A DNA stretch of 64,000 nucleotides, taken from positions 292,168 through 356,167 of the forward strand of contig CBDBZY010000003.1 of NCBI GenBank assembly GCA_965213685.1, in the 5' to 3' direction. Shown here piece after piece: positions 1-64,000 of this stretch (within the stretch, counting starts at the first letter, position 1; every line of letters begins with the position of its first letter). The notes below the pieces were generated by a model, which was given only the letters and a program-made list of their open reading frames with translations, had not been told where the DNA came from and made no database searches. The translations under genes and the position numbers were made by a program. The DNA is from a bacterium. Its GTDB lineage: Bacteria; UBA8248.

Positions 1-1
1 C

Positions 2-569
2 CCGATCTACCTCTCGTGGAAGGCGCGGCAGATGGGGTTTGAGGCGGAGTTCATCGAGTTGGCCGACAAGGTGAACAGTTCGATGCCGCCGTTCGTCGTG
101 GAACTCGTCGTCAACGCCCTGAACGAGAGGGGCCAGGCGCTGAAGGGGGCCAGAATCCTGCTGGTGGGGGTGACCTACAAGGCGGACGTGAACGATCTGC
201 GGGAGAGGCCCCGCCCTGGGACGTCTGGTTTCATCTGGCCCGCAACGGAGCGGTCGTCCTCGTATTCGGACCCCTACGTGCCGGAGATCGACATCCATCC
301 GATACGGGCGCTCTCTCAGCCCATCAGCGCAGCCTCGCTCCGGGAGTATGACTGCGTGGGTCGTGCTGGCGAACCACAGGGCGGCTGGACAGAAGAGCAT
401 TCACGAGAACGCGCGCTGCATCGTGGACACCCGGAACGCTTTTGCGGATTTTGCGCAAAACGGCCGCCTGTACAGACTGGGATGCGGCATTGCGATGGCG
501 GACGGACGCGCGGGGGGGGGGGGGGGGGGGGGCGTTTTCCCCGCTCCCGGAAAATTCCGCCGGGGGTAG
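2..569 (+). CDS. Nucleotide-sugar (UDP-GlcNAc/UDP-glucose family) dehydrogenase, C-terminal part, 5'-truncated, apparent frameshifts
   Basis: PIYLSWKAR..EFIELA..VN..MP, GVTYKADVNDLRE, YSDPYVP and IVDTRN motifs spread over several frames; 3' end uncertain (poly-G run). Confidence 0.8.
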
Positions 570-599
570 TTGACATCCCCTGACCAAATGGGGTTTTAT
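570..599 (+). promoter_or_regulatory. Candidate sigma70 promoter for rplM-rpsI
   Basis: Perfect TTGACA at 570-575; weak -10 (TTTTAT) at 594-599. Confidence 0.35.
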
Positions 600-678
600 G
601 CGCGTTCCCGTCCTCCCTCGGGAAGACGGCTCGTCACCCGCAAAGCGGGTGTGGCCCACAAATCGGGAAGAGAGTCTG

Positions 679-1132
679 ATGAGAATGTACGCAAGGACGC
701 CCACCCCTCACGAAAGAGCGGGCGAACGCCCAGCGCGGCTGGGTGCTGGTGGACGCCAGGGATTCAAACCCTGGGCGTCTCTCCACGCGCGTGGCGACGC
801 TGTTGCGCGGAAAAACACAAGCCGGACTGGACGCCGCACGTCGGACAACGGGGAGTACGTCGTCGTCGTCAACGCGGAGCGCGTCATACTCACGGGCCGC
901 AAATTGTCGGAAAAAAAGTATTACCGCCATTCCGGCTATCCCGGACACCTCAAGGAGGTGACGGCGGCCCGCATGCCTGGAGACGCATCCCGAGCGCGTG
1001 ATACAACATGCCGTGCGGGGCATGCTGCCCAAAAGCAAGCTGGGGCGCTCCCTGCTGCGAAAACTGAAGGTATATGCGGGCGAGAATCATCCGCATCAGG
1101 CGCAAACCCCCGAAGCGATTCGGCTCGACTGA
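679..1132 (+). CDS. rplM: 50S ribosomal protein L13 (apparent frameshifts, probably sequencing errors)
   Basis: [64 protein letters not shown] motifs across frames; upstream of rpsI. Confidence 0.93.
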
Positions 1133-1158
1133 AACTCCGAGAGGCTCTGAACGCGAAC

Positions 1159-1560
1159 ATGGCCACCATACCGAAGCACTACGCCACAGGAAAACGAAAG
1201 ACCTCCGTCGCGCGCGTCTGGATAGAGCCGGGCGACGGGAGAATTCTGGTCAACAACACCCCGGCGAACGAGGTATTTCCTCCGCGGACACCTCGCTCAT
1301 GGTGATCAAGCAGCCCTTCGACCTCACCGGGACCTGGGGGGGCTATGACGTGCGGGCCACCGTCAGGGGCGGAGGCCTCACCGGCCAGGCGGGCGCCGTT
1401 CGCCACGGCATCTCGAAAGCCCTCCTGGGCGTGGACCCCCGCGTTTCGGTCCATTCTGAAAAAGGGCGGGGCCTCATCACGCGCGACTCCCGCGTCAAGG
1501 AGCGCAAGAAGTACGGCCTCAAGGGGCGCGCGCAAGAGCTTCCAGTTCTCCAAACGCTGA
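1159..1560 (+). CDS. rpsI: 30S ribosomal protein S9 (apparent frameshifts)
   Basis: [47 protein letters not shown] and C-terminal [10 protein letters not shown]. Confidence 0.95.
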
Positions 1561-1578
1561 TCCATCCGGCAGCCGTTC

Positions 1579-1609
1579 GGGGGCTGGCTTTCGCCGGCCC
1601 CCCTTTTTT
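1579..1609 (+). terminator. Rho-independent terminator after rpsI
   Basis: GGGGGCTGGC-TTTC-GCCGGCCCCC stem-loop followed by T6. Confidence 0.8.
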
Positions 1610-1701
1610 GTGCGAAAAAATGGATTGTGGTAGATATTCGTTGTCCTCAAAGCGTGCGGGGGGGTGCGCGGCCGGGGAAACGCGCCGGGGGAGAGGGAGA
1701 C

Positions 1702-2746
1702 ATGCCGAGAATCGCCGTGGTGGGCGCCACCGGATATACGGGATTCGAGCTGTTGCGGCTTCTCGGTTCGCACGGCGGGGTGGACGTCACGGCCCTGACG
1801 TCCGAGACCTACGCCGGCAAGAGGGTGGAGCAGGTGTTTCCCGCCCTCGCCTCCGTGACGGACGGCACGCTCGAGAGGTTCTCCCCCTGCCGTCTGCGAG
1901 GGGGGCGGACCTCGTGTTCTGCTGCCTGCCCCACCGGGTGGCGATGAACACCGTGCCCGCGCTGCTGGAGGCCCGGGCACCGGGTGGTGGATTTCTCCGC
2001 CGATTATCGCCTGCGGGATGTCGGTGCGTATGAAGCCTGGTACAAGACGCAACACGCCTCGCCCGGAGCGGATTCCGGACGCCGTCTACGGGATGCCCGA
2101 GCTCTATCGCGGGAGGATTCGGCGGGCGCGCCTCGTCGCCAACCCCGGGTGCTATCCCACGGGGGCGATTCTGGCGCTCGTCCCGCTTTTGCGGGCGGGA
2201 CTCATCCGGCGGGAAACCATCATCGTGGACGCGAAGTCGGGCGTTTCGGGGGGCGGGGAGAAAGGCGGACCTCGCCCTGCAGTTCAGCGAGGTGAACGAG
2301 GGTTTCAAGGCCTATGGCGTGGGGAATCACCGCCACACGCCGGAGATCGAGCAGGGAGCTGTCCGCCGCGGTCGGGGAGGACGTGCGCGTTTCGTTCACG
2401 CCCCACCTCGCGCCCATGACCCGGGGCATTCTCTCGACCATCTACGCCGGGAGCGAGGGGGCCGCCGGCGCCCATGCCGCCTGGGCGGTGCTGCGGGACG
2501 CCTACGCGGATGAGCCGTTCATTCGCCTGATGCCGGGCGGCGCGCTCCCCAACGTGACGCAGGTGGCCGGCTCGAACTATCTGGACATCGGCCTGGTGCA
2601 TGACGAGCGCACGGCGCGCTTCGTCATTGTGGCGGCGATAGACAATCTGGTAAAAGGCGCATCAGGGGCTGCGGTGCAGAACATGAACCTGATGCTGGGG
2701 CTTCCCGAGGACGCAGGGGGCTCCTTCACCCGGGTTTTGGATGTGA
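1702..2746 (+). CDS. argC: N-acetyl-gamma-glutamyl-phosphate reductase (apparent frameshifts)
   Basis: [58 protein letters not shown] motifs across frames. Confidence 0.93.
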
Positions 2747-3962
2747 GCGGGCAGGAATGCATCACGACGACGGGCGGCGGCATTTGCGCGGCGAGAGGCG
2801 TGCGCGCAGCCGCACTGGCGGCGGGCATCAAGGCGTCGGGCAAGCCGGATATGGTGCTGCTCGCCTTTGACCCCCCGGCCGCCGCCGCCGGCGTCTATAC
2901 CCGGAACAAGGTGTGCGCCGCTCCGGTCGCCCTGTGCAGGGAGCGCATCGGAAGGGCGCCCCTGCGCGCGTTTCTCGTCAACAGCGGCAACGCGAACGCC
3001 TGCACGGGCCGGCAGGGCTATGCGGACGCCCGTGGGCCTGTGCGGAGCGGTGGCGGACGCGCTGGACTGCCCGGAGGAGCAGGTCGCCATGTCCTCGACG
3101 GGGATCATCGGCGCTCCGCTCCCGGTGGGACGCCATGGAGGCGCGGATTGCGGGTCTGGTTTCCGGCCTCTCCGCCGGGGGCGGCCGCGAGGCGGCGGTG
3201 GGCATCATGACGACGGACACGCGCCCCAAGGAGTGCGCCGTTCGGGTGAGCGATCCCGCCGGGGGCGTACGCCATAGGCGGCATCGCCAAGGGCGCCGGC
3301 ATGATCGCCCCCGACATGGCGGACCATGCTCGCCTACGTCGCCACCGACGCGGCCGTTCCGCAGGCCAGCCTGCAGGCCGCCCTGCGCGCCGTCGTGCGC
3401 AAGACGTTCAACTGCGTGACGATTGATGGCGACACCTCGACGAACGACACGGTGATTCTGGCCGCGACGGGCGCCTCCGGCGTGGCGCTCGCCTCGGCGG
3501 AGTCCCTCGAGCGGTTCGAGGCCGGTCTCTACAGGCTGTGTCGGGAGCTTGCCCTGGCCATCGTCCGCGACGGCGAGGGGGGTGAACAAGGTGGTGGAGG
3601 TGAAAATCACGGGCGCCGCCAGCGAGGAGCAGGCGCGCCTGGCCGCGCGGTCGGTCTCCCAGAGCCTGCTGGTGAAAACGGCGATTCACGGCGAGATGCC
3701 CAACTGGGGGCGGATGTTCGCGGCGGCGGGCTACAGCGGCGCGGACGTGGCGCCCGAAAACATGTCGCTGCGGATAGAGGACGTGCAGGTGATGCGCGGC
3801 GGCGCGCCCGTCCCTGGCTGGGCAGACGCGCTGGCCCCGGTGCTCAAGCGGCCCGAATACGGCCTCGCGCTGTGCCTGGGGGTCGGGGAGGCGGAGGCCG
3901 TTTTCTGGACGACGGACCTGAGCGCCGAATACGTTCGCTTCAACGCGGACTACAAGACCTGA
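2743..3962 (+). CDS. argJ: Bifunctional glutamate N-acetyltransferase/ornithine acetyltransferase (apparent frameshifts)
   Basis: VNSGNANACTG, GIMTTDT, AKGAGMIAPDMA, DGDTSTND, IVRDGEG, NWGR, TDLSAEYVRFNADY. Confidence 0.93.
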
Positions 3963-4161
3963 GGGGCGCGTTGGCCTCAGAGGTTTGAACCATCTCCGTC
4001 GTTGTGAGACATTTCATGCGCCGGACGGTGGCGGACGCCGGGGCGGCGGATCCGGCCGGCGGCTCACTCAAGCAAAATCAAATATTTGAAAATTCGGCCT
4101 CATCCGCCCGGAGGCTGGCAGGGCCCCCCTCGATGAAAGGCGGGGCAGGAGGAGCGTCCCG

Positions 4162-4962
4162 ATGAACCCCATCACATTGCGCCAGTTGCTGGAGTCCGGC
4201 GCCCATTTCGGGCACCAGACCACCCGATGGAACCCCAAGATGCGCCCCTATATCTTCGGTGCGCGCAACGGGATTTACATCATCGACCTGCAAAAGACCC
4301 TGCGGCTGTTCAACGCCGCGCGCGAGGTGATTCGCGACATCGCGGCCAAGGGCGGCAAGGTGCTCTTCGTGGGAACGAAGCAGCAGGCCCAGGAGATCGT
4401 CGCGGAGGAGGCCCGAAGGGTGGGGATGCCCTACGTCACCCAGCGCTGGCTCGGCGGCACGCTCACCAACTTCTCCACCATCAAGAACTCCATCGCGCGC
4501 CTCCTCGACCTGGAGACCATGAAGAACGACGGCACCTTCGATCTTCTGGCGAAGAAGGAGGCCGTCAGGCGGGAGAAGAACATGGCGCGGCTCGAGAAGT
4601 TTCTGGGCGGCATCAAGCACATGGATCAGCTGCCGCAGGCCATGTTCGTCATCGATACGGGCCATGAGTACAACGCCATCCGCGAGGCCAGGAAGCTGGG
4701 CATCCCCGTCATCGCCGTGGTGGACACGAATTCGGACCCCGACGGGGTGGACCACCTCCTGCCGGGCAATGACGACGCCCTGCGATCCATTCGCTTCTTC
4801 GTCTCCCGGGTGGCGGAGGCCGTCGCCGAGGGCGTCACCGCGCGCGAGGAAACGGGAGCCGAGGATGTCGAGGCCGTCGTCGCGTCCGGCGATGCGGTCG
4901 CGGTGGAGATGATGGCGGCGGCCGCCGCGACGGGGGAGGGGAAGGCGGCGCGGGGAGGATAA
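4162..4962 (+). CDS. rpsB: 30S ribosomal protein S2
   Basis: [32 protein letters not shown]. Confidence 0.98.
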
Positions 4963-5012
4963 CCATTACTTTTTTGGGCGACAGCCGGATTTCACGGGGA
5001 GAGGATCAGGGG

Positions 5013-5882
5013 ATGGAAGTGACCGCGCAGATGGTCAAAGAGCTGCGAACCCGCACCGGTGCGGGCATCATGGATTGCAAGGAAGCCCTCCGGGAGAACG
5101 CGGGCGATTTTGAGGAGGCGGCGCGCTATTTGCGGGAGAAGGGGCTTTCCAGCGCCGCCAAGAAGGCGGGGCGCGCGGCGAGCGAGGGCCAGGTGTACGC
5201 CTCTCTCGGGGAGGATGGCCGCACGGGCGCCATCGTCGAGGTGAACTGCGAGACCGACTTCGTGGCCCGCACGGAGGATTTCCAGGCGCTCCTGGAGAGC
5301 GTCGCGGCCCACGTCAGGGAGGAGGGCGGGGAGAACCTGGCCGAAGCGCTCCGGGAGGGGGTGACGGAGGCCATCGCCAGACTCGGCGAGAACATCGTCG
5401 TCGCCCGCGGGGAGCGCCTCTCGCTGGGCGATGGCGACTCCGGCAGGGTGGCCTCCTACATCCACCCGGGCGGGCGGGTCGGCGTCCTGCTGGACTTGCG
5501 GTGCGAGACGGCGCGGCAGGCGGGCGATTCCGCCTTTGCGGAAACCGCGCGCGATTTGACGATGCACATCGCGGCGAGTAGCCCCCAGTTCCTCTCCGAG
5601 GAGCAGATACCCGAGACGGTTCTCCAGGGCGAGCGCGAGATTCTTCTCGCCCAGCAGAAAGATTCCGGAAAGCCCGTGAACATCCTGGAGCGAATCGTCG
5701 AGGGGCGCATCAAGAAGTACAAAAAAGAGATTTGCCTGCTCGAGCAGCCGTTCGTCAAGGACACCGACAGGACGGTCCGGGAGTATCTGAAGGACAGGAG
5801 TGCGGAGGCGGGCGGGGAGATTCGGGTTTCCTCCTGGGCGCGCTTCCAGCTCGGCGACCTTTCCGGGCGGGATGCGGGGTAG
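5013..5882 (+). CDS. tsf: Elongation factor Ts
   Basis: VKELRTRTGAGIMDCKEAL, EVNCETDFVA, LLEQPFVKD. Confidence 0.98.
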   Translation: MEVTAQMVKELRTRTGAGIMDCKEALRENAGDFEEAARYLREKGLSSAAKKAGRAASEGQVYASLGEDGRTGAIVEVNCETDFVARTEDFQALLESVAAHVREEGGENLAEALREGVTEAIARLGENIVVARGERLSLGDGDSGRVASYIHPGGRVGVLLDLRCETARQAGDSAFAETARDLTMHIAASSPQFLSEEQIPETVLQGEREILLAQQKDSGKPVNILERIVEGRIKKYKKEICLLEQPFVKDTDRTVREYLKDRSAEAGGEIRVSSWARFQLGDLSGRDAG

Positions 5883-5945
5883 CGGCCTTCTGGCGATTCT
5901 TTCGCGCCGCCCTTTGTCGCGGCGTGAAATTTCCGGAGATCTTCC

Positions 5946-6668
5946 ATGAGCGGCAACCTGCGATTCAAGAGAATCTTGCTCAAACTCTCGGGCGAGGCGC
6001 TGGGGGGAGGCCTCCGGTACGGCATCGACCACAACGTGGTGGACGACATCGCGCAGGAGATCAAAGAGGTGCATGCGATGGGCGTGGAGGTCGCCATCGT
6101 CGTGGGCGGCGGGAACATCTTCCGGGGGGCGGCGGCGGCCGCTGCGGGCATGGAGCGCACCAACGCCGATTACATGGGAATGCTCGGCACCGTCATCAAC
6201 GCCCTGGCGCTTCAGCATGCGCTCGAGAAGGCGAGCCTCGTCACCCGCGTCCAGAGCGCCATCCATATGGCCGAGTTGTGCGAGCCCTATATCCGAAGGC
6301 GCGCGGTGCGGCACATGGAAAAGAACCGGGTGGTCATTTTCGCCGGCGGCACCGGGAATCCCTACTTCACGACGGACACCACCGCGAGCCTCCGGGCCAT
6401 CGAGGTGGGCGCCGAGTGCATACTCAAGGCAACGAACGTGGACGGCGTTTTCTCCGCCGACCCCAAGGAGGACGATACGGCCGAGTTCATCGACGAGTTG
6501 ACCTATATCGAGGTGCTGAATCGCCAGCTCGCCGTCATGGACACGACCGCCGTCAGCCTGTGCATGGACAACGGCCTGCCCATCATCGTTTTCAACCTTC
6601 TCGAACCCGGCAACATTCGCCGCGTCGTGGAGGGAGAGCAGGTGGGGACTTTGGTGAAGTCCTCCTAG
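5946..6668 (+). CDS. pyrH: UMP kinase
   Basis: [29 protein letters not shown]. Confidence 0.98.
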
Positions 6669-6786
6669 GTTCGGCGCGGCGTCCGCCGAAAGAAGCGACG
6701 GAGGGGGGGAGCTTGTGGGCGGGGGCCGCCGGGAGCGGGACGGCGGGCGTCTTTGTTGGGTTTTTCGCATTGGGGGGATATGGGCG

Positions 6787-7341
6787 ATGGACGAGGTTAT
6801 CGCCGCGTTGAGGAAGAGGATGCAGGCCACGGTGGAATCGTATAAATCCGAAGCCGCCCGCGTGCGCACCGGGCGCGCGTCCACGAACCTCGTCAGCGGC
6901 GTGATGGTCAACTACTACGGGGCGGCCACGCCGCTCAACCAGCTGGCCACACTGAGCGTGCCGGAGCCCCAGCTCATCATCGTCCAGCCCTTCGACATGA
7001 ATTCGCTGGGCGACATTGAGAAGGCGATCCAGTCGGCGGACCTGGGGCTGAATCCCGCGAATGATGGCAAGATCATCCGCGTGCCGGTGCCGGCGCTCAC
7101 CGGGGAGCGTCGCAAGGAGCTGGTGAAGCTGCTTCGGAAGACGACGGAGGAGCACAAGGTCGCGTTGCGCAACATCCGGCGCGACGGCAACGACGGCCTC
7201 AAGCACCTGGAGAAGAAAAAAGAGATTACCGAGGACGACGTCCGGCGCGGGCAGGGGGATGTCCAGAAGCTGACGGATCGGTTCGTCTCCGAACTGGACG
7301 GCTTGCTTTCCGCCAAGGAGAAAGAGATTCTTGAGGTCTAG
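6787..7341 (+). CDS. frr: Ribosome recycling factor
   Basis: RTGRAS, YYG..TPLNQLA, LGLNPANDG, LT.ERRKELVK, KEKEILEV. Confidence 0.97.
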   Translation: MDEVIAALRKRMQATVESYKSEAARVRTGRASTNLVSGVMVNYYGAATPLNQLATLSVPEPQLIIVQPFDMNSLGDIEKAIQSADLGLNPANDGKIIRVPVPALTGERRKELVKLLRKTTEEHKVALRNIRRDGNDGLKHLEKKKEITEDDVRRGQGDVQKLTDRFVSELDGLLSAKEKEILEV

Positions 7342-7360
7342 TCTGTCCACCGGAGGGCGC

Positions 7361-8119
7361 ATGGAACCTCTCATCGACCCGCGCATCGATCTCGAACGGA
7401 TCCCCCGCCACATCGGGGTCATCATGGACGGGAACGGCCGCTGGGCGCAAAAGCGTTTTCTTCCCCGGGTCGCCGGCCACCGCGCGGGCGTGAAATCCGT
7501 CGACAAGGTGGTGGCCCATGCGCGCCGCATCGGCGTCGGCGCCCTCACGCTCTACAGCTTCTCTCTCGAGAACTGGAACCGGCCCAAGGGCGAGGTGGAC
7601 GCGCTCATGGACATCCTGGCCGAGTATCTCGAGCGCGAGCTTCCGCGAATGCTCCGGGAGGGGATCCGCTTCAACACCATCGGGCATGACGGGGATTTGC
7701 CCCGCTTCGCGCGGGAGAGCATCCGCCGCGTCAAGGAGCGGACCGCCGACCAGGAGGGGATGGTGCTGACCCTGGCGCTGAGCTACGGCGCGCGCCGGGA
7801 GATCACCGACGCCGCGCGGTCCATATCCCGGGAAGTGCAGATGGGGATTCTGCAGCCTGAGGAAATCGACGAGAGCGACGTGGAGCGGCACCTGTACACG
7901 GCGGATTTGCCCCGGCTCGACCTGTTGATTCGCACCAGCGGCGAACTCAGGCTTTCCAATTACCTTCTCTGGCAGGCGGCCTACGCGGAGCTGTATTTCA
8001 CGGACGTGAAATGGCCGGAATTCGGGGAACGCGAACTCGAAGGCGCCATTCTCGCCTACCAGTCCCGGGTGCGGAAGTTTGGTCTTACCGAGGAGCAGCT
8101 CACGACCCGGGGAAACTAG
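7361..8119 (+). CDS. uppS: Undecaprenyl diphosphate synthase
   Basis: PRHIGVIMDGNGRWA, FSLENWNRP, DLLIRTSGELRLSNYLLWQ. Confidence 0.98.
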   Translation: MEPLIDPRIDLERIPRHIGVIMDGNGRWAQKRFLPRVAGHRAGVKSVDKVVAHARRIGVGALTLYSFSLENWNRPKGEVDALMDILAEYLERELPRMLREGIRFNTIGHDGDLPRFARESIRRVKERTADQEGMVLTLALSYGARREITDAARSISREVQMGILQPEEIDESDVERHLYTADLPRLDLLIRTSGELRLSNYLLWQAAYAELYFTDVKWPEFGERELEGAILAYQSRVRKFGLTEEQLTTRGN

Positions 8120-8122
8120 GTC

Positions 8123-8935
8123 TTGACCCGTTTCATCAGCGCCCTGGCGCTCGCGGCGCCCATCCTCGGCATCCTGTTTTTCGCCCCCCTCCCCGCTTTT
8201 TCCTGCGTGGTCATCCTCCTCGTCTTGCGCGCGGGTTGGGAGTTTCAGGCGCTGCTCCATCTTTGCGGGTGGCGCGCCGGCGCGTGGGAGGGGGTGCTGG
8301 ATGCGCCCGCCTTCGCGCTGGCCGTGTGGGTGGGCGGCGTTTGGCCGGGCCTGGTGCTGGCGCTCGTTTTCCTGCGCCTCCTCGCCAAGACGCTCTCCGG
8401 CCAGGCCACCCGGAGGGGCTTCGCCCTGGCCGGCGCCTCTCTCCTCGGCGTGGCGTGGGTGGGCGGTGCCGGCGGGCTCCTCGTGCTTACCCGGACTTTG
8501 CCGGGCGGGCGGGCAGCCGTCTTCTTTCTGCTCGTCGTCGTCTGGACGAACGACATCGCGGCGATGTTCACCGGCAAGACGCTGGGGCGCAGAAAACTCG
8601 CGCCGAGAATCAGCCCCGGAAAAACGGTGGAGGGGGCGATCGGGGGAATTCTGGCCGGTGCTCTCGCGGGCGTCGTCGCGGCGGCGTATGCGGAGGTCCC
8701 GGGCGTCGGTCCGTGGCTCGCCGCTCCCGTGGCGGGGTGCCTGGGGCTGTTCGCGCTGCTGGGGGATTTGGGGGAATCGACCCTGAAGCGCGCGGCCGGG
8801 CGAAAGGACGCATCCGCCATCATCCCCGGTCACGGGGGGCTGCTCGACAGAATCGACGGTTTGCTCATGGCGAGCCCCGCATTCTACTATTTTCTGTATT
8901 CCATGACGTCCTGGTCCACCATCCATAGCGGGTGA
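8123..8935 (+). CDS. cdsA: Phosphatidate cytidylyltransferase
   Basis: Hydrophobic; ISPGKTVEG, GDLGES.LKR..G.KD...IIPGHGGLLDRID. Confidence 0.96.
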   Translation: MTRFISALALAAPILGILFFAPLPAFSCVVILLVLRAGWEFQALLHLCGWRAGAWEGVLDAPAFALAVWVGGVWPGLVLALVFLRLLAKTLSGQATRRGFALAGASLLGVAWVGGAGGLLVLTRTLPGGRAAVFFLLVVVWTNDIAAMFTGKTLGRRKLAPRISPGKTVEGAIGGILAGALAGVVAAAYAEVPGVGPWLAAPVAGCLGLFALLGDLGESTLKRAAGRKDASAIIPGHGGLLDRIDGLLMASPAFYYFLYSMTSWSTIHSG

Positions 8936-8943
8936 GACGCACC

Positions 8944-10125
8944 ATGAAGCGGCGAAAGATGGCCATATTGGGTTCCACGGGCAGCATCGGGGAAAACACC
9001 CTGAGCGTCGCCGCGCAATTTCCCGAGAAAATCGACGTGGTGGCGCTCGCCGCCGGAAGAAACGCGGGTCGGCTCCTGGAGCAGGCGCGGCGGTTTCGGC
9101 CCGAGGTGCTGTCCCTCGCCGATCCGGGCGACGCCGCGCGGGTCCAGGACGCCCTCCCGCCCGGAATCCGGGTGCTCTCGGGGGAGGAGGGCTTGCGCGA
9201 GGTGGCCGCGGGAGCGGGGGCGGACCTCGTGGTTTCCGCCCTGGTGGGCGCGGCGGGCCTGGCGCCGACGCTGGCCGCCATCGAGACGGGCGCCTCGATA
9301 GCGCTCGCGAACAAGGAGGTGCTCGTCATGGCCGGGGAGATCGTCACCTCGCGCGCCCTGGCCCGGGGAGGCGAACTGCTCCCCGTAGACAGCGAGCATG
9401 CGGGCGTGGCGCAGGCGATGGCGGACAGGCCGCAGAGCCAGCTGGCGCGCGTCATCCTCACCGCCTCGGGCGGCCCCTTTCGGAACCATTCCGTCGAGGC
9501 GATGCGCGAGGCGTCTCCCCGGGAGGCGTTGAACCACCCGAACTGGAAGATGGGCCCCAAGATCACGATCGATTCCGCGTCGATGATGAACAAGGGGCTG
9601 GAGATCATCGAGGCGCGCTGGCTCTTCGGGCTGCGGCCCGAGCAGGTCGACGTGCTGGTGCACCCGCAGAGCATCGTGCACGCCCTGGTGGAATTTGTGG
9701 ACAGGAGCGTCGTGGCGCAAATGAGCGTGCCCGACATGCGGATTCCCATCGCGCAGGCCGTCTTCTCTCCCGAGAGGCTGGCCGTCGACGCGCCGAGGCT
9801 GGACCTGGCGCAAGTCGGCTCCCTGACGTTCGAGAGCCCGGACCCCGAGCAGTTTCCCTGTCTCGCCCACGCGAAGGCCGCGATGCGCGCGGGAGGGACG
9901 GCGCCCGCCGTCCTCAACGCGGCGAACGAGGTGGCCGTCGCCTCGTTTTTGGCCGGCGCGTCGAAATTCATGGACATCCCCGGCGTGGTCGGCGCCGCCC
10001 TGGACGCGCACGAGAGGATGGAGGCGGATGCGCTGGAGGCCGTCCTGGAGGCGGATCGCTGGGCGCGGGGGTATGCCGCCGCCCGTCTGGGCGGAGCTGC
10101 CGCCGTCGCCAAGTCGAATCCGTGA
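8944..10125 (+). CDS. dxr: 1-deoxy-D-xylulose-5-phosphate reductoisomerase
   Basis: ILGSTGSIG, LANKE, PVDSEH, LTASGGPFR, HPNWKMGPKITIDSA. Confidence 0.98.
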   Translation: MKRRKMAILGSTGSIGENTLSVAAQFPEKIDVVALAAGRNAGRLLEQARRFRPEVLSLADPGDAARVQDALPPGIRVLSGEEGLREVAAGAGADLVVSALVGAAGLAPTLAAIETGASIALANKEVLVMAGEIVTSRALARGGELLPVDSEHAGVAQAMADRPQSQLARVILTASGGPFRNHSVEAMREASPREALNHPNWKMGPKITIDSASMMNKGLEIIEARWLFGLRPEQVDVLVHPQSIVHALVEFVDRSVVAQMSVPDMRIPIAQAVFSPERLAVDAPRLDLAQVGSLTFESPDPEQFPCLAHAKAAMRAGGTAPAVLNAANEVAVASFLAGASKFMDIPGVVGAALDAHERMEADALEAVLEADRWARGYAAARLGGAAAVAKSNP

Positions 10126-10589
10126 AGGGCGGCGCGGGCGGGGAGCTGCCGCGACTCGTCGCCACGCTCGGCGGGATCGGGAGGGCGCCCCTCGCACCGG
10201 GCACGGCGGCCTCCCTGCTCGCCGTGGCGGCGTATTGCGCCCTCTGGGGGATGGGCCGCCACCTCCCCGCCCTGTTTGTGCTCCTCCTGGCGCCGCTTGC
10301 CGTGTGGGCGTCCGGAAGGTATGAGGCCGCCGCGCACCGGCGGGACCCGCCGGAGATCGTCGTGGACGAATGGGTGGGCCAGTTCGTCTGCCTCCTTGGT
10401 ACCGAGCCGACGCCGGGCGCCCTGGCGGCCGGCTTTTTCCTGTTTCGGGTGCTGGACGTCATCAAGCCGCCGCCGCTTCGCCGTCTCGAGAGGCTGCCGG
10501 GCGGGGTGGGCGTCGTGGCGGACGACGTCGGCGCCGGCGTCCTAGGCTGGGCGGTGCTGCGCGGCCTGTCGCATTTCGGCGTCGTCTGA
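10122..10589 (+). CDS. pgpA: Phosphatidylglycerophosphatase A
   Basis: APGTAASL, DPPEIVVDEWVG, FRVLDVIKP, GVVADDVGAG. Confidence 0.95.
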   Translation: MKGGAGGELPRLVATLGGIGRAPLAPGTAASLLAVAAYCALWGMGRHLPALFVLLLAPLAVWASGRYEAAAHRRDPPEIVVDEWVGQFVCLLGTEPTPGALAAGFFLFRVLDVIKPPPLRRLERLPGGVGVVADDVGAGVLGWAVLRGLSHFGVV

Positions 10590-10610
10590 TTTTCCGGGAG
10601 GCGGAGAGGG

Positions 10611-11102
10611 ATGGCGGAATCTTTGGAGGAGCAGGTCGGAGCGCACCTGGGGGACAGGGGCTGGCGCATCGCTACGGCGGAGAGCTGCACGGGCGGACTC
10701 ATAGCCAGCCGCATCACCGATGTCTCGGGCAGCTCCGCCTATTTCGAGCAGGGCTTCATCACCTACAGCAACGAGGCGAAAATGGCGCTTCTGGGCGTGC
10801 CGCCGGAGATCGTGGCGACCGAGGGGGGGCCGGGTGCGGTGAGTGCGGCCTGCGCGCGCGCGATGGCCGAGGGCGTTCGCAGGGCGTCGGGGAGCGAGGT
10901 CGGCCTCTCCGTCACCGGCATCGCCGGCCCTTCGGGCGGAAGCCCCGAGAAGCCGGTGGGCACGGTGTACATGGCCGTCGCCCTGCCCGCGGGCGTCGCC
11001 TGCCGGCGCCACCTGTTCCATGGCTCCCGCCTGGAGGTGAAGGCCCAGGCGGTGCGGGCCGCACTCGAGATGGCCCGCGACGCCCTGGAGGCGTCCGACT
11101 GA
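10611..11102 (+). CDS. cinA: CinA C-terminal domain protein (NMN deamidase, PncC-like), stand-alone
   Basis: AESCTGG, SGSSAYF, YSNEAK, TGIAGPSGG..EKPVG. Confidence 0.9.
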   Translation: MAESLEEQVGAHLGDRGWRIATAESCTGGLIASRITDVSGSSAYFEQGFITYSNEAKMALLGVPPEIVATEGGPGAVSAACARAMAEGVRRASGSEVGLSVTGIAGPSGGSPEKPVGTVYMAVALPAGVACRRHLFHGSRLEVKAQAVRAALEMARDALEASD

Positions 11103-11187
11103 GATTTTCCCGAAAGCGCGCGGGTGCGATGGCGGGGGCTTTCTCATGCCCCCGAAAGCGTCCGTCCGATGGGAAGGAGGGCAGCCT

Positions 11188-11766
11188 GTGCGCGCCTTTC
11201 TGGCGATTCCGTTCCGCGCCGATGCGCATCGGCTCCTGAAATCGCTTCAGGAGTCGCTGTCCACCATGCCCGCCCTCGGCGATTTTCGCTGGGTGCGGCC
11301 GGAGAACACGCACGTCACCCTGCGCTTTCTGGGCGACGTCGGCGAGGAGCGGGCGGAGGCGGCGGCGGACGCGCTGCGTCGCGCGGCAGCGGGCGCACCC
11401 ACCTTTGACGTTCCTCTGGAGCGTTTTGGCGTCTTTCCGCACCTCAGGCGTCCGGGTGCGCTCTGGGCGGGTCCCGCCGAGACGCCGGAGCCTCTCGCGC
11501 AGCTTGTGGCGCGTCTTTCCCGTCATCTGGCCGAGGCGGGGTTTCCTGCCGGGGAGGGGCGGCGCTTCCGCGCGCATGTGACGCTGGCGCGGCGCCGCTC
11601 CCGCCGTCGTCCGCCCGCGAGCATGGAGGGGGAGCTGGAGGTCGCCGAGCGGCGGTGGCTGACGCCCCCGCCCGTCTTCCGCGCGCGCGAGGCCGCGCTC
11701 TTCCGAAGCGAACTCCTCCCCTCCGGCGCCACCCACGCAGCACTCGCGCGGGTGCCGCTGGGCTAG
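11188..11766 (+). CDS. thpR: RNA 2',3'-cyclic phosphodiesterase (2H family)
   Basis: Two HxT motifs (HVTLRFLG, HVTLAR); conserved position between cinA and recA. Confidence 0.93.
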   Translation: MRAFLAIPFRADAHRLLKSLQESLSTMPALGDFRWVRPENTHVTLRFLGDVGEERAEAAADALRRAAAGAPTFDVPLERFGVFPHLRRPGALWAGPAETPEPLAQLVARLSRHLAEAGFPAGEGRRFRAHVTLARRRSRRRPPASMEGELEVAERRWLTPPPVFRAREAALFRSELLPSGATHAALARVPLG

Positions 11767-11820
11767 GCAGAGCCAGAGGACAGGGTGGGAGGATGGCGCG
11801 GCCTCGGCGCATGATCAGGG

Positions 11821-12776
11821 ATGATGCCCGATAACGGCGAGGAGGACGAGCCATGTCCGTGGGGCGGGAGAAGATTTGACGAGCTTTCCGAGGAACTGAA
11901 AGACCGACTGCGGAGCCACAAGGTTGTTGCCTACGAGATTGCCACCGAGAATGAAAACTCGATAAGAGACTTGTTCATCCGCCTGCAAGGCGGGTGGATT
12001 CTCTCCTGGATGAGTATGTCGATGGGACGTGGGAGTCCAGGCTGGCCGGCAAGTTGCATACATTTGAAGCGCGATGCAAGGAAGCGGCCAAGGCGGAGAA
12101 AGAGCACCAGGACACGGAATATGCTGGATATTATAGAGAATACGCTCAACTGACGAAGACGTCGGCTGATCAGGCGTCTACAATTCGGAGGAGGCACGCC
12201 TTTTTCGCCCAGGAAATGCTGAAGCTGCTCTCTCCGAAGAAACGGGACCCGAGGCGATCATTTACCGATTTTGAGCGGCAGGCGGTGTTCTATCGGGATG
12301 CGATGTTGTGTCAATACTGCAGGATGAGTGGAGGAGATGACCACAGGGTGTCGTGGGAAGAGGCGCAGGCGCACCACGTCCGTCCTCACAACGAGGGCGG
12401 GGCAACCAGCATCGAGAACGCGGCGCTGGTCCATCGGGATTGTCATCCGAAGGGTCCGCAGGCCGTCAGGGAATTTCAGAATTGGTGGGGGAGAAGAACC
12501 TCAAATGGACGCAGCTCCACGAATGGCGGGAGCCTCCCCCGTTCCTTTCCGCCACCGGATGGCACAAAGGCGAGGTTCCGCTATAAGCGCCGGGACTTCC
12601 ATGGGGAGATTCGGGACGGGAAGCTGGTTGTGAACGGAACGCCCTATGGAAGTTTCTCCGGTGCATCGGGGGCGGTCAGCGGCGGTAAATTCGGGAACGG
12701 ATGGAAAGCTTGGAAGTTGCAGCTCCCGGATGAGGAAGACTGGACGTTGGCCGACGAATGGAGGTGGCGGGGCTAG
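11821..12776 (+). pseudogene. Fragmented DUF262(GmrSD-like)-HNH nuclease with C-terminal RAMA-like domain
   Basis: First piece ends RDLFIRLQGG (DUF262-type C-terminal motif) and changes frame near 11994; second piece has CQYC..HHVRPHNEGGATSIENAALVHRDCH (HNH) and YGSFSGASGAVSG..NGWKAW (RAMA-like); lower GC than flanks. Confidence 0.65.
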
Positions 12777-12887
12777 AAAGTTCTTTTCCTGAAAACCCCC
12801 GCCCCCGAAGAATTCCTGGGAGGTGCCCCCTGTGCGTCTGCATGTGCCGCGAATCGTCGAATTTTTGCGGATTTTCGCTTTTTATAC

Positions 12888-12917
12888 TTGACCATCACGA
12901 GCGGATTCGCGTATATT
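12888..12917 (+). promoter_or_regulatory. Candidate sigma70 promoter upstream of recA
   Basis: TTGACC-N18-TATATT with AT-rich upstream tract. Confidence 0.55.
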
Positions 12918-12956
12918 TGGCGAAAGTGAGCCGCCGCCCTCCCGGATAGCCCGACT

Positions 12957-13039
12957 GATGCGGACGTCGGGAGGTGACGACCGCGTTCTCTCATCTCGTC
13001 GGCGTCGGGACGCCTCGATGCGGACGTCGGGAGGTGACG
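12957..13039 (+). repeat. Two identical 23-bp direct repeats, 60-bp period, in the recA leader
   Basis: GATGCGGACGTCGGGAGGTGACG at 12957-12979 and 13017-13039. Confidence 0.95.
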
Positions 13040-13148
13040 GCCGTCCCGTGCGGGTCTCGTTGCGAAGAAAGGGCAAATCCCCTACATTCGGCGCATGTCC
13101 GCCGTCGCCCGGACCGGCGCGCATTCCTTCATTCAAGGGAGTTTTCCG

Positions 13149-14243
<1,095 letters not shown>

Positions 14244-14357
14244 GAGCGAGGCTGGAAGCAGGCCGAACGCGACAGAGCGGATGAGAATCGCGCCCTAATC
14301 GGATGATTGGGGGAAAGGTCGCCTTATAAAACATCCGCCATACGAGGATTTGGTGGC

Positions 14358-15164
14358 GTGAGGTTTGATTGCTTCTACACGAATCGGGCAATCGCGGCGA
14401 AGTGTTTTGATTTCGTTCAGGAGAGTTGCGGAAAAGATTTTACTTTATGGGTTGAGCCTTCGGCGGGGGAAGGTGCGTTTCTTGATATGATGCCGGAACC
14501 GAAGATCGGGATTGATATTCAGGAATCGAAGCATCCTGAAATCAAAACGGCAAATTTTCTCGAATGGGAACCCCCGGTCAACACGGGCAAAATCATCACC
14601 ATGGGCAATCCCCCTTTTGGGAAAAACTCCAGCTTGGCGGTCAGGTTCTTCAATCATGCCGCACGTTTTTCCGATACGATAGCCATGATATTTCCGCGCA
14701 CGTTTCAGAAGGCAAGCATAATAAATCGGTTGCACAAGAATTTTCATATGATAGCCGAGATGGGTATTCCGCCTGAATCATTCACCTTATCAGGCAACCC
14801 GTATTCAGTTCCTTGTGCCTTTCAGGTATGGGGGAAAAAGGCGTCCCTAAGACCATGCCTTGATTCCCCCATGACACATACTGATTTTCATTTCACCACC
14901 ATGGACATGGCGGATTTCGCATTGCAGAGAGTCGGGGTGAATGCCGGTGCCGTGAAAATGAATATGCGAATCCTTTCCCCGAATTCGCACTATTTCATCC
15001 GGGAATGCGTTTCAGGCGTAAAGGACATACTTCAATCCATAGACTGGGGAGAAGTGAAATACAAAACGGCGGGCAATCCATCGTTGGCAAAGCCGGAGGT
15101 TGTTTCGCTTTATTCTCGATACAAGCGGGAATTGTATCATAGCACGCAACGTGTATTCACCTGA
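14358..15164 (+). CDS. Orphan SAM-dependent DNA (probably N6-adenine) methyltransferase, low GC
   Basis: Motif order DCFYT (X), EPSAGEGAF (I), GIDI, NPPF (IV); GTG start with GAGGA upstream; 14701-14760 is 23/60 G+C versus the GC-rich flanks. Confidence 0.8.
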   Translation: MRFDCFYTNRAIAAKCFDFVQESCGKDFTLWVEPSAGEGAFLDMMPEPKIGIDIQESKHPEIKTANFLEWEPPVNTGKIITMGNPPFGKNSSLAVRFFNHAARFSDTIAMIFPRTFQKASIINRLHKNFHMIAEMGIPPESFTLSGNPYSVPCAFQVWGKKASLRPCLDSPMTHTDFHFTTMDMADFALQRVGVNAGAVKMNMRILSPNSHYFIRECVSGVKDILQSIDWGEVKYKTAGNPSLAKPEVVSLYSRYKRELYHSTQRVFT

Positions 15165-15307
15165 CATACCCGAAAAAATACGACTGCTGCGCTTGACGGG
15201 GGGGATTGTCCCCTGCGGATTTGCTTCCGCGCGGACGATGGGCTAGTTAAGATGATGGAAATCGGCGCGCCAGGCGCGCAGGCGTCCACTCCAACCGGGA
15301 ACCTCTC

Positions 15308-15817
15308 ATGCCCGTTTTGGAAATTCTCACATATCCGGCGCCCGTCCTTCGCCGGAAATGTCGCCCCGTGGAGGCGATCACGGCGCGGGTGCGCGCATTG
15401 GCGGCCGCGATGCTCGACACCCTCCATGACGCCCCCGGAGTCGGCCTCGCCGCTCCCCAGGTGGGCGAGGGAATCCGTTTGATCGTGGTGGACGTCTCGG
15501 TCGGGAAGGACCCGGAGCAGGCGCATTCCCTCATCAATCCGGCGCTCGAAAGCGCGCAAGGCGAGCGGATCGTGGAGGAGGGGTGCCTCTCGCTGCCGGG
15601 CGTGAGCGAGAAGATTCGCCGACATGAAGCGGTGCGGGTGCGGGCGTGCAACTTGAGAGGCGAGGAGGTGCTCCTCGACGCGCGCGGGGTTCTCGCCTTC
15701 GCCCTCCAGCACGAGATCGATCATCTCGACGGCAGGCTCATCCTGGATCGCCTCAACAAGACGAAGCGAGAGCTCATCAAGCGGCGCCTCAAAAGGCAGG
15801 CGAGGGCCGCCTCCTAG
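15308..15817 (+). CDS. def: Peptide deformylase
   Basis: GVGLAAPQVG, EGCLS, QHEIDHLDG. Confidence 0.98.
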   Translation: MPVLEILTYPAPVLRRKCRPVEAITARVRALAAAMLDTLHDAPGVGLAAPQVGEGIRLIVVDVSVGKDPEQAHSLINPALESAQGERIVEEGCLSLPGVSEKIRRHEAVRVRACNLRGEEVLLDARGVLAFALQHEIDHLDGRLILDRLNKTKRELIKRRLKRQARAAS

Positions 15818-15910
15818 GTAGTTTCCCCCCTCTTCTGTTGTATGATCGTTTCGTGGCTGCGCAGCACGGCTCTCGCCGGCGCGTGCGCGCCCTTTCCCGG
15901 GAGTGGAGCG

Positions 15911-16858
15911 ATGCGAGCGGTCTTCCTCGGCACATCCGGGTTCGCGGTGCCGGCACTCGAGGCGCTGGCGGCGTCCCCCATGGAGATAGCGGCCGTGTTC
16001 ACGCAGCCGGACAGGCCTACGGGGAGGGGGCGGAAGCGCACCCCGCCGCCCGTCAAGGCGCGCGCCCTCGAAGCGGGGCTGCCCGTCCTGCAGCCGGAGA
16101 AAATTCGCGCGGCCGACGTCGCCGCGCACCGACCCGACGTGGGGGTCGCGGCGGCCTACGGCCAGATTTTGAGCAGGCGGCTGCTGGGCGTCCCCCGGCT
16201 GGGGGTGCTGAACCTGCATCCCTCGCTTCTCCCGCGCTGGCGGGGGGCGGCGCCCATTCCGCGCGCCTTGCTGGCGGGGGATGCCGAGACGGGAGTCTGC
16301 GTGATGCGCCTCGTGCCGGAACTCGACGCCGGGCCGGTGCTCGCGAGGCGCGCCGCGCCCATCGAGCCGAGGGATACCTCCGGCGCGCTTCACGACAGGT
16401 TGGCCGCCCTGGGTGCGGAGCTGATGGTGGCGACGCTGCGCAGGCTGGATCGTGGGGAGGCGGAGGAGAAGCCCCAGGATGAATCGCTGGTCACCTACGC
16501 GGAGAAGCTGCGAAAAGAGGAGGCCAGGCTCGACTGGAGCCTGTCGGCGCGCCGTCTCGACAGGCTGATCCGGGGGTTCAACCCCTGGCCGGTGGCCGAG
16601 ACGGAGTGGCCGGGCCTGCCGAACGGGCCGGTGCGTATATGGCGGGCCTGTCCGCTGGCGGGCGCGCCTGCGGGCACCGCCGGCGAGATTCTGGGAATGG
16701 CCGAATCCCCCGAGGGGGAGGGCATCCGCGTGTCCACGGGCGCGGGCGATTTGGTGATTCTGGAGCTCCAGCCGCCGGGCAGGAGGAAGATGGACGCGCC
16801 GTCTTTCGCCAGGGGGTATCCGTGCCGGCCCTCCCTCGTGCTCGGAGATGGGCGGTGA
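15911..16858 (+). CDS. fmt: Methionyl-tRNA formyltransferase
   Basis: VFTQPDRP.GRG, NLHPSLLPRWRGAAPI, LDAGPV, PWPVA. Confidence 0.97.
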   Translation: MRAVFLGTSGFAVPALEALAASPMEIAAVFTQPDRPTGRGRKRTPPPVKARALEAGLPVLQPEKIRAADVAAHRPDVGVAAAYGQILSRRLLGVPRLGVLNLHPSLLPRWRGAAPIPRALLAGDAETGVCVMRLVPELDAGPVLARRAAPIEPRDTSGALHDRLAALGAELMVATLRRLDRGEAEEKPQDESLVTYAEKLRKEEARLDWSLSARRLDRLIRGFNPWPVAETEWPGLPNGPVRIWRACPLAGAPAGTAGEILGMAESPEGEGIRVSTGAGDLVILELQPPGRRKMDAPSFARGYPCRPSLVLGDGR

Positions 16859-18217
16859 GCCGCGCCTCCGCCCCGTCCGGGGAGGGCGCGCGCTCGGCCG
16901 ATCCCGTCCGGCGGGCCGCCCACGCCGCCTTGCTCTCCTTCGGGAAAACCCCGGTTCCCGCCGACCTGCTGGTGAGGCGATTCTCCGCGGCGGATTTCGA
17001 CGCGCGCGACCGGGCGTTTTTGCGCGAACTGATCTTCGGCGTCTTGCGGTGGAGAAGCCGTCTGGATTTTGTGTATGGCCATTTTTTGCGCAAACCCGGC
17101 CTGGCACCCCCCGTGCGGGAGGCGTTGCGGCTGGGAACCTACCAGCTGCTGTTCACGGATCGCGTCCCCCGCGCACAGCGCGGTGGATGGCGCCGTCCGT
17201 CTGCTGAGTCGCCATGATCTGGGCTGGGCGAGGGGACTGGCGAACGCGGTCTTGCGCAGGGTGGCGGCGCGCGACGTTCCCCCGCCGCGGGACGTGGAGG
17301 ATTATCTGACCCTCTGGGAGTCCCACCCGAGATGGCTGGTGAGGCGCTGGGTGCGGGAGCTCGGGGAGGAGGGGGCGCTGCGCCGCTGCCGGGCCAATAA
17401 CCGGGAGGCGCCGGTCGTCTTGCGCGCGAATACGCGGGTCGCGAGCCGCGAAGTCCTGATGGCGCAGCTCAAGCGCGAGGGCCTCGCCACGCGGGCGGGC
17501 CGCGCCGATCCCGATTGCCTGGCGTTCCTCGCGAACGAGAGCGCCCCCGGGGTGCGCTTGAGCGATACGGCGGCCTATCGGGAGGGCCAGTTTGTCGTCA
17601 TGGACGAGGCGTCGAGCCTGGCGGTGCGCTTCGCCGGCCCCGCTGCGGGGGAGAGGGTTCTGGACGCCTGCGCGGCGCCGGGAGGAAAGACGGCTTGCCT
17701 CGCCTGGGCCGCGGGGGAGGGAGGGAGCGTCGTGGCGGGGGACAGCGCGTCGCGTCGCCTCGTCCGCCTCCGGGAGAACTGTGCTAGGATTCGGGCGGAG
17801 GTGGAGATTTTGCGGATGGACGCGAGAAACCCGCCTTTTCGCCGACAATTCGACCTGGTTCTGGTGGATGCGCCCTGTAGCGGGCTGGGCGTACTCAGGC
17901 GGCACCCCGACGCGAGGTGGCGCGCGGGAGAAGGGGCGTTGGCGGCGCAGGCGGCGCGGCAGGCGGCGATTCTGCGAGGGGCGGCCAGCGCGGTGCGGCG
18001 AGGGGGCAAACTGGCGTATGCGGTTTGCTCGAACGAGCCCGAGGAAACCGAAAGCGTCGCTTCTTCTTTTCAGGAGCCCGGGTTTGTCCCCGTATGGGAC
18101 GGGGGCGCCCTTCCGGCGGGCGCGCAACAATTTCTGGGCGCCGACGGAGCGCTGCGGATCGCCCCGGAAACGGGACTGGACGGCTTTTTCGCCATGAGCT
18201 GGCGCAAAGAGGGCTAG
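16855..18217 (+). CDS. rsmB: 16S rRNA m5C967 methyltransferase (one extra C in run at 17166-17170)
   Basis: NusB-like N-terminus (LRLGTYQL..DRVP), SHPRWLV, LDACAAPGGKT, DAPCSGLGVLRRHPD; follows def-fmt. Confidence 0.93.
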
Positions 18218-18219
18218 CG

Positions 18220-19158
18220 TTGCTGCGCGGGATACTCAAGGGCCTTCTGTGGACGGCGCTCCTCGTCTCGCTCGGCGGTGCGGGCGGCGTGGCGGGGCTC
18301 TACCTGTTCCGGGGGGGAGAGGGCGTCTTCCTGCCCCAGGTCGCGGGCCTCGACGTGGTGCGCGCACTGGAGCTGCTCGGTGAGAAGGGCATACCCATGC
18401 AGGTGGCCGGGCGCGTTTTCAGCGACGCGGTGCCCATGAACCATGTCGCGCGCCAGAATCCGCCCGGCGGGCGCCGCATCCGCAGGGGGAGAATCGTCTC
18501 CCTCGTCCTCAGCAAGGGTTCGCGGGACGTGGCGGTGCCTGCGGTGCGGGGAGAAAACCTGAGCCGCGCGGAGACCCTCATCCGCCTGCAGGGGCTTCGG
18601 GTGCGCCTGGTGGAGAGATTGTTCGACCCCAGACGGCCCGTCGACCAGGTGGTGGGCGTCTGGCCGAGCGAGGGGACGAACGTCAGGCGCGGCGACGGGG
18701 TGGTTCTCGTCGTCAGCCAGGGGCCGCGCGACCGGGCGTACGTCATGCCCTCCCTCATCGGAGAGCCCGTCAACAAGGCACTTGATCGGGTGCGCGCGCT
18801 TGGCCTCTCGGCCGGGCGCGTTCGCTACGTGGATCGTCCGGGCACCCTGCGCGGCTCCATCGTTTCGCAAATACCGCCGCCCGGCCAGCGCGTCCTCGCG
18901 GGCCAGCGCGTTCACGTGGACGTGGCGCGCGGAGGGGATCAGATTGCGGGAAATTTCATCGTCCTGCGCTACCGCGTGCCGCGCGGAAGGCCGCAGCGCA
19001 AACTTCGCGTGGAGGTGGAATCGAACGGCGAGACGCGCGAGAAGCTGGCCCGCAGCGTGCGCGCGGGCGAGGAGATTCACCTGCTGGTGCGGGTGAAGGG
19101 CAGGACGACGGCGCGCATATTTCTGGATGACCGATTGGTCGAGGAGCAGGCGCATTAG
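18220..19158 (+). CDS. Membrane-anchored PASTA-domain protein
   Basis: N-terminal TM helix, three PASTA-like repeats (VP.V.G, Q.PP.G, LVVS.G); rsmB-PASTA-rpe context. Confidence 0.85.
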   Translation: MLRGILKGLLWTALLVSLGGAGGVAGLYLFRGGEGVFLPQVAGLDVVRALELLGEKGIPMQVAGRVFSDAVPMNHVARQNPPGGRRIRRGRIVSLVLSKGSRDVAVPAVRGENLSRAETLIRLQGLRVRLVERLFDPRRPVDQVVGVWPSEGTNVRRGDGVVLVVSQGPRDRAYVMPSLIGEPVNKALDRVRALGLSAGRVRYVDRPGTLRGSIVSQIPPPGQRVLAGQRVHVDVARGGDQIAGNFIVLRYRVPRGRPQRKLRVEVESNGETREKLARSVRAGEEIHLLVRVKGRTTARIFLDDRLVEEQAH

Positions 19159-19172
19159 GCGGGGAAATCGAC

Positions 19173-19850
19173 ATGCCCAGGCCCGACATGACGCCCGGAA
19201 CAATTCGCGTGGCGCCCTCTTTGCTCTCCTGTGCTTTCGAGAGAATGGGGGAGGAGATAGGCGCGGTGCGCGCGGCCGGAGCGGACTGGCTGCATTTTGA
19301 CGTCATGGACGGCCATTTCGTGCCGAACATCTCCGTGGGGCCTTTGGGGGTGCGGGCGGCGAGAAGAGCCGCCCCGGAGGCGCCACTCGACGTGCATCTG
19401 ATGATTTCGGAGCCGGACCGGTATGTCGACGCCTTCGCGGACGCGGGCGCCGACATCTTGACGGTCCACGTAGAGGCCTCGCGACACATTCACCGCACCC
19501 TCCAGAACATACGCGGGGCCGGCCTGGGCGTCGGGCTGACCCTGAACCCCGGAACGCCGCTTCTGGCGATAGAGGATTTGCTCGCGGAGGTGGACATGGT
19601 GCTTGTCATGAGCGTCAATCCGGGTTTTGGCGGCCAGGGCTTCATCCCGGCCTCACTGGAGCGCATCCGGCGCGTGCGAAAGATGGTTCAGGAGCGGGGC
19701 CTGTCGGTCCTGATAGAGGTCGACGGCGGCGTCACCCCCCGGAATGCGGCGGAGATACGCGCGGCGGGCGCCGAGGCGCTCGTGGCCGGCTCCGCCGTGT
19801 TCCGGGCGAAAGACTACGCGGAGGCCATACGCGGGATCAGGGGCGGCTGA
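19173..19850 (+). CDS. rpe: Ribulose-phosphate 3-epimerase
   Basis: HFDVMDGHFVPN, DVHLM, MSVNPGFGGQ, EVDGG, VAGSAVF. Confidence 0.98.
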   Translation: MPRPDMTPGTIRVAPSLLSCAFERMGEEIGAVRAAGADWLHFDVMDGHFVPNISVGPLGVRAARRAAPEAPLDVHLMISEPDRYVDAFADAGADILTVHVEASRHIHRTLQNIRGAGLGVGLTLNPGTPLLAIEDLLAEVDMVLVMSVNPGFGGQGFIPASLERIRRVRKMVQERGLSVLIEVDGGVTPRNAAEIRAAGAEALVAGSAVFRAKDYAEAIRGIRGG

Positions 19851-19920
19851 TCCCCCAGCCGCTTTCGGGCCGCGGCCCGTTTTCCGCGCGGGATTGTGGA
19901 GCGGCTGGACGCGCGCCCGG

Positions 19921-19950
19921 TTGACAGGCTCCCTGGAAAATCCTTATAAG
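19921..19950 (+). promoter_or_regulatory. Candidate sigma70 promoter for ffh-rpsP operon
   Basis: TTGACA-N18-TATAAG. Confidence 0.55.
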
Positions 19951-20021
19951 TTTGTTTCCTCACCCGGCCTTGCGGGGATGCAATCAAAAACACATCCGAC
20001 ATCAATCGCTTGGGGTGTTCG

Positions 20022-21356
20022 ATGTTTGACGGATTGAAGGAGCGCCTCGGCGGAATCTTCAAGGAACTGAAGAGCCGGGGCGTCCTGGGAGAAAAGCAGG
20101 TCGATTCCGCCCTCCGCGAGATTCGCCTGGCGCTGCTCGAGGCGGACGTCCATTTTCGGGTCGCCAAGGAGCTGGTGGCGAAAATTCGCGGGGATTTGGT
20201 CGGCTCCGAGCGCGTGGCGCACCTCGACCCTTCCCAGCAGGTCATCAAGGCCGTTCACGGGCGCCTTACGGAGTTGATGGGGAGCAGGAGCACGCCGCTG
20301 GCGCGCGCGTCGGGCGGCGTGACCACGCTGATGCTCGTCGGACTCCAGGGGTCGGGAAAAACGACGACGGCCGGGAAGATCGCCCGGAAACTCAGGAGCA
20401 GGGGATTGCGCGTCCTCCTGGTGCCGGCGGACGTCGCGCGGCCGGCGGCCATCGCCCAGCTGAAGAGGCTGGCTGCGCAGGCCGGCGTCGATTCGTTTGA
20501 TTCCGAGGGCATGTCGAGTCCCCTGGAGATCGTCCAGCGCGCCGCTGCGCGCGCCCGGCGGGAGCATTTTGATTACTGCATCGTGGACAGCGCGGGCAGG
20601 CTGCACGCCGATGAGGAGTTGATGGATGAGCTGGGGCGGATGAAGGAGGCGGCACGCCCCGAGGAGGTGCTTCTGGTCGCGGACGCGATGACGGGCCAGG
20701 AGGCGGTCGGCCTGGGGCAGGCGTTTTCCGAGCGGGTCGGCATCACGGGCGTCGTGCTGACGAAGCTCGACGGCGACGCCAGGGGCGGCGGGGCGCTCTC
20801 GCTGCGATCGGTGACGGGCGTGCCCGTCAAGATGGTCGGCGTGGGCGAGAAGCTCGACGCGCTCGAGGATTTTCACCCCGAGAGAATGGCCTCGCGCATC
20901 CTGGGCATGGGGGACGTCATGTCCCTCATCGAGAAGGCGGAGGCCGCCCTCTCCGCCGGGGACGCGCAGTCCGTGGCGGCGTCCTTCGGAAAAGGGGCGT
21001 TCACCCTCGAGACGATGAAAGAGCAGATACTGCAAATGCGAAAGATGGGGTCCATGGGCGATATCATGTCCATGATCCCGGGCCTGGGAGGCAGGATGCC
21101 CGACGTGGAGGTGGACGAGAGAGAGCTGGGGCGCGCGGTGGCCATCATCGATTCGATGACGCCCGGCGAGCGCAGGAAGCCCGAGATCATCAAGGGCAGC
21201 CGCAGAAAGCGCATCGCGACCGGCAGCGGAACCCAGGTGCGCGACGTGAACCGGCTGCTCAGGCAATTCTCGCAAACGCAGAAGATGATGAAGCAATTTT
21301 CCAGGGGCGGCAAGAAAAAACAGATGCAGAGAATGCGTCAGATGCTGAACTTTTGA
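20022..21356 (+). CDS. ffh: Signal recognition particle protein
   Basis: ALLEADV, GLQGSGKTT, DSAGR, TKLDGDARGG, RMASRILGMGD, M-domain. Confidence 0.98.
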   Translation: MFDGLKERLGGIFKELKSRGVLGEKQVDSALREIRLALLEADVHFRVAKELVAKIRGDLVGSERVAHLDPSQQVIKAVHGRLTELMGSRSTPLARASGGVTTLMLVGLQGSGKTTTAGKIARKLRSRGLRVLLVPADVARPAAIAQLKRLAAQAGVDSFDSEGMSSPLEIVQRAAARARREHFDYCIVDSAGRLHADEELMDELGRMKEAARPEEVLLVADAMTGQEAVGLGQAFSERVGITGVVLTKLDGDARGGGALSLRSVTGVPVKMVGVGEKLDALEDFHPERMASRILGMGDVMSLIEKAEAALSAGDAQSVAASFGKGAFTLETMKEQILQMRKMGSMGDIMSMIPGLGGRMPDVEVDERELGRAVAIIDSMTPGERRKPEIIKGSRRKRIATGSGTQVRDVNRLLRQFSQTQKMMKQFSRGGKKKQMQRMRQMLNF

Positions 21357-21367
21357 GGAGAGACACG

Positions 21368-21613
21368 TTGAGCGTGAAGATCAGACTGGCACGGGGCGGC
21401 ATGAAAAAGGCGCCGCGCTACCGCGTCGTCGTGCAGGATGGGCGCATGCCGCGCGACGGCCGCTTCATCGAGAGCATCGGGCGCTACGATCCGTCGCAGG
21501 ATCCTGCGTTTATCGGCATCGACCTCGAGAGGGCGCGGGCGTGGATAGGGAAGGGCGCCATCCCGACCCGGACGGTGCAGAACCTTCTGGACAAGGCGGG
21601 CATCAACGATTAG
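21368..21613 (+). CDS. rpsP: 30S ribosomal protein S16
   Basis: VKIRLARGG.KK.P.YRVVV.D.R.PRDGRFIE.IG.YDP. Confidence 0.97.
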   Translation: MSVKIRLARGGMKKAPRYRVVVQDGRMPRDGRFIESIGRYDPSQDPAFIGIDLERARAWIGKGAIPTRTVQNLLDKAGIND

Positions 21614-21622
21614 GGGCGCCCC

Positions 21623-22132
21623 GTGAGCGGGAAGGTGGCCGTGGGCGTCGCGTTGCGGCCGCACGGCCTGAAAGGGGCCGTCCGGGTGGAGCCCTGGCTG
21701 GACGATGTGGACGCCTACGGGCGCATCGGAGAGGTGGCGACCCGGGAGGCGCCGCCGAGAAGATTCGAGATAGAGGCCTTCCACCCCGGCGGGAAGGGAG
21801 CCGTCGTCTGGAAGTTTGCGGGAATCGATACCCCCGAGGACGCCGAGGCGCTGCGGGGGATGGTTTTTTTGGCGGACAGAAAGTTCCTCGACGGTCCCGA
21901 GAGCGGGGTGTTGTATTTTGAGGATTTCGAGGGCTGCGAAATCGTGGACGAGGCGGGCGTCCTCCTCGGCCATGTCGTGGACATGCTGGGCGCCGGGGGA
22001 AACGACGTCATCGCCATACGCGCACCGGGGGGCGGAGAGCTCCTCGTGCCCGCGACGCGCGAAGTCGTGTTGAGGCGCGAGGGCGAACGCTGGGTGTTTC
22101 GTCCCCCGAGACTGGACGGCGAGGATTGTTGA
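21623..22132 (+). CDS. rimM: Ribosome maturation factor RimM
   Basis: PHGLKG.V, GIDT.EDAE.LRG, GGNDV, ELLVP; between rpsP and trmD. Confidence 0.93.
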   Translation: MSGKVAVGVALRPHGLKGAVRVEPWLDDVDAYGRIGEVATREAPPRRFEIEAFHPGGKGAVVWKFAGIDTPEDAEALRGMVFLADRKFLDGPESGVLYFEDFEGCEIVDEAGVLLGHVVDMLGAGGNDVIAIRAPGGGELLVPATREVVLRREGERWVFRPPRLDGEDC

Positions 22133-22146
22133 GTGAGGGGAGAGGC

Positions 22147-22869
22147 ATGCGCGTCGACGTTCTTTCCCTGTTCCCCCGCATGGTGGAGGAGGCGTTTCGG
22201 GAAGGCGTCGTAGGGCGCGCGATGCGGGGGGGCCTCCTGCAGCTCCGGGTCTGGAACCTGAGGGATTTCGCCGAGGGGAAATACAGGCAAACCGACGACG
22301 CCCCGTTCGGCGGCGGGGCGGGCATGGTGATGAAGCCCGAGCCGATACTCAGGGCCGCCAGGGCGGTCCGGAAAGACGGGGAGGGCGAGCCGCTCAAGGT
22401 GTTGCTCACCCCGCAGGGGCGGTTGTTCGATCAAGAAACCGCCATGCGCCTCTCCCGCATCCCCAGGCTGCTTCTCATCTGCGGCCGGTATGAGGGCGTG
22501 GACGAGAGGGTGAGCGCGTTGTGCGCGGACGAGGAGATCTCCGTCGGCGATTACGTGCTCTCGGGGGGGGAGATTCCGGCCATGCTCGTGCTGGACGCCG
22601 TCGGCAGGCTGATCCCCGGCGTGCTGGGCAACGATGATTCCGCCGCACAGGACAGCTTCGCCGGCGGCCTGCTCGACCATCCCCACTACACGCGCCCGGC
22701 GGAGTTTGAGGGGATGCGCGTCCCGGAGGTGCTTTTGTCCGGCGACCATGAGGCCATCCGGCTTTGGAGGAGGCGCGAGTCGCTCCGGAGAACGCGGGAG
22801 AGACGGGGAGATTTGTGGGAGCGGGCCGAGTGGAGCGATGAAGATTTGCGTTTGCTGGAATCTCCCTAG
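22147..22869 (+). CDS. trmD: tRNA m1G37 methyltransferase
   Basis: DDAPFGGGAGMV, CGRYEGVDERV, SVGDYVLSGGE, PHYTRP, LLSGDH. Confidence 0.98.
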   Translation: MRVDVLSLFPRMVEEAFREGVVGRAMRGGLLQLRVWNLRDFAEGKYRQTDDAPFGGGAGMVMKPEPILRAARAVRKDGEGEPLKVLLTPQGRLFDQETAMRLSRIPRLLLICGRYEGVDERVSALCADEEISVGDYVLSGGEIPAMLVLDAVGRLIPGVLGNDDSAAQDSFAGGLLDHPHYTRPAEFEGMRVPEVLLSGDHEAIRLWRRRESLRRTRERRGDLWERAEWSDEDLRLLESP

Positions 22870-22889
22870 ACCCGGGAGGCTCGGGATTT

Positions 22890-23516
22890 TTGGGCAACGT
22901 CTATCTCGGGCTGGTGCACCATCCTGTCCTGAATCGGGAGGGCGGGGTTGTGACTTCCTCCGTCACCAGCCTCGATTTGCACGATCTGGCCCGCGTGGGC
23001 CGCACCTATGGAGCCTCGGGCGTATTTGTGGTACATCCCTCCGCTCCGCAGCGGGCCTTCGTCCACCGGGTGATAGGGCATTTCGTGGAAGGGCGGGGGC
23101 GCGTGTTGCACCCGCAAAGAGGGGAGACGCTGGAGTTTCTGGAGGTTTTGCCGTCCCTCGACGCGCTCGTCGAAGAGGTGGAGCGCAGGGAGTCCAGGAG
23201 GCCGCAATGCGCGGCGACGACGGCGCGGCGCGTCCCGCGCGCCGAGGGGTATGGCGCGATGCGAAGCCGGATACGGGGGACGGACGCCCCGCTCGTCGTT
23301 TTGTTCGGCACGAGCTGGGGGCTGGCGGACGAGGTTTTGGATAGGTGCGACGTGGTGTTGCAGCCGGTGCGGGCGGCGGCGGATACGGGGTTCAACCATC
23401 TGTCGGTTCGCGGTGCGGCGGCGGTTGTGGTAGATCGCATTCTGGGCGAGCGAGAGGTATGCGGCGGAGATTTTCAGGAAAAGGAGCAGGCGGGTGAACA
23501 TTATCGATCGGATTGA
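22890..23516 (+). CDS. SPOUT-class RNA methyltransferase of the trmD-associated type
   Basis: [47 protein letters not shown]. Confidence 0.88.
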
Positions 23517-23841
23517 GCGCGAGGGCATGCGCAAGGACGTTCCCGAGTTTGAACCGGGGGACACGGTGCGCGTTCACGTGAAAATCGTGGAGGGCGACAA
23601 GGAGCGCATCCAGGTGTTCGAGGGCGTCGTCATCGGGAGGCAGGGCGGCGGGCTTCGCGAGAGATTCCGCGTTCGCAAACTCTCCTACGGCATCGGCGTG
23701 GAGCGGATATTTCCGGTGCACTCTCCCAGGATTGACAGGATAGAGATTACCCGAAAGGGCCGCGTGCGCCGCGCGAAGCTCTACTACCTGCGGGAGCGCA
23801 AGGGCAAGGCGGCCCAAGTGAAGGAGCGCCGCAGAAGGTAG
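23494..23841 (+). CDS. rplS: 50S ribosomal protein L19
   Basis: [43 protein letters not shown]. Confidence 0.98.
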
Positions 23842-23912
23842 CGCCAGCGCCGCATCGCTCGCCCCAAGGGACGAGCCTCCGGCCCCCGGGGGGGGCTTTC
23901 CGGGGCCGTCCC

Positions 23913-24962
23913 TCACCCCTCGATGAAGTTTTGCACCTCGCTGTAGAGCGCCTCGCGGCACCATTCGTACTGGGCGAAATGCGTGGCGTCTCCCAGGACG
24001 ACCGAGCGCTTCCCCCGGCTGTTGACCAGCGCGCGATAGACGGCGGAGAAGACGGGCGCGGTGGAGCTCCTGTCGTGGTCGCCCCGGATGGTCAGGACCG
24101 GACAGGTGATCTTGCGCGCGTCGTAGAGCGGCTTGTTGCGCGCGCGGTCGTACGCGTCCGCCATCGCGCCGTTGGGCACGCGGACGGCGGGCGTTTTTCT
24201 GTGGCTGCCCTCCTCGTCGAATCGCAGCTGCTCCGTCCAGAAGCGCCGAATCGCCTCCTCCGTTCTCCACTTGGCATGCCGCCCCTCGGGGATGCTCCCG
24301 TCCCATCGCTCCCGCTGGTAGCTTTCGGTGACCCAGCGCCACGCCCCGCGCCGGGGGTCCCAGCGGCCGGGCCGCGCGGGGTCTTCCTGGCGGGCGGCCG
24401 CCTCGGGGTCGTCGTATGCGTAGAAGGGGGCGTACAGCGCGAGGCGGCGGACGCGGCCTTGTTTCCCGGCGGTGAAGGCGGCCGTCGTCGTGGTGCCCCA
24501 GGACCAGCCGAGGAGGTTCAGCTTGCCGATGGCGTTTTGCCCGCAAATGAACCGCACGGCGGCGTCGATGTCGCGCACCGCAGTGAGTCCCCGCACGGCC
24601 GGCGGCTGGTCCGCGGGGTTTCTGCGCATTTCCGGGGGGCGCGTGGAGGGGCCGTACCCCCGAATGCAGAGGGCGTAGACGTGAAAACCGCGGCCTGCGA
24701 CGAAATCCATCCACGAGTAGCCGGGCAGCGGGAGGTCGAACGCGACGGGCGACGGGGTGCTTTGCCCATGCACCATCAGCAGCGTGTTGGCCGCCTCGGT
24801 CTTCCGCATTCCCCGGGGCTTCTTCTCTCGCAGGTGCAGCCGGACGCCCGCGTCGTGGGCATCGATGAAGTGGTCTTTTTGAAATATCGCGGCACGCGCC
24901 AACGCCTCTTCTCCCGGTGGAGGAACCCCCCGCATCCTCTCAAATTCTTGTCCATCCTCCAA
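23913..24962 (-). CDS. Alpha/beta-fold hydrolase
   Basis: VHG oxyanion motif, RGYGPS, GWSWG nucleophile elbow, GDHD and ATHF triad candidates. Confidence 0.85.
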   Translation of the reverse strand: MEDGQEFERMRGVPPPGEEALARAAIFQKDHFIDAHDAGVRLHLREKKPRGMRKTEAANTLLMVHGQSTPSPVAFDLPLPGYSWMDFVAGRGFHVYALCIRGYGPSTRPPEMRRNPADQPPAVRGLTAVRDIDAAVRFICGQNAIGKLNLLGWSWGTTTTAAFTAGKQGRVRRLALYAPFYAYDDPEAAARQEDPARPGRWDPRRGAWRWVTESYQRERWDGSIPEGRHAKWRTEEAIRRFWTEQLRFDEEGSHRKTPAVRVPNGAMADAYDRARNKPLYDARKITCPVLTIRGDHDRSSTAPVFSAVYRALVNSRGKRSVVLGDATHFAQYEWCREALYSEVQNFIEG

Positions 24963-25033
24963 GCGCAGCGGCCGGGCGCTCCGCTTGAAGATGCTTCGAT
25001 TTGGCGATAGATTGCTCCTCTCCGCCGCCTAGT

Positions 25034-25648
25034 ATGGTGTCCCCCATGTATTCCATCGAGCTGGCTCTTGCGAGAGAGGGCGCCTCGGCCGTCGCGGGCG
25101 TGGACGAGGCCGGGCGCGGATCTCTGGCGGGCCCGGTGGTTGCCGCCGCCGTGGTGCTGGACCCGGACGATCCGATCTGCGGGCTGGATGACAGCAAAAA
25201 GCTCTCCCCGCGCAAGAGGGAGACGCTGCTCTCCGAGATTCTCGCCCGCGCGCGCGCCGTGGCCCTGGCGGCGGCCGGCCCGCGCGAGATCGAGAGAGTC
25301 AACATCCTGCAGGCGTCGCTTCGCGCGATGGTGACCGCCGTGGGAAGGCTTGCGTGTGCCCCTGCGCATGTGCTCATCGACGGGAACATCGCGATTCCCG
25401 CGCCATTGCCGCAAACCCCGCTGGTAGGGGGAGACGCGCGGTGTGCCTGCATCGCGGCGGCGAGCGTGGTCGCCAAGGTGCATCGGGATCGGCTCATGGC
25501 GCGGATGGACGGGCGTTTTCCGGGCTACGGGTTCCGCAAGCACAAGGGATACCCCACGCAGGAGCACCTCGCCGCCCTGGAGCGGCATGGCCGCTGCCGC
25601 ATTCATCGCCGGACTTTTCGGGGGGTGCCTCCGGAGGCCGGGGCGTGA
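25034..25648 (+). CDS. rnhB: Ribonuclease HII
   Basis: AGVDEAGRG.LAGPV, DDSKKL, IAAASVVAKV.RD, HKGYPT. Confidence 0.97.
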   Translation: MVSPMYSIELALAREGASAVAGVDEAGRGSLAGPVVAAAVVLDPDDPICGLDDSKKLSPRKRETLLSEILARARAVALAAAGPREIERVNILQASLRAMVTAVGRLACAPAHVLIDGNIAIPAPLPQTPLVGGDARCACIAAASVVAKVHRDRLMARMDGRFPGYGFRKHKGYPTQEHLAALERHGRCRIHRRTFRGVPPEAGA

Positions 25649-25655
25649 GGACGCC

Positions 25656-26015
25656 ATGAGTCAGGCGGGCGGAAAACGGGGAGAGGATGCGGCCGTCCGG
25701 TTCCTGCGCCGCCGCGGGTATGAAATCGTGGAGCGCAACTACCGCGGCTCCCGCTACGAGGTGGACATCATCGCGCGCGAGGGGGAGGTTCTCTCCTTCG
25801 TCGAGGTGAAGACCCGAGCGGCCGGCAAGTCCTGGAGCGGTGCGGAGGCCGTCAACCGGGAGAAGCAGCGGCGCATCGCACAGGCCGCGCAGCACTACCT
25901 GATGGCTCACCCGCACGAGCGGGCTTGCGCGTGCCGCTTCGACGTGGTGTTGCTGGAGGTGGAAGCCGGGAAAAGGCCGAGGGCCAAACGACTTCTGCGG
26001 AATGCGTTTTCGTAG
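25656..26015 (+). CDS. yraN: YraN family (UPF0102) predicted endonuclease
   Basis: GE..A..FL...GY.IVERN.R..EVDIIA, FVEVKTR, RFDVV. Confidence 0.93.
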   Translation: MSQAGGKRGEDAAVRFLRRRGYEIVERNYRGSRYEVDIIAREGEVLSFVEVKTRAAGKSWSGAEAVNREKQRRIAQAAQHYLMAHPHERACACRFDVVLLEVEAGKRPRAKRLLRNAFS

Positions 26016-26095
26016 CCCCCTTTCCCCTGCGGATTTGCGCCGCCGTCGGGAGAAAGTCCCCGTCCGGGGCGCGTTTGCCTTTATCTATCTGTTTC

Positions 26096-26890
26096 CTATC
26101 TGTTGCGCGCGGCGATCAGGCGAAGCCCCAGAAGGGTGAGCGCCGGGTTGCGCACGTCGAAGACGCCCGCCTCCTCGCCATCCGCGCCTTCGTTGAACGT
26201 CAGGCTCTGGCCGCCGGTTGCGACGACCTTCGCATTTTCGCCGAGTTCGGCCTTCATGCGGCCCACGATTTCCTTGACCAGGCCCCGATACCCGTATGCG
26301 ATGCCGGATTGAATGCTGTGGACCGTGTTGCGGCCGATGACCGAGGGGGGGATGGCGGTCTCGACCCTGGGAAGCCGCGCCGTCTTGTCGATGAGCGCAT
26401 CGAGTGCGATTCCCAGGCCGGGGGCGATGGCCCCGCCCAGGTATTCTCCGCCGGCGGATATCGCGTCGAAGGTGATGGCCGTTCCGAAATCCACGATGAT
26501 CAATGGCCCGCCGTACAGGTGGTGGCCGGCGACGGCGTTGACGATTCGGTCCGCCCCCACCTCGCGGGGGTTGTCGTATTTTATCGGGATTCCGGTGCGG
26601 GTGCCCGGGCCGACGACCAGCGGCTTTACCCCGAAATGGCGCTTGGACATCTCCTCCAGCGTGGGCCCCAGGGGCGGAACGACGCTCGCGATGACGATGC
26701 GGCCCACCTCCGACATCCGATGCCCCCCGACGCGGAACAGGCCTTCCATGAGAATGGCGAGTTCGTCCGTCGTGCGGCGGGCGACGGAGCCGAGCCGCCA
26801 GCTCGCGCGGAGCGTCTCCCCGTCAAAGAGCCCGACGACGGTTTGCGTGTTGCCGACGTCGATGGCCAGCAGGCGGGAGCCCCTGCTCAC
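26096..26890 (-). CDS. coaX: Type III pantothenate kinase
   Basis: IDVGNT, SVVP, VGADRIVN, VDFGTA.TFD, GGAIAPG, ATGG. Confidence 0.96.
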   Translation of the reverse strand: MSRGSRLLAIDVGNTQTVVGLFDGETLRASWRLGSVARRTTDELAILMEGLFRVGGHRMSEVGRIVIASVVPPLGPTLEEMSKRHFGVKPLVVGPGTRTGIPIKYDNPREVGADRIVNAVAGHHLYGGPLIIVDFGTAITFDAISAGGEYLGGAIAPGLGIALDALIDKTARLPRVETAIPPSVIGRNTVHSIQSGIAYGYRGLVKEIVGRMKAELGENAKVVATGGQSLTFNEGADGEEAGVFDVRNPALTLLGLRLIAARNR

Positions 26891-27654
26891 AGGAGCTCCA
26901 TCGCACCGGAATCCAGCCTCTGGACGGCGCCGTCGGCGGCCTGAAGCATCAGGCGGCCCGCCTCGTCAATGCCTTCGCTTCTTCCGTGCACCGTCCTGTC
27001 CGCCAGGCGGAGGGATACCCTCTGGCCCAGATGATCGCAGCGGCTGAGCCAGCGGCTGCGAATTTCCCCGAAACCGTTCGACAGGAATTCCTTGTACCAG
27101 AAGGCGACGCGCCCCAGAAGGGAGTGGAGCAGATCCTCCGGGCGGGGGACCCTCCCCCCGGAGAGCAGAACGGAGGAGGCGGCTTCGCGCAACGCGGGGG
27201 GGAAATCGCCCCTGCCCGTCGCGACGTTGATTCCCACGCCCGCGATGACGGCGGGAGGCCCATCTGGGGCGGCCGCGCATTCGCACAGGATTCCGCCGAT
27301 TTTTTTCCCCTCCACCCGCAAGTCGTTCGGCCACTTGAGACCGATGCGGCAGCCCGTCGCCTCCTGGAGCCCCTCCGCGACGGCGACGCCCATGAGGAGC
27401 GTCGTGGCGGGAAGAAGTTCGGTCCGGACGTCCGGCCGAAGCAGGGCGGAGAAATACAACCCGCCCCCCGGCGGCGAAAACCAGGCGCGGCCCCGCCTCC
27501 CCCTGCCCCTGGTTTGGGACCTCGCCCGTATGACGAGGCCCTCGGCCGCACCCTCTCGCGCTCTGGCCGCCACCAGATCGTTGGTGGAGCCGACCTCCTC
27601 GAGCGTTTCGACCCGCCAGCACAGCCCCCGCGCGCTCGGGGCGATGCGCTTCAT
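26887..27654 (-). CDS. birA: Biotin--acetyl-CoA-carboxylase ligase (no HTH)
   Basis: GSTND, QTRGRGRRGRAWFSP, LKWPND, KKIGGIL, GVGINV. Confidence 0.95.
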   Translation of the reverse strand: MKRIAPSARGLCWRVETLEEVGSTNDLVAARAREGAAEGLVIRARSQTRGRGRRGRAWFSPPGGGLYFSALLRPDVRTELLPATTLLMGVAVAEGLQEATGCRIGLKWPNDLRVEGKKIGGILCECAAAPDGPPAVIAGVGINVATGRGDFPPALREAASSVLLSGGRVPRPEDLLHSLLGRVAFWYKEFLSNGFGEIRSRWLSRCDHLGQRVSLRLADRTVHGRSEGIDEAGRLMLQAADGAVQRLDSGAMELL

Positions 27655-30276
27655 CTAGTTCTGGAGCTCCAGTATGCGGGCGGTGCTCTCGCGAAGTTTC
27701 TCCACCCGCTCGCGGGTTTCGCGCAAGCGGGTTCTGTCCTTCTCCACGATGGCGGCCGGTGCGCGTTCGATGAAGGAGGCGTTTGCGAGCTTCTTCTCCA
27801 GGCCGGATATGGCGTCGCTCGCGTCCGAGATTTGCTTGTGGAGGCGTTTCAACTCCTCCGCGACGTCGATGAGGCCGCCGATGGGGACGAACACCTGGAG
27901 GCCGCCGGAGACGGCGACAGCCGACGCCCTGGGCCGCTCCACATCGGGGCCGACGCTCCAGTCGGGCGCGATCCGCGCCAGCCTCCGTATCCATTCGGAT
28001 TCGCGGATGATGAGGTTCTCCTCGTCGGAGTTGCCGACGTGAACGTGCGCTTCCACCTCTTGCCCCGGGGAGATGCGCAACTCTCCCCGAAGGTTTCGGA
28101 TGCTGCTGATCATGTCCATCAGCCCGCCGAACTCCTCTTCCGCTTCCGGGTCGTCCCAGTCGTCCCGCGGTTTCGGCCATTCGGCCACCACGATGCTCTC
28201 GCCCGCGCGATTCGGGAGTTTTTGCCAGATTTCCTCGGTGATGAAGGGGATGATCGGGTGCAGGAGGCGAAGCGTGCGCTCCAGTACCTCGGCGAGCACC
28301 GCGCGGCTGGCGTCGGCGCCCTCCTCCGAGGCGAGGGACGGCTTGATCACCTCCAGGTACCAGTCGCACAGCTCATGCCAGGTGAACTGATACAGGGCGA
28401 GGGCTGCGTCGTTGAAGCGGTATTCCCCGAGGGCTTTCGTCACCTGGCGCGTCAGGCCGTTGAGTCGGCTCAACATCCATCTGTCCCCGAGAGACAGCGC
28501 CTCTCGCTCCGGGACGGGGGGAACCGAATCTCCCAGGTGCATCAGGGTGAAGCGGGCCGCGTTCCAGATTTTGTTGCAGAAGTTCCGGTACCCGGCGATG
28601 CGCTCCGTGGACATGCGGATGTCGCGTCCCTGGGCGGCCATGGCGGCGAGCGTGAACCGGAGCGAATCGGCGCCGAACTCCTCGATGATTTCCAGCGGGT
28701 CGATGATGTTTCCCCGCGTTTTGCTCATCTTCTGCCCGTGCTCATCCCGCACGAGGGCGTGGATGTAGACGTCGCGGAACGGAACGTCGTCCATGAACTT
28801 GAGGCCCGCCATGATCATCCGCGCCACCCAGAAGAAGATGATGTCGAACCCGGTGACGAGGACGGAGGTGGGGTAGAAGTATTTCAGGTCCGGGTTGGCG
28901 TCCGGCCACCCGAACGTCGAGAAGGGCCACAGAGCGGAGCTGAACCAGGTGTCGAGCACGTCGGTTTCGCGGCGGAGGTTCGGGTCGTCGGGGTCCTCGC
29001 GCGAGACGATGACCTCTCCGGTATCATCGTCATACCAGGCGGGTATCTGGTGGCCCCACCAAATCTGGCGGCTGATGCACCAGTCGCGAATGTTGCGCAT
29101 CCACTCAAAATAGGTGGATTCCCATTGCGCGGGGATGATTTTGATTCGCCCGTCCTCCACGGCGCGAATCGATTCCTCCGCCAGCGGTTTCGCGCGCACG
29201 AACCATTGCTTCGACATGTACGGCTCCACCACGGTGCCGCAGCGATAGCATCCGCCGACGGCGTGGCGGTGGGCCTCCACCCCCCGCGTCAGCCCCCGCT
29301 CCTCCATGTCGGCGAGGATGCGCCCGCGCGCCTCGAACCTGTCCAGCCCTGCGTAAGGCCCCCCGTTTTCGTTGATTTTCGCGTCCGGGGCGAGGATGTT
29401 GATCCGGGGGAGATCGTTTCGCAGCCCCGCCTCGAAATCGTTCGGATCGTGTGCCGGCGTGACCTTCACCGCCCCGGAGCCGAACGCGGCGTCCACGAAA
29501 GAATCCGCGATGATCGGGATTTTCCTGTCCAGAAGCGGCAGGCGCAGGTGTTTGCCCACCATGCCCTTGTATCTCTCATCCTCGGGGTGAACCGCCACGG
29601 CGGTGTCGCCCAGCATGGTTTCGGGGCGGGTCGTCGCGATGGTGACGCCCTCTCCGCCATCCCAGAGCGGATAGTGGAATCTCCAGAGGTGGCCGTCCTG
29701 CTCCTCGTGTTCGACCTCCAGGTCGGAGACGGCCGTCCCGCACCTCGGGCACCAGTTCACCAGATAGTTGTCGCGGTAAACCAGCCCCTCCTCATACAGC
29801 CGCACGAAGGCCTCGCGCACGGCGCGGGACAATCCCTCGTCCATGGTGAACCGCTCGCGCTCCCAGTCGCACGAGGCGCCCAGGCGGTGGAGCTGGCGAA
29901 TGATGGTGCCGCCGCTCTCGGCCTTCCACTTCCAGACGCGCTCGACGAATTTCTCGCGCCCCAGCGCCTCCCGGGAGAGGTTCTCCCCGGCGAGCTGTCG
30001 CTCCACCACGTTCTGGGTAGCGATGCCCGCATGGTCGGTGCCCGGCATCCAGCAGACGCGCGATCCGCTCATCCGCTTCCAGCGGGCGAGGATGTCCTGC
30101 AGGGTGTTGTTCAGGGCGTGTCCCATGTGAAGGGAGCCCGTCACGTTGGGCGGCGGGATGACGATGGCGTACGGCGCGTGACGCGCACTCGGCGCGCCCT
30201 GAAAATATCCGCGCTTCAGCCATTCCGCATACCAGCGGTCCTCAGCCCCTTTCGGGTCGTAGCGGGGTTCCAGCAA
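27655..30276 (-). CDS. valS: Valine--tRNA ligase
   Basis: PPPNVTGSLHMGH, DWCISRQIWWGH, DVLDTWFSS, KMSK, C-terminal coiled-coil arm. Confidence 0.99.
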   Translation of the reverse strand: MLEPRYDPKGAEDRWYAEWLKRGYFQGAPSARHAPYAIVIPPPNVTGSLHMGHALNNTLQDILARWKRMSGSRVCWMPGTDHAGIATQNVVERQLAGENLSREALGREKFVERVWKWKAESGGTIIRQLHRLGASCDWERERFTMDEGLSRAVREAFVRLYEEGLVYRDNYLVNWCPRCGTAVSDLEVEHEEQDGHLWRFHYPLWDGGEGVTIATTRPETMLGDTAVAVHPEDERYKGMVGKHLRLPLLDRKIPIIADSFVDAAFGSGAVKVTPAHDPNDFEAGLRNDLPRINILAPDAKINENGGPYAGLDRFEARGRILADMEERGLTRGVEAHRHAVGGCYRCGTVVEPYMSKQWFVRAKPLAEESIRAVEDGRIKIIPAQWESTYFEWMRNIRDWCISRQIWWGHQIPAWYDDDTGEVIVSREDPDDPNLRRETDVLDTWFSSALWPFSTFGWPDANPDLKYFYPTSVLVTGFDIIFFWVARMIMAGLKFMDDVPFRDVYIHALVRDEHGQKMSKTRGNIIDPLEIIEEFGADSLRFTLAAMAAQGRDIRMSTERIAGYRNFCNKIWNAARFTLMHLGDSVPPVPEREALSLGDRWMLSRLNGLTRQVTKALGEYRFNDAALALYQFTWHELCDWYLEVIKPSLASEEGADASRAVLAEVLERTLRLLHPIIPFITEEIWQKLPNRAGESIVVAEWPKPRDDWDDPEAEEEFGGLMDMISSIRNLRGELRISPGQEVEAHVHVGNSDEENLIIRESEWIRRLARIAPDWSVGPDVERPRASAVAVSGGLQVFVPIGGLIDVAEELKRLHKQISDASDAISGLEKKLANASFIERAPAAIVEKDRTRLRETRERVEKLRESTARILELQN

Positions 30277-30282
30277 GGGTTT

Positions 30283-31683
30283 TTATTCTCCGCGTTTGAT
30301 CTTTTCGATTTCCCGAAGAACGATTTGCTCTACTATGTGGGGAAGCTTGTCCGCCACGACGCTTTCAATGTGGCGCAACAATGTGGGGACAATCCGCATC
30401 GCGGCCTCTTCCAGAGATTTCTGGATGATGGGGTCGATCCGCTCGCCATCCAGCCCGGGCGCGACGCCGGGGGAGGGAAGGGGCGCCTCCTCCGCATCGC
30501 CTGTGACGGAAGCGCCTTCCGGCGGGCTGGCCGCCTCCCCCGCTTCTGCGGGCGGATTTTCGGCATCTGCGGGAGGATGGGCGGATTCCGCAGGCGTCTC
30601 CGGGGGGGCTTCTGGAGGGAGGGGCGTCTCCTCCGCATCGCCCGCGACGGACGCGCCTTCTGGCGGGCTGGCCGCTTCCCCCACTTCTGCGGGCGGATTT
30701 TCGGCATCTGCGGGAGGATGGGCGGCTTCCGCAGGCGTCTCCGGGGTGTCTTCTGGAGGGAGTGGCGGCGTCTCCCCCGCATCGCCCGCGACGGAAGCGC
30801 CTTCTGGCGGGCTGGCGGCCGCCTCCCCCGCTTCTGCGGGCGGATTTTCGGCATCTGCGGGAGGATGGGCGGATTCCGCAGGCGTCTCCGGGGGGGCTTC
30901 CGGAGGGAGGGGCGCCTCCTCCGCATCGCCCGCGACGGACGCGCCCTGTGGCGGGCCGGCCGCCTCCTCCGCTTCTGCGGGCAGGTTTTCGGCATCTGCG
31001 GGAGAGAGGGCGGCTTCCGCAGGCGTCTCCGGGGGGTCTTCTGGAGGGAGGGGCGTCTCCTCCGCATCGCCTGTGACGGAAGCGCCTTCCGGCGGGCTGG
31101 CCGCCTCCTCCGCTTCTGCGGGCGGATTTTCGGCATCTGCGGGAGTGTGGGCGGCTTCCGCAGGCGTCTCGGGGGGGGCTTCTGGCGGGAGGATCGCCTC
31201 CTCCGCATCGCCCGCGACGAACGCGCCCTCTGGCGGGCTGGCCGCCTCCCCCGAGGATTCTTCTTCGGGGGGTCGTTCCGGAGAATCCGCGTCCGCCCGC
31301 TCTGCCGGGGCCGACGCCAGGGCGAAGGCGCGCTCTATTTTCTCCGTGAATACATGGGGCTTGAACGGTTTCTCGATGATGTCGGCGGCGTCCACTTCGC
31401 GTATTTCCGCCTCGCTGACGCTTGTGCGCGTGCTCGTCAGGACGATGAGGGGCACGTCGGAGAGTTCGGCGTTCCGGCGCAGGCTCCGGCAGAAGGCCAT
31501 GCCGTCGGAATTCTCCATGTCCAGGCTGGCCACGACGACGGTCGGCGGCCGGTTCTCCGCGATCTCGATGGCGTCCTCGGCCTTGTCCGCCAGATGGAGG
31601 TCCACGTTCTTGTCGCGAAAGGCTAGTTCCGCCACGCGCTGAACCAGCAGGCTTTCGTCCAGCAGGAGCAGGTTGGTCGGCAT
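30283..31683 (-). CDS. RomR-like protein: atypical receiver domain, acidic Pro-rich repeats and a PopZ/RomR-C-like helical tail
   Basis: MPTNLLLLDES...KPF receiver with S at the phospho-Asp position (VVVASLDM); C-terminal KLPHIVEQIVLREIEKIKRGE; directly upstream of valS. Confidence 0.72.
   Translation of the reverse strand: MPTNLLLLDESLLVQRVAELAFRDKNVDLHLADKAEDAIEIAENRPPTVVVASLDMENSDGMAFCRSLRRNAELSDVPLIVLTSTRTSVSEAEIREVDAADIIEKPFKPHVFTEKIERAFALASAPAERADADSPERPPEEESSGEAASPPEGAFVAGDAEEAILPPEAPPETPAEAAHTPADAENPPAEAEEAASPPEGASVTGDAEETPLPPEDPPETPAEAALSPADAENLPAEAEEAAGPPQGASVAGDAEEAPLPPEAPPETPAESAHPPADAENPPAEAGEAAASPPEGASVAGDAGETPPLPPEDTPETPAEAAHPPADAENPPAEVGEAASPPEGASVAGDAEETPLPPEAPPETPAESAHPPADAENPPAEAGEAASPPEGASVTGDAEEAPLPSPGVAPGLDGERIDPIIQKSLEEAAMRIVPTLLRHIESVVADKLPHIVEQIVLREIEKIKRGE
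30470..31250 (-). repeat. Coding tandem repeat, ~141 bp (47-48 aa), about 5.4 copies
   Basis: Unit SPPEGASVAGDAEE.PLPPEAPPETPAE.AHPPADAENPPAEA.EAA recurs with few substitutions. Confidence 0.95.
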
Positions 31684-31831
31684 GGCATGGTCCCTTCTCC
31701 GGGTATCCGCTCGATGAGCCGGACGGAGGGTTCGAAACGGGCGATTTCAGGAGCGCATATCTTTTCAAATGACGCAGTTCTTCCCCTCGAGCCGGTGCGC
31801 ATCATGCCATTATCGCAATTCGGGGGTCAAC

Positions 31832-32905
31832 CTATCTTCTTCTGCGCTGGTACTGGTTCACGGCGCGCCGATGCTCGCGGTAGGTTCGGGAGAATTGATG
31901 GCCGCCGCTGTTCGTCGCCACGAAATACAGGTATTTCACCTGCGCGGGATGCAGGGCGGATTGGATGGACGCGAGTCCCGGGCTGGCGATAGGGCCGGGG
32001 GGGAGCCCCCGGTACAGGTAGGTGTTGTAGGGGGAGTCGTGCCGCAAATCTTTCCTGGTGATGTTTCCGTTGAAGCGCGGCAGGCCGTATATGACGGTGG
32101 GGTCGCTCTGGAGGCGCATTTTTCGCTTGAGCCGATTGATGAACACGGCTGCGATGAGCGGGCGCTCGCCGTCCAGGGAGGTTTCTTTTTCGATGATCGA
32201 GGCGAGCGTCAGCGTTTCGTGGATGGTGAATCCCATCCCTCTCGCCCGTTCCCGGAGGCGGGGCGTGAATTTCTTCCGCATGGTGAGAACCATGAACCGC
32301 AAGATTCTTGCGGCCGCGGTGCCCTCCGGGAAACGGTAGGTGTCGGGGAAGAGGTATCCCTCCAGGGAGGGTGCGGCGACGTCCAGCTCCCGGAGAAAGG
32401 AAGGCTCCCGGGAGAGGCGCAGGATTTCTCTTTCGCTGGCGAGTCTCGCCCGATGAATCGTCCTGGCGATCTCCCGGACGTTGTAGCCCTCCGGAATGGT
32501 GAACGCCAGCCGGGCGACCTCCCCCTCCGAGATGCGCCGGTATATCTCCCGCGGCGACATGGACGCCCGGAGCGCATAGACGCCCGCTTGAACGCTTTTG
32601 GCCCCGCCCCGGGATATGGCTTGAAGGCGGAACAACGCCGGGTTCCGGATTAATCCGTTTTCTCGCAGCAGTTCGAGGATTTGATCGAATGACATGCCGG
32701 GGCGGACGTGCACCCGCGTCGTTTTGTCCGCCGCAGGGTCCGCCGGGCGGTTCCATTCGTCGTCGAGATACCGATAGCCGATGAGGGCGCCGAGGGCCAG
32801 GCAGCAGAAAAGCGCCGCCAGAAATTTTCCGAGCCGGCGCTTTCCCGGGGGCGGCGCGGTTTTCGCGGTCTTTTTTTCCGGGAGGGAATCCGCGCTTTCA
32901 GTCAT
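31832..32905 (-). CDS. mltG: Endolytic transglycosylase MltG
   Basis: N-terminal TM, TIPEG, LEGYLFPDTY, LASIIEKET, LQSDPTV, YNTY..GLPPGPI. Confidence 0.96.
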   Translation of the reverse strand: MTESADSLPEKKTAKTAPPPGKRRLGKFLAALFCCLALGALIGYRYLDDEWNRPADPAADKTTRVHVRPGMSFDQILELLRENGLIRNPALFRLQAISRGGAKSVQAGVYALRASMSPREIYRRISEGEVARLAFTIPEGYNVREIARTIHRARLASEREILRLSREPSFLRELDVAAPSLEGYLFPDTYRFPEGTAAARILRFMVLTMRKKFTPRLRERARGMGFTIHETLTLASIIEKETSLDGERPLIAAVFINRLKRKMRLQSDPTVIYGLPRFNGNITRKDLRHDSPYNTYLYRGLPPGPIASPGLASIQSALHPAQVKYLYFVATNSGGHQFSRTYREHRRAVNQYQRRRR

Positions 32906-33341
32906 CGGAGTCGGGGCGTCTGGTTTTCTGATGATCGAGATACGCCTGCAGGATAAGTTGGGCCGCGATGACGTCGCGCTTTTTCGCTTTCCGGCTCCGC
33001 TTCGTTTCCGTTTCGTTCAGGATGCGGTCCGCCTGCGTCGTGCTGAGGCGCTCGTCCCATTTTTCCACCGATATTTCGAGATGGCTTCGAAAAAACCGGA
33101 TCAGCCTTCTGGTGCGCCTGGCGCGGGAGGTGTCCCGGCTCGACAGGCCAACGGGATGTCCCACGACCAGCAGGCGCGCGTCATGCGCGCGGATGAGGCC
33201 GCGCATCTCATCGAGCAGATGCGCATCGCTTCGCCTCTCGATGAGGCCGAGCGGCTGGGAGGTGATCCCGAGGGAATCGCTGATGGCGAGTCCCACGCGC
33301 TTCTCGCCGAAGTCCATTCCCAAAATTCGGGGGCGGCTCAT
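32898..33341 (-). CDS. ruvX: Holliday junction resolvase-like/pre-16S nuclease RuvX (YqgF)
   Basis: ILGMDFGEKRVGLAISD, VVGHP, WDERLST, DVIAAQLILQAYLD; ATGA overlap with the tolC stop. Confidence 0.93.
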   Translation of the reverse strand: MSRPRILGMDFGEKRVGLAISDSLGITSQPLGLIERRSDAHLLDEMRGLIRAHDARLLVVGHPVGLSSRDTSRARRTRRLIRFFRSHLEISVEKWDERLSTTQADRILNETETKRSRKAKKRDVIAAQLILQAYLDHQKTRRPDSDD

Positions 33342-34948
33342 TTCTTGGCTGGTTTTCTGGCCGGCTTCCCTTTGGCGCCGCCGGGGTAGAACATCTCGAT
33401 TTGAAACCGCTCGAGGGTGGAGTGCGTCGCCCTGTCGAGGGCGGCGAGAGACTTGTGGTAGTCGATGAGCGCCCGGGTCTCCTCCGTCAGCGCGTTGGCC
33501 AGCCCCTCCTGGTCCTCGAGAATGTCCCGGCTTGTCGAGAGGCCGACCTGGAATTTTTTCTCCTGTGCGTCCAGGCGCTCTTCCGCCAGCCTTCTGGCCA
33601 CGCGGGTCGCCTCGATTCTCTTGATGTCCACGCGAACCCGGCGCGCGCTGCGGCGCACCTCCTCCATGACGGCCTGCTGCTTTTGGTGGAACGACGCCAC
33701 GGTTTGCGCGTGCTGGAGACGCGCCTGGCGATAGTCCGCCTTCGCCTCCCTGTTTCCGAGGGGGAGGCGGAACGAGAGCGTGCCGGACAGGACGTATCCC
33801 TCGTTGTCGAGTTGCTCCTCCAAGGCCTCGGTCCTGTTTTCGTTGAAGGCGTTGTTGGATGCGGATGCGTTCAGATCGACCTGGGGCAGCAGGTTTTGCT
33901 TCGCCACGCCCAGGTCGATTTTCTTTTTCTCGATCTCGATGCGCGCGTTCTCCAGGTCCGCGTGCTTGCGCAGGGCGTTGAGCGTGAGGCGCATCTCGTT
34001 CACTTTCACGGCCCGGAACTCGGGTTTCTCGGTGGGCTGAATGTGGATGCTCCACGAAGAGGGTTTGTCCGTTACGTTCAGGAGCATCTTGAGGGTGTCT
34101 TCCTGATCCTTGACGTTGCGCTCCGCCACGAGAAGCGCCTCCTCCCGGGCGGCGACGGTCGCCTGCGCTTCGGTTATCTCGATCGGCGCGAGGGTGCCGA
34201 CCTCGACCTGGATTCTGTTTCTTCGCAGCAAGTCCTTCGCGAGGTCGAGAGATTTTCGCTTGAACGCGAGATTTTCGATGGAGAACACGAGGTCCCAGTA
34301 GGCTTGCTCCACGGCGTCCACGGTCTCGATGACCTTCTTGCGGTAAGTGTGCAGCGTCTGCTCCTTCGTGGCGACGGCCACCCGTATCCGCGCCTGGTTG
34401 AGGTCGACGCCGAAGTTTTTGAGCAGGGGCTGCGTGATGGTGAAGGTGAGGTTGGTTTGAAAGCTCGTGTCGAACGCATTCTGGATGGAATTCGTCGAGT
34501 CCTTGATTCCCTCGAATATCAGGGAGTACTCGGCCCCCGTCACGAGCTTTTGGCGGATGCCGGCGGATATAGACTGGTTTTTGGTTTTCCGGTTTCCTCC
34601 GCTGAATATCCGGCTCGCCGTCTCCAGGCTGGATTTGGCGACGGAAGCCTCCGCCACGGCGGCGGGGTCGAACGCGGAGCGCTCCCTGACCAGGTTGCTT
34701 TCCGCGATGTCGGGGTCGAACCCGGCGATGGTGATGTCGAAGTTGCGCGCGAGGGCGACGCTGACGGCTTCCCGTATGGAGAGCGCGAGGGAGCGCCCCG
34801 CAATCGCCGGCGGCGCCACGTTGCTGCGCGGACGCTCAAACGAGATGGCCGGCGGCGCCGGGGCGGCGTCGGCGCGCCAGTATCCCGTCAGGGAAACGAG
34901 AAGCGCAAGGAGGATGCGGGAAACAGAATGCGGTCTGGGCGGGTTCAT
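33338..34948 (-). CDS. TolC-family outer-membrane efflux protein
   Basis: Signal peptide, AL.RN.DI, TQPLLKNFG, VEQAYWDLV, LPQVDL, F.VG.STS.DILE. Confidence 0.9.
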   Translation of the reverse strand: MNPPRPHSVSRILLALLVSLTGYWRADAAPAPPAISFERPRSNVAPPAIAGRSLALSIREAVSVALARNFDITIAGFDPDIAESNLVRERSAFDPAAVAEASVAKSSLETASRIFSGGNRKTKNQSISAGIRQKLVTGAEYSLIFEGIKDSTNSIQNAFDTSFQTNLTFTITQPLLKNFGVDLNQARIRVAVATKEQTLHTYRKKVIETVDAVEQAYWDLVFSIENLAFKRKSLDLAKDLLRRNRIQVEVGTLAPIEITEAQATVAAREEALLVAERNVKDQEDTLKMLLNVTDKPSSWSIHIQPTEKPEFRAVKVNEMRLTLNALRKHADLENARIEIEKKKIDLGVAKQNLLPQVDLNASASNNAFNENRTEALEEQLDNEGYVLSGTLSFRLPLGNREAKADYRQARLQHAQTVASFHQKQQAVMEEVRRSARRVRVDIKRIEATRVARRLAEERLDAQEKKFQVGLSTSRDILEDQEGLANALTEETRALIDYHKSLAALDRATHSTLERFQIEMFYPGGAKGKPARKPAKK

Positions 34949-35250
34949 GAAAAATCTCGCTCCACTCCGTCGATGCCGTACGTTCCGCGCCATGGGAATC
35001 GCAAACCCGGATCACGCGGCGGCGTTTCCGACTTCCTGGCCATTCCTGCCCCATATTACGGCATACGCCGATGAAAGGGAAAACGGGTTTTGCTCCCCCT
35101 ATCGGTTATGCGTTGTAAATGAGAGACATAGGGCGGTCCGCATTCTTTTCTTGCGCGAGTGCGCGGCGCTCTGCTAGAAATGCTTCTGCAAGGAACGTTG
35201 GGTTCGCCATCGCTGCCCGCAAGCCGCAATTCTTGGAAGGTGGATGCGCA

Positions 35251-36183
35251 TTGGAAGTGTTTCAGGGAGTGGACGCCTACCAGCGCGAGAATTCCCCCTC
35301 GATACTGAGCATTGGAAATTTTGACGGCGTTCACCTCGCCCATAGGGAGATTTGCCGGTTCATCAGGGAGGAGGCCGCCCTGCGTGGCGGCCAAAGCGTC
35401 ATCCTGACGTTCGAACCGCACCCCCTCTCCGTCATCGCCCCCGAAAGGCAGCCGCCCCTGATGACGACGCTCGAGGAGAAGCTGGCGCGCCTGGAGGCCC
35501 AGAGCGTCGATGCCGTGGTGATCGAGAAATTCACGCGCCGGCTGGCGCAAACCGAGGCGAGGGATTTTGTCCGCGAGATCGTCGCGGAGGGCCTGAACGC
35601 CTCGCTGGTGGTCATCGGGTTCAACTTCCGCTTCGGGAAAGGGCGCGCGGGGAACGTCGAATTGCTGCGGCGCGAAGGGGCGCGCGCGGGGTTTGAAACG
35701 CGCGTGCTCCCCCCCTACATGTTCGAGGGAAGCCGGGTCAGCAGCACGGAGATACGGAAACTCTTGCGGAGCGGGGCGGTGGAGGAGGCCGCGCGCCTGC
35801 TGGCCCAGCCCCATCTCGTGGAGGGGAGGGTGGTGCGCGGCGACGGGCGGGGCCGGCAAATCGGCGTCCCGACGGCCAACCTGGAATGCCCCGCCGTCCT
35901 GATTCCCGAAAACGGGGTGTACGCCTGCTGGGCGCAGATCGGGGGAAGGGAGGGTCGGCGGCGTCCGGCGGTGGCGAACATCGGGAATCGCCCCACGTTC
36001 GGGAAGAAGCGGTTGACCCTGGAGGTCCATTTGCTGGATTGGCGGGGCGATCTGTACGGAAAATCCGTCCGGGTGGCGTTCGTCTCCCGGCTGCGCGCGG
36101 AGAAGAAGTTCTCCGGCGCAGAGGAGCTCGTCGCGCAGATTCGCGCCGACATGGAGGCCGGCCGGAAAAAACTGGGCGCCTAG
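35251..36183 (+). CDS. ribF: Bifunctional riboflavin kinase/FAD synthetase
   Basis: IGNFDGVHLAH, TFEPHP, VSSTEIR, GRQIGVPTAN, NIGNRPTF, LRAEKKF. Confidence 0.97.
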   Translation: MEVFQGVDAYQRENSPSILSIGNFDGVHLAHREICRFIREEAALRGGQSVILTFEPHPLSVIAPERQPPLMTTLEEKLARLEAQSVDAVVIEKFTRRLAQTEARDFVREIVAEGLNASLVVIGFNFRFGKGRAGNVELLRREGARAGFETRVLPPYMFEGSRVSSTEIRKLLRSGAVEEAARLLAQPHLVEGRVVRGDGRGRQIGVPTANLECPAVLIPENGVYACWAQIGGREGRRRPAVANIGNRPTFGKKRLTLEVHLLDWRGDLYGKSVRVAFVSRLRAEKKFSGAEELVAQIRADMEAGRKKLGA

Positions 36184-36806
36184 GCCAGAATGCCCCGCAG
36201 CCCGTCGCCCAAAAAGAAAACCCCGAACCCGAGCATGACCCACGCGCACCCCCGCTCGATTCGCCTCCAGCCGCTTTCCCCGATCATGCGGCTCCCCCGG
36301 TTCGCCGACCATGTGATGAACACCGCCCATGCGGCGTCGGCGAGCAGGTGAACGGCGATCATCCCGGCGAGGCCGGCCAGCCACCCGAATTCGCCCGTCC
36401 TGGCGATGACGTTCGTCCCGACGGTGAGCCACCATACGACCCAGTAGGGATTGAGTGCCGTGAGGAGGACGCCGCCGACGAGCGCGCCGGGCCGATGCGG
36501 TCCCCGTGGGGTGCGGGGGGTGGAGTGCGAAGTCCGGAACGCCCCGCTCCCCAGGAACAGGAGAACGCAGCCGCCCGCCAACGAGACGCCCTCGCGCATC
36601 CCCGGAATCTCGAACAGGGGCCGCAGGCCGGCGAACAGGGCGATGATGAGCGGGACTTCGGCCAGGGCGTGTCCGATGGTGACCGGGATTCCGGCCCACG
36701 GGCTCTCCTTGCCGCGCGCGATGAGAAATGCGGTGAGGGGGCCTGGCGACATGACGCCGCTCAGGGAGATGGTGAGGATGAAGCCGTAAAAAGCGAGCAG
36801 GCTCAT
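36180..36806 (-). CDS. LysE-family translocator
   Basis: SPGP motif, GHALAE, LNPYWVVWW, multiple TM helices. Confidence 0.85.
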   Translation of the reverse strand: MSLLAFYGFILTISLSGVMSPGPLTAFLIARGKESPWAGIPVTIGHALAEVPLIIALFAGLRPLFEIPGMREGVSLAGGCVLLFLGSGAFRTSHSTPRTPRGPHRPGALVGGVLLTALNPYWVVWWLTVGTNVIARTGEFGWLAGLAGMIAVHLLADAAWAVFITWSANRGSRMIGESGWRRIERGCAWVMLGFGVFFLGDGLRGILA

Positions 36807-37048
36807 GGCCTGGCATCGCGCGCATCGAGCAGCCGACGCAGGCGGCGGACGTCCGGGCGAAACTTGAAAACCTTTGTTTTCCCCAGATAGCCGACGGGCA
36901 CCTCGTCGCCGTACAGGCGCCGGAGTTCCGGGTCGGCGTCCACGTCGATCTCATCGATCGCCAGGTCCGGAAAATGCTGCGTCAGCGCCGTTTTCGCCTC
37001 ATGGCACAGGTGGCACGCGCCGCGCGTGTAGAACGTAATTTTTCTCAT
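36803..37048 (-). CDS. Glutaredoxin-like protein (DUF836 type)
   Basis: YTRGACHLC..A, EIDVD.DPEL...YG.EVPV; overlaps the LysE start. Confidence 0.85.
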   Translation of the reverse strand: MRKITFYTRGACHLCHEAKTALTQHFPDLAIDEIDVDADPELRRLYGDEVPVGYLGKTKVFKFRPDVRRLRRLLDARDARP

Positions 37049-37151
37049 ATCCCCCATAACCAGGTCGGGTTCGGGTGCGAGGCGGCCCTTCCATCTATCC
37101 GGCCATCATACCAAATGCGGGAGCAGTTTTGTTTCATCGCGCCTCGAATCC

Positions 37152-37180
37152 TTGACAACGGGGCCGCCTCCCGATATAGG
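37152..37180 (+). promoter_or_regulatory. Candidate sigma70 promoter of tRNA-Leu
   Basis: TTGACA-N17-TATAGG just upstream of the tRNA. Confidence 0.55.
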
Positions 37181-37202
37181 AGAGGGCGACCATTCCTATC
37201 TT

Positions 37203-37289
37203 GCCGGAGTGGCGGAACTGGTAGACGCGCTAGATTCAGGTTCTAGTGGGCTTCGGCCCGTGGAGGTTCAAGTCCTCTCTCCGGCACCA
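37203..37289 (+). tRNA. tRNA-Leu (anticodon CAG)
   Basis: GCCGGAG/CTCCGGC acceptor stem, CTAGA-TTCAGGT-TCTAG anticodon arm, long variable arm, GGTTCAAGTCC T-arm, encoded CCA. Confidence 0.97.
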
Positions 37290-37353
37290 CATCATCCCCA
37301 GAATGAATCGTTGTGACGTTGCGTGTTTTTTAATTTAATTCGGGAGGCTGCGC

Positions 37354-38607
37354 ATGAAGATCGTGGAGGACGCACTTTCCAATGGCATTCGCGTGGTGAC
37401 GGCCGAGCGCCCGGAATCGGCGGCCGTGGCGTTCCACATTTACTTCGGCTGTGGCGGCCGCCATGAGCGCGACGAGGTGGTGGGCGTCTCTCACGCCCTG
37501 GAGCATATGGTGTTCAAGGGAACGCCGTCGAGAACCACTCTCGACATCGCGCGCGAGATGGAGGGCAACGGAGCGTCCATCAACGCCAACACGGCCCCTG
37601 AGCGCACCTGCTATCATTTCACGGCACCGGCCGAGGCGTTCGCCGCCGTGCTCGACGTCTATGCCGATGCGGTGAATCACTGCCTGCTGGACAAGGACGA
37701 ATGGGATCGGGAGCGGCTGGTCATCCTCGAGGAGTTGAAGATGTATGAGGACATGCCGCGGGCGTGGGTGTCGGATATGCTGGAAACCACCATGTACAAC
37801 CTGCAGATGGGGGTCATCGGGAACCGGGAGACCATCCACGCGATAGAGCCCGAACACATGCGGGAGTTGATAGAAAAATGGTACACCCCCGGCAACACGG
37901 TCATCTCCGTGGCGGGCGGCGTGCGGCACGAAGAGGTGATGGAGCTGTCCGAGCGGCATTTCGGACTGCGGAGCGGAAACGACGAGAAGCCCCGCTCCCC
38001 CGTCCTCCCGTCGGAGAGTGCGGCCAAAATCATGTCCCAGGCCCGCCAGACGGATCAGGTGAATCTCGCCCTCGGGTTTCGCTCCTTCGGCCTCGACAGC
38101 GAGGATGGCGCGGCCCTCCGCGTGATGTGCAACATATTGGGCGGAAAGATGAGCAGCCGATTGTTCACCGAAGTGCGCGAGAAGCGGGGGCTCGCCTATA
38201 GCGTGGGCGCCGCGCCGCATCGCTACACCGATACGGGCATCATCGAGATGAAGGCGGGCGTGGCCCTGGAGAAGGCGGTGGAGGCGACCGAGGTGATCCT
38301 GGCGGAAGCGGGGAAATTCAAGACCGCTCCCGTGACGAGCCAGGAGTTGGAAGAGGCGAAGCGGCACATCAAGGGAAACCTGCAGATACATGAGAGCTCC
38401 GAATATCATGCGGGACGAAACGGCTCCAACCTCATGCTCCGCGGGAGAGTGTACCCGGTGGAGGAGGAGCTGGCGGACGTCGATTCCGTGCGGGAGGAGG
38501 ATATTCAGCGCGTGGCCGGGGAAGTGTTCCGGGAAGAGGGGCTGACGGTCGCCGTGATCGCCGAGAAACAGCTGGAGTCCGCCCTGGAGGCGGTGCTCAG
38601 CATCTAG
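37354..38607 (+). CDS. M16 (pitrilysin) family zinc peptidase
   Basis: Inverted zinc motif HALEHMVFKG, NANT, SSRLF.EVREKRGLAY. Confidence 0.95.
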   Translation: MKIVEDALSNGIRVVTAERPESAAVAFHIYFGCGGRHERDEVVGVSHALEHMVFKGTPSRTTLDIAREMEGNGASINANTAPERTCYHFTAPAEAFAAVLDVYADAVNHCLLDKDEWDRERLVILEELKMYEDMPRAWVSDMLETTMYNLQMGVIGNRETIHAIEPEHMRELIEKWYTPGNTVISVAGGVRHEEVMELSERHFGLRSGNDEKPRSPVLPSESAAKIMSQARQTDQVNLALGFRSFGLDSEDGAALRVMCNILGGKMSSRLFTEVREKRGLAYSVGAAPHRYTDTGIIEMKAGVALEKAVEATEVILAEAGKFKTAPVTSQELEEAKRHIKGNLQIHESSEYHAGRNGSNLMLRGRVYPVEEELADVDSVREEDIQRVAGEVFREEGLTVAVIAEKQLESALEAVLSI

Positions 38608-38631
38608 CGCGGCAGGCAGACCGAAAGGGCG

Positions 38632-41600
38632 CTAGCGGGCCGCCCCCACGGCTTCGCTCGGGGAGAAGCCATCCCGTTCTTGCGGAGCAAGTTTTTGGAG
38701 AAGTATGACGATTCTTCGGTTCTTGGCGCGCTCCTCCTCGGTGTCGTTGCTGGCCGCGGGCCGATGGAACGAGTGGGCGGCGGCGGACAGGCGCCGGGGA
38801 GATATGTTTCTGGATTCCAGGAATTTGACGACGGCGAGGGCGCGCGCGGATGAAAGCTCCCAATTCGTGGGATAGCGGCTGAGGAGATTGCCTCGAATCG
38901 GTTTGTTGTCCGTATGTCCTTCTATCCGGATCTCCTTGTCTGTTTGCGTCTGGAGAAATTCCGCGATCCTCGCAAGCGTCTCGATGCCTTTGGGCCGGAT
39001 ATCCGCGCTTCCAGAGTCAAACAAAAGACTGCTCACGATGCTCACCCGGAGCCGGTCCTCGGTCTGCTGCAAGGTGACGAGTTGTTTCTTGAGTTGCGTG
39101 TTCACCGCCTCCATGTCTTCTTCTAGCCGCCTCGCCCGCTCCGCTTCCTGACGCGCCTTTTTCTCCAGAATTTTGGAGCGCGCAATCGCGAGTGCCTGCT
39201 TTTTGATCGCTTCCGCCAGATTGGAGCTCGTCTGATGCAGCTTGGTCTTCATGAAGTCGGCCACGGAGGTCTTCTCTGCGAGGAGCTTACCCATCTCCTC
39301 CACCTGTCCCTGGAGAAGCGCCTGGGCTTTTTTGAGCTGCGCGACCTGCTCGTCCCGTTCGCTGGCGAGTTGAAGGTTGCGGGCGTTTGATTTTTCCAGT
39401 CCCTCGCGCGTCGTGCGCTCTGCAGCGAGCACCTCCCGGCTTTGCTCGAGGGATTGGGCGATTTTCTCGCTTGTGGCCTTTTCGCGCTCGATGTGGAGGT
39501 TCTTCTCAGCGAGAGCCTTGTCCATCTCCTCCACCTGCCCCTGGAGGAGCGCCTGTGATTTTTCCAGTCCTTCGCGCGTCGTGCGCTCTGCAGCGAGCGC
39601 CGCCCTGCTTTGCTCGAGGGATTGTGCGATTTTCTCGCTTGTGGCTTTTTCGCGTTCGATGTGGAGGTTTTTCTCGGCGAGAGCCTTGTCCATCTCCTCC
39701 ACCTGTCCCTGGAGGAGCGCCTGTGATTTTTCCAGCCCTTCGCGGGTCATGCGCTCTGCAGCGAGCGCCGCCCGGCTTTGCTCGAGAGATTGGGCGATTT
39801 TCAGGCTGGTGGCCTTTTCGCGCTCGATGTGAAGGTTCTTCTCGGCGAGCGCCTTGCCCATCTCCTCCACCTGTCCCTGGAGGAGTGTCTGTGATTTTTC
39901 CAGCCCTTCGCGGGTCATGCGCTCCGTTGCGAGCGCCGCCCTGCTTTGCTCGAGGGATTGGGCGATTTTCAGGTTTGTGGCCTTTTCCCGTTCGATGTGG
40001 AGGTTCTTCTCGGCGAGCGCCTTGTCCATCTCCTCCACCTGCCCCTGGAGGAGTGCCTGCGCGGTTTTGAGGCGTGTGACCTGCTCGTCCCTCTCGCTGG
40101 CGAGTTTCAGGTTGCGGGCGTTTGATTTTTCGAGTCCCTCGCGGGTCATGCGCTCTGCAGCGAGCGCCGCCCGGCTTTGCTCGAGAGATTGGGCGATTTT
40201 CAGGCTGGTGGCCTTTTCGCGTTCGATGTGCAGGTTTTTCTCGGCGAGAGCCTTGTCCATCTCCTCCACCTGCCCCTGGAGAAGCGCCTGTGATTTTTCG
40301 AGTCCCTCGCGGGTCATGCGCTCTGCAGCGAGCGCCGCCCGGCTTTGCTCGAGGGATTGGGCGATTTTCAGGCTGGTGGCCTTTTCGCGCTCGATGTGGA
40401 GGTTTTTCTCGGCGAGGGCCTTGTCCATCTCCTCCACCTGTCCCTGGAGGAGCGCCTGTGATTTTTCCAGCCCCTCGCGGGTCATGCGCTCTGCAGCGAG
40501 CGCCGCCCGGCTTTGCTTGAGGGATTGTGCGATTTTCAGGCTTGTGGCCTTTTCCCGTTCGATGTGGAGGTTTTTCTCGGCGAGGGCCTTGTCCATCTCC
40601 TCCACCTGTCCCTGGAGGAGCGCCTGTGATTTTTCCAGCCCCTCGCGGGTCATGCGCTCTGCAGCGAGCGCCTCCCGGCTTTGCTCGAGGGATTGGGCGA
40701 TTTTCAGGCTGGTGGCCTTTTCGCGCTCGATGTGGAGGTTTTTCTCGGCGAGAGCCTTGTCCATCTCCTGCACCTGCCCCCGGAGGAGCGCCTGTGATTT
40801 TTCCAGCCCCTCGCGGGTCATGCGCTCTGCAGCGAGCGCCTCCCGGCTTTGCTCGAGGGATTGGGCGATTTTCAGGCTGGTGGCCTTTTCGCGCTCGATG
40901 TGGAGGTTTTTCTCGGCGAGAGCCTTGTCCATCTCCTGCACCTGCCCCCGGAGAAGCGCCTGGGCTTTTTTGAGGCGCGCGACCTGCTCGTCCCGTTCGC
41001 TGGCGAGTTGAAGGTTGCGGGCGTTTGATTTTTCCAGCCCTTCGCGGGTCATGCGCTCCGCTGCGAGCGCCGCCCGGCTTTGCTTGAGGGATTGGGCGAT
41101 TTTCAGGCTGGTGGCTTTTTCGCGTTCGATGTGGAGGTTTTTCTCGGCGAGAGCCTTGCCCATCTCTTCCACCTGCCCCTGGAGAAGCGCCTGTGATTTT
41201 TCGAGTCCTTCGCGCGTGATGCGCTCCGCTGCGAGCGCCGCCCGGCTTTGCTCGAGGGATTGGGCGATTTTCAGGCTGGTGGCTTTTTCGCGCTCGATGT
41301 GAAGGTTCTTCTCGGCGAGAGCCTTCCCCATCTCCTCTACCTGCCCCTGGAGGAGCGCCTGTGATTTTTCCAGCCCTTCGCGCGTGATGCGCTCCGCTGC
41401 GAGCGCCTCCCGGCTTTGCTGGAGGGATTGGGCGATTTTCAGGTTTGTGGCCTTTTCCCGTTCGATGTGGAGGTTTTTCTCGGCGAGAGCCTTGCCCATC
41501 TCCTCCACCTGTCCCTGGAGGAGCGTCTGCGCGGTTTTGAGGCGCGCGACCTGCTCGTCCCGCTCGCTGGCGATTTTCAGGCTGGTGGCCTTTTCGCGTT

Positions 41601-43299
41601 CGATGTGGAGGTTTTTCTCGGCGAGAGCCTTGCCCATCTCCTCCACCTGTCCTTGGAGGAGCGCCTGTGCGGTTTTGAGGCGCGCGACCTGCTCGTCCCT
41701 CTCGCTGGCGAGTTGCAGGTTGCGGGCGTTTGATTTTTCCAGCCCTTCGCGCGTGATGCGCTCCGCTGCGAGCGCCTCCCGGCTTTGCTGGAGGGATTGG
41801 GCGATTTTCAGGTTTGTGGCCTTTTCCCGTTCGATGTGCAGGTTCTTCTCGGCGAGAGCCTTGTCCATCTCCTCCACCTGCCCCTGGAGGAGCGCCTGTG
41901 ATTTTTCGAGCCCCTCGCGGGTCATGCGCTCTGCAGCGAGCGCCGCCCGGCTTTGCTCGAGAGATTGGGCGATTTTCAGGCTGGTGGCTTTTTCGCGTTC
42001 GATGTGGAGGTTTTTCTCGGCGAGGGTCTTCCCCATCTCCTCAATCTGCCCCTGGAGGAGCGCCTGCGCTTTTTTGAGGCGTGTGACCTGCTCGTCCCTC
42101 TCGCTGGCGAGTTTCAGGTTGCGGTCGTTTGATTTTTCGAGTCCCTCGCGGGTCATGCGCTCTGCAGCGAGCGCCTTGTCCATCTCCTCCACCTGCCCCT
42201 GGAGAAGCGCCTGTGATTTTTCCAGTCCCTCGCGGGTCATGCGCTCCGCTGCGAGCGCCTCCCGGCTTTGCTCGAGGGATTGTGCGATTTTCAGGCTAGT
42301 GGCCTTTTCGCGCTCGATGTGCAGGTTTTTCTCGGCGAGAGCCTTGCCCATCTCCTCCACCTGCCCCTGGAGAAGCGCCTGTGCGGTTTTGAGGTGCGCG
42401 ACCTGCTCGTCCCTCTCGCTGGCGATTTTTAGGCTAGTGGCTTTTTCGCGTTCGATGTGGAGGTTTTTCTCGGCGAGAGCCTTTCCCATCTCCTCCACCT
42501 GTCCCTGGAGGAGTGCCTGTGATTTTTCCAGTCCCTCGCGGGTCATGCGCTCTGCAGCGAGCGCCGCCCGGCTTTGCTCGAGAGATTGTGCGATTTTCAG
42601 GCTGGTGGCCTTTTCGCGTTCGATGTGCAGGTTTTTCTCAGCGAGGGTCTTGCCCATCTCCTCCACCTGCCCCTGGAGGAGCGCCTGCGCTTTTTTGAGC
42701 TGCGCGACCTGCTCGTCCCGCTCGCTGGAGATTTTCTCGCTAGTGGCCTTTTCGCGTTCGATGTGAAGGTTCTTCTCTGCGAGCGCCTTGTCCATCTCCT
42801 CCACCTGCCCCTGGAGAAGCGCCTGCGCGGTTTTGAGGCGCGCGACCTGCTCGTCCCTCTCGCTGGCGATTTTCAGGCTGGTGGCCTTTTCGCGCTCGAT
42901 GTGCAGGTTTTTCTCGGCAAGAGCCTTTCCCATCTCCTCCACCTGTCCCTGGAGAAGCGCCTGTGCGGTTTTGAGGCGCGCGACCTGCTCATCTCTCTCG
43001 CTGGCGAGTTGGAGGTTGCGGGCGTTTGATTTTTCCAGCCCCTCGCGCGTCATGCGCTCCGCTGCGCGCAGGGAGCGCGCGCGGGTTTCCGCCTGTTCGA
43101 GTCGGGAGCGCAACTCCCTCGCCCGCCCCTCCAGGGTTTCGGCGCGGCGGGAGACCTCCCGCAGCCTGATGGAGTGCGCCGCGAGCTCGACCTCTCGTTT
43201 TTCCAGTGAACTCTTTGCCACGTGGGATTGCTGGGCGAGGTATCCCGTTCCGCCGAGAAGCGCAGCGATAATCGCCCCTATAGAGATGCGAACGCCCAA
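38632..43299 (-). CDS. Giant membrane-anchored coiled-coil protein with C-terminal OmpA/MotB peptidoglycan-binding domain (1555 aa)
   Basis: N-terminal hydrophobic helix; ~1270 aa repeats; C-terminal LLFDSGSA..IRIEGHTDN..NWELSSARA..NDTEEERAKNRR. Confidence 0.9.
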   Translation of the reverse strand: MGVRISIGAIIAALLGGTGYLAQQSHVAKSSLEKREVELAAHSIRLREVSRRAETLEGRARELRSRLEQAETRARSLRAAERMTREGLEKSNARNLQLASERDEQVARLKTAQALLQGQVEEMGKALAEKNLHIEREKATSLKIASERDEQVARLKTAQALLQGQVEEMDKALAEKNLHIEREKATSEKISSERDEQVAQLKKAQALLQGQVEEMGKTLAEKNLHIEREKATSLKIAQSLEQSRAALAAERMTREGLEKSQALLQGQVEEMGKALAEKNLHIEREKATSLKIASERDEQVAHLKTAQALLQGQVEEMGKALAEKNLHIEREKATSLKIAQSLEQSREALAAERMTREGLEKSQALLQGQVEEMDKALAAERMTREGLEKSNDRNLKLASERDEQVTRLKKAQALLQGQIEEMGKTLAEKNLHIEREKATSLKIAQSLEQSRAALAAERMTREGLEKSQALLQGQVEEMDKALAEKNLHIEREKATNLKIAQSLQQSREALAAERITREGLEKSNARNLQLASERDEQVARLKTAQALLQGQVEEMGKALAEKNLHIEREKATSLKIASERDEQVARLKTAQTLLQGQVEEMGKALAEKNLHIEREKATNLKIAQSLQQSREALAAERITREGLEKSQALLQGQVEEMGKALAEKNLHIEREKATSLKIAQSLEQSRAALAAERITREGLEKSQALLQGQVEEMGKALAEKNLHIEREKATSLKIAQSLKQSRAALAAERMTREGLEKSNARNLQLASERDEQVARLKKAQALLRGQVQEMDKALAEKNLHIEREKATSLKIAQSLEQSREALAAERMTREGLEKSQALLRGQVQEMDKALAEKNLHIEREKATSLKIAQSLEQSREALAAERMTREGLEKSQALLQGQVEEMDKALAEKNLHIEREKATSLKIAQSLKQSRAALAAERMTREGLEKSQALLQGQVEEMDKALAEKNLHIEREKATSLKIAQSLEQSRAALAAERMTREGLEKSQALLQGQVEEMDKALAEKNLHIEREKATSLKIAQSLEQSRAALAAERMTREGLEKSNARNLKLASERDEQVTRLKTAQALLQGQVEEMDKALAEKNLHIEREKATNLKIAQSLEQSRAALATERMTREGLEKSQTLLQGQVEEMGKALAEKNLHIEREKATSLKIAQSLEQSRAALAAERMTREGLEKSQALLQGQVEEMDKALAEKNLHIEREKATSEKIAQSLEQSRAALAAERTTREGLEKSQALLQGQVEEMDKALAEKNLHIEREKATSEKIAQSLEQSREVLAAERTTREGLEKSNARNLQLASERDEQVAQLKKAQALLQGQVEEMGKLLAEKTSVADFMKTKLHQTSSNLAEAIKKQALAIARSKILEKKARQEAERARRLEEDMEAVNTQLKKQLVTLQQTEDRLRVSIVSSLLFDSGSADIRPKGIETLARIAEFLQTQTDKEIRIEGHTDNKPIRGNLLSRYPTNWELSSARALAVVKFLESRNISPRRLSAAAHSFHRPAASNDTEEERAKNRRIVILLQKLAPQERDGFSPSEAVGAAR
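39270..43065 (-). repeat. Modular coding tandem repeat (168-, 138- and 231-bp units)
   Basis: 20 full copies of QALLQGQVEEM.KALAEKNLHIEREKATSLKIA interleaved with three other modules; 168-bp spacing seen at 40441/40609. Confidence 0.95.
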
Positions 43300-43466
43300 G
43301 ACTATTCCCCTGTCAGAGCGTTTTCACGTGTTTTGTCAGTCATGGCAGGATGATAGTCCCCATTTTCGGGAAAACGGAACCGGGGCGCCGCCGCCGCGTC
43401 GCGGCGATGGCGCAACCGGGTCCGCATCCGCAACCCTCTGGCCGTTTTTCCTGGGGGGAGTGTCGC

Positions 43467-44177
43467 TCAATCGCGCGAGGCTCCCAGCAGCTGGGTCAGG
43501 TAAATGAACATCATGATGAAGTCGAGGTAGAGCTCCAGTGCCGCCATGATGGAGGCGCGCCTGCCCGTTTCGTTGTCCGTGTCCTGGGTGTATGCGTATT
43601 CCTTCATCTTCTGGGTGTCATAGGCCGTCAGACCCGCGAAGATGAGAACGCCCAGAACGCTGATGGCGAAATGAACGGCGGAGCTGGCTGCGAAAATGTT
43701 GACGATGCTGGCGAGTATGATGCCGATGAGGCCCACCATGCAGAAATTGCCCACCCCGGAGAGGTCCTTCTTCGTGGCGAAAGCAAAGAGCGTCAATCCG
43801 CCAAACGCGCCGCCGGTCACGAAAAACGCCTGGGCGACGGACGTGAGCGTATAGCGGAGGAGGAGGGTCGAGACGGTGACCCCCAGCGTGGCGCTGTAGA
43901 GCACGAACAGGATGGCGCCCGCCTGCCAGCCCTGGCTGCGCATGACGGGCCGGATGGAGAACACCAGCGCGAGCTGCACGCCGATGACCAGAAATACCGA
44001 AATGGAGCTTCCAAAGATGAATGAAATGGCGGCAGGACTGGACGCGACGTAGAACGCGCTGAGGCCCGTGACGAAGAGCCCGAGCGTCATCCATCCGTAG
44101 ACGCGCTGCATGAATGCGGCGGCGTCTTGTGCGATGACACGTTGTCCGGTCGAGCGAGTGAAATCTTGAGAGCGCAT
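43467..44177 (-). CDS. Bax inhibitor-1/YccA family membrane protein
   Basis: FMQRVYGWM, TKKDLS, GLTAYDTQKMK, ALELYLDF. Confidence 0.93.
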   Translation of the reverse strand: MRSQDFTRSTGQRVIAQDAAAFMQRVYGWMTLGLFVTGLSAFYVASSPAAISFIFGSSISVFLVIGVQLALVFSIRPVMRSQGWQAGAILFVLYSATLGVTVSTLLLRYTLTSVAQAFFVTGGAFGGLTLFAFATKKDLSGVGNFCMVGLIGIILASIVNIFAASSAVHFAISVLGVLIFAGLTAYDTQKMKEYAYTQDTDNETGRRASIMAALELYLDFIMMFIYLTQLLGASRD

Positions 44178-44414
44178 TTCGGAGTTCCTCCCACGGAATC
44201 TGAGCATTTCGCCTCACCGCCGCGCGCACGAGGCGACGAGGGGCATCCACAAAAAAGTCTCCCGCTTGATACCCCGCCTGCACGGGAATATCAACAGCGC
44301 ATCGACATTATATCCATCTGGCGGATATTTTCCTACCCTCTGCGAGCCCGGTTCTCCTGACGCTCTCCGGGATGTTCGCGGGAGACGATGGCCATATCCC
44401 CGGGGGGTTGCGTG

Positions 44415-44442
44415 TTGACATGATGGTAAGGCTCCATATAAT
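44415..44442 (+). promoter_or_regulatory. Sigma70 promoter of the MarR-LLM unit
   Basis: TTGACA-N16-TATAAT, both boxes consensus. Confidence 0.7.
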
Positions 44443-44475
44443 TAGGCCGCCATAACACCATGCCGGAGAGCTATC

Positions 44476-45075
44476 GTGTTCTACATGAAAGAGCTGCCCA
44501 GCGAAGAGGATTTTCGCCCCCTCGTGCCGGAGTATTCCTCCCTGGACACCGCCTCCGTCATTCTTTTTTATCTTTTCCTGCAGGTCGGCAGCGATACGCT
44601 CACCGCCTTTGAAACGTATCTGGCCGATCATGGCGTGTCGCAGGGCAGGTTTATCGTTCTCCTGTTGTTGCTGCGCTCGCAGGCCCGGAACAATGGCTCG
44701 GGCCTCAGCCCGTCGGAGCTGGCGCGGCAGGCGGGCGTGACGCGCGCGACGATGACGGGGCTGCTCGACGGCCTCCAGCGCGACGGCCTCATCGGACGCC
44801 TGCGCCACCCTGCCGACAGAAGAAGGGTCGTCGTGCGCCTGACGTCGAAGGGGGAGGAGACCCTCCACTCCATTTTCCCCGACTATTACGCGCGCATCTC
44901 GGAGTTGATGAACGATCTGGAGGACGAGGAGAAGGAGAAGTTCTCCATACTGCTCCGGAAGGTGAAAAGTAAGATGTCTTCGCTGAAACAGGCGTCGGGC
45001 CACGATGCGGGAGGAGGCGACATATCCTGCCCGGACACGCCCGAAAGGCCAATACCCGTTGCGGAAGGAGAATGA
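44476..45075 (+). CDS. MarR-family transcriptional regulator
   Basis: GVSQGRF.VL, SPSELA...GVTRATMTGLLDGL.RDGLI.R..HP.DRR...VRLT.KG. Confidence 0.93.
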   Translation: MFYMKELPSEEDFRPLVPEYSSLDTASVILFYLFLQVGSDTLTAFETYLADHGVSQGRFIVLLLLLRSQARNNGSGLSPSELARQAGVTRATMTGLLDGLQRDGLIGRLRHPADRRRVVVRLTSKGEETLHSIFPDYYARISELMNDLEDEEKEKFSILLRKVKSKMSSLKQASGHDAGGGDISCPDTPERPIPVAEGE

Positions 45076-45079
45076 GACG

Positions 45080-46328
45080 ATGGCGAAACCCAAGGTGATC
45101 ATTCCAGCTCTACCCCATGTTGCCGACGGATAGCCGGGAGGAGCGCGAGCGCAGGAGGCCCCTGGCCAGGGGACAGGGATTTATATCATCACGTCCTCCA
45201 CGAATGGCTCGACATCGTGAAAGCGGCGGATGAGATGGGCGTATGGGGCATCAGCACGATTTGAGCACCATCTGCATTCGGAGGGGTATGAGGTGGGGCC
45301 CAACCCGGGGGTTGCTGAACGCATGGTGGGCCGCCCAAATCAAAAACGCGCGGGTGGGTGCCCTGGGGTACGTGATGGCGACGCAGGACCCCGTCCGCGT
45401 GGCCGAGGAGACGGCCATACTCGACCACATCACCAAGGGCAGGTTCTTCTGCGGCGTGGCGCGGGGCTATCAGTCCAGGTGGGCGAATGTCCTGGGCCAG
45501 TTCAGCGACACCCGCGCCACCGTTTCCTCGGACTTAGGGGGCAGCGATGACGTAAAGAATCGGGACATCTTCGAGGAGCGCGTCGAGATGCTCCTCAAGT
45601 TCTGGCAGGAAGATTCCGTGGAGGTGAAAGGGGATTATTACGAGGTTCCCTACCCGTATGCGGCGGGCATCGACTATCCGGCCTGGAAGAGCGCCCGGGA
45701 TGCGGGCGCCATCGGCGAGATCGGCGATGACAATCGGGTGCGGAGGGTGAGCGTCGTGCCCAAGCCCTACCAGGCGCCGTATCCGCCCATGTTCCAGGCC
45801 GTGAGCGCGAGCCCGGATTCCATCAAATTCGCGGCGCGGCACGGATTCCGGCCCGTATATTTCACCAAACTGGAAAAGATGGAGGAATTCTCCCATCTCT
45901 ACGTGGAGGAGGCGGCCAGGGCGGGCCACAATTTTGCGCACGGGGAGCGGCAGTGCGTCTGCCGGTGGATTCACGTCTCGGATTCCGCGGAGGAGTACGA
46001 CGAGAAGCTGCGAAGATATGACCAGGACATTTACCAGAATTTCTACGTCCCCTTCTTTCCCCAGTTTCCGGATGACACCGAGAGCATCGACTGGATAGCC
46101 AACATCAAGGAGAGCGGAATCTTCCTCGGGGGCACGGTGGACACGCTCAAGCGGGAATGGGAGGAGACGTACGAGAAGGTGCCCTCCGAGTTCATCACCC
46201 TGATCTGGCACTACGCGCAATGCCCCAAGGAGGAGGTCATCTACGAGCTGGAGACGTTCATGACGAAGGTGTGGCCCGACCTGGAATGCCCGGTGTCGAA
46301 CGGTGTCACCGTCGGCGGGGTGGCTTGA
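45080..46328 (+). CDS. LLM-class flavin-dependent oxidoreductase (5' part with several apparent indels)
   Basis: KAADEMG, EHHLHSEG, DPVRVAEETAILDHITKGRF..GVARGYQ.RW, VVPKPYQ.P.PP; indels clustered at ~45100-45310. Confidence 0.88.
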
Positions 46329-46497
46329 TGCCCCCTGTGCCGTGGCGGCGGAGGGAGAAAGTTGCGATCGCGCGGGGCGTGGCAACGCCGCCGCAGAAGG
46401 CGCGGAAAGCCTGATATCCTCTGCGCTGTCGCGGAGGGGGAAGGTCCTCCGCGTCCGGTGTCCGAGGGCTTCGCGAGTCATTCTGGAGGAGATGCGC

Positions 46498-47211
46498 ATG
46501 TATGAGATTGTCGATCTGAGCCAGGAGATTTATACCGACGCGCCCAGGTTTCCGGGGCATCCGGCAACGAAGATAGAGTACGTCGCCAGGCACGAGGATG
46601 CGGCGAACGCGCCGATCCGGCCCAAGGACATCACGTATGCGGCCATGATGCTCCACATGTGCGACCACGGGCCGACGCACACGGATTCGGTCAGCCACAT
46701 TGATGAGCGAGAAACCGCGCCGAACATCGATCAGGCGCCGCTCGAGTGGTTCATCACCCGGGCGATCGCGCTGGATTTCACGGGCAAGGTCGGGCCGATG
46801 GAGGAGGTCTCGCTGGCGTTGCTGGAGGATGGGCTTTCGGCGGCGAACCTCACGCCTCCCAGAGACGGGACGTTCCTCTTCACGGGCGGGCACTTTCGGC
46901 GCACCTATCCGGGCGACGATTACCTCACGACGTATCCGGGCCTGGGGCATGACGCCGCGAATTTCCTGTATCGCGAATGCGGCGTCGTGAACATTGGCCA
47001 GGACGCACCCAGCATCGACGCCGGCGTGAACACCACGGCGATGACGTTTCCCTGCCACGTGCTCTGCCGCGAGTTGCAGCGCCATAACACGGAGAACCTG
47101 GCGAACGTCGAGGCGGTGGCGGGCAAGGAGTTTCTCTACGTGGGCCTTCCCCTGAAAATCCGCGCGGGCACGGGCTCTCCCGTCCGGGCCGTCGCCGTGA
47201 TGAACCTTTAG
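46498..47211 (+). CDS. Cyclase/kynurenine-formamidase-family metallohydrolase
   Basis: VDLSQEI, HGPTHTDSVSH (HxGTHxD variant), ENLAN, PLKIRAGTGSPVRAVA. Confidence 0.9.
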   Translation: MYEIVDLSQEIYTDAPRFPGHPATKIEYVARHEDAANAPIRPKDITYAAMMLHMCDHGPTHTDSVSHIDERETAPNIDQAPLEWFITRAIALDFTGKVGPMEEVSLALLEDGLSAANLTPPRDGTFLFTGGHFRRTYPGDDYLTTYPGLGHDAANFLYRECGVVNIGQDAPSIDAGVNTTAMTFPCHVLCRELQRHNTENLANVEAVAGKEFLYVGLPLKIRAGTGSPVRAVAVMNL

Positions 47212-47362
47212 AGGTGAGAGCAGAGGGCGCGCGGACGGCCAGCCGGGAGAGCGGGAGAGAGATAGTGGGGGCCATCTTCCGGGTCCCGGGTCGTTTTTGT
47301 CGCCTCCGCCGTGGTTGCGCGGTTGCGGGGGTTTCTCGTTGCATGGGGAGGGAGTTCCGGAA

Positions 47363-47713
47363 ATGTCGAGGCTAGTGGAATGGTATTACCACCGCTCCGG
47401 CTGAAAGACCTGCGCCAAAACGCAAGCGTTTCTTGCGTCAAGGGGGGTGGAGGTGGCCGAGCGGGTCAGCGCCCAGAAAGATACGGTGCGCGAAGAGGGG
47501 GTGGACGCCGTTCTGGATGGCGTGACGGACGTGTATTCGACCAGGGGCCGGAAGGTGCTGCACGTGGACCTCGAAACGGAAAAGCCTGCGCGGGAGGAGG
47601 TGCTGGCGCTTTTGCTGGGCCGCTCGGGCGCGCTCCGGGCGCCGGTCGTCAAGTGTCGGAACACCCTTGTCGTGGGCTTTCATGAGGAAACATACGCCCG
47701 GGTCCTGGGGTGA
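47363..47713 (+). CDS. ArsC-family (seleno)protein with UxxC motif; in-frame UGA at 47402-47404 read as Sec
   Basis: MSRLVEWYYHRSG-U-KTCAKTQAFL continues in frame into ORF 47447-47713 (LLGRSGALRAPV...LVVGF); GGAG RBS upstream; SECIS-like hairpin downstream of the UGA. Confidence 0.88.
47420..47438 (+). promoter_or_regulatory. Bacterial SECIS-like hairpin of the ArsC-family gene
   Basis: ACGCAAG-CGTTT-CTTGCGT perfect 7-bp stem; G at loop position 2; 22 nt between UGA and loop. Confidence 0.75.
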
Positions 47714-47729
47714 GGTGCCTCGGGACGCC

Positions 47730-49265
47730 TTAGAGGGCCAACTGGCCCCGGGTGGGTTCCGCTCAGCAAAACCAGGATTCGCTCAAACGCGGCGGACGGA
47801 CGCGCTCGGAGGGGAAGACGCCCTTGGGCTTGCTCTGGGCGGGCCGCTCCAGGATGTCGGCCGCCAGCCGGCGCAGTCGGAGGAAGGTGACGGCCGCGTC
47901 CTCCCGGCGGGCCGCCGCATCCTCGACGAGGAGAAGCGCCTCCTCGTGCAGCCTGTCCATCCTAGGGTCCGGGTGCTCCCAGCGATACATGAAATTCTCG
48001 GGGTCCAGCGCCCGAACGTGCTTGCGCATGTGGGCGGATTCGAGGAGGCAGGAGCCCGGGGGCACCAGGAGCCGGATGGCCATTTGGATGGGGTCGACCT
48101 CGTCGATCAGGGCGTGCTCCTCGATAAAGTCCAGCAGGTCGAAATAATCCTGGGGGCTTGTCCACGGCGTGAACGCCACGAGGGAGGGCCGAATCGAGAC
48201 GCGGGCCTCCCGCGCCGCTCTCACGAGGCGAACTACATCCTCTTTAACGTGCCCCTTGTCCAGATGCCCGAGCACGCGGTTGCTCAGGGATTCGACGGCG
48301 GTTACGAAAAACGCGCACCCGTTTTCCCGGAATTGGGGCAGAAGCGCCTCATGCCGGACGAGGTGGGCCACCTTGGCGGTGAAATCGAAGGTGATCGAGG
48401 GAAACCTCTCGTGCAGGGCGCGCGTGAGCCGAACCGCATGGGTGGGTCCGTTCAGGAAATCCGGGTCCGCAAAACTGATGTGGCGCGCCCCGCGCGCGAC
48501 CAAATCCGCAATGTCCTCCAGCACCCGTTCTCGCGGCACGACAAAAAAACGGCCCCCGTACACAGGGGGAATGGGGCAGTGGAGGCACAGGTGCTTGCAG
48601 CCTCGGCTCGCCTCGACCGCTCCTGCGGGGTAGCGCTCCCCCCCCTTGACGAGGTGGGCGTATGCGCGCACCTCCGGCAAGCCGTCTCGCGCGGGCTTGC
48701 GCAGGGGAATTTTTTCGAGATACGGGCCGGACGCGCGCCCTCGCGTGGCCGCCCCCGGGACTTCCGCGGCGTCGGAGCGGGATAGCCCCTCGATGAGCTG
48801 CAGAAGAGGCCATTCAAACTCGCCGCCGATGGCCGAATCCGCGCCGTTTTCGAGGAGGTAGTCCTTGTTGAGCAGGGCGTAGAGGCCGTAGAAACAGATG
48901 TGACTCCCCGGGTTGGTTTCGCGCACCCTCGCCGCCACCTCCACGCCGAGCCGGAGGGCTGTGTGCATCGGCACGCTGATGCCGACGAACTTCGCGCGGG
49001 AGGCTTTGGCCGCGCAGAAATCCTCCGCCGCCACGTCCATCGCCAGGGGCTGAAAGCCCGCCTCGCGCAAAAAGGCGAGGGGAGAGGCGACGGCCAGCGG
49101 CTGGCGCCCCAGCTCGTAGCAGGAGATGAGGAGGACGGCTCCGGGTGCTTTCCACTCGGCTGTCCGACTCGCCTGGTTCCGAATCAACGTCCTCGCTTCC
49201 TCACGGAAAAAGCCCCGGGCGCGCGATGCCCGGGGCTTCTGGGGTATATGGCCCGCATCCGTCAT
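47730..49265 (-). CDS. CUAEP-tail B12-binding radical SAM (seleno)protein; in-frame UGA at 47763-47765 read as Sec
   Basis: CKHLCLHC (CxxxCxxC); N-terminal cobalamin-binding-like domain; reading through UGA gives ESWFC-U-AEPTRGQLAL-TAA. Confidence 0.9.
47734..47749 (-). promoter_or_regulatory. Bacterial SECIS-like hairpin of the radical SAM gene
   Basis: Minus strand GGGGCC-AGTT-GGCCCT; G at loop position 2; 19 nt between UGA and loop. Confidence 0.7.
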
Positions 49266-49645
49266 GTGGTGAAAGATTTGCCGCAGCCGCACATGCTCAT
49301 CGCGTTGGGGTTGTTGATCTTGAAGCCCGAGCCCTGGAGGGAATCGACGAAGTCGATCTCCGTTCCCGCGATGACGGGGTAGCTATGCGGGTCCACGAAC
49401 ACGTCAAATCCGTCGGCGGGGAATATTTTGTCCTCCGGGTTGGCCGATTCCTCGAAATACAGGCCGTAGTTGTAGCCGGAGCACCCGCCGGCCGTGACGG
49501 CCAGGCGCAGTCCGTGGCCGGTTTTGCCTTCGGCCTCGAGGATCTCCGCCACTTTCCCGCTGGCGCGCCGGGTGACCGCGATGCCCTCCTGAACTTTCGG
49601 CTTGCCCTGCGATTGATCGAACAAATTGATCGTTCCATCCGACAT
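49262..49645 (-). CDS. HesB/IscA/ErpA-family A-type Fe-S carrier
   Basis: LRLAV.AGGCSG..Y, GTEIDFVDSL.GSGF.INNPNA...CGCGKSF. Confidence 0.95.
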   Translation of the reverse strand: MSDGTINLFDQSQGKPKVQEGIAVTRRASGKVAEILEAEGKTGHGLRLAVTAGGCSGYNYGLYFEESANPEDKIFPADGFDVFVDPHSYPVIAGTEIDFVDSLQGSGFKINNPNAMSMCGCGKSFTT

Positions 49646-49946
49646 CGGTTGTTTCTCCTTACGTTACGTGACGCTGAGTCGGGACCACCGAATGGCACCC
49701 TGCCATATTCCCTTACAAACATCAAACCATCAACCTATTAAAAACCGTTTTGGATCTTACTGATCCCGATGCTACCCCCCCTTCGTGCTGTCTGTAAAGC
49801 ATCGCCGCCTCCCGGCCGCCGGGAATGCGGGCGCCGGGCGCATGCGCGGGGGGATGCCTCCGCTGTTTTTCGCATCACCCGCGTGGACGAGGGGTGGCGC
49901 GTCCGGGGATGTTATATGCGTTATATGTATTTTCACAATAAAAAAA

Positions 49947-49976
49947 CTTGACAAAAACAAACTAAGATAATATATT
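49947..49976 (+). promoter_or_regulatory. Sigma70 promoter of clpB overlapped by a HAIR-like (HspR) inverted repeat
   Basis: TTGACA(49948)-N17-TATATT(49971); CTTGACA-N7-ACTAAG at 49947-49966 resembles CTTGAGT-N7-ACTCAAG. Confidence 0.65.
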
Positions 49977-50074
49977 CCTCTTGTGCCAAGGCCCCGGCCG
50001 CCTTCTGCATATGGCATGAATGAGGCTGACGGCGCGGGTTTTCGCCAACGGACGGAAGATCGGAGCGTATTCTT

Positions 50075-52711
50075 ATGAACATGGATGAATGTACCCATAA
50101 GACGCAAGAGGCGATTCGCCACGCCCAGGAGCTGGCCCAGCAGAGAGGGCACCAGGGCATCGCGCCCGCCCACGTGCTTTTGGCGCTTTTGGCCCAGCCG
50201 GAGGGCGTGCTTGCGCCTGTGATCGAAAAGGCGGGGATAGACGCCCATGCGCTGGGTCGCGCTCTGGAGAAGTCCCTGGAGAAACTGCCCAAAGTTACCG
50301 GAGGCGGCGCCTCCGCCTTCGTCGCGCCCGAGTTGGCGACGCTCTTGCAGGCGTCCCGGCGGGAGGCCAGGGCTATGGCGGACGAGTATGTGAGCGGCGA
50401 GCACCTGCTCCTGGCCGCACTGGAGGGCGGCGGGGCCGACGTCGCGAAAATCTTGCGCGCAGCCGGCCTCCATCGGGAGGTCGTGCTCTCGGCGCTCAAG
50501 GATGTCCGGGGAAACCAGCGGGTCACCGACCAGGACGCGGAGAGTCGCTACCAGGCGCTGGAGCGTTTCGCGGTCGACCTCACCGCGCAGGCCCAAGCCG
50601 GCAAGCTCGACCCCGTCGTGGGGAGGGACGAGGAGATCCGGCGCGTCATGCAGGTGCTCTCCCGGCGCTTCAAGAACAACCCCGTGCTCATCGGGGACCC
50701 CGGCGTGGGCAAAACCGCGATCGTCGAGGGACTGGCCCAGCGCATCGTGAACGGCGATGTGCCGGAGGGGCTGAAGGGCAAGCGCCTGCTGGGTCTCGAC
50801 ATCGGCTCCCTCATCGCGGGCTCGAAATTCCGGGGCGAGTTCGAGGACCGGCTGAAAGCCGTGCTGAAGGAGGTGAGCGAGTCTGCGGGCGAGGTCATCC
50901 TGTTCATCGACGAGCTGCACACCGTCGTGGGCGCCGGCGCGGCGGAGGGGGCGGTGGACGCCTCCAACCTGCTCAAGCCGGCCCTCGCCCGCGGAGAGCT
51001 GCACTGCGTGGGCGCCACCACGCACGATGAATACCGAAAACACATCGAGAAGGACGCGGCGCTCGAGAGGCGCTTCCAGCCGGTCGTGGTCGATGAGCCC
51101 AGCAAGGAGGACACCATCTCCATTCTGCGCGGGCTGAAGGAGAGATACGAGATTCACCACGGCGTCCGCATCCTCGACAACGCCCTGGTCGCCGCCGCCG
51201 CGCTCTCCCATCGCTACATCAGCGATCGCTATCTGCCGGACAAGGCCATCGACCTGATCGATGAGGCCGCGAGCAGCCGGCGCCTCGAACTGGACAGCCT
51301 GCCCAAGGAGATCGACAGCCAGGAGCGCGAGCTGCTTCGCCTGCGGATCGAGGAGCGCGCCCTGGAGGGCGAGGAAGGCGCGGACAGCCGGGAGCGCCTG
51401 GATCGGATACGGAGCCGGATAACCCTGCTGGACGAGCAGAGCCGGGAGCAGCGAAGACAGTGGGAGGACGAGAAGGAGGCCATCTCCCGGGTGCGCGAAC
51501 TCAAGGAGCGCGTCGAGGAGCTGCGGGCGGAGGCCGCGCGCGCGGAGCGCGAGGGGAACCTCGGCCGGGCGGCGGAGCTGCGGTATGGCGCAATCGTCGC
51601 GGCGGAAAAAGAGATCGCCCAGGCGGAGGAGCGTCTCGGAAACGAGGCCGACGGGCGGATGCTCAAGGAGGAGATCGGCGAGGACGACGTGGCCGCCATC
51701 GTGAGCCGCTGGACGGGCATCAACGTGAACAGACTGCTGGAGACGGAGCGGGAGAAGCTCCTCCAGATGGAGGAGAACATCCACAAGCGCGTCGTGGGGC
51801 AGGATCGGGCGGTGGAGGCGTTGTCGGAAGCCGTGCGCCGCGCCCGCGCCGGCATCATGGACGAGAACCGGCCCATCGGCTCGTTCATCTTTCTGGGCCC
51901 CACCGGCGTGGGCAAGACGGAGCTCGCCCGCGCACTCGCGGAGTTCCTCTTCGACGATGAGGCGGCGATGATCCGCGTGGACATGAGCGAGTACATGGAA
52001 AAGCACGCCGTGGCCAGGCTCATTGGAGCACCGCCCGGGTACGTCGGCTATGAAGAGGGCGGGCAGCTCACCGAAGCGGTGCGGAAGAAGCCCTATTCCG
52101 TGCTTCTTCTCGACGAGATAGAAAAGGCGCATCCCGACACCTTCCACATTCTCCTGCAGCTGCTCGATGACGGCCGGCTGACGGACGGCCACGGCCGCAC
52201 GGTGGATTTCAGGAACACCGTCGTCATCATGACGAGCAACGCGGGCACCTCCGAGCTCTCCCAGACCGAGATCGGTTTCGGCGAGGGCGGCGCGGGCGAG
52301 GGCGATCAGTCCGGGCAGCTGCTCCGGGCGCTTCGGCAGGTGTTCCGGCCCGAGTTTCTCAACCGGATTGACGAGGTCATCGTCTTCCGCTCGCTCACCA
52401 GGGCGCAGATTCGCGACATCGTGGACATTCAGCTGCGGGACCTGGAGAGGCGCCTCGAGGCGCAAAAAATAGGATTGCGCCTGACGGACGCCGCCAAGGA
52501 CTTCCTGGCGGAGCGCGGCTATGACCCCGTCTACGGCGCGCGGCCGCTCAAGCGGGCGATTCAGACGCACCTCATGAATCCGCTCAGCAAAAAGCTGCTG
52601 GCCGGAGAGTTTGGGGCCGGCGAAACCGTCGAGGCGGATCATGCGAGGGGGGCGGACGCGCTCTCCTTTGGCGTCGTCATGGAGATGGAGGCCGGGGCGG
52701 TGAAGACGTAG
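50075..52711 (+). CDS. clpB: Chaperone ClpB
   Basis: Two AAA+ modules ([16 protein letters not shown]), long M-domain (AAELRYG), [14 protein letters not shown]. Confidence 0.97.
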
Positions 52712-52836
52712 GAAACACTCCCGGAAACGCTCCCGGAGGAGGGCGCGCCGGCTGTTGCTGCGGCGTCCGGGAAGCCGGGCGGAAACAGGAGATGCGAGAT
52801 TTTGATGCGCATATTTTGCTATGAGGAGAAACGTTC

Positions 52837-54759
<1,923 letters not shown>

Positions 54760-54783
54760 GCGGTTCGCCTGGATGAGGATGGC

Positions 54784-55740
54784 ATGCCCAAGCGTGATTA
54801 CTATGATGTCCTGGGAATTGACCGGAGCGCTTCCGACGCCGAATTGAAGCGCGCCTTCAAGAAGCTGGCGCGGAGATATCACCCCGACGTCAACCCGGGG
54901 GACAAGAAGGCGGAGGAGCGCTTCAAGGAGATCAGCGAGGCATACGCCGTCCTATCGGACGCGGACAAGCGCAAGCAATACGACGCCATGGGACACGCCG
55001 CCTTCGGCGGCGGGAGTCCCTGGGGGGAGGGCGGCGCCCCGCCGAGCATGGAGGATATTCTGCGCGAGTTTGGCCTGGGCGATATTCTGGGAGGGATGTT
55101 CGGCGGAGGCCGCGCAGACCCCAGGCGCGGGGGGTTCCGGACGCAGCCTCCGCCCCCCCAGCGGGGCCAGGACGTGAACTACTCGATGGAGATTGGCTTT
55201 GACGACGCTCTCAAGGGGCTCCACACCACCATCACCGTGCCGAAGACCACCTCCCGGGACGGCAGGATGCAGCGCGGCACCGAACGCATCCAGGTGCGGA
55301 TACCGCCCGGCGTCTCGAACGGCTCCCGCGTCCGCCTCGCGGGCAAGGGGGAGTCCTCCCTGAACGGCGGGGGGAGTGGAGACCTTTTCATCGTCACCAA
55401 GGTGCGGGAGCACCCCTTCTTCGAGCGGAAGGGGGACAACTTGTATCTCGAGCTTCCCGTCAGCCTCGGCGAGGCGCTGCTGGGCGCCCGCGTGGAGATC
55501 AACACGTTCGAGGGGGCGACCAAGATGACGATTCCCCCCTCCACCCAGAATGGCCAGGTTTTCCGGCTTTCGGGGAAGGGCGCCCCGAGGCTGAAGGGGG
55601 GCGGCAAGGGCGATTTGTACGTCACCGTCCGCGTGCTGCTGCCGGAGGGCGTGGATGAGGAGAGCAAGGAGATGATCCGCGAGTTCGAGCGGCGCAACCC
55701 GACGTCGCCGCGGGCGAAGATGACGGGCGTGAGCCTGTAG
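54784..55740 (+). CDS. DnaJ-class co-chaperone without zinc finger (CbpA-like)
   Basis: J domain with HPD, G-rich linker, C-terminal domains, no CxxCxGxG repeats. Confidence 0.9.
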
Positions 55741-55813
55741 GGGCGGAGGGGCGCGGCGCTTCCTGCGGGGGAGAGGGGGCGGGCGCGTCAGCCTGGCGGA
55801 GCCCCGTCCCGGA

Positions 55814-56233
55814 ATGGTCGAGGAGGAGACCGTGGCGCGTAGAGGGGCGAGAGAGGGGCGCTACACCATTGGCGCGGTGGCCGACATGTTCGGCGTCCAC
55901 CAGCAGACGCTCCGGCTGTATGAGCGCGAGGGGCTCATCTGCCCGGGCCGCAGCGAGGGGAGGACGCGCTACTACTCGGAGGAGGACCTGGAGCGGCTGG
56001 ACATCATCCTCGTCCTCAGGCGGGAGATGGGCGTGAACCTGGCGGGGGTGCAGGTCATCATCGACCTCCGGCAGAAGCTCATGCGCGCGCTGGAGCGCCT
56101 GGGAGAGCTCGAGGAATTGCTCGAGAGCCGGGCGTTCGAGGATTTGCGGGAGAAGATGAACAGCGCGACCCCCGAGATGCAGGCCATGCTTCCCACGTTC
56201 GCCGCCAAACTGGTGCGTTTCAGGAGGAGATAG
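55814..56233 (+). CDS. hspR: MerR-family heat-shock repressor (HspR-like)
   Basis: [42 protein letters not shown]; follows the CbpA-like gene. Confidence 0.82.
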
Positions 56234-56235
56234 CG

Positions 56236-57090
56236 GTGCGCACGAATTCCATCAAATCCTTTTTGCTGCTCGGCTTGCTGACGGGGCTGATCCTGCTCAT
56301 CGGGAGTCTCGTCGGCGGAACGGCCGGGCTCGTCATCGCCCTGGTGCTGGCCGTGGGGGTCAACGGATACAGCTACTGGTATTCGGACAAGATCGTTCTG
56401 GCCAGCACGGACGCGCGCGAGGTGCTCCCCGAACATGCGCCGGAACTCTACGGCATGGTGGCGCACCTGGCCCGGCGCGCGCATCTGCCCATGCCGCGCG
56501 TGTACGTCATCCCCGAGAGGGCGCCGAACGCCTTCGCCACAGGGAGAAACCCCGAGAACGCCGCCGTCGCCTTTACCGAGGGGATTTTGCGCGACCTCAG
56601 CCGCGAGGAGCTCGAGGGCGTGGCCGCGCATGAGCTCGCCCATATCCAGAATCGCGACATCCTGCTGAGCACCATCGCCGCCTCCTTGGCGGGAGCCATC
56701 ATGTACATTGCGCAGATGGCGCAGTTCGCCGCGTTTTTCGGCGCCTACGGCCGCGATGAGGAGGATCGCGGCGGCGGCCTGCTGGGCATCATCCTGGCCG
56801 CCATCGTGGCCCCCGTCGCGGCGACCCTTCTCCAGATGGCGGTGAGCCGCTCGCGGGAATACCTGGCCGACGCCGAGGGTGCCCGCATCGCCGGCACCCC
56901 GGTCGGTCTGGCGAACGCCCTCGGTCGCCTGGATGCGGCGTCCCGCCGGGAGGAGCTGGAATGCGCGAGCGAGGCGACGGCCCACATGTACATCGTCAAC
57001 CCGTTGTCGGGCGGCGGTCTGGCGAGTCTTTTCAGCACACACCCGCCGATGGAGGAGAGGATTCGGCGCTTGATGGGAATGCGATACTAG
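56236..57090 (+). CDS. htpX: Zinc metalloprotease HtpX
   Basis: [31 protein letters not shown]. Confidence 0.96.
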
Positions 57091-57115
57091 GTTTCGGTGA
57101 GGAGGAAGCTGCTTC

Positions 57116-57778
57116 ATGAAAGGCGAGAACACCGGGTTCCGGACAGGCGATGGGAGCGGGTTGGAGGCGGACGCCGTCGGCGAATCGACGGAGGATGGCG
57201 CGCCCCAGGAGGGGCCGCGCGTCGTGGACAGGCGGCGCGTGCGGGAGGACGGCGGAGAGGAGAGTGCCGGGGCGACCGAGGAAGTCCCTCGCGTGCCCGC
57301 GTATGTGGAGCGGCTGCAGGCGAAGGTCGCCGCCGCCGAGGAGAAGTTGCGGCAGCACATCGAGAGGATCGACAAGGAGACGGCCGATTTCCGGGCGCGC
57401 CAGGAGCGCGAGACGGAGCGCAGGGCACAGGAGGCGAAGAGGCAGGCGGTCTCCGGCTTCCTGGGCGTCGCCGACGATCTGGCGCGCGCCACGGCGGCGG
57501 CGGGCGGCGGCGAGCGGGAGCAGGTTCTCGAAACCCTGGTGCAGGGGATCCGGATGATCCAGGGCCGGTTTTTTCAGGAACTCTCGAATTTGGGAGTCGA
57601 GCCTCTCGCGGCGATGGGCGCCGCCTTCAATCCCGAGGAGCACGAGGCGGTGCGCATGATCGAGGTGAGCGACAAGGCGCAGGACGGTCTGGTGGTGGAG
57701 GAGCTGGCTTCCGGCTACAGGATGGGCGGCGTGGTCGTCCGTCCCGCGCGCGTATCGGTGGGCAGATACGCGGGATAG
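57116..57778 (+). CDS. grpE: Nucleotide exchange factor GrpE
   Basis: DDLARA, G..FNPEEHEAV, GY.MG..VVRPARVSV. Confidence 0.9.
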   Translation: MKGENTGFRTGDGSGLEADAVGESTEDGAPQEGPRVVDRRRVREDGGEESAGATEEVPRVPAYVERLQAKVAAAEEKLRQHIERIDKETADFRARQERETERRAQEAKRQAVSGFLGVADDLARATAAAGGGEREQVLETLVQGIRMIQGRFFQELSNLGVEPLAAMGAAFNPEEHEAVRMIEVSDKAQDGLVVEELASGYRMGGVVVRPARVSVGRYAG

Positions 57779-57864
57779 CCGGCGGCGTCGGCTCCCGCTC
57801 TTGAACCGCCCATCTCCCCATAGTATGGTCGCGTGTTTTTTCATTTTTACGGCGGAAGGAAAGC

Positions 57865-59040
57865 ATGAGCAAGCGGGACTACTACGAAGTGCTGGGCGTC
57901 GGCCGGGATGCGAGCGACGCCGACATCAAGAAGGCCTATCGCGCACTGGCCATGCGGCACCATCCGGATCGCAACCAGGGGGACGCGAAGGCGGAGGAGT
58001 TGTTCAAGGAAGCGTCCGAGGCCTACCAGGTGTTGAGCGCGCCCGAGAAGAGAAGCGCCTACGATCGCTTCGGGCACGACGGACTTCGCGGGATGGGGCA
58101 CCAGGGGTTCTCGAGTTTTGACGATATTTTCTCCTCGTTCGGAGATATTTTTGGCGATTTGTTCGGTGGTGCCTTCGCGGGCGGACGCGACCGCCGGGGC
58201 GGGCCGCAAAAGGGCCGGGACCTGGCCTACCGATTCGAGTTGACGTTCGAGGAAGCGGCCACGGGCGTGGAGCGCGAGATAGCGTTCGAGCGTCCCGCCG
58301 AATGCGTGTATTGCGGCGGCAGCGGGGCGAAGTCGCCCGATTCGGTTCGGGAGTGCCCGTCCTGCGCGGGCAGCGGCCAGATGGCCTATCGCCAGGGTTT
58401 TATCACCTATTCCACCACCTGCCCGGACTGCGGCGGCACAGGCTCCAGGATTGCGGCGCATTGCGCGGAGTGCGGGGGAGCGGGGCGTCGCCAGGAGCGG
58501 AGGAAGGTGAAGGTGAAGATTCCGCCCGGCGTGGACGAGGGCTCCAGGCTGCGTCTGCGCGAGGAGGGCGAGGGAGGGGCGAAGGGCGGGCCGGCCGGCG
58601 ATTTGTACGTTGTCGTCTCCGTGCTTGCCCATGAGGAGTTCGAGCGCAACGGGGCGGATGTGGCGAGCCGGGTGTCCGTCACCTTCTCCCAGGCCGCCCT
58701 GGGCGACACCGTCCGGGTGCGGACGCTGTATGGGGAAGCCGACCTGCGCATACCGAAGGGGGTGCAGTCCTCCGAGGTCCTCCGGCTCGAGGGCGAGGGC
58801 TTTCAGCGCCTTGGCGGAGGCGGACGCGGGGATCACATGTTCATGGTACACGTCCGAACGCCCACGAAACTGACGCCGGACGAGGAGAGGTTGTTCGGCG
58901 AATTGGCGGAGCTCGAACGCGGGAAGGCGGAGAGGAACGGCGCCGGGAAAAAGGGTGTTTTCAGCAAGCTGGGTTCTCTGTGGGAAGCGATATCCGACTT
59001 TCCCGACACCTTTCATCGGGGGGCAGATGATGGAAGATGA
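57865..59040 (+). CDS. dnaJ: Chaperone DnaJ
   Basis: J domain HPD, G/F region with DIF repeats, four CxxCxGxG motifs. Confidence 0.97.
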   Translation: MSKRDYYEVLGVGRDASDADIKKAYRALAMRHHPDRNQGDAKAEELFKEASEAYQVLSAPEKRSAYDRFGHDGLRGMGHQGFSSFDDIFSSFGDIFGDLFGGAFAGGRDRRGGPQKGRDLAYRFELTFEEAATGVEREIAFERPAECVYCGGSGAKSPDSVRECPSCAGSGQMAYRQGFITYSTTCPDCGGTGSRIAAHCAECGGAGRRQERRKVKVKIPPGVDEGSRLRLREEGEGGAKGGPAGDLYVVVSVLAHEEFERNGADVASRVSVTFSQAALGDTVRVRTLYGEADLRIPKGVQSSEVLRLEGEGFQRLGGGGRGDHMFMVHVRTPTKLTPDEERLFGELAELERGKAERNGAGKKGVFSKLGSLWEAISDFPDTFHRGADDGR

Positions 59041-59554
59041 AAGCGCAGAAGAAAAGGGATTCAAGGTTTCCGACCGAAGGTTCTCGGTGCGGGGATATGA
59101 GGATGAGGAAGCCTCGGGCGCGAGCGATGGACGGCGGCTTTCTTCTTCTCTGGACGCCGCCGGGGAGGGCGCCTCTTCGGCTTCGGCGGAGCCGCGCGCA
59201 GCGGCGTCGGCGCCCAGGCCGGTGAGGAGTCCCCGCCCGGCGCCGGAGGCGGGGAGGCAGGCGCCCCCTGCGCGGGAGGAGGCGGGCGAGGGGGAGGAGG
59301 AGGAAGAGGACAAGAGCTTCGAGATGCTCGTCGCCATCGTGCAGACGAACGCCCTGGCGGCGATGGGCATTCACCCGCAAACGGGGGAGCGCGTGGGGGG
59401 AGCGGACCCGAGGAGTTCCAAGATGTTCGTCGATTTGCTCGCCGCCCTCAAGGAGAAGACGCGAGGCAATCTTTCCCCCGAGGAGGAGCAGCTCTTGGGC
59501 CGGGTGCACTCCGATTTGCAAATGATGTATGTCCGGGAAGTAGGGTTCGCGTAG
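59027..59554 (+). CDS. DUF1844-like protein
   Basis: GFKVSDRR N-terminus; VDLLAALKEKTRGNLS.EE..LL......LQM.YV. Confidence 0.8.
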   Translation: MMEDESAEEKGFKVSDRRFSVRGYEDEEASGASDGRRLSSSLDAAGEGASSASAEPRAAASAPRPVRSPRPAPEAGRQAPPAREEAGEGEEEEEDKSFEMLVAIVQTNALAAMGIHPQTGERVGGADPRSSKMFVDLLAALKEKTRGNLSPEEEQLLGRVHSDLQMMYVREVGFA

Positions 59555-59634
59555 GCCCTGCCGACCTCCCAGACGCCGGATGAAAGCGTTGTCCTGGAAC
59601 GCAATTCCTCTTGTATCTCATGCCTGGAGGCCAT

Positions 59635-59907
59635 ATGGTTGCGGCGACGTATGATGAAATGTTTGAAGAAGCGCTCGGTGTCGTGAAAAACCGCTTTTTG
59701 CTTTCGGTGCTGCTCGCCAAGCGGGTGGCGCAGCTCAGGCGGGGGGCGGAGCCCCTGGTTCCGGCGCAGCCGCAGGAGACGCCCGAGCAGGTCGTGTTTC
59801 GGGAGATCGTCGAGGAGAAACTCGAATGGCGAAAGACGGCGGCCGGGCTCGACTTGACGGATATGGATCACGATTTTCCTGATGGCGGGTTCGACGACGT
59901 AGAGTAA
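59635..59907 (+). CDS. rpoZ: RNA polymerase omega subunit
   Basis: AL..VKNRFLL.VL.AKR..QL..GA.PLV......VVFREI. Confidence 0.85.
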   Translation: MVAATYDEMFEEALGVVKNRFLLSVLLAKRVAQLRRGAEPLVPAQPQETPEQVVFREIVEEKLEWRKTAAGLDLTDMDHDFPDGGFDDVE

Positions 59908-59928
59908 TCATTCCTCCCCCCGGGAGGT

Positions 59929-61116
59929 TCATGACCGCTGTCCGGAGCACCGGGCAGCGGTTTTTTGTCGCGCCCGCAAAAACGCGCCGATCCTTTCCAG
60001 GCCGGCCTCGATGTTCTCGATGGAGTTGCAATAGGAGAAACGCAGGAATCCCTCTCCCCCCGGGCCGAAGTCCGCCCCCGGGGCGACCGCCACGCCGGTG
60101 GCCTCCAGGATTTCGCGGGCCAGCTCCAGGCTGTCCTCCCCGTGGGCGCGCGCGTCGGCGAAGGCGTAAAACGCCCCCCTCGGCTCGTGAAGCATCCGGA
60201 GGCCGACTTCTTTCAGGCGCGCGAGCATGGTTTTTCGGCGTGCATCGTAAATCCTGCGCATCCGCTCCGCCTCCGGCAGTCCCTCCTTCAGGGCGGCGAC
60301 CGCCGCGTGCTGCACGAAGGAGTTGGCCGAGACGAAATAGTTTTGCTGCAGTATCTCGAGGGTGCGGACATGTTCCGGCGGCGCGATGAGATAGCCGATG
60401 CGCCAGCCCGTCATGGCGAAATACTTGGAAAAACCGTTGATGACGAAGCAGTTCTCCGTAAAGCGGAGCGCCGTGCATTCCTCCTCCCCGTAGCTGAGTC
60501 CGTGGTATATCTCGTCGGATATGATGGTTTTGCCGAGCGCGGCGAGCCTCCCCATCTCCCGGGCGGACAGAGACGTCCCCGCGGGGTTCGACGGCGAGTT
60601 GACGAGGATGGCCCTGGTTTTCGGGGTGATGAGGCCGCGAACGGCGTCGGCCTCCAGTGCGAACCCCCTCTCCGCGCGGGTGGGCACCAGCACGGGCTTT
60701 CCGCAAGCCGACAGGATGAAGGCCGGGTAGCAGGCGTAGTGCGGGTCGGAGAGGATCACCTCATCGCCCCGTTCGATGAGAGCGGAGAAGAGCGTCAACA
60801 TGCCGGGGCTCGTGCCGTTCGTCACCACCACGCGGTCCGGCGATACGGACGCGCCGTATTTCCGCCGGTAAAAATCCGCAATCGCCTCGCGCAGCTCGGC
60901 GATGCCCAGCGCCGTCGTGTAGTGGGTATGGCCGGCGCGCAGGGCGCGCTCCGCCGCGCGGGTGATGACCTCGGGCGTATCAAAGTCGGGCTCCCCCACC
61001 TCGAGGTGGATCACCTCGCGGCCCTGCGCCTCCAGCTCGCGGGCGCGCTCGAGGATGTCCATCACCAGAAAGGGCTTGATGCCTGATATGCGCGCGGGGG
61101 CGCGGGGTTTCGTCAT
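59929..61116 (-). CDS. PLP-dependent aminotransferase class I/II
   Basis: GEPDFDTP, NSPSNPAG, SDEIY, GFSKYFAMTGWRIGY, LRFSY. Confidence 0.95.
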   Translation of the reverse strand: MTKPRAPARISGIKPFLVMDILERARELEAQGREVIHLEVGEPDFDTPEVITRAAERALRAGHTHYTTALGIAELREAIADFYRRKYGASVSPDRVVVTNGTSPGMLTLFSALIERGDEVILSDPHYACYPAFILSACGKPVLVPTRAERGFALEADAVRGLITPKTRAILVNSPSNPAGTSLSAREMGRLAALGKTIISDEIYHGLSYGEEECTALRFTENCFVINGFSKYFAMTGWRIGYLIAPPEHVRTLEILQQNYFVSANSFVQHAAVAALKEGLPEAERMRRIYDARRKTMLARLKEVGLRMLHEPRGAFYAFADARAHGEDSLELAREILEATGVAVAPGADFGPGGEGFLRFSYCNSIENIEAGLERIGAFLRARQKTAARCSGQRS

Positions 61117-61320
61117 CTTGGGAGGGTTCCCGTCTCGAGGATGGTTTTCGCGCGTTTGTCTGCCCGGTAGACTAGTGGTAACATCCTTGGCACTCAATGC
61201 GTTATGCGGATTTTCCGACGGGGATTCCCACAACGCCATCAACCCCCAATGAAAAATGCTCCGCGCCGACTCGTTCGTTCGGAAGAAGTTTCAGGCCGTT
61301 GCGGGGGGAGGGAGAGTTTC

Positions 61321-61614
61321 TTGACGAAGATCGACATTGTCAACCTCGTGTCGGACGATACGGGACTCAGCAAAGTGAAGGCGGAGGAGGCGGTGGAGAC
61401 GATTATCCACACGATCAAGGAGTCGCTCCAGAACGGGGAGTCCGTCATTCTGAGGCGCTTCGGCTCTTTTCAGGTCAGGCAGAAGAACGCCCGCATGGGA
61501 CGCAACCCGAAGACCGGGCAGAAGGCGCCCATCAGCGCCCGCAGGGTGGTGCGCTTCAAGGCGGGGAAACACTTCCGGGAAGCGGTGAACGGCGCCGAGG
61601 TCCGGTTCTACTGA
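61321..61614 (+). CDS. HU/IHF-family nucleoid protein
   Basis: TK.DIV, RRFGSF, GRNPKTG, VRFKAGK; TTG start with GGAG upstream. Confidence 0.93.
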   Translation: MTKIDIVNLVSDDTGLSKVKAEEAVETIIHTIKESLQNGESVILRRFGSFQVRQKNARMGRNPKTGQKAPISARRVVRFKAGKHFREAVNGAEVRFY

Positions 61615-61762
61615 GGGGGCGGGCGGCGCTGCTTCCCGCCTTTCCGTCGCAATCGCCGCGCCCCTCCGTCTCCTCGCGCGGGAGCCTGTGGCCCCCGTCC
61701 CGGGAGCGTCCCCCCGGCTCCGCCCGAGGCCAGCGCGGAATGACGCGCCCCCCGCATGGCCG

Positions 61763-62794
61763 TCAGTCCAGCAGCATGGCGTCGCCGTAGCTGTAGAATC
61801 GATAGCCCACCTGAACCGCCTGCGCATAGGCGCGCAGTATTTTCTCCCGTCCCCCGAACGCGGCGACGAGCATGAGCAGGGTCGAGCGCGGCAGGTGAAA
61901 GTTCGTCAGCAGCATGTCCGTCATCTGAAAATGAAATCCCGGCGCGATGAACAGGCGGGTGCGGAATGCGCCCGCTCCCAGAGGCCGGCCTCGCGCGGTC
62001 GCCTCGATGTGGGCGGACTCCAGTGCCCGAACCACCGTCGTGCCCACGGCGAGGACGCGGCCGCCTCCCGCTTTCGTCTCGCGGATTGCGGCGACCGTAT
62101 CTTCCGGCAGGATGTAGCGTTCGGCGCCCATCTCGTGCTCCTCGACGTTTTCCGCCCGGACGGGCCGGAAGGTGGCGGCGCCCACATGGAGCGTGAGTCT
62201 GGCGATGCGAACCCCGGCGCCCGAGATGTCCTCCAGCGTTCCGGTGCTCAGGTGCAGACCCGCCGTGGGGGCGGCCACGGCTCCCGGGTGGCGGGCGAAG
62301 ACGGTTTGGTAGCGCTCCTTGTCGACCTCCTCAGCACCCCTGCCCAGGTAGGGCGGAATCGGCATCTCGCCAAAAGATTCGAGCCACTCGGGCAGGCCGC
62401 GCGCGGAGGCGAACGCTATCTCCCTCTCCCGGCCCGGCGGTCCGAGGGTGGCGCGATGCGCTTCGTCAAAGACGATGGTCTCCCCCTCCCGCAGGGGCCG
62501 GTTTGCGCTCGCCATGGCGCGAAACTTCCCCGGGGCGAGCTCCTCGAGCAGCAGCACCTCCACCCCGCCGCCGCTCTCGCGTCTGCCGCGGAGCCTCCAC
62601 GGATTCACCTTGGTGTCGTTCAGCACCACCAGATCGTTCGGCCGCAGGCAGCCCGGCAGGTCGGCGACCCGCAGATGCTTCGGCGCCTCGCCCGACCCCG
62701 GGAGGTGGAGGAGCCTGGCGTCTTCCCGATTCGGCGGCGGATACCGGGCGATGAGACGCGGAGGCAGGTGGTAGTGAAAGTCGCCCGGTTTCAT
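61763..62794 (-). CDS. queA: S-adenosylmethionine:tRNA ribosyltransferase-isomerase
   Basis: PIPPY, YQTVFA, AAPTAGLH, LHVG, VGTT, TNFHLPRSTL, YRFYSYGDAM. Confidence 0.98.
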   Translation of the reverse strand: MKPGDFHYHLPPRLIARYPPPNREDARLLHLPGSGEAPKHLRVADLPGCLRPNDLVVLNDTKVNPWRLRGRRESGGGVEVLLLEELAPGKFRAMASANRPLREGETIVFDEAHRATLGPPGREREIAFASARGLPEWLESFGEMPIPPYLGRGAEEVDKERYQTVFARHPGAVAAPTAGLHLSTGTLEDISGAGVRIARLTLHVGAATFRPVRAENVEEHEMGAERYILPEDTVAAIRETKAGGGRVLAVGTTVVRALESAHIEATARGRPLGAGAFRTRLFIAPGFHFQMTDMLLTNFHLPRSTLLMLVAAFGGREKILRAYAQAVQVGYRFYSYGDAMLLD

Positions 62795-63682
62795 GCGTCC
62801 CGCAATCCGGGCCGGCCCTCATCGTGGCGCAGCCCCCGAGCCCTGCGTTTTTCGTCCGTCCCGTCGATGCCGGACGAAGTGGCCGGGTCTTGCGGCCCGT
62901 GCGCTTTTTCTGGATGGAGGAGCTTCCAGATCGCCTGCCGCAGCACGCCCCGCATCACCCGCACCTCCCGTTCGCTCGGCCCCAGCCTGTCGAGCATTCC
63001 CCGAAAGGTGCGCGCCACGCGATTTGGGTCGTTGTGGGGGACGAACCCTATCTGCGCCATGGACTCCAGCAGATGCTCCACCAGCCCCTCGACCTCCCCG
63101 CGCGGTGCGGGTTCGTGTTCGCTCAGGCGGCCGTCCCTCCCGCCGCCGGCTTTCCCGCGTCGGCACCTCCGCTTGTCTCGCGCTGAACAGCTCCCAAAGG
63201 ACGATGAGAACGGCTTGAGAGAGATTGAACGATTCCCCGCCCGGCAGAGCCGGAATGCGCAATTTCTCCTGGCAGAGGTCCAGCTCCTCCGTGAAGAGGC
63301 CCTTGTCCTCCTGCCCGAACACCAGGCCGACTCTTGTGGCGGACGCGCGCCGCAGGAGGGCGCCTGCGTCCTCGCGCGGGCGCATGGTGGGCTGCCGTTT
63401 TCTGCCCAGCCGCCTCGACGTGCCGACCAGCCAGCCGCAATCGCGGGAGGCCTCGCGCAGGCTGGCGAAGTGCGCCGCTTCCGCGAGCAGCGGCTGCGCG
63501 CTCATGGCCATCGAGCGGGCCTCCACGCTTTTGACGTCGCACTGGGGGGAGACGAGGCGCAGGGCGGATACGCCGAAGTGCGACATGACGCGCGCGATGG
63601 CGCCCACGTTCCGCGCACCCCTGGGGCGCACGAGGATGATGACGAAATCGGTATTCTCTTGCAGAGAAAGTGGCTCATCCAT
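62791..63682 (-). CDS. TrmJ/LasT-family SPOUT RNA methyltransferase (one apparent frameshift at ~63110-63180)
   Basis: ILVRP...RNVGAIAR.M..FG, VFGQEDKGL..EEL, SFNLSQAV; C-terminal EHL..S...IGF...REVRVMRG in another frame. Confidence 0.88.
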
Positions 63683-63874
63683 AAGGGGATAATCGACGTG
63701 TTGCGAAAATGCGGGACTCCTGTGCTGCGCGCGCGCCCCGCGCCGGGGCTTGCTCCTCGTTCCGCCCCCGGATGGAGGCGCCTCTGCCGTTTTCATACCA
63801 CGAAGGGGGGGCCGTTGTCATAAGCGAACCGGCGGCGGGGGGTGCCGGTGCAATATGTTTCGTTTTCGCGTAGC

Positions 63875-64000
63875 ATGGGTACCGCCATGAGTTCTGACAC
63901 TGCCCGGACGTTCGAGCGCGGAAACCTGCATGAGCTGGCCTCCTTTCTGGTGACGCCCGCCCGCTGCGGCATATTCCTCTCCCGGAGCCGCATTCGCGGC
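63875..64000 (+). CDS. Possible start of a hypothetical protein running off the window
   Basis: Open frame MGTAMSSDTARTFERGNLHELASFL... to the window end, divergent from trmJ; no recognisable motif. Confidence 0.35.
   Translation, partial: MGTAMSSDTARTFERGNLHELASFLVTPARCGIFLSRSRIRG

Follow-up and report, generated by a model that had tools for sequence, protein, structure and literature searches.

A single gene in the window, by which we mean the whole stretch of 64,000 nucleotides analysed here, encodes an envelope protein of 1,555 aa composed of four parts. To judge from sequence comparison, this protein is a hyper-expanded member of a family of short (~330-480 aa), stand-alone wall-binding proteins found throughout the phylum. 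The reading that we favour on balance, though by no means firmly, is that it tethers the membrane to the cell wall through a homo-oligomeric coiled-coil stalk, which would run along the wall or be held slack. The gene and its features, all on the minus strand, are as follows.

38632..43299, minus strand: whole gene, 1555 codons plus stop, TTG start, with the start position matched in 13 orthologues
43305..43310, minus strand: GGGGAA Shine-Dalgarno-like motif, 5-10 nt upstream of the TTG, read from the sequence
43234..43287, minus strand: N-terminal hydrophobic segment, residues 5-22 (I5-A22; signal anchor or signal peptide), with G8/A12/G16 in small-xxx-small spacing
42979..43221, minus strand: non-repeated N-terminal helical segment, residues 27-107, in steady heptad register over most of its length
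39334..42978, minus strand: repeat array, residues 108-1322, 20 diverged copies of 46, 56 or 77 aa and one truncated copy
39025..39333, minus strand: conserved helical neck, residues 1323-1425, 81% mean column identity in alignment A2
38716..39024, minus strand: OmpA-like (MotB-type) peptidoglycan-binding domain, residues 1426-1528, Pfam PF00691
38635..38715, minus strand: C-terminal tail, residues 1529-1555, ~9 residues longer than in the orthologues

Among the orthologues, TTG or GTG is used in 12 of the 13 and ATG in one, ahead of the same aligned N-terminal motif. A scan for consensus promoters did not find a sigma-70-like site, and all four terminator-like matches lie on the strand opposite to the gene. 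An apparent upstream partner, 'orf264' (44308-45102, minus strand), was rejected as a shadow frame, the true gene at that place encoding a MarR-family regulator (44476-45075, plus strand). Elsewhere in the same window, frameshift-like breaks are seen in rplM/rpsI and in argJ.

The preliminary description of this DNA reported a hydrophobic N-terminal helix, a long rod and a C-terminal OmpA/MotB domain, and this layout is borne out by the open frame, the PF00691 match and the heptad periodicity. The rod, whose repeats had been described as free of proline, contains no Pro, Cys or Trp at all in residues 27-1400. Its hydrophobic residues (LIVMF) recur with a peak at 3.5 residues (power 5.44 versus a maximum of 1.52 in 1000 shuffles) and make up 60% of the a and 49% of the d positions, versus 3-21% of the other five. 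With this periodicity, the enrichment at a and d and the lack of helix breakers, the rod has the features of a canonical heptad coiled coil. The core is imperfect, however, as residues other than LIVMF occupy 40% of the a and 51% of the d positions, and 37% of the d positions are charged. Chains of this kind may associate in parallel as a two- or three-stranded coiled coil. Within the array, TRF detects repeats whose periods are 138, 168 and 306 nt and whose copies match at 84-96%.

Structure prediction speaks for the rod that had been proposed rather than for a compact bundle, in that a 277-aa piece of the repeats is modelled as a single unbroken helix (H2-276, pLDDT 81.3). A single-sequence AlphaFold2 model of residues 1-1200 is too poor for use (pLDDT 51, pTM 0.26) and renders identical repeats now as helix, now as coil. 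A two-copy complex prediction of the last 400 aa, run without controls, scored 0.02 and weighs neither way on oligomerisation. Since a coiled coil rises by ~0.15 nm per residue, the 1335-1400 helical residues give ~200 nm when extended, in agreement with the length first estimated.

The C-terminal part contains the conserved TD...N..LS..RA...NRR motif, which we take to hold the peptidoglycan-contacting Asp and Arg. Its PF00691 match extends over the full profile (1-98) with an E-value of 2.9e-20 and 72.9 bits against a gathering threshold of 27.2. The best solved relatives are MotB (6ysf, E 1.3e-27; 6ysl), MotS, TssL and PomB; the motifs EGHTDN...SNWELS.ARA...NRR are common to this domain and MotB 6ysf and are invariant in 13-14 orthologues. 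Aligned with these MotB motifs, residues D1464, N1479-S1483, R1486 and N1527-R1529 do not vary among 13 sequences. The domain would probably bind peptidoglycan non-covalently. The neck that precedes it is covered by matches to MotD and MotB models, all of them below cut-off.

Among 22 genomes from other species of the genus, whose MAG records carry the title Nitrospinota, 21 encode a syntenic full-length orthologue, with open frames of 331-998 aa, and orthologues of up to 1,339 aa are present in databases. In other genera of the family the proteins have 373-482 aa, and of 51 genomes from the phylum, 50 have a match of the A2 type. More broadly, 891 representatives match at E<=1e-30, of which the top 150 are mostly 200-480 aa; 14 of these 150 were inspected. 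Four of the top 150 exceed 1000 aa, and these contain proline and lack coiled coils, one of them having seven OmpA domains. A search for longer or fused orthologues found none above 2722 aa, the single match being an unrelated multidomain protein. As the preliminary description had proposed, rod length can be tuned by repeat number: in 28 orthologues the span between the N-terminal motif and the neck varies from 150 to 1335 aa, the differences are mostly multiples of 7, and in 16 of the 28 the rod length equals 1 mod 7.

A tree of five flanking proteins groups the window (95/94) with species that have forms of 358, 331 and 429 aa. Because these closest relatives possess the shortest forms (331-429 aa), the long rod is a lineage-specific expansion. 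In addition, its repeat unit aligns with the single unit of the 358-aa form, and a 409-aa sister form has two units of the 46-aa type. Genome size is correlated with rod length in a clade-confounded comparison (rho 0.65, n=22), the longest rod belonging to the largest genome of the genus and the shortest rods to the four smallest; among the 17 genomes of 3.3-4.6 Mb only, rho is 0.26 and not significant.

From these features we infer the topology, the oligomerisation and the function as a tether. Two or three parallel chains would pair into a coiled-coil stalk that joins the inner membrane to the sacculus. Short ancestral forms, with a stalk of ~20-35 nm, could have bridged membrane and wall directly, and in this lineage unequal recombination may have multiplied one unit of ~46-77 aa to 20 copies. 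Because a straight stalk of ~200 nm is too long to stand across the periplasm, the expanded form would run along the wall or membrane, or serve as a slack long-range tether. Geometry is what suggests the in-plane arrangement, which is conjecture.

The N-terminal segment would export the chain and most likely remains embedded in the inner membrane as a signal anchor. Across 13 sequences, 17 of its first 25 positions are invariant, whereas the rods are only ~40% identical, and this exceeds the conservation that a mere export signal needs. A soluble periplasmic fibril is an alternative that bears on this point, and we regard it as fairly unlikely. Here a Sec signal peptide would be cleaved, leaving the protein without a membrane anchor and fixed to peptidoglycan by its C-terminus only, as a free, highly charged coiled-coil fibre, a brush or matrix. 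The hydrophobic segment has only 18 residues, four of them glycines, and the mean Kyte-Doolittle value exceeds 1.6 in one 19-residue window only, beginning at residue 1. Residues 1-22 can also be read as the n-h-c layout of a signal peptide, with an 11-residue h-region (I5-L15) followed by G-T-G, which places small residues at -3/-1 before Y20. Furthermore, the distant giant coil-plus-OmpA proteins P0016 and P0017 begin in a signal-peptide-like manner. Against the fibril, invariance at the N-terminus while the rod diverges is unusual for a signal peptide, and the spacing of G8, A12 and G16 resembles a helix-packing motif. The protein would be periplasmic in a diderm, as an OEP/TolC-type gene, OmpA-family matches and MotA_ExbB-family genes are all present in the genome.

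A bolder form of the tether reading is that the long forms are in-plane periplasmic cables. In this form, which we consider improbable, a two- or three-stranded coiled coil of ~200 nm, with one end in the inner membrane and the other on the sacculus, would act as a slack, long-range tether that limits the separation of membrane and wall, its length being tuned through repeat number to the dimensions of the cell. In plant cells, the Hechtian strands would be its analogue.

The idea of a molecular ruler or spacer, by which the rod would span an enlarged periplasm or invaginated membranes and set their distance, has a precedent, as a longer Lpp is reported to make the periplasm of E. coli wider (PMC5736177). 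The shift of rod length by heptad multiples also suits a ruler. The lengths themselves, however, do not behave as a ruler requires, and the fixed ruler of the preliminary description is not upheld. Proteins in one genus range from 331 to 1555 aa; congeners whose flanking proteins are 85-95% identical have versions of 331-998 aa; sister species differ (674 versus 856 aa, 699 versus 926 aa); and the closest relatives of the window have the shortest forms. A ruler would therefore need envelopes that differ 9-fold in width between organisms that are nearly identical. In general terms, moreover, a gap of 200 nm would take up much of the diameter of a small rod-shaped cell. We hold this reading to be quite improbable. 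Equally doubtful is a periskeletal shape element, in which copies of the protein would bundle into a wall-fixed periplasmic filament that biases wall growth towards curvature or helicity. A long periplasmic coiled coil with a wall anchor invites comparison with CrvA of Vibrio, reportedly a periplasmic curvature filament, but the short orthologues, with rods of ~150 aa, would be poor filament formers.

An over-expanded or mis-joined assembly of the array, with a true gene that is much shorter, is in our view very improbable. Logan contigs of four runs, which belong to one study and are possibly the source data of the assembly, break off at 39315/39319 and begin again at 42961, only pieces of 70-120 nt lying in between, and no read or contig spans the array. 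Runs X1-X3 contribute small shares only and give no indication of habitat. One X4 contig connects 41071 back to 39517 with 5 extra letters, and the frameshift-like breaks elsewhere in the window (rplM/rpsI, argJ) indicate that assembly errors do happen locally. On the other side, all 20 repeat cores and all 11 of the 56-aa units are distinct in their DNA at a mean identity of 0.90, exact repeats reach 172 nt at most, and of 4569 100-mers only 194 occur more than once (96% unique). Three runs supply interior unitigs that match with 0-2 differences, depth is present in all 30 bins, and the reading frame is uninterrupted over 4.67 kb. Long forms are also found in other assemblies: single-contig chromosomes of 3.9-4.4 Mb encode orthologues of 835-982 aa, and the 1339-aa orthologue is on a contig of 3.88 Mb. 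The repeats are under purifying selection (pN/pS 0.20). That all copies differ in DNA and that pN/pS is so low argues, if indirectly, for a real, selected array and against expansion by identical copies, the exact copy number resting on one assembly.

The neighbourhood offers no clue to function. The genes of the window are housekeeping genes, and synteny is complete in 16 of 16 loci of the genus and lost in 9 of 9 loci from other genera; it was accordingly set aside as genus-level collinearity of housekeeping genes. As first described, no motA or flagellar gene is nearby: none of the 101 window ORFs scanned (every ORF of at least 200 aa and selected shorter ones close to the gene) matches MotA or flagellar Pfam families. 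MotA/ExbB-family neighbours are likewise missing from five of five orthologue loci in other genera. The anchor had also been said to lack the Asp of MotB, which is D32 in the membrane helix of the E. coli protein and is conserved. This holds, because the first acidic residue is E33, no Asp or Glu being present in residues 1-32, nor in the N-termini of those orthologues inspected. An orphan stator-type B subunit with a MotA/ExbB/TolQ-type channel partner encoded elsewhere is hardly credible: although MotB, MotD and PomB are the best family and PDB matches and the genome has three MotA_ExbB genes, the hydrophobic segment and its surroundings have no acidic residue, the NCBIfam stator equivalogs score far below their cut-offs (MotD 117 versus 283 bits at best, MotB 103.7 versus 301), no locus examined has a MotA-type neighbour, the nearest MotA_ExbB gene is ~41 kb off, beyond the window, and on contig C44 one of the three has an OmpA-family match, possibly Pal, ~3.5 kb away.

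Among known systems, MotB, PomB and MotS (PDB 6ysf, 6ysl, 3wpw) have the same single N-terminal helix, helical linker and subtype of OmpA-like domain. The 1,555-aa protein differs from them in lacking the channel Asp and a MotA partner gene, and its linker is 1,300 residues longer. Models of the 'peptidoglycan-binding protein' of PRK09039 type (NF006542-NF006546) align over both the coil and the OmpA domain, NF006543 over 53-348 of its 350 positions. Since the scores are far under the equivalog cut-offs (86.6 versus 305 and 71.7 versus 388 bits), the protein is not a PRK09039 member by NCBI's rule. Those proteins have 340-630 aa rather than 1,555 and may be alike in layout, and a literature search found no characterisation of them. 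Unnamed coil-plus-OmpA clusters in the ESM Atlas (334-433 aa, 100% OmpA) give values of 0.89-0.96 against the 358-aa orthologue. Larger counterparts are the metagenomic giants P0016 (1933 aa), P0017 (2014 aa) and P0018/P0020/P0024 (862-1055 aa), whose OmpA domains are 35-39% identical and which contain long helix-rich regions, with a strong heptad signal in P0018 and P0020. Their N-termini are different (a signal peptide with TPR, or a cytoplasmic domain of ~190 aa before the helix), and they are not orthologous, nor is any of these giants named or studied. The coil-plus-OmpA family is widespread (the 891 representative clusters) and has no motor partner, and a literature search found no studied member and no studied protein that combines a hydrophobic N-terminus, a coiled coil and an OmpA-like domain. 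The accessible portions of PMC13442872 and PMC2875224 concern other OmpA-like proteins, and that of PMC10839748 does not mention this protein.

Links between the outer membrane and the wall, such as Lpp, Pal and OmpA, are well studied; for structural links from the inner membrane to the wall this is, to our knowledge, not so. With stalks from ~20 to ~200 nm within one genus, this family provides a natural length series in which to examine if envelope geometry is determined by a periplasmic coiled coil, sensed by it or simply tolerated. The array is also a clear case of coiled-coil growth by heptad-preserving steps under purifying selection. Should the protein be no more than an ordinary tether whose expansion is tolerated, the finding would be a curiosity. 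Lpp is a 58-aa trimeric outer-membrane lipoprotein with a covalent bond to the wall. It too is a peptidoglycan-attached periplasmic coiled coil, and its length can affect envelope geometry (PMC5736177). In contrast, the 1,555-aa protein has no lipobox, with Cys absent from residues 1-1400; it would bind through its OmpA-like domain, and its anchor, if any, would be in the inner membrane. The conserved length of an Lpp-type ruler fails here, at 331-1555 aa within one genus. Streptococcal M proteins are wall-anchored tandem-repeat coiled coils with a non-ideal core and a repeat number that varies among strains. The 1,555-aa protein resembles them as a tandem-repeat, wall-anchored coiled coil with a non-ideal core. 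M proteins, however, sit outside the cells of monoderms, have an LPXTG anchor and face immune selection, whereas this protein would be periplasmic in a diderm.

The gene under study is a minus-strand frame (38632-43299) that starts at a TTG and runs for 1,555 codons without a stop, with a GGGGAA motif 5-10 nt upstream. The start position is identical in the alignment for all 13 species-level orthologues first fetched (TTG or GTG in 12, ATG in one).

Features of the protein and of the surrounding window
Residues 5-22, hydrophobic segment, read from the protein sequence
Residues 1426-1528, OmpA domain (Pfam, E 2.9e-20; score 72.9 bits, cut-off 27.2)
27655-30276, minus strand, valyl-tRNA synthetase
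30283-31683, minus strand, response-regulator gene
43467-44207, minus strand, Bax1-I gene
44308-45102, minus strand, 264-aa ORF, Arg-rich, no family match
44476-45075, plus strand, MarR-family regulator of 199 aa, divergent from the Bax1-I gene
52837-54759, plus strand, Hsp70/DnaK (E 8e-262)

Proline, cysteine and tryptophan are all absent from residues 27-1400, and E, A, L, K, Q and R make up 68% of the whole protein. One period, 3.5 residues, dominates the hydrophobic pattern (power 5.44 versus at most 1.52 in 1000 shuffles), and L, I, V, M or F occupy 60% of the a and 49% of the d positions in the best heptad register, with 3-21% at other positions. Because 37% of the d positions are charged, the coiled-coil core is clearly present but imperfect. 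Together with the Pfam match, these features bear out the preliminary description of a proline-free helical rod between a hydrophobic N-terminus and an OmpA domain. The rod holds 20 copies of a core motif, in repeat units of 77, 56 and 46 aa; the first two equal 11 and 8 heptads, and the 56-aa form lacks a 21-aa piece. Tandem Repeats Finder detects periods of 138, 168 and 306 nt, whose copies match at 84-96%. Heptad register is constant over approximately residues 570-1393 save short local blips, with one stutter of register shift per 46-aa unit. When array residues 831-1107 (277 residues) were modelled alone, a single helix (2-276) was obtained with a mean pLDDT of 81.3 and a pTM of 0.29, a low value expected for a rod; the compact helical bundles raised earlier as the contrary outcome were not seen. 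On sequences of this kind the prediction method leans towards long helices, and as just a short stretch was modelled, as a monomer, it lends only modest support to the rod.

The closest solved sequences to the C-terminal domain are MotB (6ysf, E 1.3e-27; 6ysl), an "OmpA family protein" (8ucs), MotS, TssL1 and PomB, with which it has the EGHTDN, SNWELS.ARA and NRR motifs in common; these motifs are invariant among orthologues. Matches to the NCBIfam models of MotD, MotB, TssL-long and the PRK09039 "peptidoglycan-binding protein" group all fall far below the cut-offs. The domain belongs to the OmpA-like family, and the protein lies outside every curated equivalog. A flagellar stator subunit can be dismissed, because the defining acidic residue and MotA-type neighbour are absent. 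As the preliminary description had stated, the anchor is without the MotB Asp (the first acidic residue, E33, lies outside the hydrophobic segment) and no MotA-type gene was found in the window; the three MotA_ExbB genes of the genome sit at a distance of 41 kb or on other contigs, and about 3.5 kb separate one of the three from an OmpA-family match, possibly Pal. No MotA/ExbB-type gene was found beside the homologue in five annotated loci outside the genus.

A scan of species-representative genomes yielded 13 loci; the MAG records concerned are titled Nitrospinota, Nitrospinaceae or "bacterium", and all loci share a gene order of ClpB, radical-SAM, cyclase, luciferase-like, MarR, Bax1-I, rod gene, M16 peptidase, RibF and OEP. 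Flanking proteins at these loci are 85-95% identical to those of the window, while the rod protein is about 40% identical overall and 61-65% over its last 234 residues; the MarR-family regulator is conserved at only 45-60% across the genus. Of the 22 other genus genomes, 21 encode a full-length orthologue (open frames of 331-998 aa), and the remaining one is 79% complete. A profile built on the helical neck and OmpA-like domain matches in 50 of 51 genomes of the phylum; other genera of the family have clear relatives of 373-482 aa, and flanking genes are shared at none of nine loci outside the genus. A search with the last 256 residues against proteins of 855-2722 aa found 14 long relatives (856-1339 aa, E<=1.6e-83, 59-65% identity), one of them named "OmpA family protein [Nitrospinota bacterium]"; a separate search above 2722 aa found none. 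Among 1.84 billion representatives, 891 proteins matched the profile at E<=1e-30. The best 150 of these are mostly 200-480 aa, and none of the four exceeding 1000 aa is a coiled coil (14 of the 150 inspected). Most other genus genomes carry a second profile match, a 299-aa open frame that covers the OmpA-like part alone (roughly profile positions 78-227) and may be a true MotB; none was reported at E<=1e-10 in the genome holding the window.

Between the N-terminal motif and the start of the neck lie 150 to 1335 aa in 28 orthologues, a length congruent to 1 modulo 7 in 16 of them, so length changes mostly in whole heptads, in line with the earlier proposal that length is tunable by repeat number. 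Five flanking proteins were concatenated for a maximum-likelihood tree (17 rows, all retained), in which the window groups (support 95/94) with species having open frames of 358, 331 and 429 aa. The 1,555-aa form is thus a lineage-specific, at least four-fold amplification of one ancestral unit: its tree neighbours are short, its 77-aa unit can be aligned with the only unit present in the 358-aa form (43% over 65 residues), and a 409-aa sister protein has two units of the 46-aa type. Sister species in the other clade differ as well (674 versus 856 aa; 699 versus 926 aa); their repeat sequences differ from the window's, and their expansions were independent. The 358-aa protein is the shortest orthologue among fetched loci (L011:8001-9074), and a proline-rich linker with six prolines between anchor and neck replaces most of its rod; in some species, therefore, the stalk can be a flexible linker, not a coiled coil.

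How might such a protein be placed in the envelope? The N-terminal segment would export the chain, the OmpA-like domain is predicted to bind the sacculus and, if the N-terminus stays membrane-bound, a parallel coiled-coil stalk would join inner membrane to wall. An uncleaved anchor is favoured by the invariance of 17 of the first 25 residues and by the small-xxx-small face that G8/A12/G16 make up. Cleavage as a signal peptide, leaving a free fibril anchored to the wall, is the less likely course, though a serious one: the h-region is only 11-18 residues and a permissible G-T-G site precedes Y20. Short family members have stalks of 20-35 nm, about the gap needing a bridge, and the stalk of this organism, at about 200 nm, would have to run in the envelope plane or hang slack. 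A fixed perpendicular ruler, suggested earlier, is hard to reconcile with the 4- to 5-fold length differences between closest relatives.

An artefactual array length is judged very improbable, although no read or contig spans the array in the four runs holding the stretch, which come from one study, are possibly the source data of the assembly and are stored as k-mer contigs. These contigs end at 39315/39319 and restart at 42961, with only 70-120-nt pieces inside. Yet the longest exact direct repeat within the gene is 172 nt, only 194 of 4569 100-mers are non-unique, and the repeats are distinct at the DNA level in 20/20 cores and 11/11 full 56-aa units (mean identity 0.90). Most changes between copies are synonymous (pS 0.26, pN 0.05, ratio 0.20), which is the mark of copies diverged under protein-level selection and not what a collapsed or duplicated pile of reads would give. 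Interior unitigs from three runs fit the array with 0-2 differences, and depth is present in 30/30 bins across it. In run X4, a contig of depth 7 leads from 41071 back to 39517 through five additional letters; some of the population may carry a longer array, or the join may be an artefact of the k-mer graph. In the first 4 kb of the window, rplM/rpsI and argJ carry frameshift-like breaks, so the assembly has its flaws. On balance, indirect evidence favours a real array.

The rplM/rpsI and argC/argJ regions (598-2033 and 2314-3988) appear broken, whether by indels of the assembly or by genuine decay: pieces of the L13 and S9 profiles fall in different frames, the L13 match (737-1093) contains an internal TGA, and ArgJ is divided over two ORFs, one fused to the argC end. 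A second, fragmented L13 lies scattered across 1.4 kb of another contig (C16). The assembly of this genome, in 71 contigs, totals 7.97 Mb (94% complete, 3.7% contamination), against 2.9-4.6 Mb in the 22 other species of the genus; the larger size may reflect either real genome doubling or additional contigs from elsewhere. Two further frames deserve mention. A 1546-aa ORF (26986-31626, plus strand), similar in size to the rod gene but unrelated, has no Pfam match and is a shadow frame in G+C-rich DNA, antisense to the valyl-tRNA synthetase and response-regulator genes. The frame at 52819-54882 (minus strand) strongly matches Pfam NAD-GH (PF10712, E 2e-167), most likely as an antisense-frame match, because the plus-strand gene there is Hsp70/DnaK.

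The layout matches a widespread, unstudied class that probably includes PRK09039, and our literature search turned up no publication on a protein built in this way. ESM Atlas clusters of 334-433 aa from Thermodesulfobacteriota, Aminicenantota, Spirochaetota and Nitrospirota score 0.89-0.96 against the 358-aa orthologue. Other very long proteins combining coil and OmpA exist in metagenomes but are not orthologous to the window protein; what is new here is the extreme stalk together with a documented length series inside one genus.

Follow-up and report, generated by a model that had tools for sequence, protein, structure and literature searches.

The locus under study lies in a 64-kb stretch of bacterial DNA, analysed as a whole and referred to here as the window, and comprises three genes. 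Gene A (47363–47715, forward strand) encodes, by translation, a protein of 116 amino acids with an ArsC/Spx fold and a UxxC motif, U14-K-T-C17. Gene B (47730–49265, reverse strand) encodes, likewise by translation, a radical SAM protein of 511 amino acids with a CUAEP tail. A gene (49262–49645) on the strand of gene B and upstream of it encodes an IscA/HesB A-type iron-sulfur (Fe-S) carrier of 127 amino acids. The GC content around the genes is unremarkable (0.55–0.70) and gives no hint of an island, and the RecA of the window genome is closest to those of Nitrospinota MAGs.

Gene A and gene B converge and are therefore not part of one transcript. A first-pass annotation of the window had described them as tail to tail with 16 bp between their stops. 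The arrangement stands and the distance does not: the stop codons of gene A (TGA, 47713–47715) and gene B (TAA, 47732–47730) are separated by 14 nt (47716–47729), the larger figure resulting from a count that starts at the T of the TGA. The same annotation had noted that a plain ORF list truncates both genes, which it does, giving gene A as 47447–47713 and gene B as 47763–49292, and that the IscA gene overlaps the start of the radical SAM gene. Indeed, the IscA stop TGA and the gene B ATG share the sequence ATGA (49262–49265). This overlap is specific to the window. In the seven related loci L001–L007 the aligned region begins 16–40 nt past the IscA stop, and no in-frame enzyme start precedes it. 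The IscA protein scores 117 bits against TIGR00049 (cut-off 58.8) and 63.9 bits against PF01521, and its cluster-binding cysteines, Cys55 and C119-G-C121, are present.

Both gene families had been named in the first-pass annotation, and the names are confirmed by matches above the cut-offs of two models, NF041106 and NF040546. Since both families already have names, gene A and gene B are further members of known families; neither family can be called undescribed, as both are curated in NCBIfam and have appeared in print. Gene B scores 653 bits against NF040546 (cut-off 500), its residues 44–510 covering positions 1–467 of 468, with the N-terminal 43 residues falling outside the model. The match is full-length and includes the defining tail, and nothing excludes membership. 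The family is called uncharacterised in Haft's preprint, and the one review found for radical SAM selenoproteins does not list NF040546. A radical SAM domain is recognized by PF04055 (43.7 bits), and the cysteines of its cluster motif, C223-KHL-C227-LH-C230 (48576–48599, reverse strand), are invariant in 77 of 77 relatives. A search of PDB sequences with gene B yielded no close solved relative, the best match being 9ccb_A at 45.7 bits.

The product of gene B ends in ...SWFC-U-AEPTRGQLAL. Across the family, the core is followed by an unconserved linker of about 45 residues and then by the conserved tail RPPRL(T/S)E.WF-C-U-AEP. Three further cysteines are near-invariant and specific to the family: Cys49 (49119–49121), Cys124 (48894–48896) and Cys317 (48315–48317), all on the reverse strand. 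Of 77 CUAEP-family sequences, 76 have Cys at the first of these positions, 76 at the second and 75 at the third. In the sole ArsL-family sequence used for comparison, the residues are N, T and V.

The product of gene A begins MSRLVEWYYHRSG-U-KTC... and passes the cut-off of NF041106 (123.1 bits against 85), residues 5–111 aligning with positions 1–107 of 107; it also matches PF03960 (33.6 bits, cut-off 24). U14 and C17 line up with the CxxC of Spx, so that gene A has UxxC where Spx and the Cys-form homologues have CxxC. Its kinship with Spx itself is distant, with at most 34 bits against Spx equivalog cut-offs of 123–159, and solved ArsC-family proteins are distant as well (best E about 5e-4). 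NF041106 falls within the ArsC/Spx/YffB superfamily, and a table in a 2026 review names it "arsenate reductase-like protein, UxxC". The context of gene A is not that of an ars operon, as no ars genes were found within the 64-kb window, the neighbouring genes being those for MarR, LLM and cyclase. On present evidence neither an arsenate-reductase nor a regulator function can be assigned to it; it would be a small selenol/thiol redox protein. Upstream of gene A, a terminator-like hairpin with a T-run (47268–47297, forward strand) separates it from the cyclase-like gene. The evidence is weak: a scan of 6 kb gives seven terminator-like sites and shuffled sequence 4.6±2.6, and the site may be due to chance.

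Each of the two genes carries an in-frame UGA, at 47402–47404 on the forward strand in gene A (Sec14) and at 47765–47763 on the reverse strand in gene B (Sec501, in the context WFC-U-AEP). We read both as selenocysteine codons at positions of the Cys type, in agreement with the first-pass annotation, which had proposed a search for homologues with Cys aligned to each UGA. Such homologues exist at both sites. Among 80 loci related to gene B, the codon for residue 501 is TGA in 65 and a Cys codon in eight; the remaining seven have no WFC-U/C motif, one of them (L015) reading WF-UU-AEP. The tail motif C-[U/C]-AEP is thus seen in 73 of 80 loci, and in the 65 loci with TGA the reading frame stays open past it with a conserved AEPT.GQ. 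For gene A, codon 14 is TGA in all eight orthologues found adjacent to the enzyme gene, and the TGA is preceded in these eight by the conserved coding sequence DWYYHRSG. When the best-scoring 150 NF041106 representatives are considered, 66 cover the Sec14 position, of which 51 have Cys and 11 have Trp, and a C..C motif can be read in 50; 31 further representatives begin just past this position. The 11 Trp residues are probably TGA codons taken as Trp by the gene caller.

Bacterial SECIS elements of the fdhF type consist of a hairpin at a fixed short distance past the UGA, with a G in the apical loop. The two hairpins of the locus are alike in both respects, and none of the Rfam families matches either of them; in an Rfam scan of the window only tRNA reached gathering scores, and the region 47300–47900 gave only two chance-level matches. 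In gene A the hairpin (47420–47438, forward strand) has a 7-bp stem, 47420–47426 pairing with 47432–47438, and begins 15 nt past the UGA; its loop, CGUUU, begins 23 nt past the UGA. In gene B (47734–47749, reverse strand) the stem has 6 bp, 47749–47744 pairing with 47739–47734, and the loop AGUU begins 20 nt past the UGA. Loop position 2 is G in both, as the first-pass annotation had it.

It is comparison between relatives that appears to set both hairpins above chance. The gene A hairpin is conserved without covariation: across L001–L007 the loop and six of its seven stem pairs do not change, and L001 and L002 retain the outermost pair as well. For L011 it is still possible to draw six stem pairs, one of them G-U; RNAfold drew another fold. 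The evidence for gene B includes covariation. The hairpin of its relatives begins 13–14 nt past the UGA, and five or more consecutive pairs survive in 60 of the 65 distinct Sec forms through compensatory G-C/A-U and C-G/U-A exchanges, whereas the eight Cys forms retain at most two pairs and none has the hairpin. In the alignment, 80.4% of cells are paired, compared with 70.3±1.1% in shuffles, and none of 500 shuffles reaches that value. RNAalifold on the 65 Sec forms recovers four pairs only, because two loop registers are mixed; a script was used to separate the registers. As the element covers the last ten codons of gene B, the amino acids covary with the stem. Taken together, the comparative data strongly support Sec decoding of gene B.

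The UGAs could instead be true stops, with gene A starting from a GTG at 47447, gene B ending at Cys500, and the hairpins being chance structures or terminators. Such a reading would fit the single-sequence folds, which are no better than shuffles (gene A, z = -0.91, with 34 of 200 shuffles folding as well or better; gene B, z = -0.09, with 88 of 200), and the fact that none of selA, selB, selC and selD was found within the 64-kb window. Public gene calls point the same way, as they stop exactly at the Sec codon in 105 of the 120 closest enzyme homologues, including the RefSeq entry for the homologue of the cultured Thermomicrobium roseum DSM 5159. Against all this, coding is conserved past the TGA of gene B and before the TGA of gene A, Cys is aligned at both sites in homologues, and the gene B hairpin covaries and is lost in the Cys forms, which makes true stops extremely improbable. 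TGA also serves as the ordinary stop of gene A and IscA, so there is no genome-wide recoding of TGA. A scan of the window for TGA-interrupted frames gave four candidates, of which gene B alone is credible; the scan is not exhaustive, since its filter also missed gene A. In a separate search of plasmids, SelD was found in 168 records, the ten organisms named not including Thermomicrobium, and tblastn with the gene A-type ArsC-like protein gave no match against plasmids.

The enzyme family is large, with relatives in at least 571 stretches of the species-genome collection. Its members are mostly Sec-containing and occur in Planctomycetota, Chloroflexota, Acidobacteriota, Methylomirabilota, Nitrospirota, Nitrospinota and other phyla. 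In 39 of the 80 loci, a gene for Fe or Fe-S trafficking or its regulation (IscA, Nfu, IscU, YggX or Rrf2) lies within 1.5 kb of the enzyme gene. The arrangements vary across many phyla; 18 members of the carrier and regulator gene clusters were checked by Pfam, only one of 27 members of the IscA/Nfu cluster lies beyond 1.5 kb of the enzyme, and a SufT-type gene is additionally present near the enzyme in L014. The adjoining Fe-S carrier appears to be the only widely conserved partner of the enzyme. Other neighbours in the 80 loci are ATP-grasp (21), DUF169 (11), formyltransferase (10) and PLP decarboxylase (7) genes; MFS exporters and ATP-grasp enzymes of the L-amino-acid-ligase type recur beside the enzyme gene. 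One type of operon, that of Blastocatellia, combines ATP-grasp, enzyme, Nfu and MFS genes.

The ArsC-like gene behaves differently. It adjoins the enzyme in 8 of 80 loci, or 8 of 71 informative loci given that nine have less than 500 nt of sequence downstream of the enzyme. All eight belong to one Nitrospinota/Tectomicrobia clade and to one syntenic block, and the gene is absent from the nested relatives L008, L016 and L029, where IscA and the enzyme are still together. The ArsC-like protein therefore does not appear to be a general partner of the enzyme, and its adjacency is best taken as a matter of synteny, particular to the lineage, with the block of MarR, LLM and cyclase genes on the opposite strand. 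The adjacency does extend from the window lineage to Tectomicrobia, where the enzyme is 64% identical, which is some evidence for coupling, and the enzyme and the UxxC protein may be partners in trans. The first-pass annotation had proposed the three genes as one module and conserved linkage of the two selenoprotein families as something to look for. The Fe-S carrier link of that module is conserved, the ArsC-like one in one clade only. The accompanying caveat of the annotation, that the adjacency could be coincidental, was apt.

Among characterised proteins, the closest relative of the enzyme is ArsL, which acts in arsinothricin synthesis and whose kinship the first-pass annotation had pointed out. 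The ArsL model NF040542 is the second-best match of gene B, at 296.3 bits and below its cut-off of 450, and a Bacillus protein with an RCCLKC tail is 35% identical to gene B over 409 amino acids; the CUAEP enzymes would thus form a sister family of ArsL. ArsL is reported to join carbon to arsenic by an unusual type of radical SAM chemistry, with a single cluster and a polar or radical alkyl transfer, and its three tail cysteines are reported to bind As(III) (10.1101/2024.02.01.577332; 10.64898/2026.04.29.721666). The two share a two-domain core, the CxxxCxxC motif and vicinal chalcogen residues at the extreme C-terminus. They differ in that the RCCLKC tail of ArsL follows the core directly and offers three ligands, whereas the C-U-AEP tail of gene B sits on its linker and offers two, and in that the gene B family has the three extra near-invariant cysteines, as judged from one ArsL-family sequence. 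The gene neighbours differ too, being ars genes for the ArsL family and Fe-S carrier genes for the gene B family. On a Bacillus plasmid, the ArsL-family gene sits among arsR, ACR3, arsC, arsD and arsA. The ATP-grasp encoded beside the ArsL-family gene in Bacillus was considered as an orthologue of the CUAEP-linked ATP-grasp and rejected; the two are only 24% identical, and the loci thus share no such orthologue. A literature search joining radical SAM, selenocysteine and ArsL found no paper.

The first-pass annotation had combined these elements into one organo-metalloid pathway, in which a trivalent metalloid, mainly arsenic, is held by the Cys-Sec tail and alkylated by the enzyme, with the UxxC protein recycling reducing power and IscA loading the cluster. 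The kinship with ArsL, together with a vicinal chalcogen tail placed like the As(III)-binding tail of that enzyme, speaks for such a pathway, as does the persistence of the adjacency in eight loci as far as Tectomicrobia. The rare CU motif, according to Haft's preprint, is suggestive of an interaction with heavy metals, and in one locus, L042, ArsM and ArsR are encoded 1.5–2.7 kb from the enzyme. L042 is, however, the only one of 80 loci with ars genes near the enzyme, and the window has none, unlike the Bacillus plasmid, where the ArsL-family gene is embedded in ars genes. The restriction of the ArsC-like neighbour to one clade, its loss where IscA and the enzyme stay together, and the convergent orientation also count against the pathway. 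Moreover, Nitrospinota/Nitrospinae MAGs filed under GTDB UBA8248 are listed in BSepDB with 48–54 selenoprotein genes each; should the organism be one of these, it would not be unlikely for two selenoprotein genes to be neighbours by chance. We consider a single organo-metalloid pathway very unlikely. Nothing in the data ties the gene A, gene B and IscA trio to arsenic, and neither an arsenic role nor an ArsC-like partner should be assumed for the enzyme.

Another possibility, which we hold to be unlikely, is that the enzyme inserts sulfur or selenium in the manner of LipA, BioB or MiaB. In that case C49, C124 and C317, possibly joined by the tail as a fourth ligand, would hold a chalcogen-donating auxiliary Fe-S cluster that Nfu, IscA or IscU rebuilds at each turnover. 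The three family-specific cysteines and the Fe-S carrier genes would both be accounted for, the core of gene B weakly matches MiaB and RimO, and SelD is encoded beside the operon in L045, L063 and L076. A CU motif is listed for a selenoprotein family that binds a 2Fe-2S cluster (PMC13188914), and NfuA is reported to rebuild the sacrificial cluster of LipA (PMC13692748). LipA with NfuA resembles gene B in being a radical SAM enzyme that has a dedicated Fe-S carrier; the tie here is gene adjacency in the 39 loci. There is no sequence kinship with LipA beyond the radical SAM core, and a second cluster in gene B is predicted from the three cysteines. Two points argue against insertion: ArsL, as the closest characterised relative, has one cluster and transfers an alkyl group, and the spacing of C49, C124 and C317 appears to differ from that of the N-terminal motif of methylthiotransferases.

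The Cys-Sec tail could also act as a redox arm that forms a selenenylsulfide and shuttles electrons into or out of the active site in an otherwise ordinary 5'-deoxyadenosyl-radical or B12-type enzyme, with the UxxC protein as its reductant in the window lineage. Mammalian thioredoxin reductase has a C-terminal redox arm of this kind, Gly-Cys-Sec-Gly, and a long unconserved linker before a conserved tail fits a swinging arm. UxxC proteins of the thioredoxin fold are reported as homologues of thiol-disulfide oxidoreductases (PMC1794560). The N-terminal domain of gene B weakly resembles a B12-binding domain, though its score against PF02310 (25.8 bits) is under the gathering score of 32.1. Further, the homologous tail position of ArsL binds substrate without redox cycling, and the UxxC partner is absent from 72 of the 80 loci. 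A redox arm of this type is distinctly unlikely.

The reading that we somewhat favour is that gene A and gene B are two independent, genuine selenoprotein genes of named families, and that the functional unit consists of IscA and the radical SAM enzyme. The enzyme would cleave SAM at its [4Fe-4S] cluster, and a SAM-derived alkyl group, probably 3-amino-3-carboxypropyl by analogy with ArsL, would move to a soft atom held on the Cys-Sec arm. This atom may be As, Se, S or another. C49, C124 and C317 would form a second metal or Fe-S site, and the clusters would be installed or repaired by the carrier encoded with the enzyme, which is IscA here and Nfu, IscU or YggX in other phyla. An amino-acid-like small molecule is the probable product, given that genes for ATP-grasp ligases, PLP decarboxylase, formyltransferase and MFS exporters are repeatedly found next to the enzyme gene.

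As to the single steps, the case for alkyl transfer comes from the 35% identity shared with a single characterised enzyme. A sulfur- or selenium-inserting enzyme that sacrifices an auxiliary cluster would explain the Fe-S carriers and the three extra cysteines just as well.

A wider proposal, speculative and quite unlikely in its entirety, is that these genes belong to a widespread undescribed pathway. Here an ArsL-like selenoenzyme would build a C-Se, C-S or C-As bond on a Cys-Sec swinging arm, its second Fe-S site (C49, C124 and C317) being rebuilt by dedicated carriers. The resulting non-proteinogenic amino acid would then be ligated, decarboxylated or formylated and exported, and in the Nitrospinota/Tectomicrobia clade the UxxC selenoprotein would serve as reductant of the arm.

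The locus is of broader relevance in that standard gene calling truncates both selenoprotein genes, and in that the enzyme belongs to a large, mostly Sec-containing family whose only characterised relative makes a carbon-arsenic bond. The comparative data provide leads to its function in the Fe-S carrier partner, the three extra cysteines, and the neighbouring amino-acid ligase and exporter genes. The natural Cys forms of the enzyme, with CCAEP tails as in L033, L036 and L067, can be expressed without Sec machinery.

Two convergent genes, with 14 nt between their ends, each contain an in-frame TGA, and both are shortened in a plain ORF list. Gene A (47363–47715, + strand) encodes a 116-aa protein, MSRLVEWYYHRSG-U-KTC..., assuming readthrough of the TGA at 47402–47404. 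Gene B (49265–47730, − strand) encodes a 511-aa radical SAM enzyme ending ...SWFC-U-AEPTRGQLAL, its TGA being at 47765–47763. Directly upstream of gene B is an IscA/HesB gene of 127 aa (49645–49262, − strand), whose stop shares ATGA with the gene B ATG. Because TGA is the normal stop of both gene A and IscA, a global reassignment of TGA is not present in this organism. A heat-shock cluster (50075–59040: clpB, dnaK, a short dnaJ-like gene, hspR, htpX, grpE, and dnaJ) is also in the window; clpB, divergent from IscA and gene B, is preceded by a near-perfect sigma-70 promoter (TTGACA, 17 nt, TATATT) at 49948–49976.

The first-pass annotation named all three genes correctly, as each scores above the cut-off of its model: gene A with NF041106 'ArsC family (seleno)protein' (123.1 bits, cut-off 85; 33.6 bits with Pfam ArsC), gene B with NF040546 'CUAEP/CCAEP-tail radical SAM (seleno)protein' (653 bits, cut-off 500), and IscA with TIGR00049 (117 bits, cut-off 58.8). 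The kinship of gene B with ArsL, proposed at that stage, was also right: the second-best model is ArsL NF040542, at 296 bits, under its cut-off of 450. Gene A and gene B are new members of families already named. ArsC-like UxxC selenoproteins have been published since 2006 (PMC1794560), and NF041106 is among the families in a review of 2026 (PMC13188914). A 2022 preprint (Haft) calls the CUAEP radical SAM family uncharacterised and remarks on its rare CU motif; the family is absent from the list of the 2026 review. A literature search found no paper on its reaction, and the family is a worthwhile subject for testing.

The proposal that the gene B UGA is a selenocysteine (Sec) codon at a Cys-type position is borne out by the relatives of the enzyme, and a check for homologues with Cys at this position returned them from two collections. 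Among the best 120 public homologues, 105 stop exactly at ...WFC, 13 run on as CCAEP, and 2 are cut in some other way. In a scan of species genomes, one per species, at least 581 stretches matched, at least 571 of them encoding a relative, of which the best 80 loci were kept (L001–L080). The aligned codon is TGA in 65/80 (Sec forms) and a Cys codon in 8/80 (Cys forms); the remaining 7 have no WFC-U/C motif and are mostly cut loci or partial matches. Past the TGA the frame is open and reads AEPT.GQ.... The alignment of the 65 distinct Sec-form stretches is gap-free apart from a single-base shift in L068, and a hairpin of at least five consecutive pairs, its loop beginning 20 nt past the UGA, occurs in 60 of them. 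There are two hairpin registers, with loop AGUU (n = 19, the window included) or AGUUN (n = 46). Compensatory swaps occur at one pair between G-C and A-U (21 vs 19) and at another between C-G and U-A (25 vs 19), and all eight Cys forms have lost the hairpin, keeping at most two pairs. Paired cells make up 80.4% of the Sec-form alignment vs 70.3±1.1% in shuffles, and double-change cells number 72 vs 31.7±4.4; neither value is reached in 500 shuffles, and the optimum is at slide 0. As far as sequence can speak, the support for a SECIS element in gene B is about as strong as such evidence can be.

A Planctomycetota MAG, one of the seven loci without the motif, reads WF-U-U-AEP through two successive TGA codons (L015:5972–5977) with the usual hairpin after them (GAGGGTCAGTTAGACCCTC); unless a sequencing error is responsible, the tail would be a Sec-Sec variant. 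Near the enzyme of Rokubacteria CSP1-6, a 154-aa ORF (L020:7291–7755) matches the C-terminal part of PrdB/GrdB selenoproteins (TIGR04483, 93 bits, under the cut-off) and may be another truncated selenoprotein gene.

The UGA of gene A likewise sits at a Cys-type UxxC position, as had been claimed. Codon 14 is TGA in 8/8 adjacent orthologues, after a conserved DWYYHRSG, and in an alignment with Spx, U14 and C17 fall on its redox CxxC. A search of 1.84 billion representatives gave 335 matches at E ≤ 0.001. Of the best 150 examined, 66 cover position 14, with Cys in 51 (CxxC in 50), Trp in 11, and other residues in 4; the Trp residues are probably TGA codons read as Trp by the gene caller. A further 31 of the best 150 begin right after the UGA, as expected of truncated Sec forms. 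The seven closest relatives share the 6-bp stem core and the loop of the gene A hairpin unchanged, and six stem pairs, one of them G-U, can be drawn in L011, for which RNAfold gave a different fold; the hairpin thus displays conservation without covariation. The 64-kb window holds no tRNA-Sec, selA, selB, or selD, which is uninformative for this piece of a 356-kb contig. RecA of this genome is 86–87% identical to that of MAGs named Nitrospinae or Nitrospinota, and in BSepDB, MAGs so named and filed under GTDB UBA8248 rank among the selenoprotein-richest genomes (48–54 genes each).

To describe the surroundings of the enzyme, ORFs within 7 kb of it in the best 80 loci were clustered and the cluster representatives annotated. 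These 80 of at least 571 loci favour some clades (7 close relatives of the window, about 15 Ktedonobacteraceae), so the figures count loci, not independent events. The Fe-S carrier first noticed beside gene B has counterparts elsewhere: 39/80 loci have a gene for Fe or Fe-S trafficking no more than 1.5 kb from the enzyme, in a form that varies by phylum. IscA, at times after an Rrf2 regulator, is upstream in Nitrospinota, Tectomicrobia, and the window's lineage; Nfu or an NfuA-like gene is downstream in Methylomirabilota and in Blastocatellia and other Acidobacteriota; IscU and IscA are downstream in Poribacteria; and YggX is upstream, overlapping the enzyme start, in Ktedonobacteraceae and Chloroflexia. 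L014 has a SufT-type gene in addition. Just 1 of the 27 members of the IscA/Nfu cluster is more than 1.5 kb from the enzyme. Since several independent carrier arrangements agree, the association of an Fe-S carrier with the enzyme is the one robust link of the finding.

Other neighbours in the best 80 loci are an ATP-grasp protein of the L-amino-acid-ligase type (21/80), DUF169 with four conserved cysteines (11/80), a formyltransferase (10/80), an Orn/DAP-type PLP decarboxylase accompanied by an unknown 160-aa protein (7/80), an Atg22-type MFS transporter (5/80), and SelD with an FAD disulfide reductase (3/80). DUF169 is directly downstream of the enzyme in L010, L013, L014, L017, L019, L021, L025, L026, L028, L033, and L070; a preprint legend shows it near hgcA-like genes of Nitrospina. 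In L045, L063, and L076 (Acidobacteriota/Blastocatellia), the genes for SelD (TIGR00476, 326 bits) and for an FAD-dependent pyridine-nucleotide disulfide oxidoreductase, which has a CxxxxC site, are about 1.5–2.7 kb upstream of the enzyme and adjoin those for the ATP-grasp, radical SAM, and Nfu proteins.

An ArsC-like gene was sought within 10 kb on each side in the best 80 loci by tblastn and by profile on six-frame translations (E ≤ 0.01). It is present in 8/80, namely L001–L007 (75–79% enzyme identity) and L011 (Tectomicrobia, 64%), or in 8/71 informative loci, since nine have less than 500 nt downstream. In all eight it is convergent with the enzyme and belongs to a syntenic opposite-strand block of a MarR-type regulator (where visible), an LLM oxidoreductase, a cyclase-like gene, and the ArsC-like gene. 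Between gene A and the cyclase-like gene is a terminator-like site, of a kind no more frequent in this region than chance predicts. In an enzyme tree of 78 sequences (five loci omitted: two short matches, three with stops inside the matched stretch), these loci and the window fall in a single clade, (L011,(L016,((L029,L008),(window,L001–L007)))). The nested L008, L016, and L029 retain IscA and the enzyme, with an MFS transporter or FMN oxidoreductase where the others have the ArsC-like gene. The pairing of gene A with gene B is therefore lineage-specific synteny, and their shared location is weak evidence of a functional tie.

The arsenic context was scanned in all cluster representatives close to the enzyme in the best 80 loci and in 139/141 smaller-cluster representatives within 2.5 kb, two very long ORFs being dropped. 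Only L042 among these loci has an ars-type context: an arsenite methyltransferase (NF008823, 308 bits, cut-off 263) and an ArsR/SmtB regulator (L042:7327–8510), which precede the formyltransferase, YggX, and radical SAM genes by 1.5–2.7 kb. Another HTH_5 regulator occurs in L065. The cluster representatives scanned include no ArsB/ACR3, ArsA, ArsD, or phosphatase-type ArsC, and the 62 window ORFs scanned include no ars gene. Arsenic is therefore not supported as a general substrate, though it may still be one. The arsenic module of gene A, gene B, and IscA put forward in the first-pass annotation is not supported. In contrast, the ArsL-family gene of B. cereus plasmid pAH820_272 is set among two arsR, a MIP channel, GNAT, ACR3, arsC, arsD, and arsA.

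ArsL, an enzyme with a single cluster, splits SAM into methylthioadenosine and a 3-amino-3-carboxypropyl species, the latter ending on As(III) bound by three tail cysteines (10.1101/2024.02.01.577332; 10.64898/2026.04.29.721666; PMC8552651). The gene B core is 35% identical to an ArsL-family protein. Unlike ArsL, its tail carries C-U on an unconserved linker of about 45 residues, followed by the conserved tail motif. A third reading takes this Cys-Sec tail as a redox arm like that of thioredoxin reductase, which provides a precedent. Of 77 family members, 76, 76, and 75 have Cys at the positions of C49, C124, and C317, which are N, T, and V in the ArsL-family protein, and the gene B family, unlike ArsL, has Fe-S carriers co-encoded. 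The main rival is a sulfur or selenium insertase with a sacrificial cluster, of the LipA/NfuA type (PMC13692748). The best reading, each step of which we infer, is an ArsL-like alkyl transfer to a soft atom that the Cys-Sec arm presents. In such a transferase, C49, C124, and C317 would form a second metal or cluster site, the co-encoded carrier would install or repair the clusters, and the product may be amino-acid-like, as the neighbour genes point to.

A cultured carrier of a CUAEP gene, Thermomicrobium roseum DSM 5159, could serve experiments. On its megaplasmid (NC_011961.1; L081:8977–10413) the RefSeq CDS of the CUAEP-tail protein goes no further than the TGA, past which the frame reads AEPLEDPSGP.... 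An aminotransferase, an MFS transporter, and GNAT are nearby, and there are no ars genes there.

Elsewhere in the window, rplM, rpsI, argC, and argJ (570–3990) are each split across at least two reading frames, with S9, L13, ArgC, and ArgJ fragments in different ORFs, which looks like local assembly indel errors or a run of frameshifts. A 1555-aa ORF (38632–43299, − strand) matches a known family only in its last ~200 residues (OmpA/MotB-type peptidoglycan-binding domain), and the match of a 260-aa ORF (11994–12776, + strand) to the model of the RNA-guided endonuclease IscB is weak and partial (E 1e-6, 28 bits, cut-off 175).
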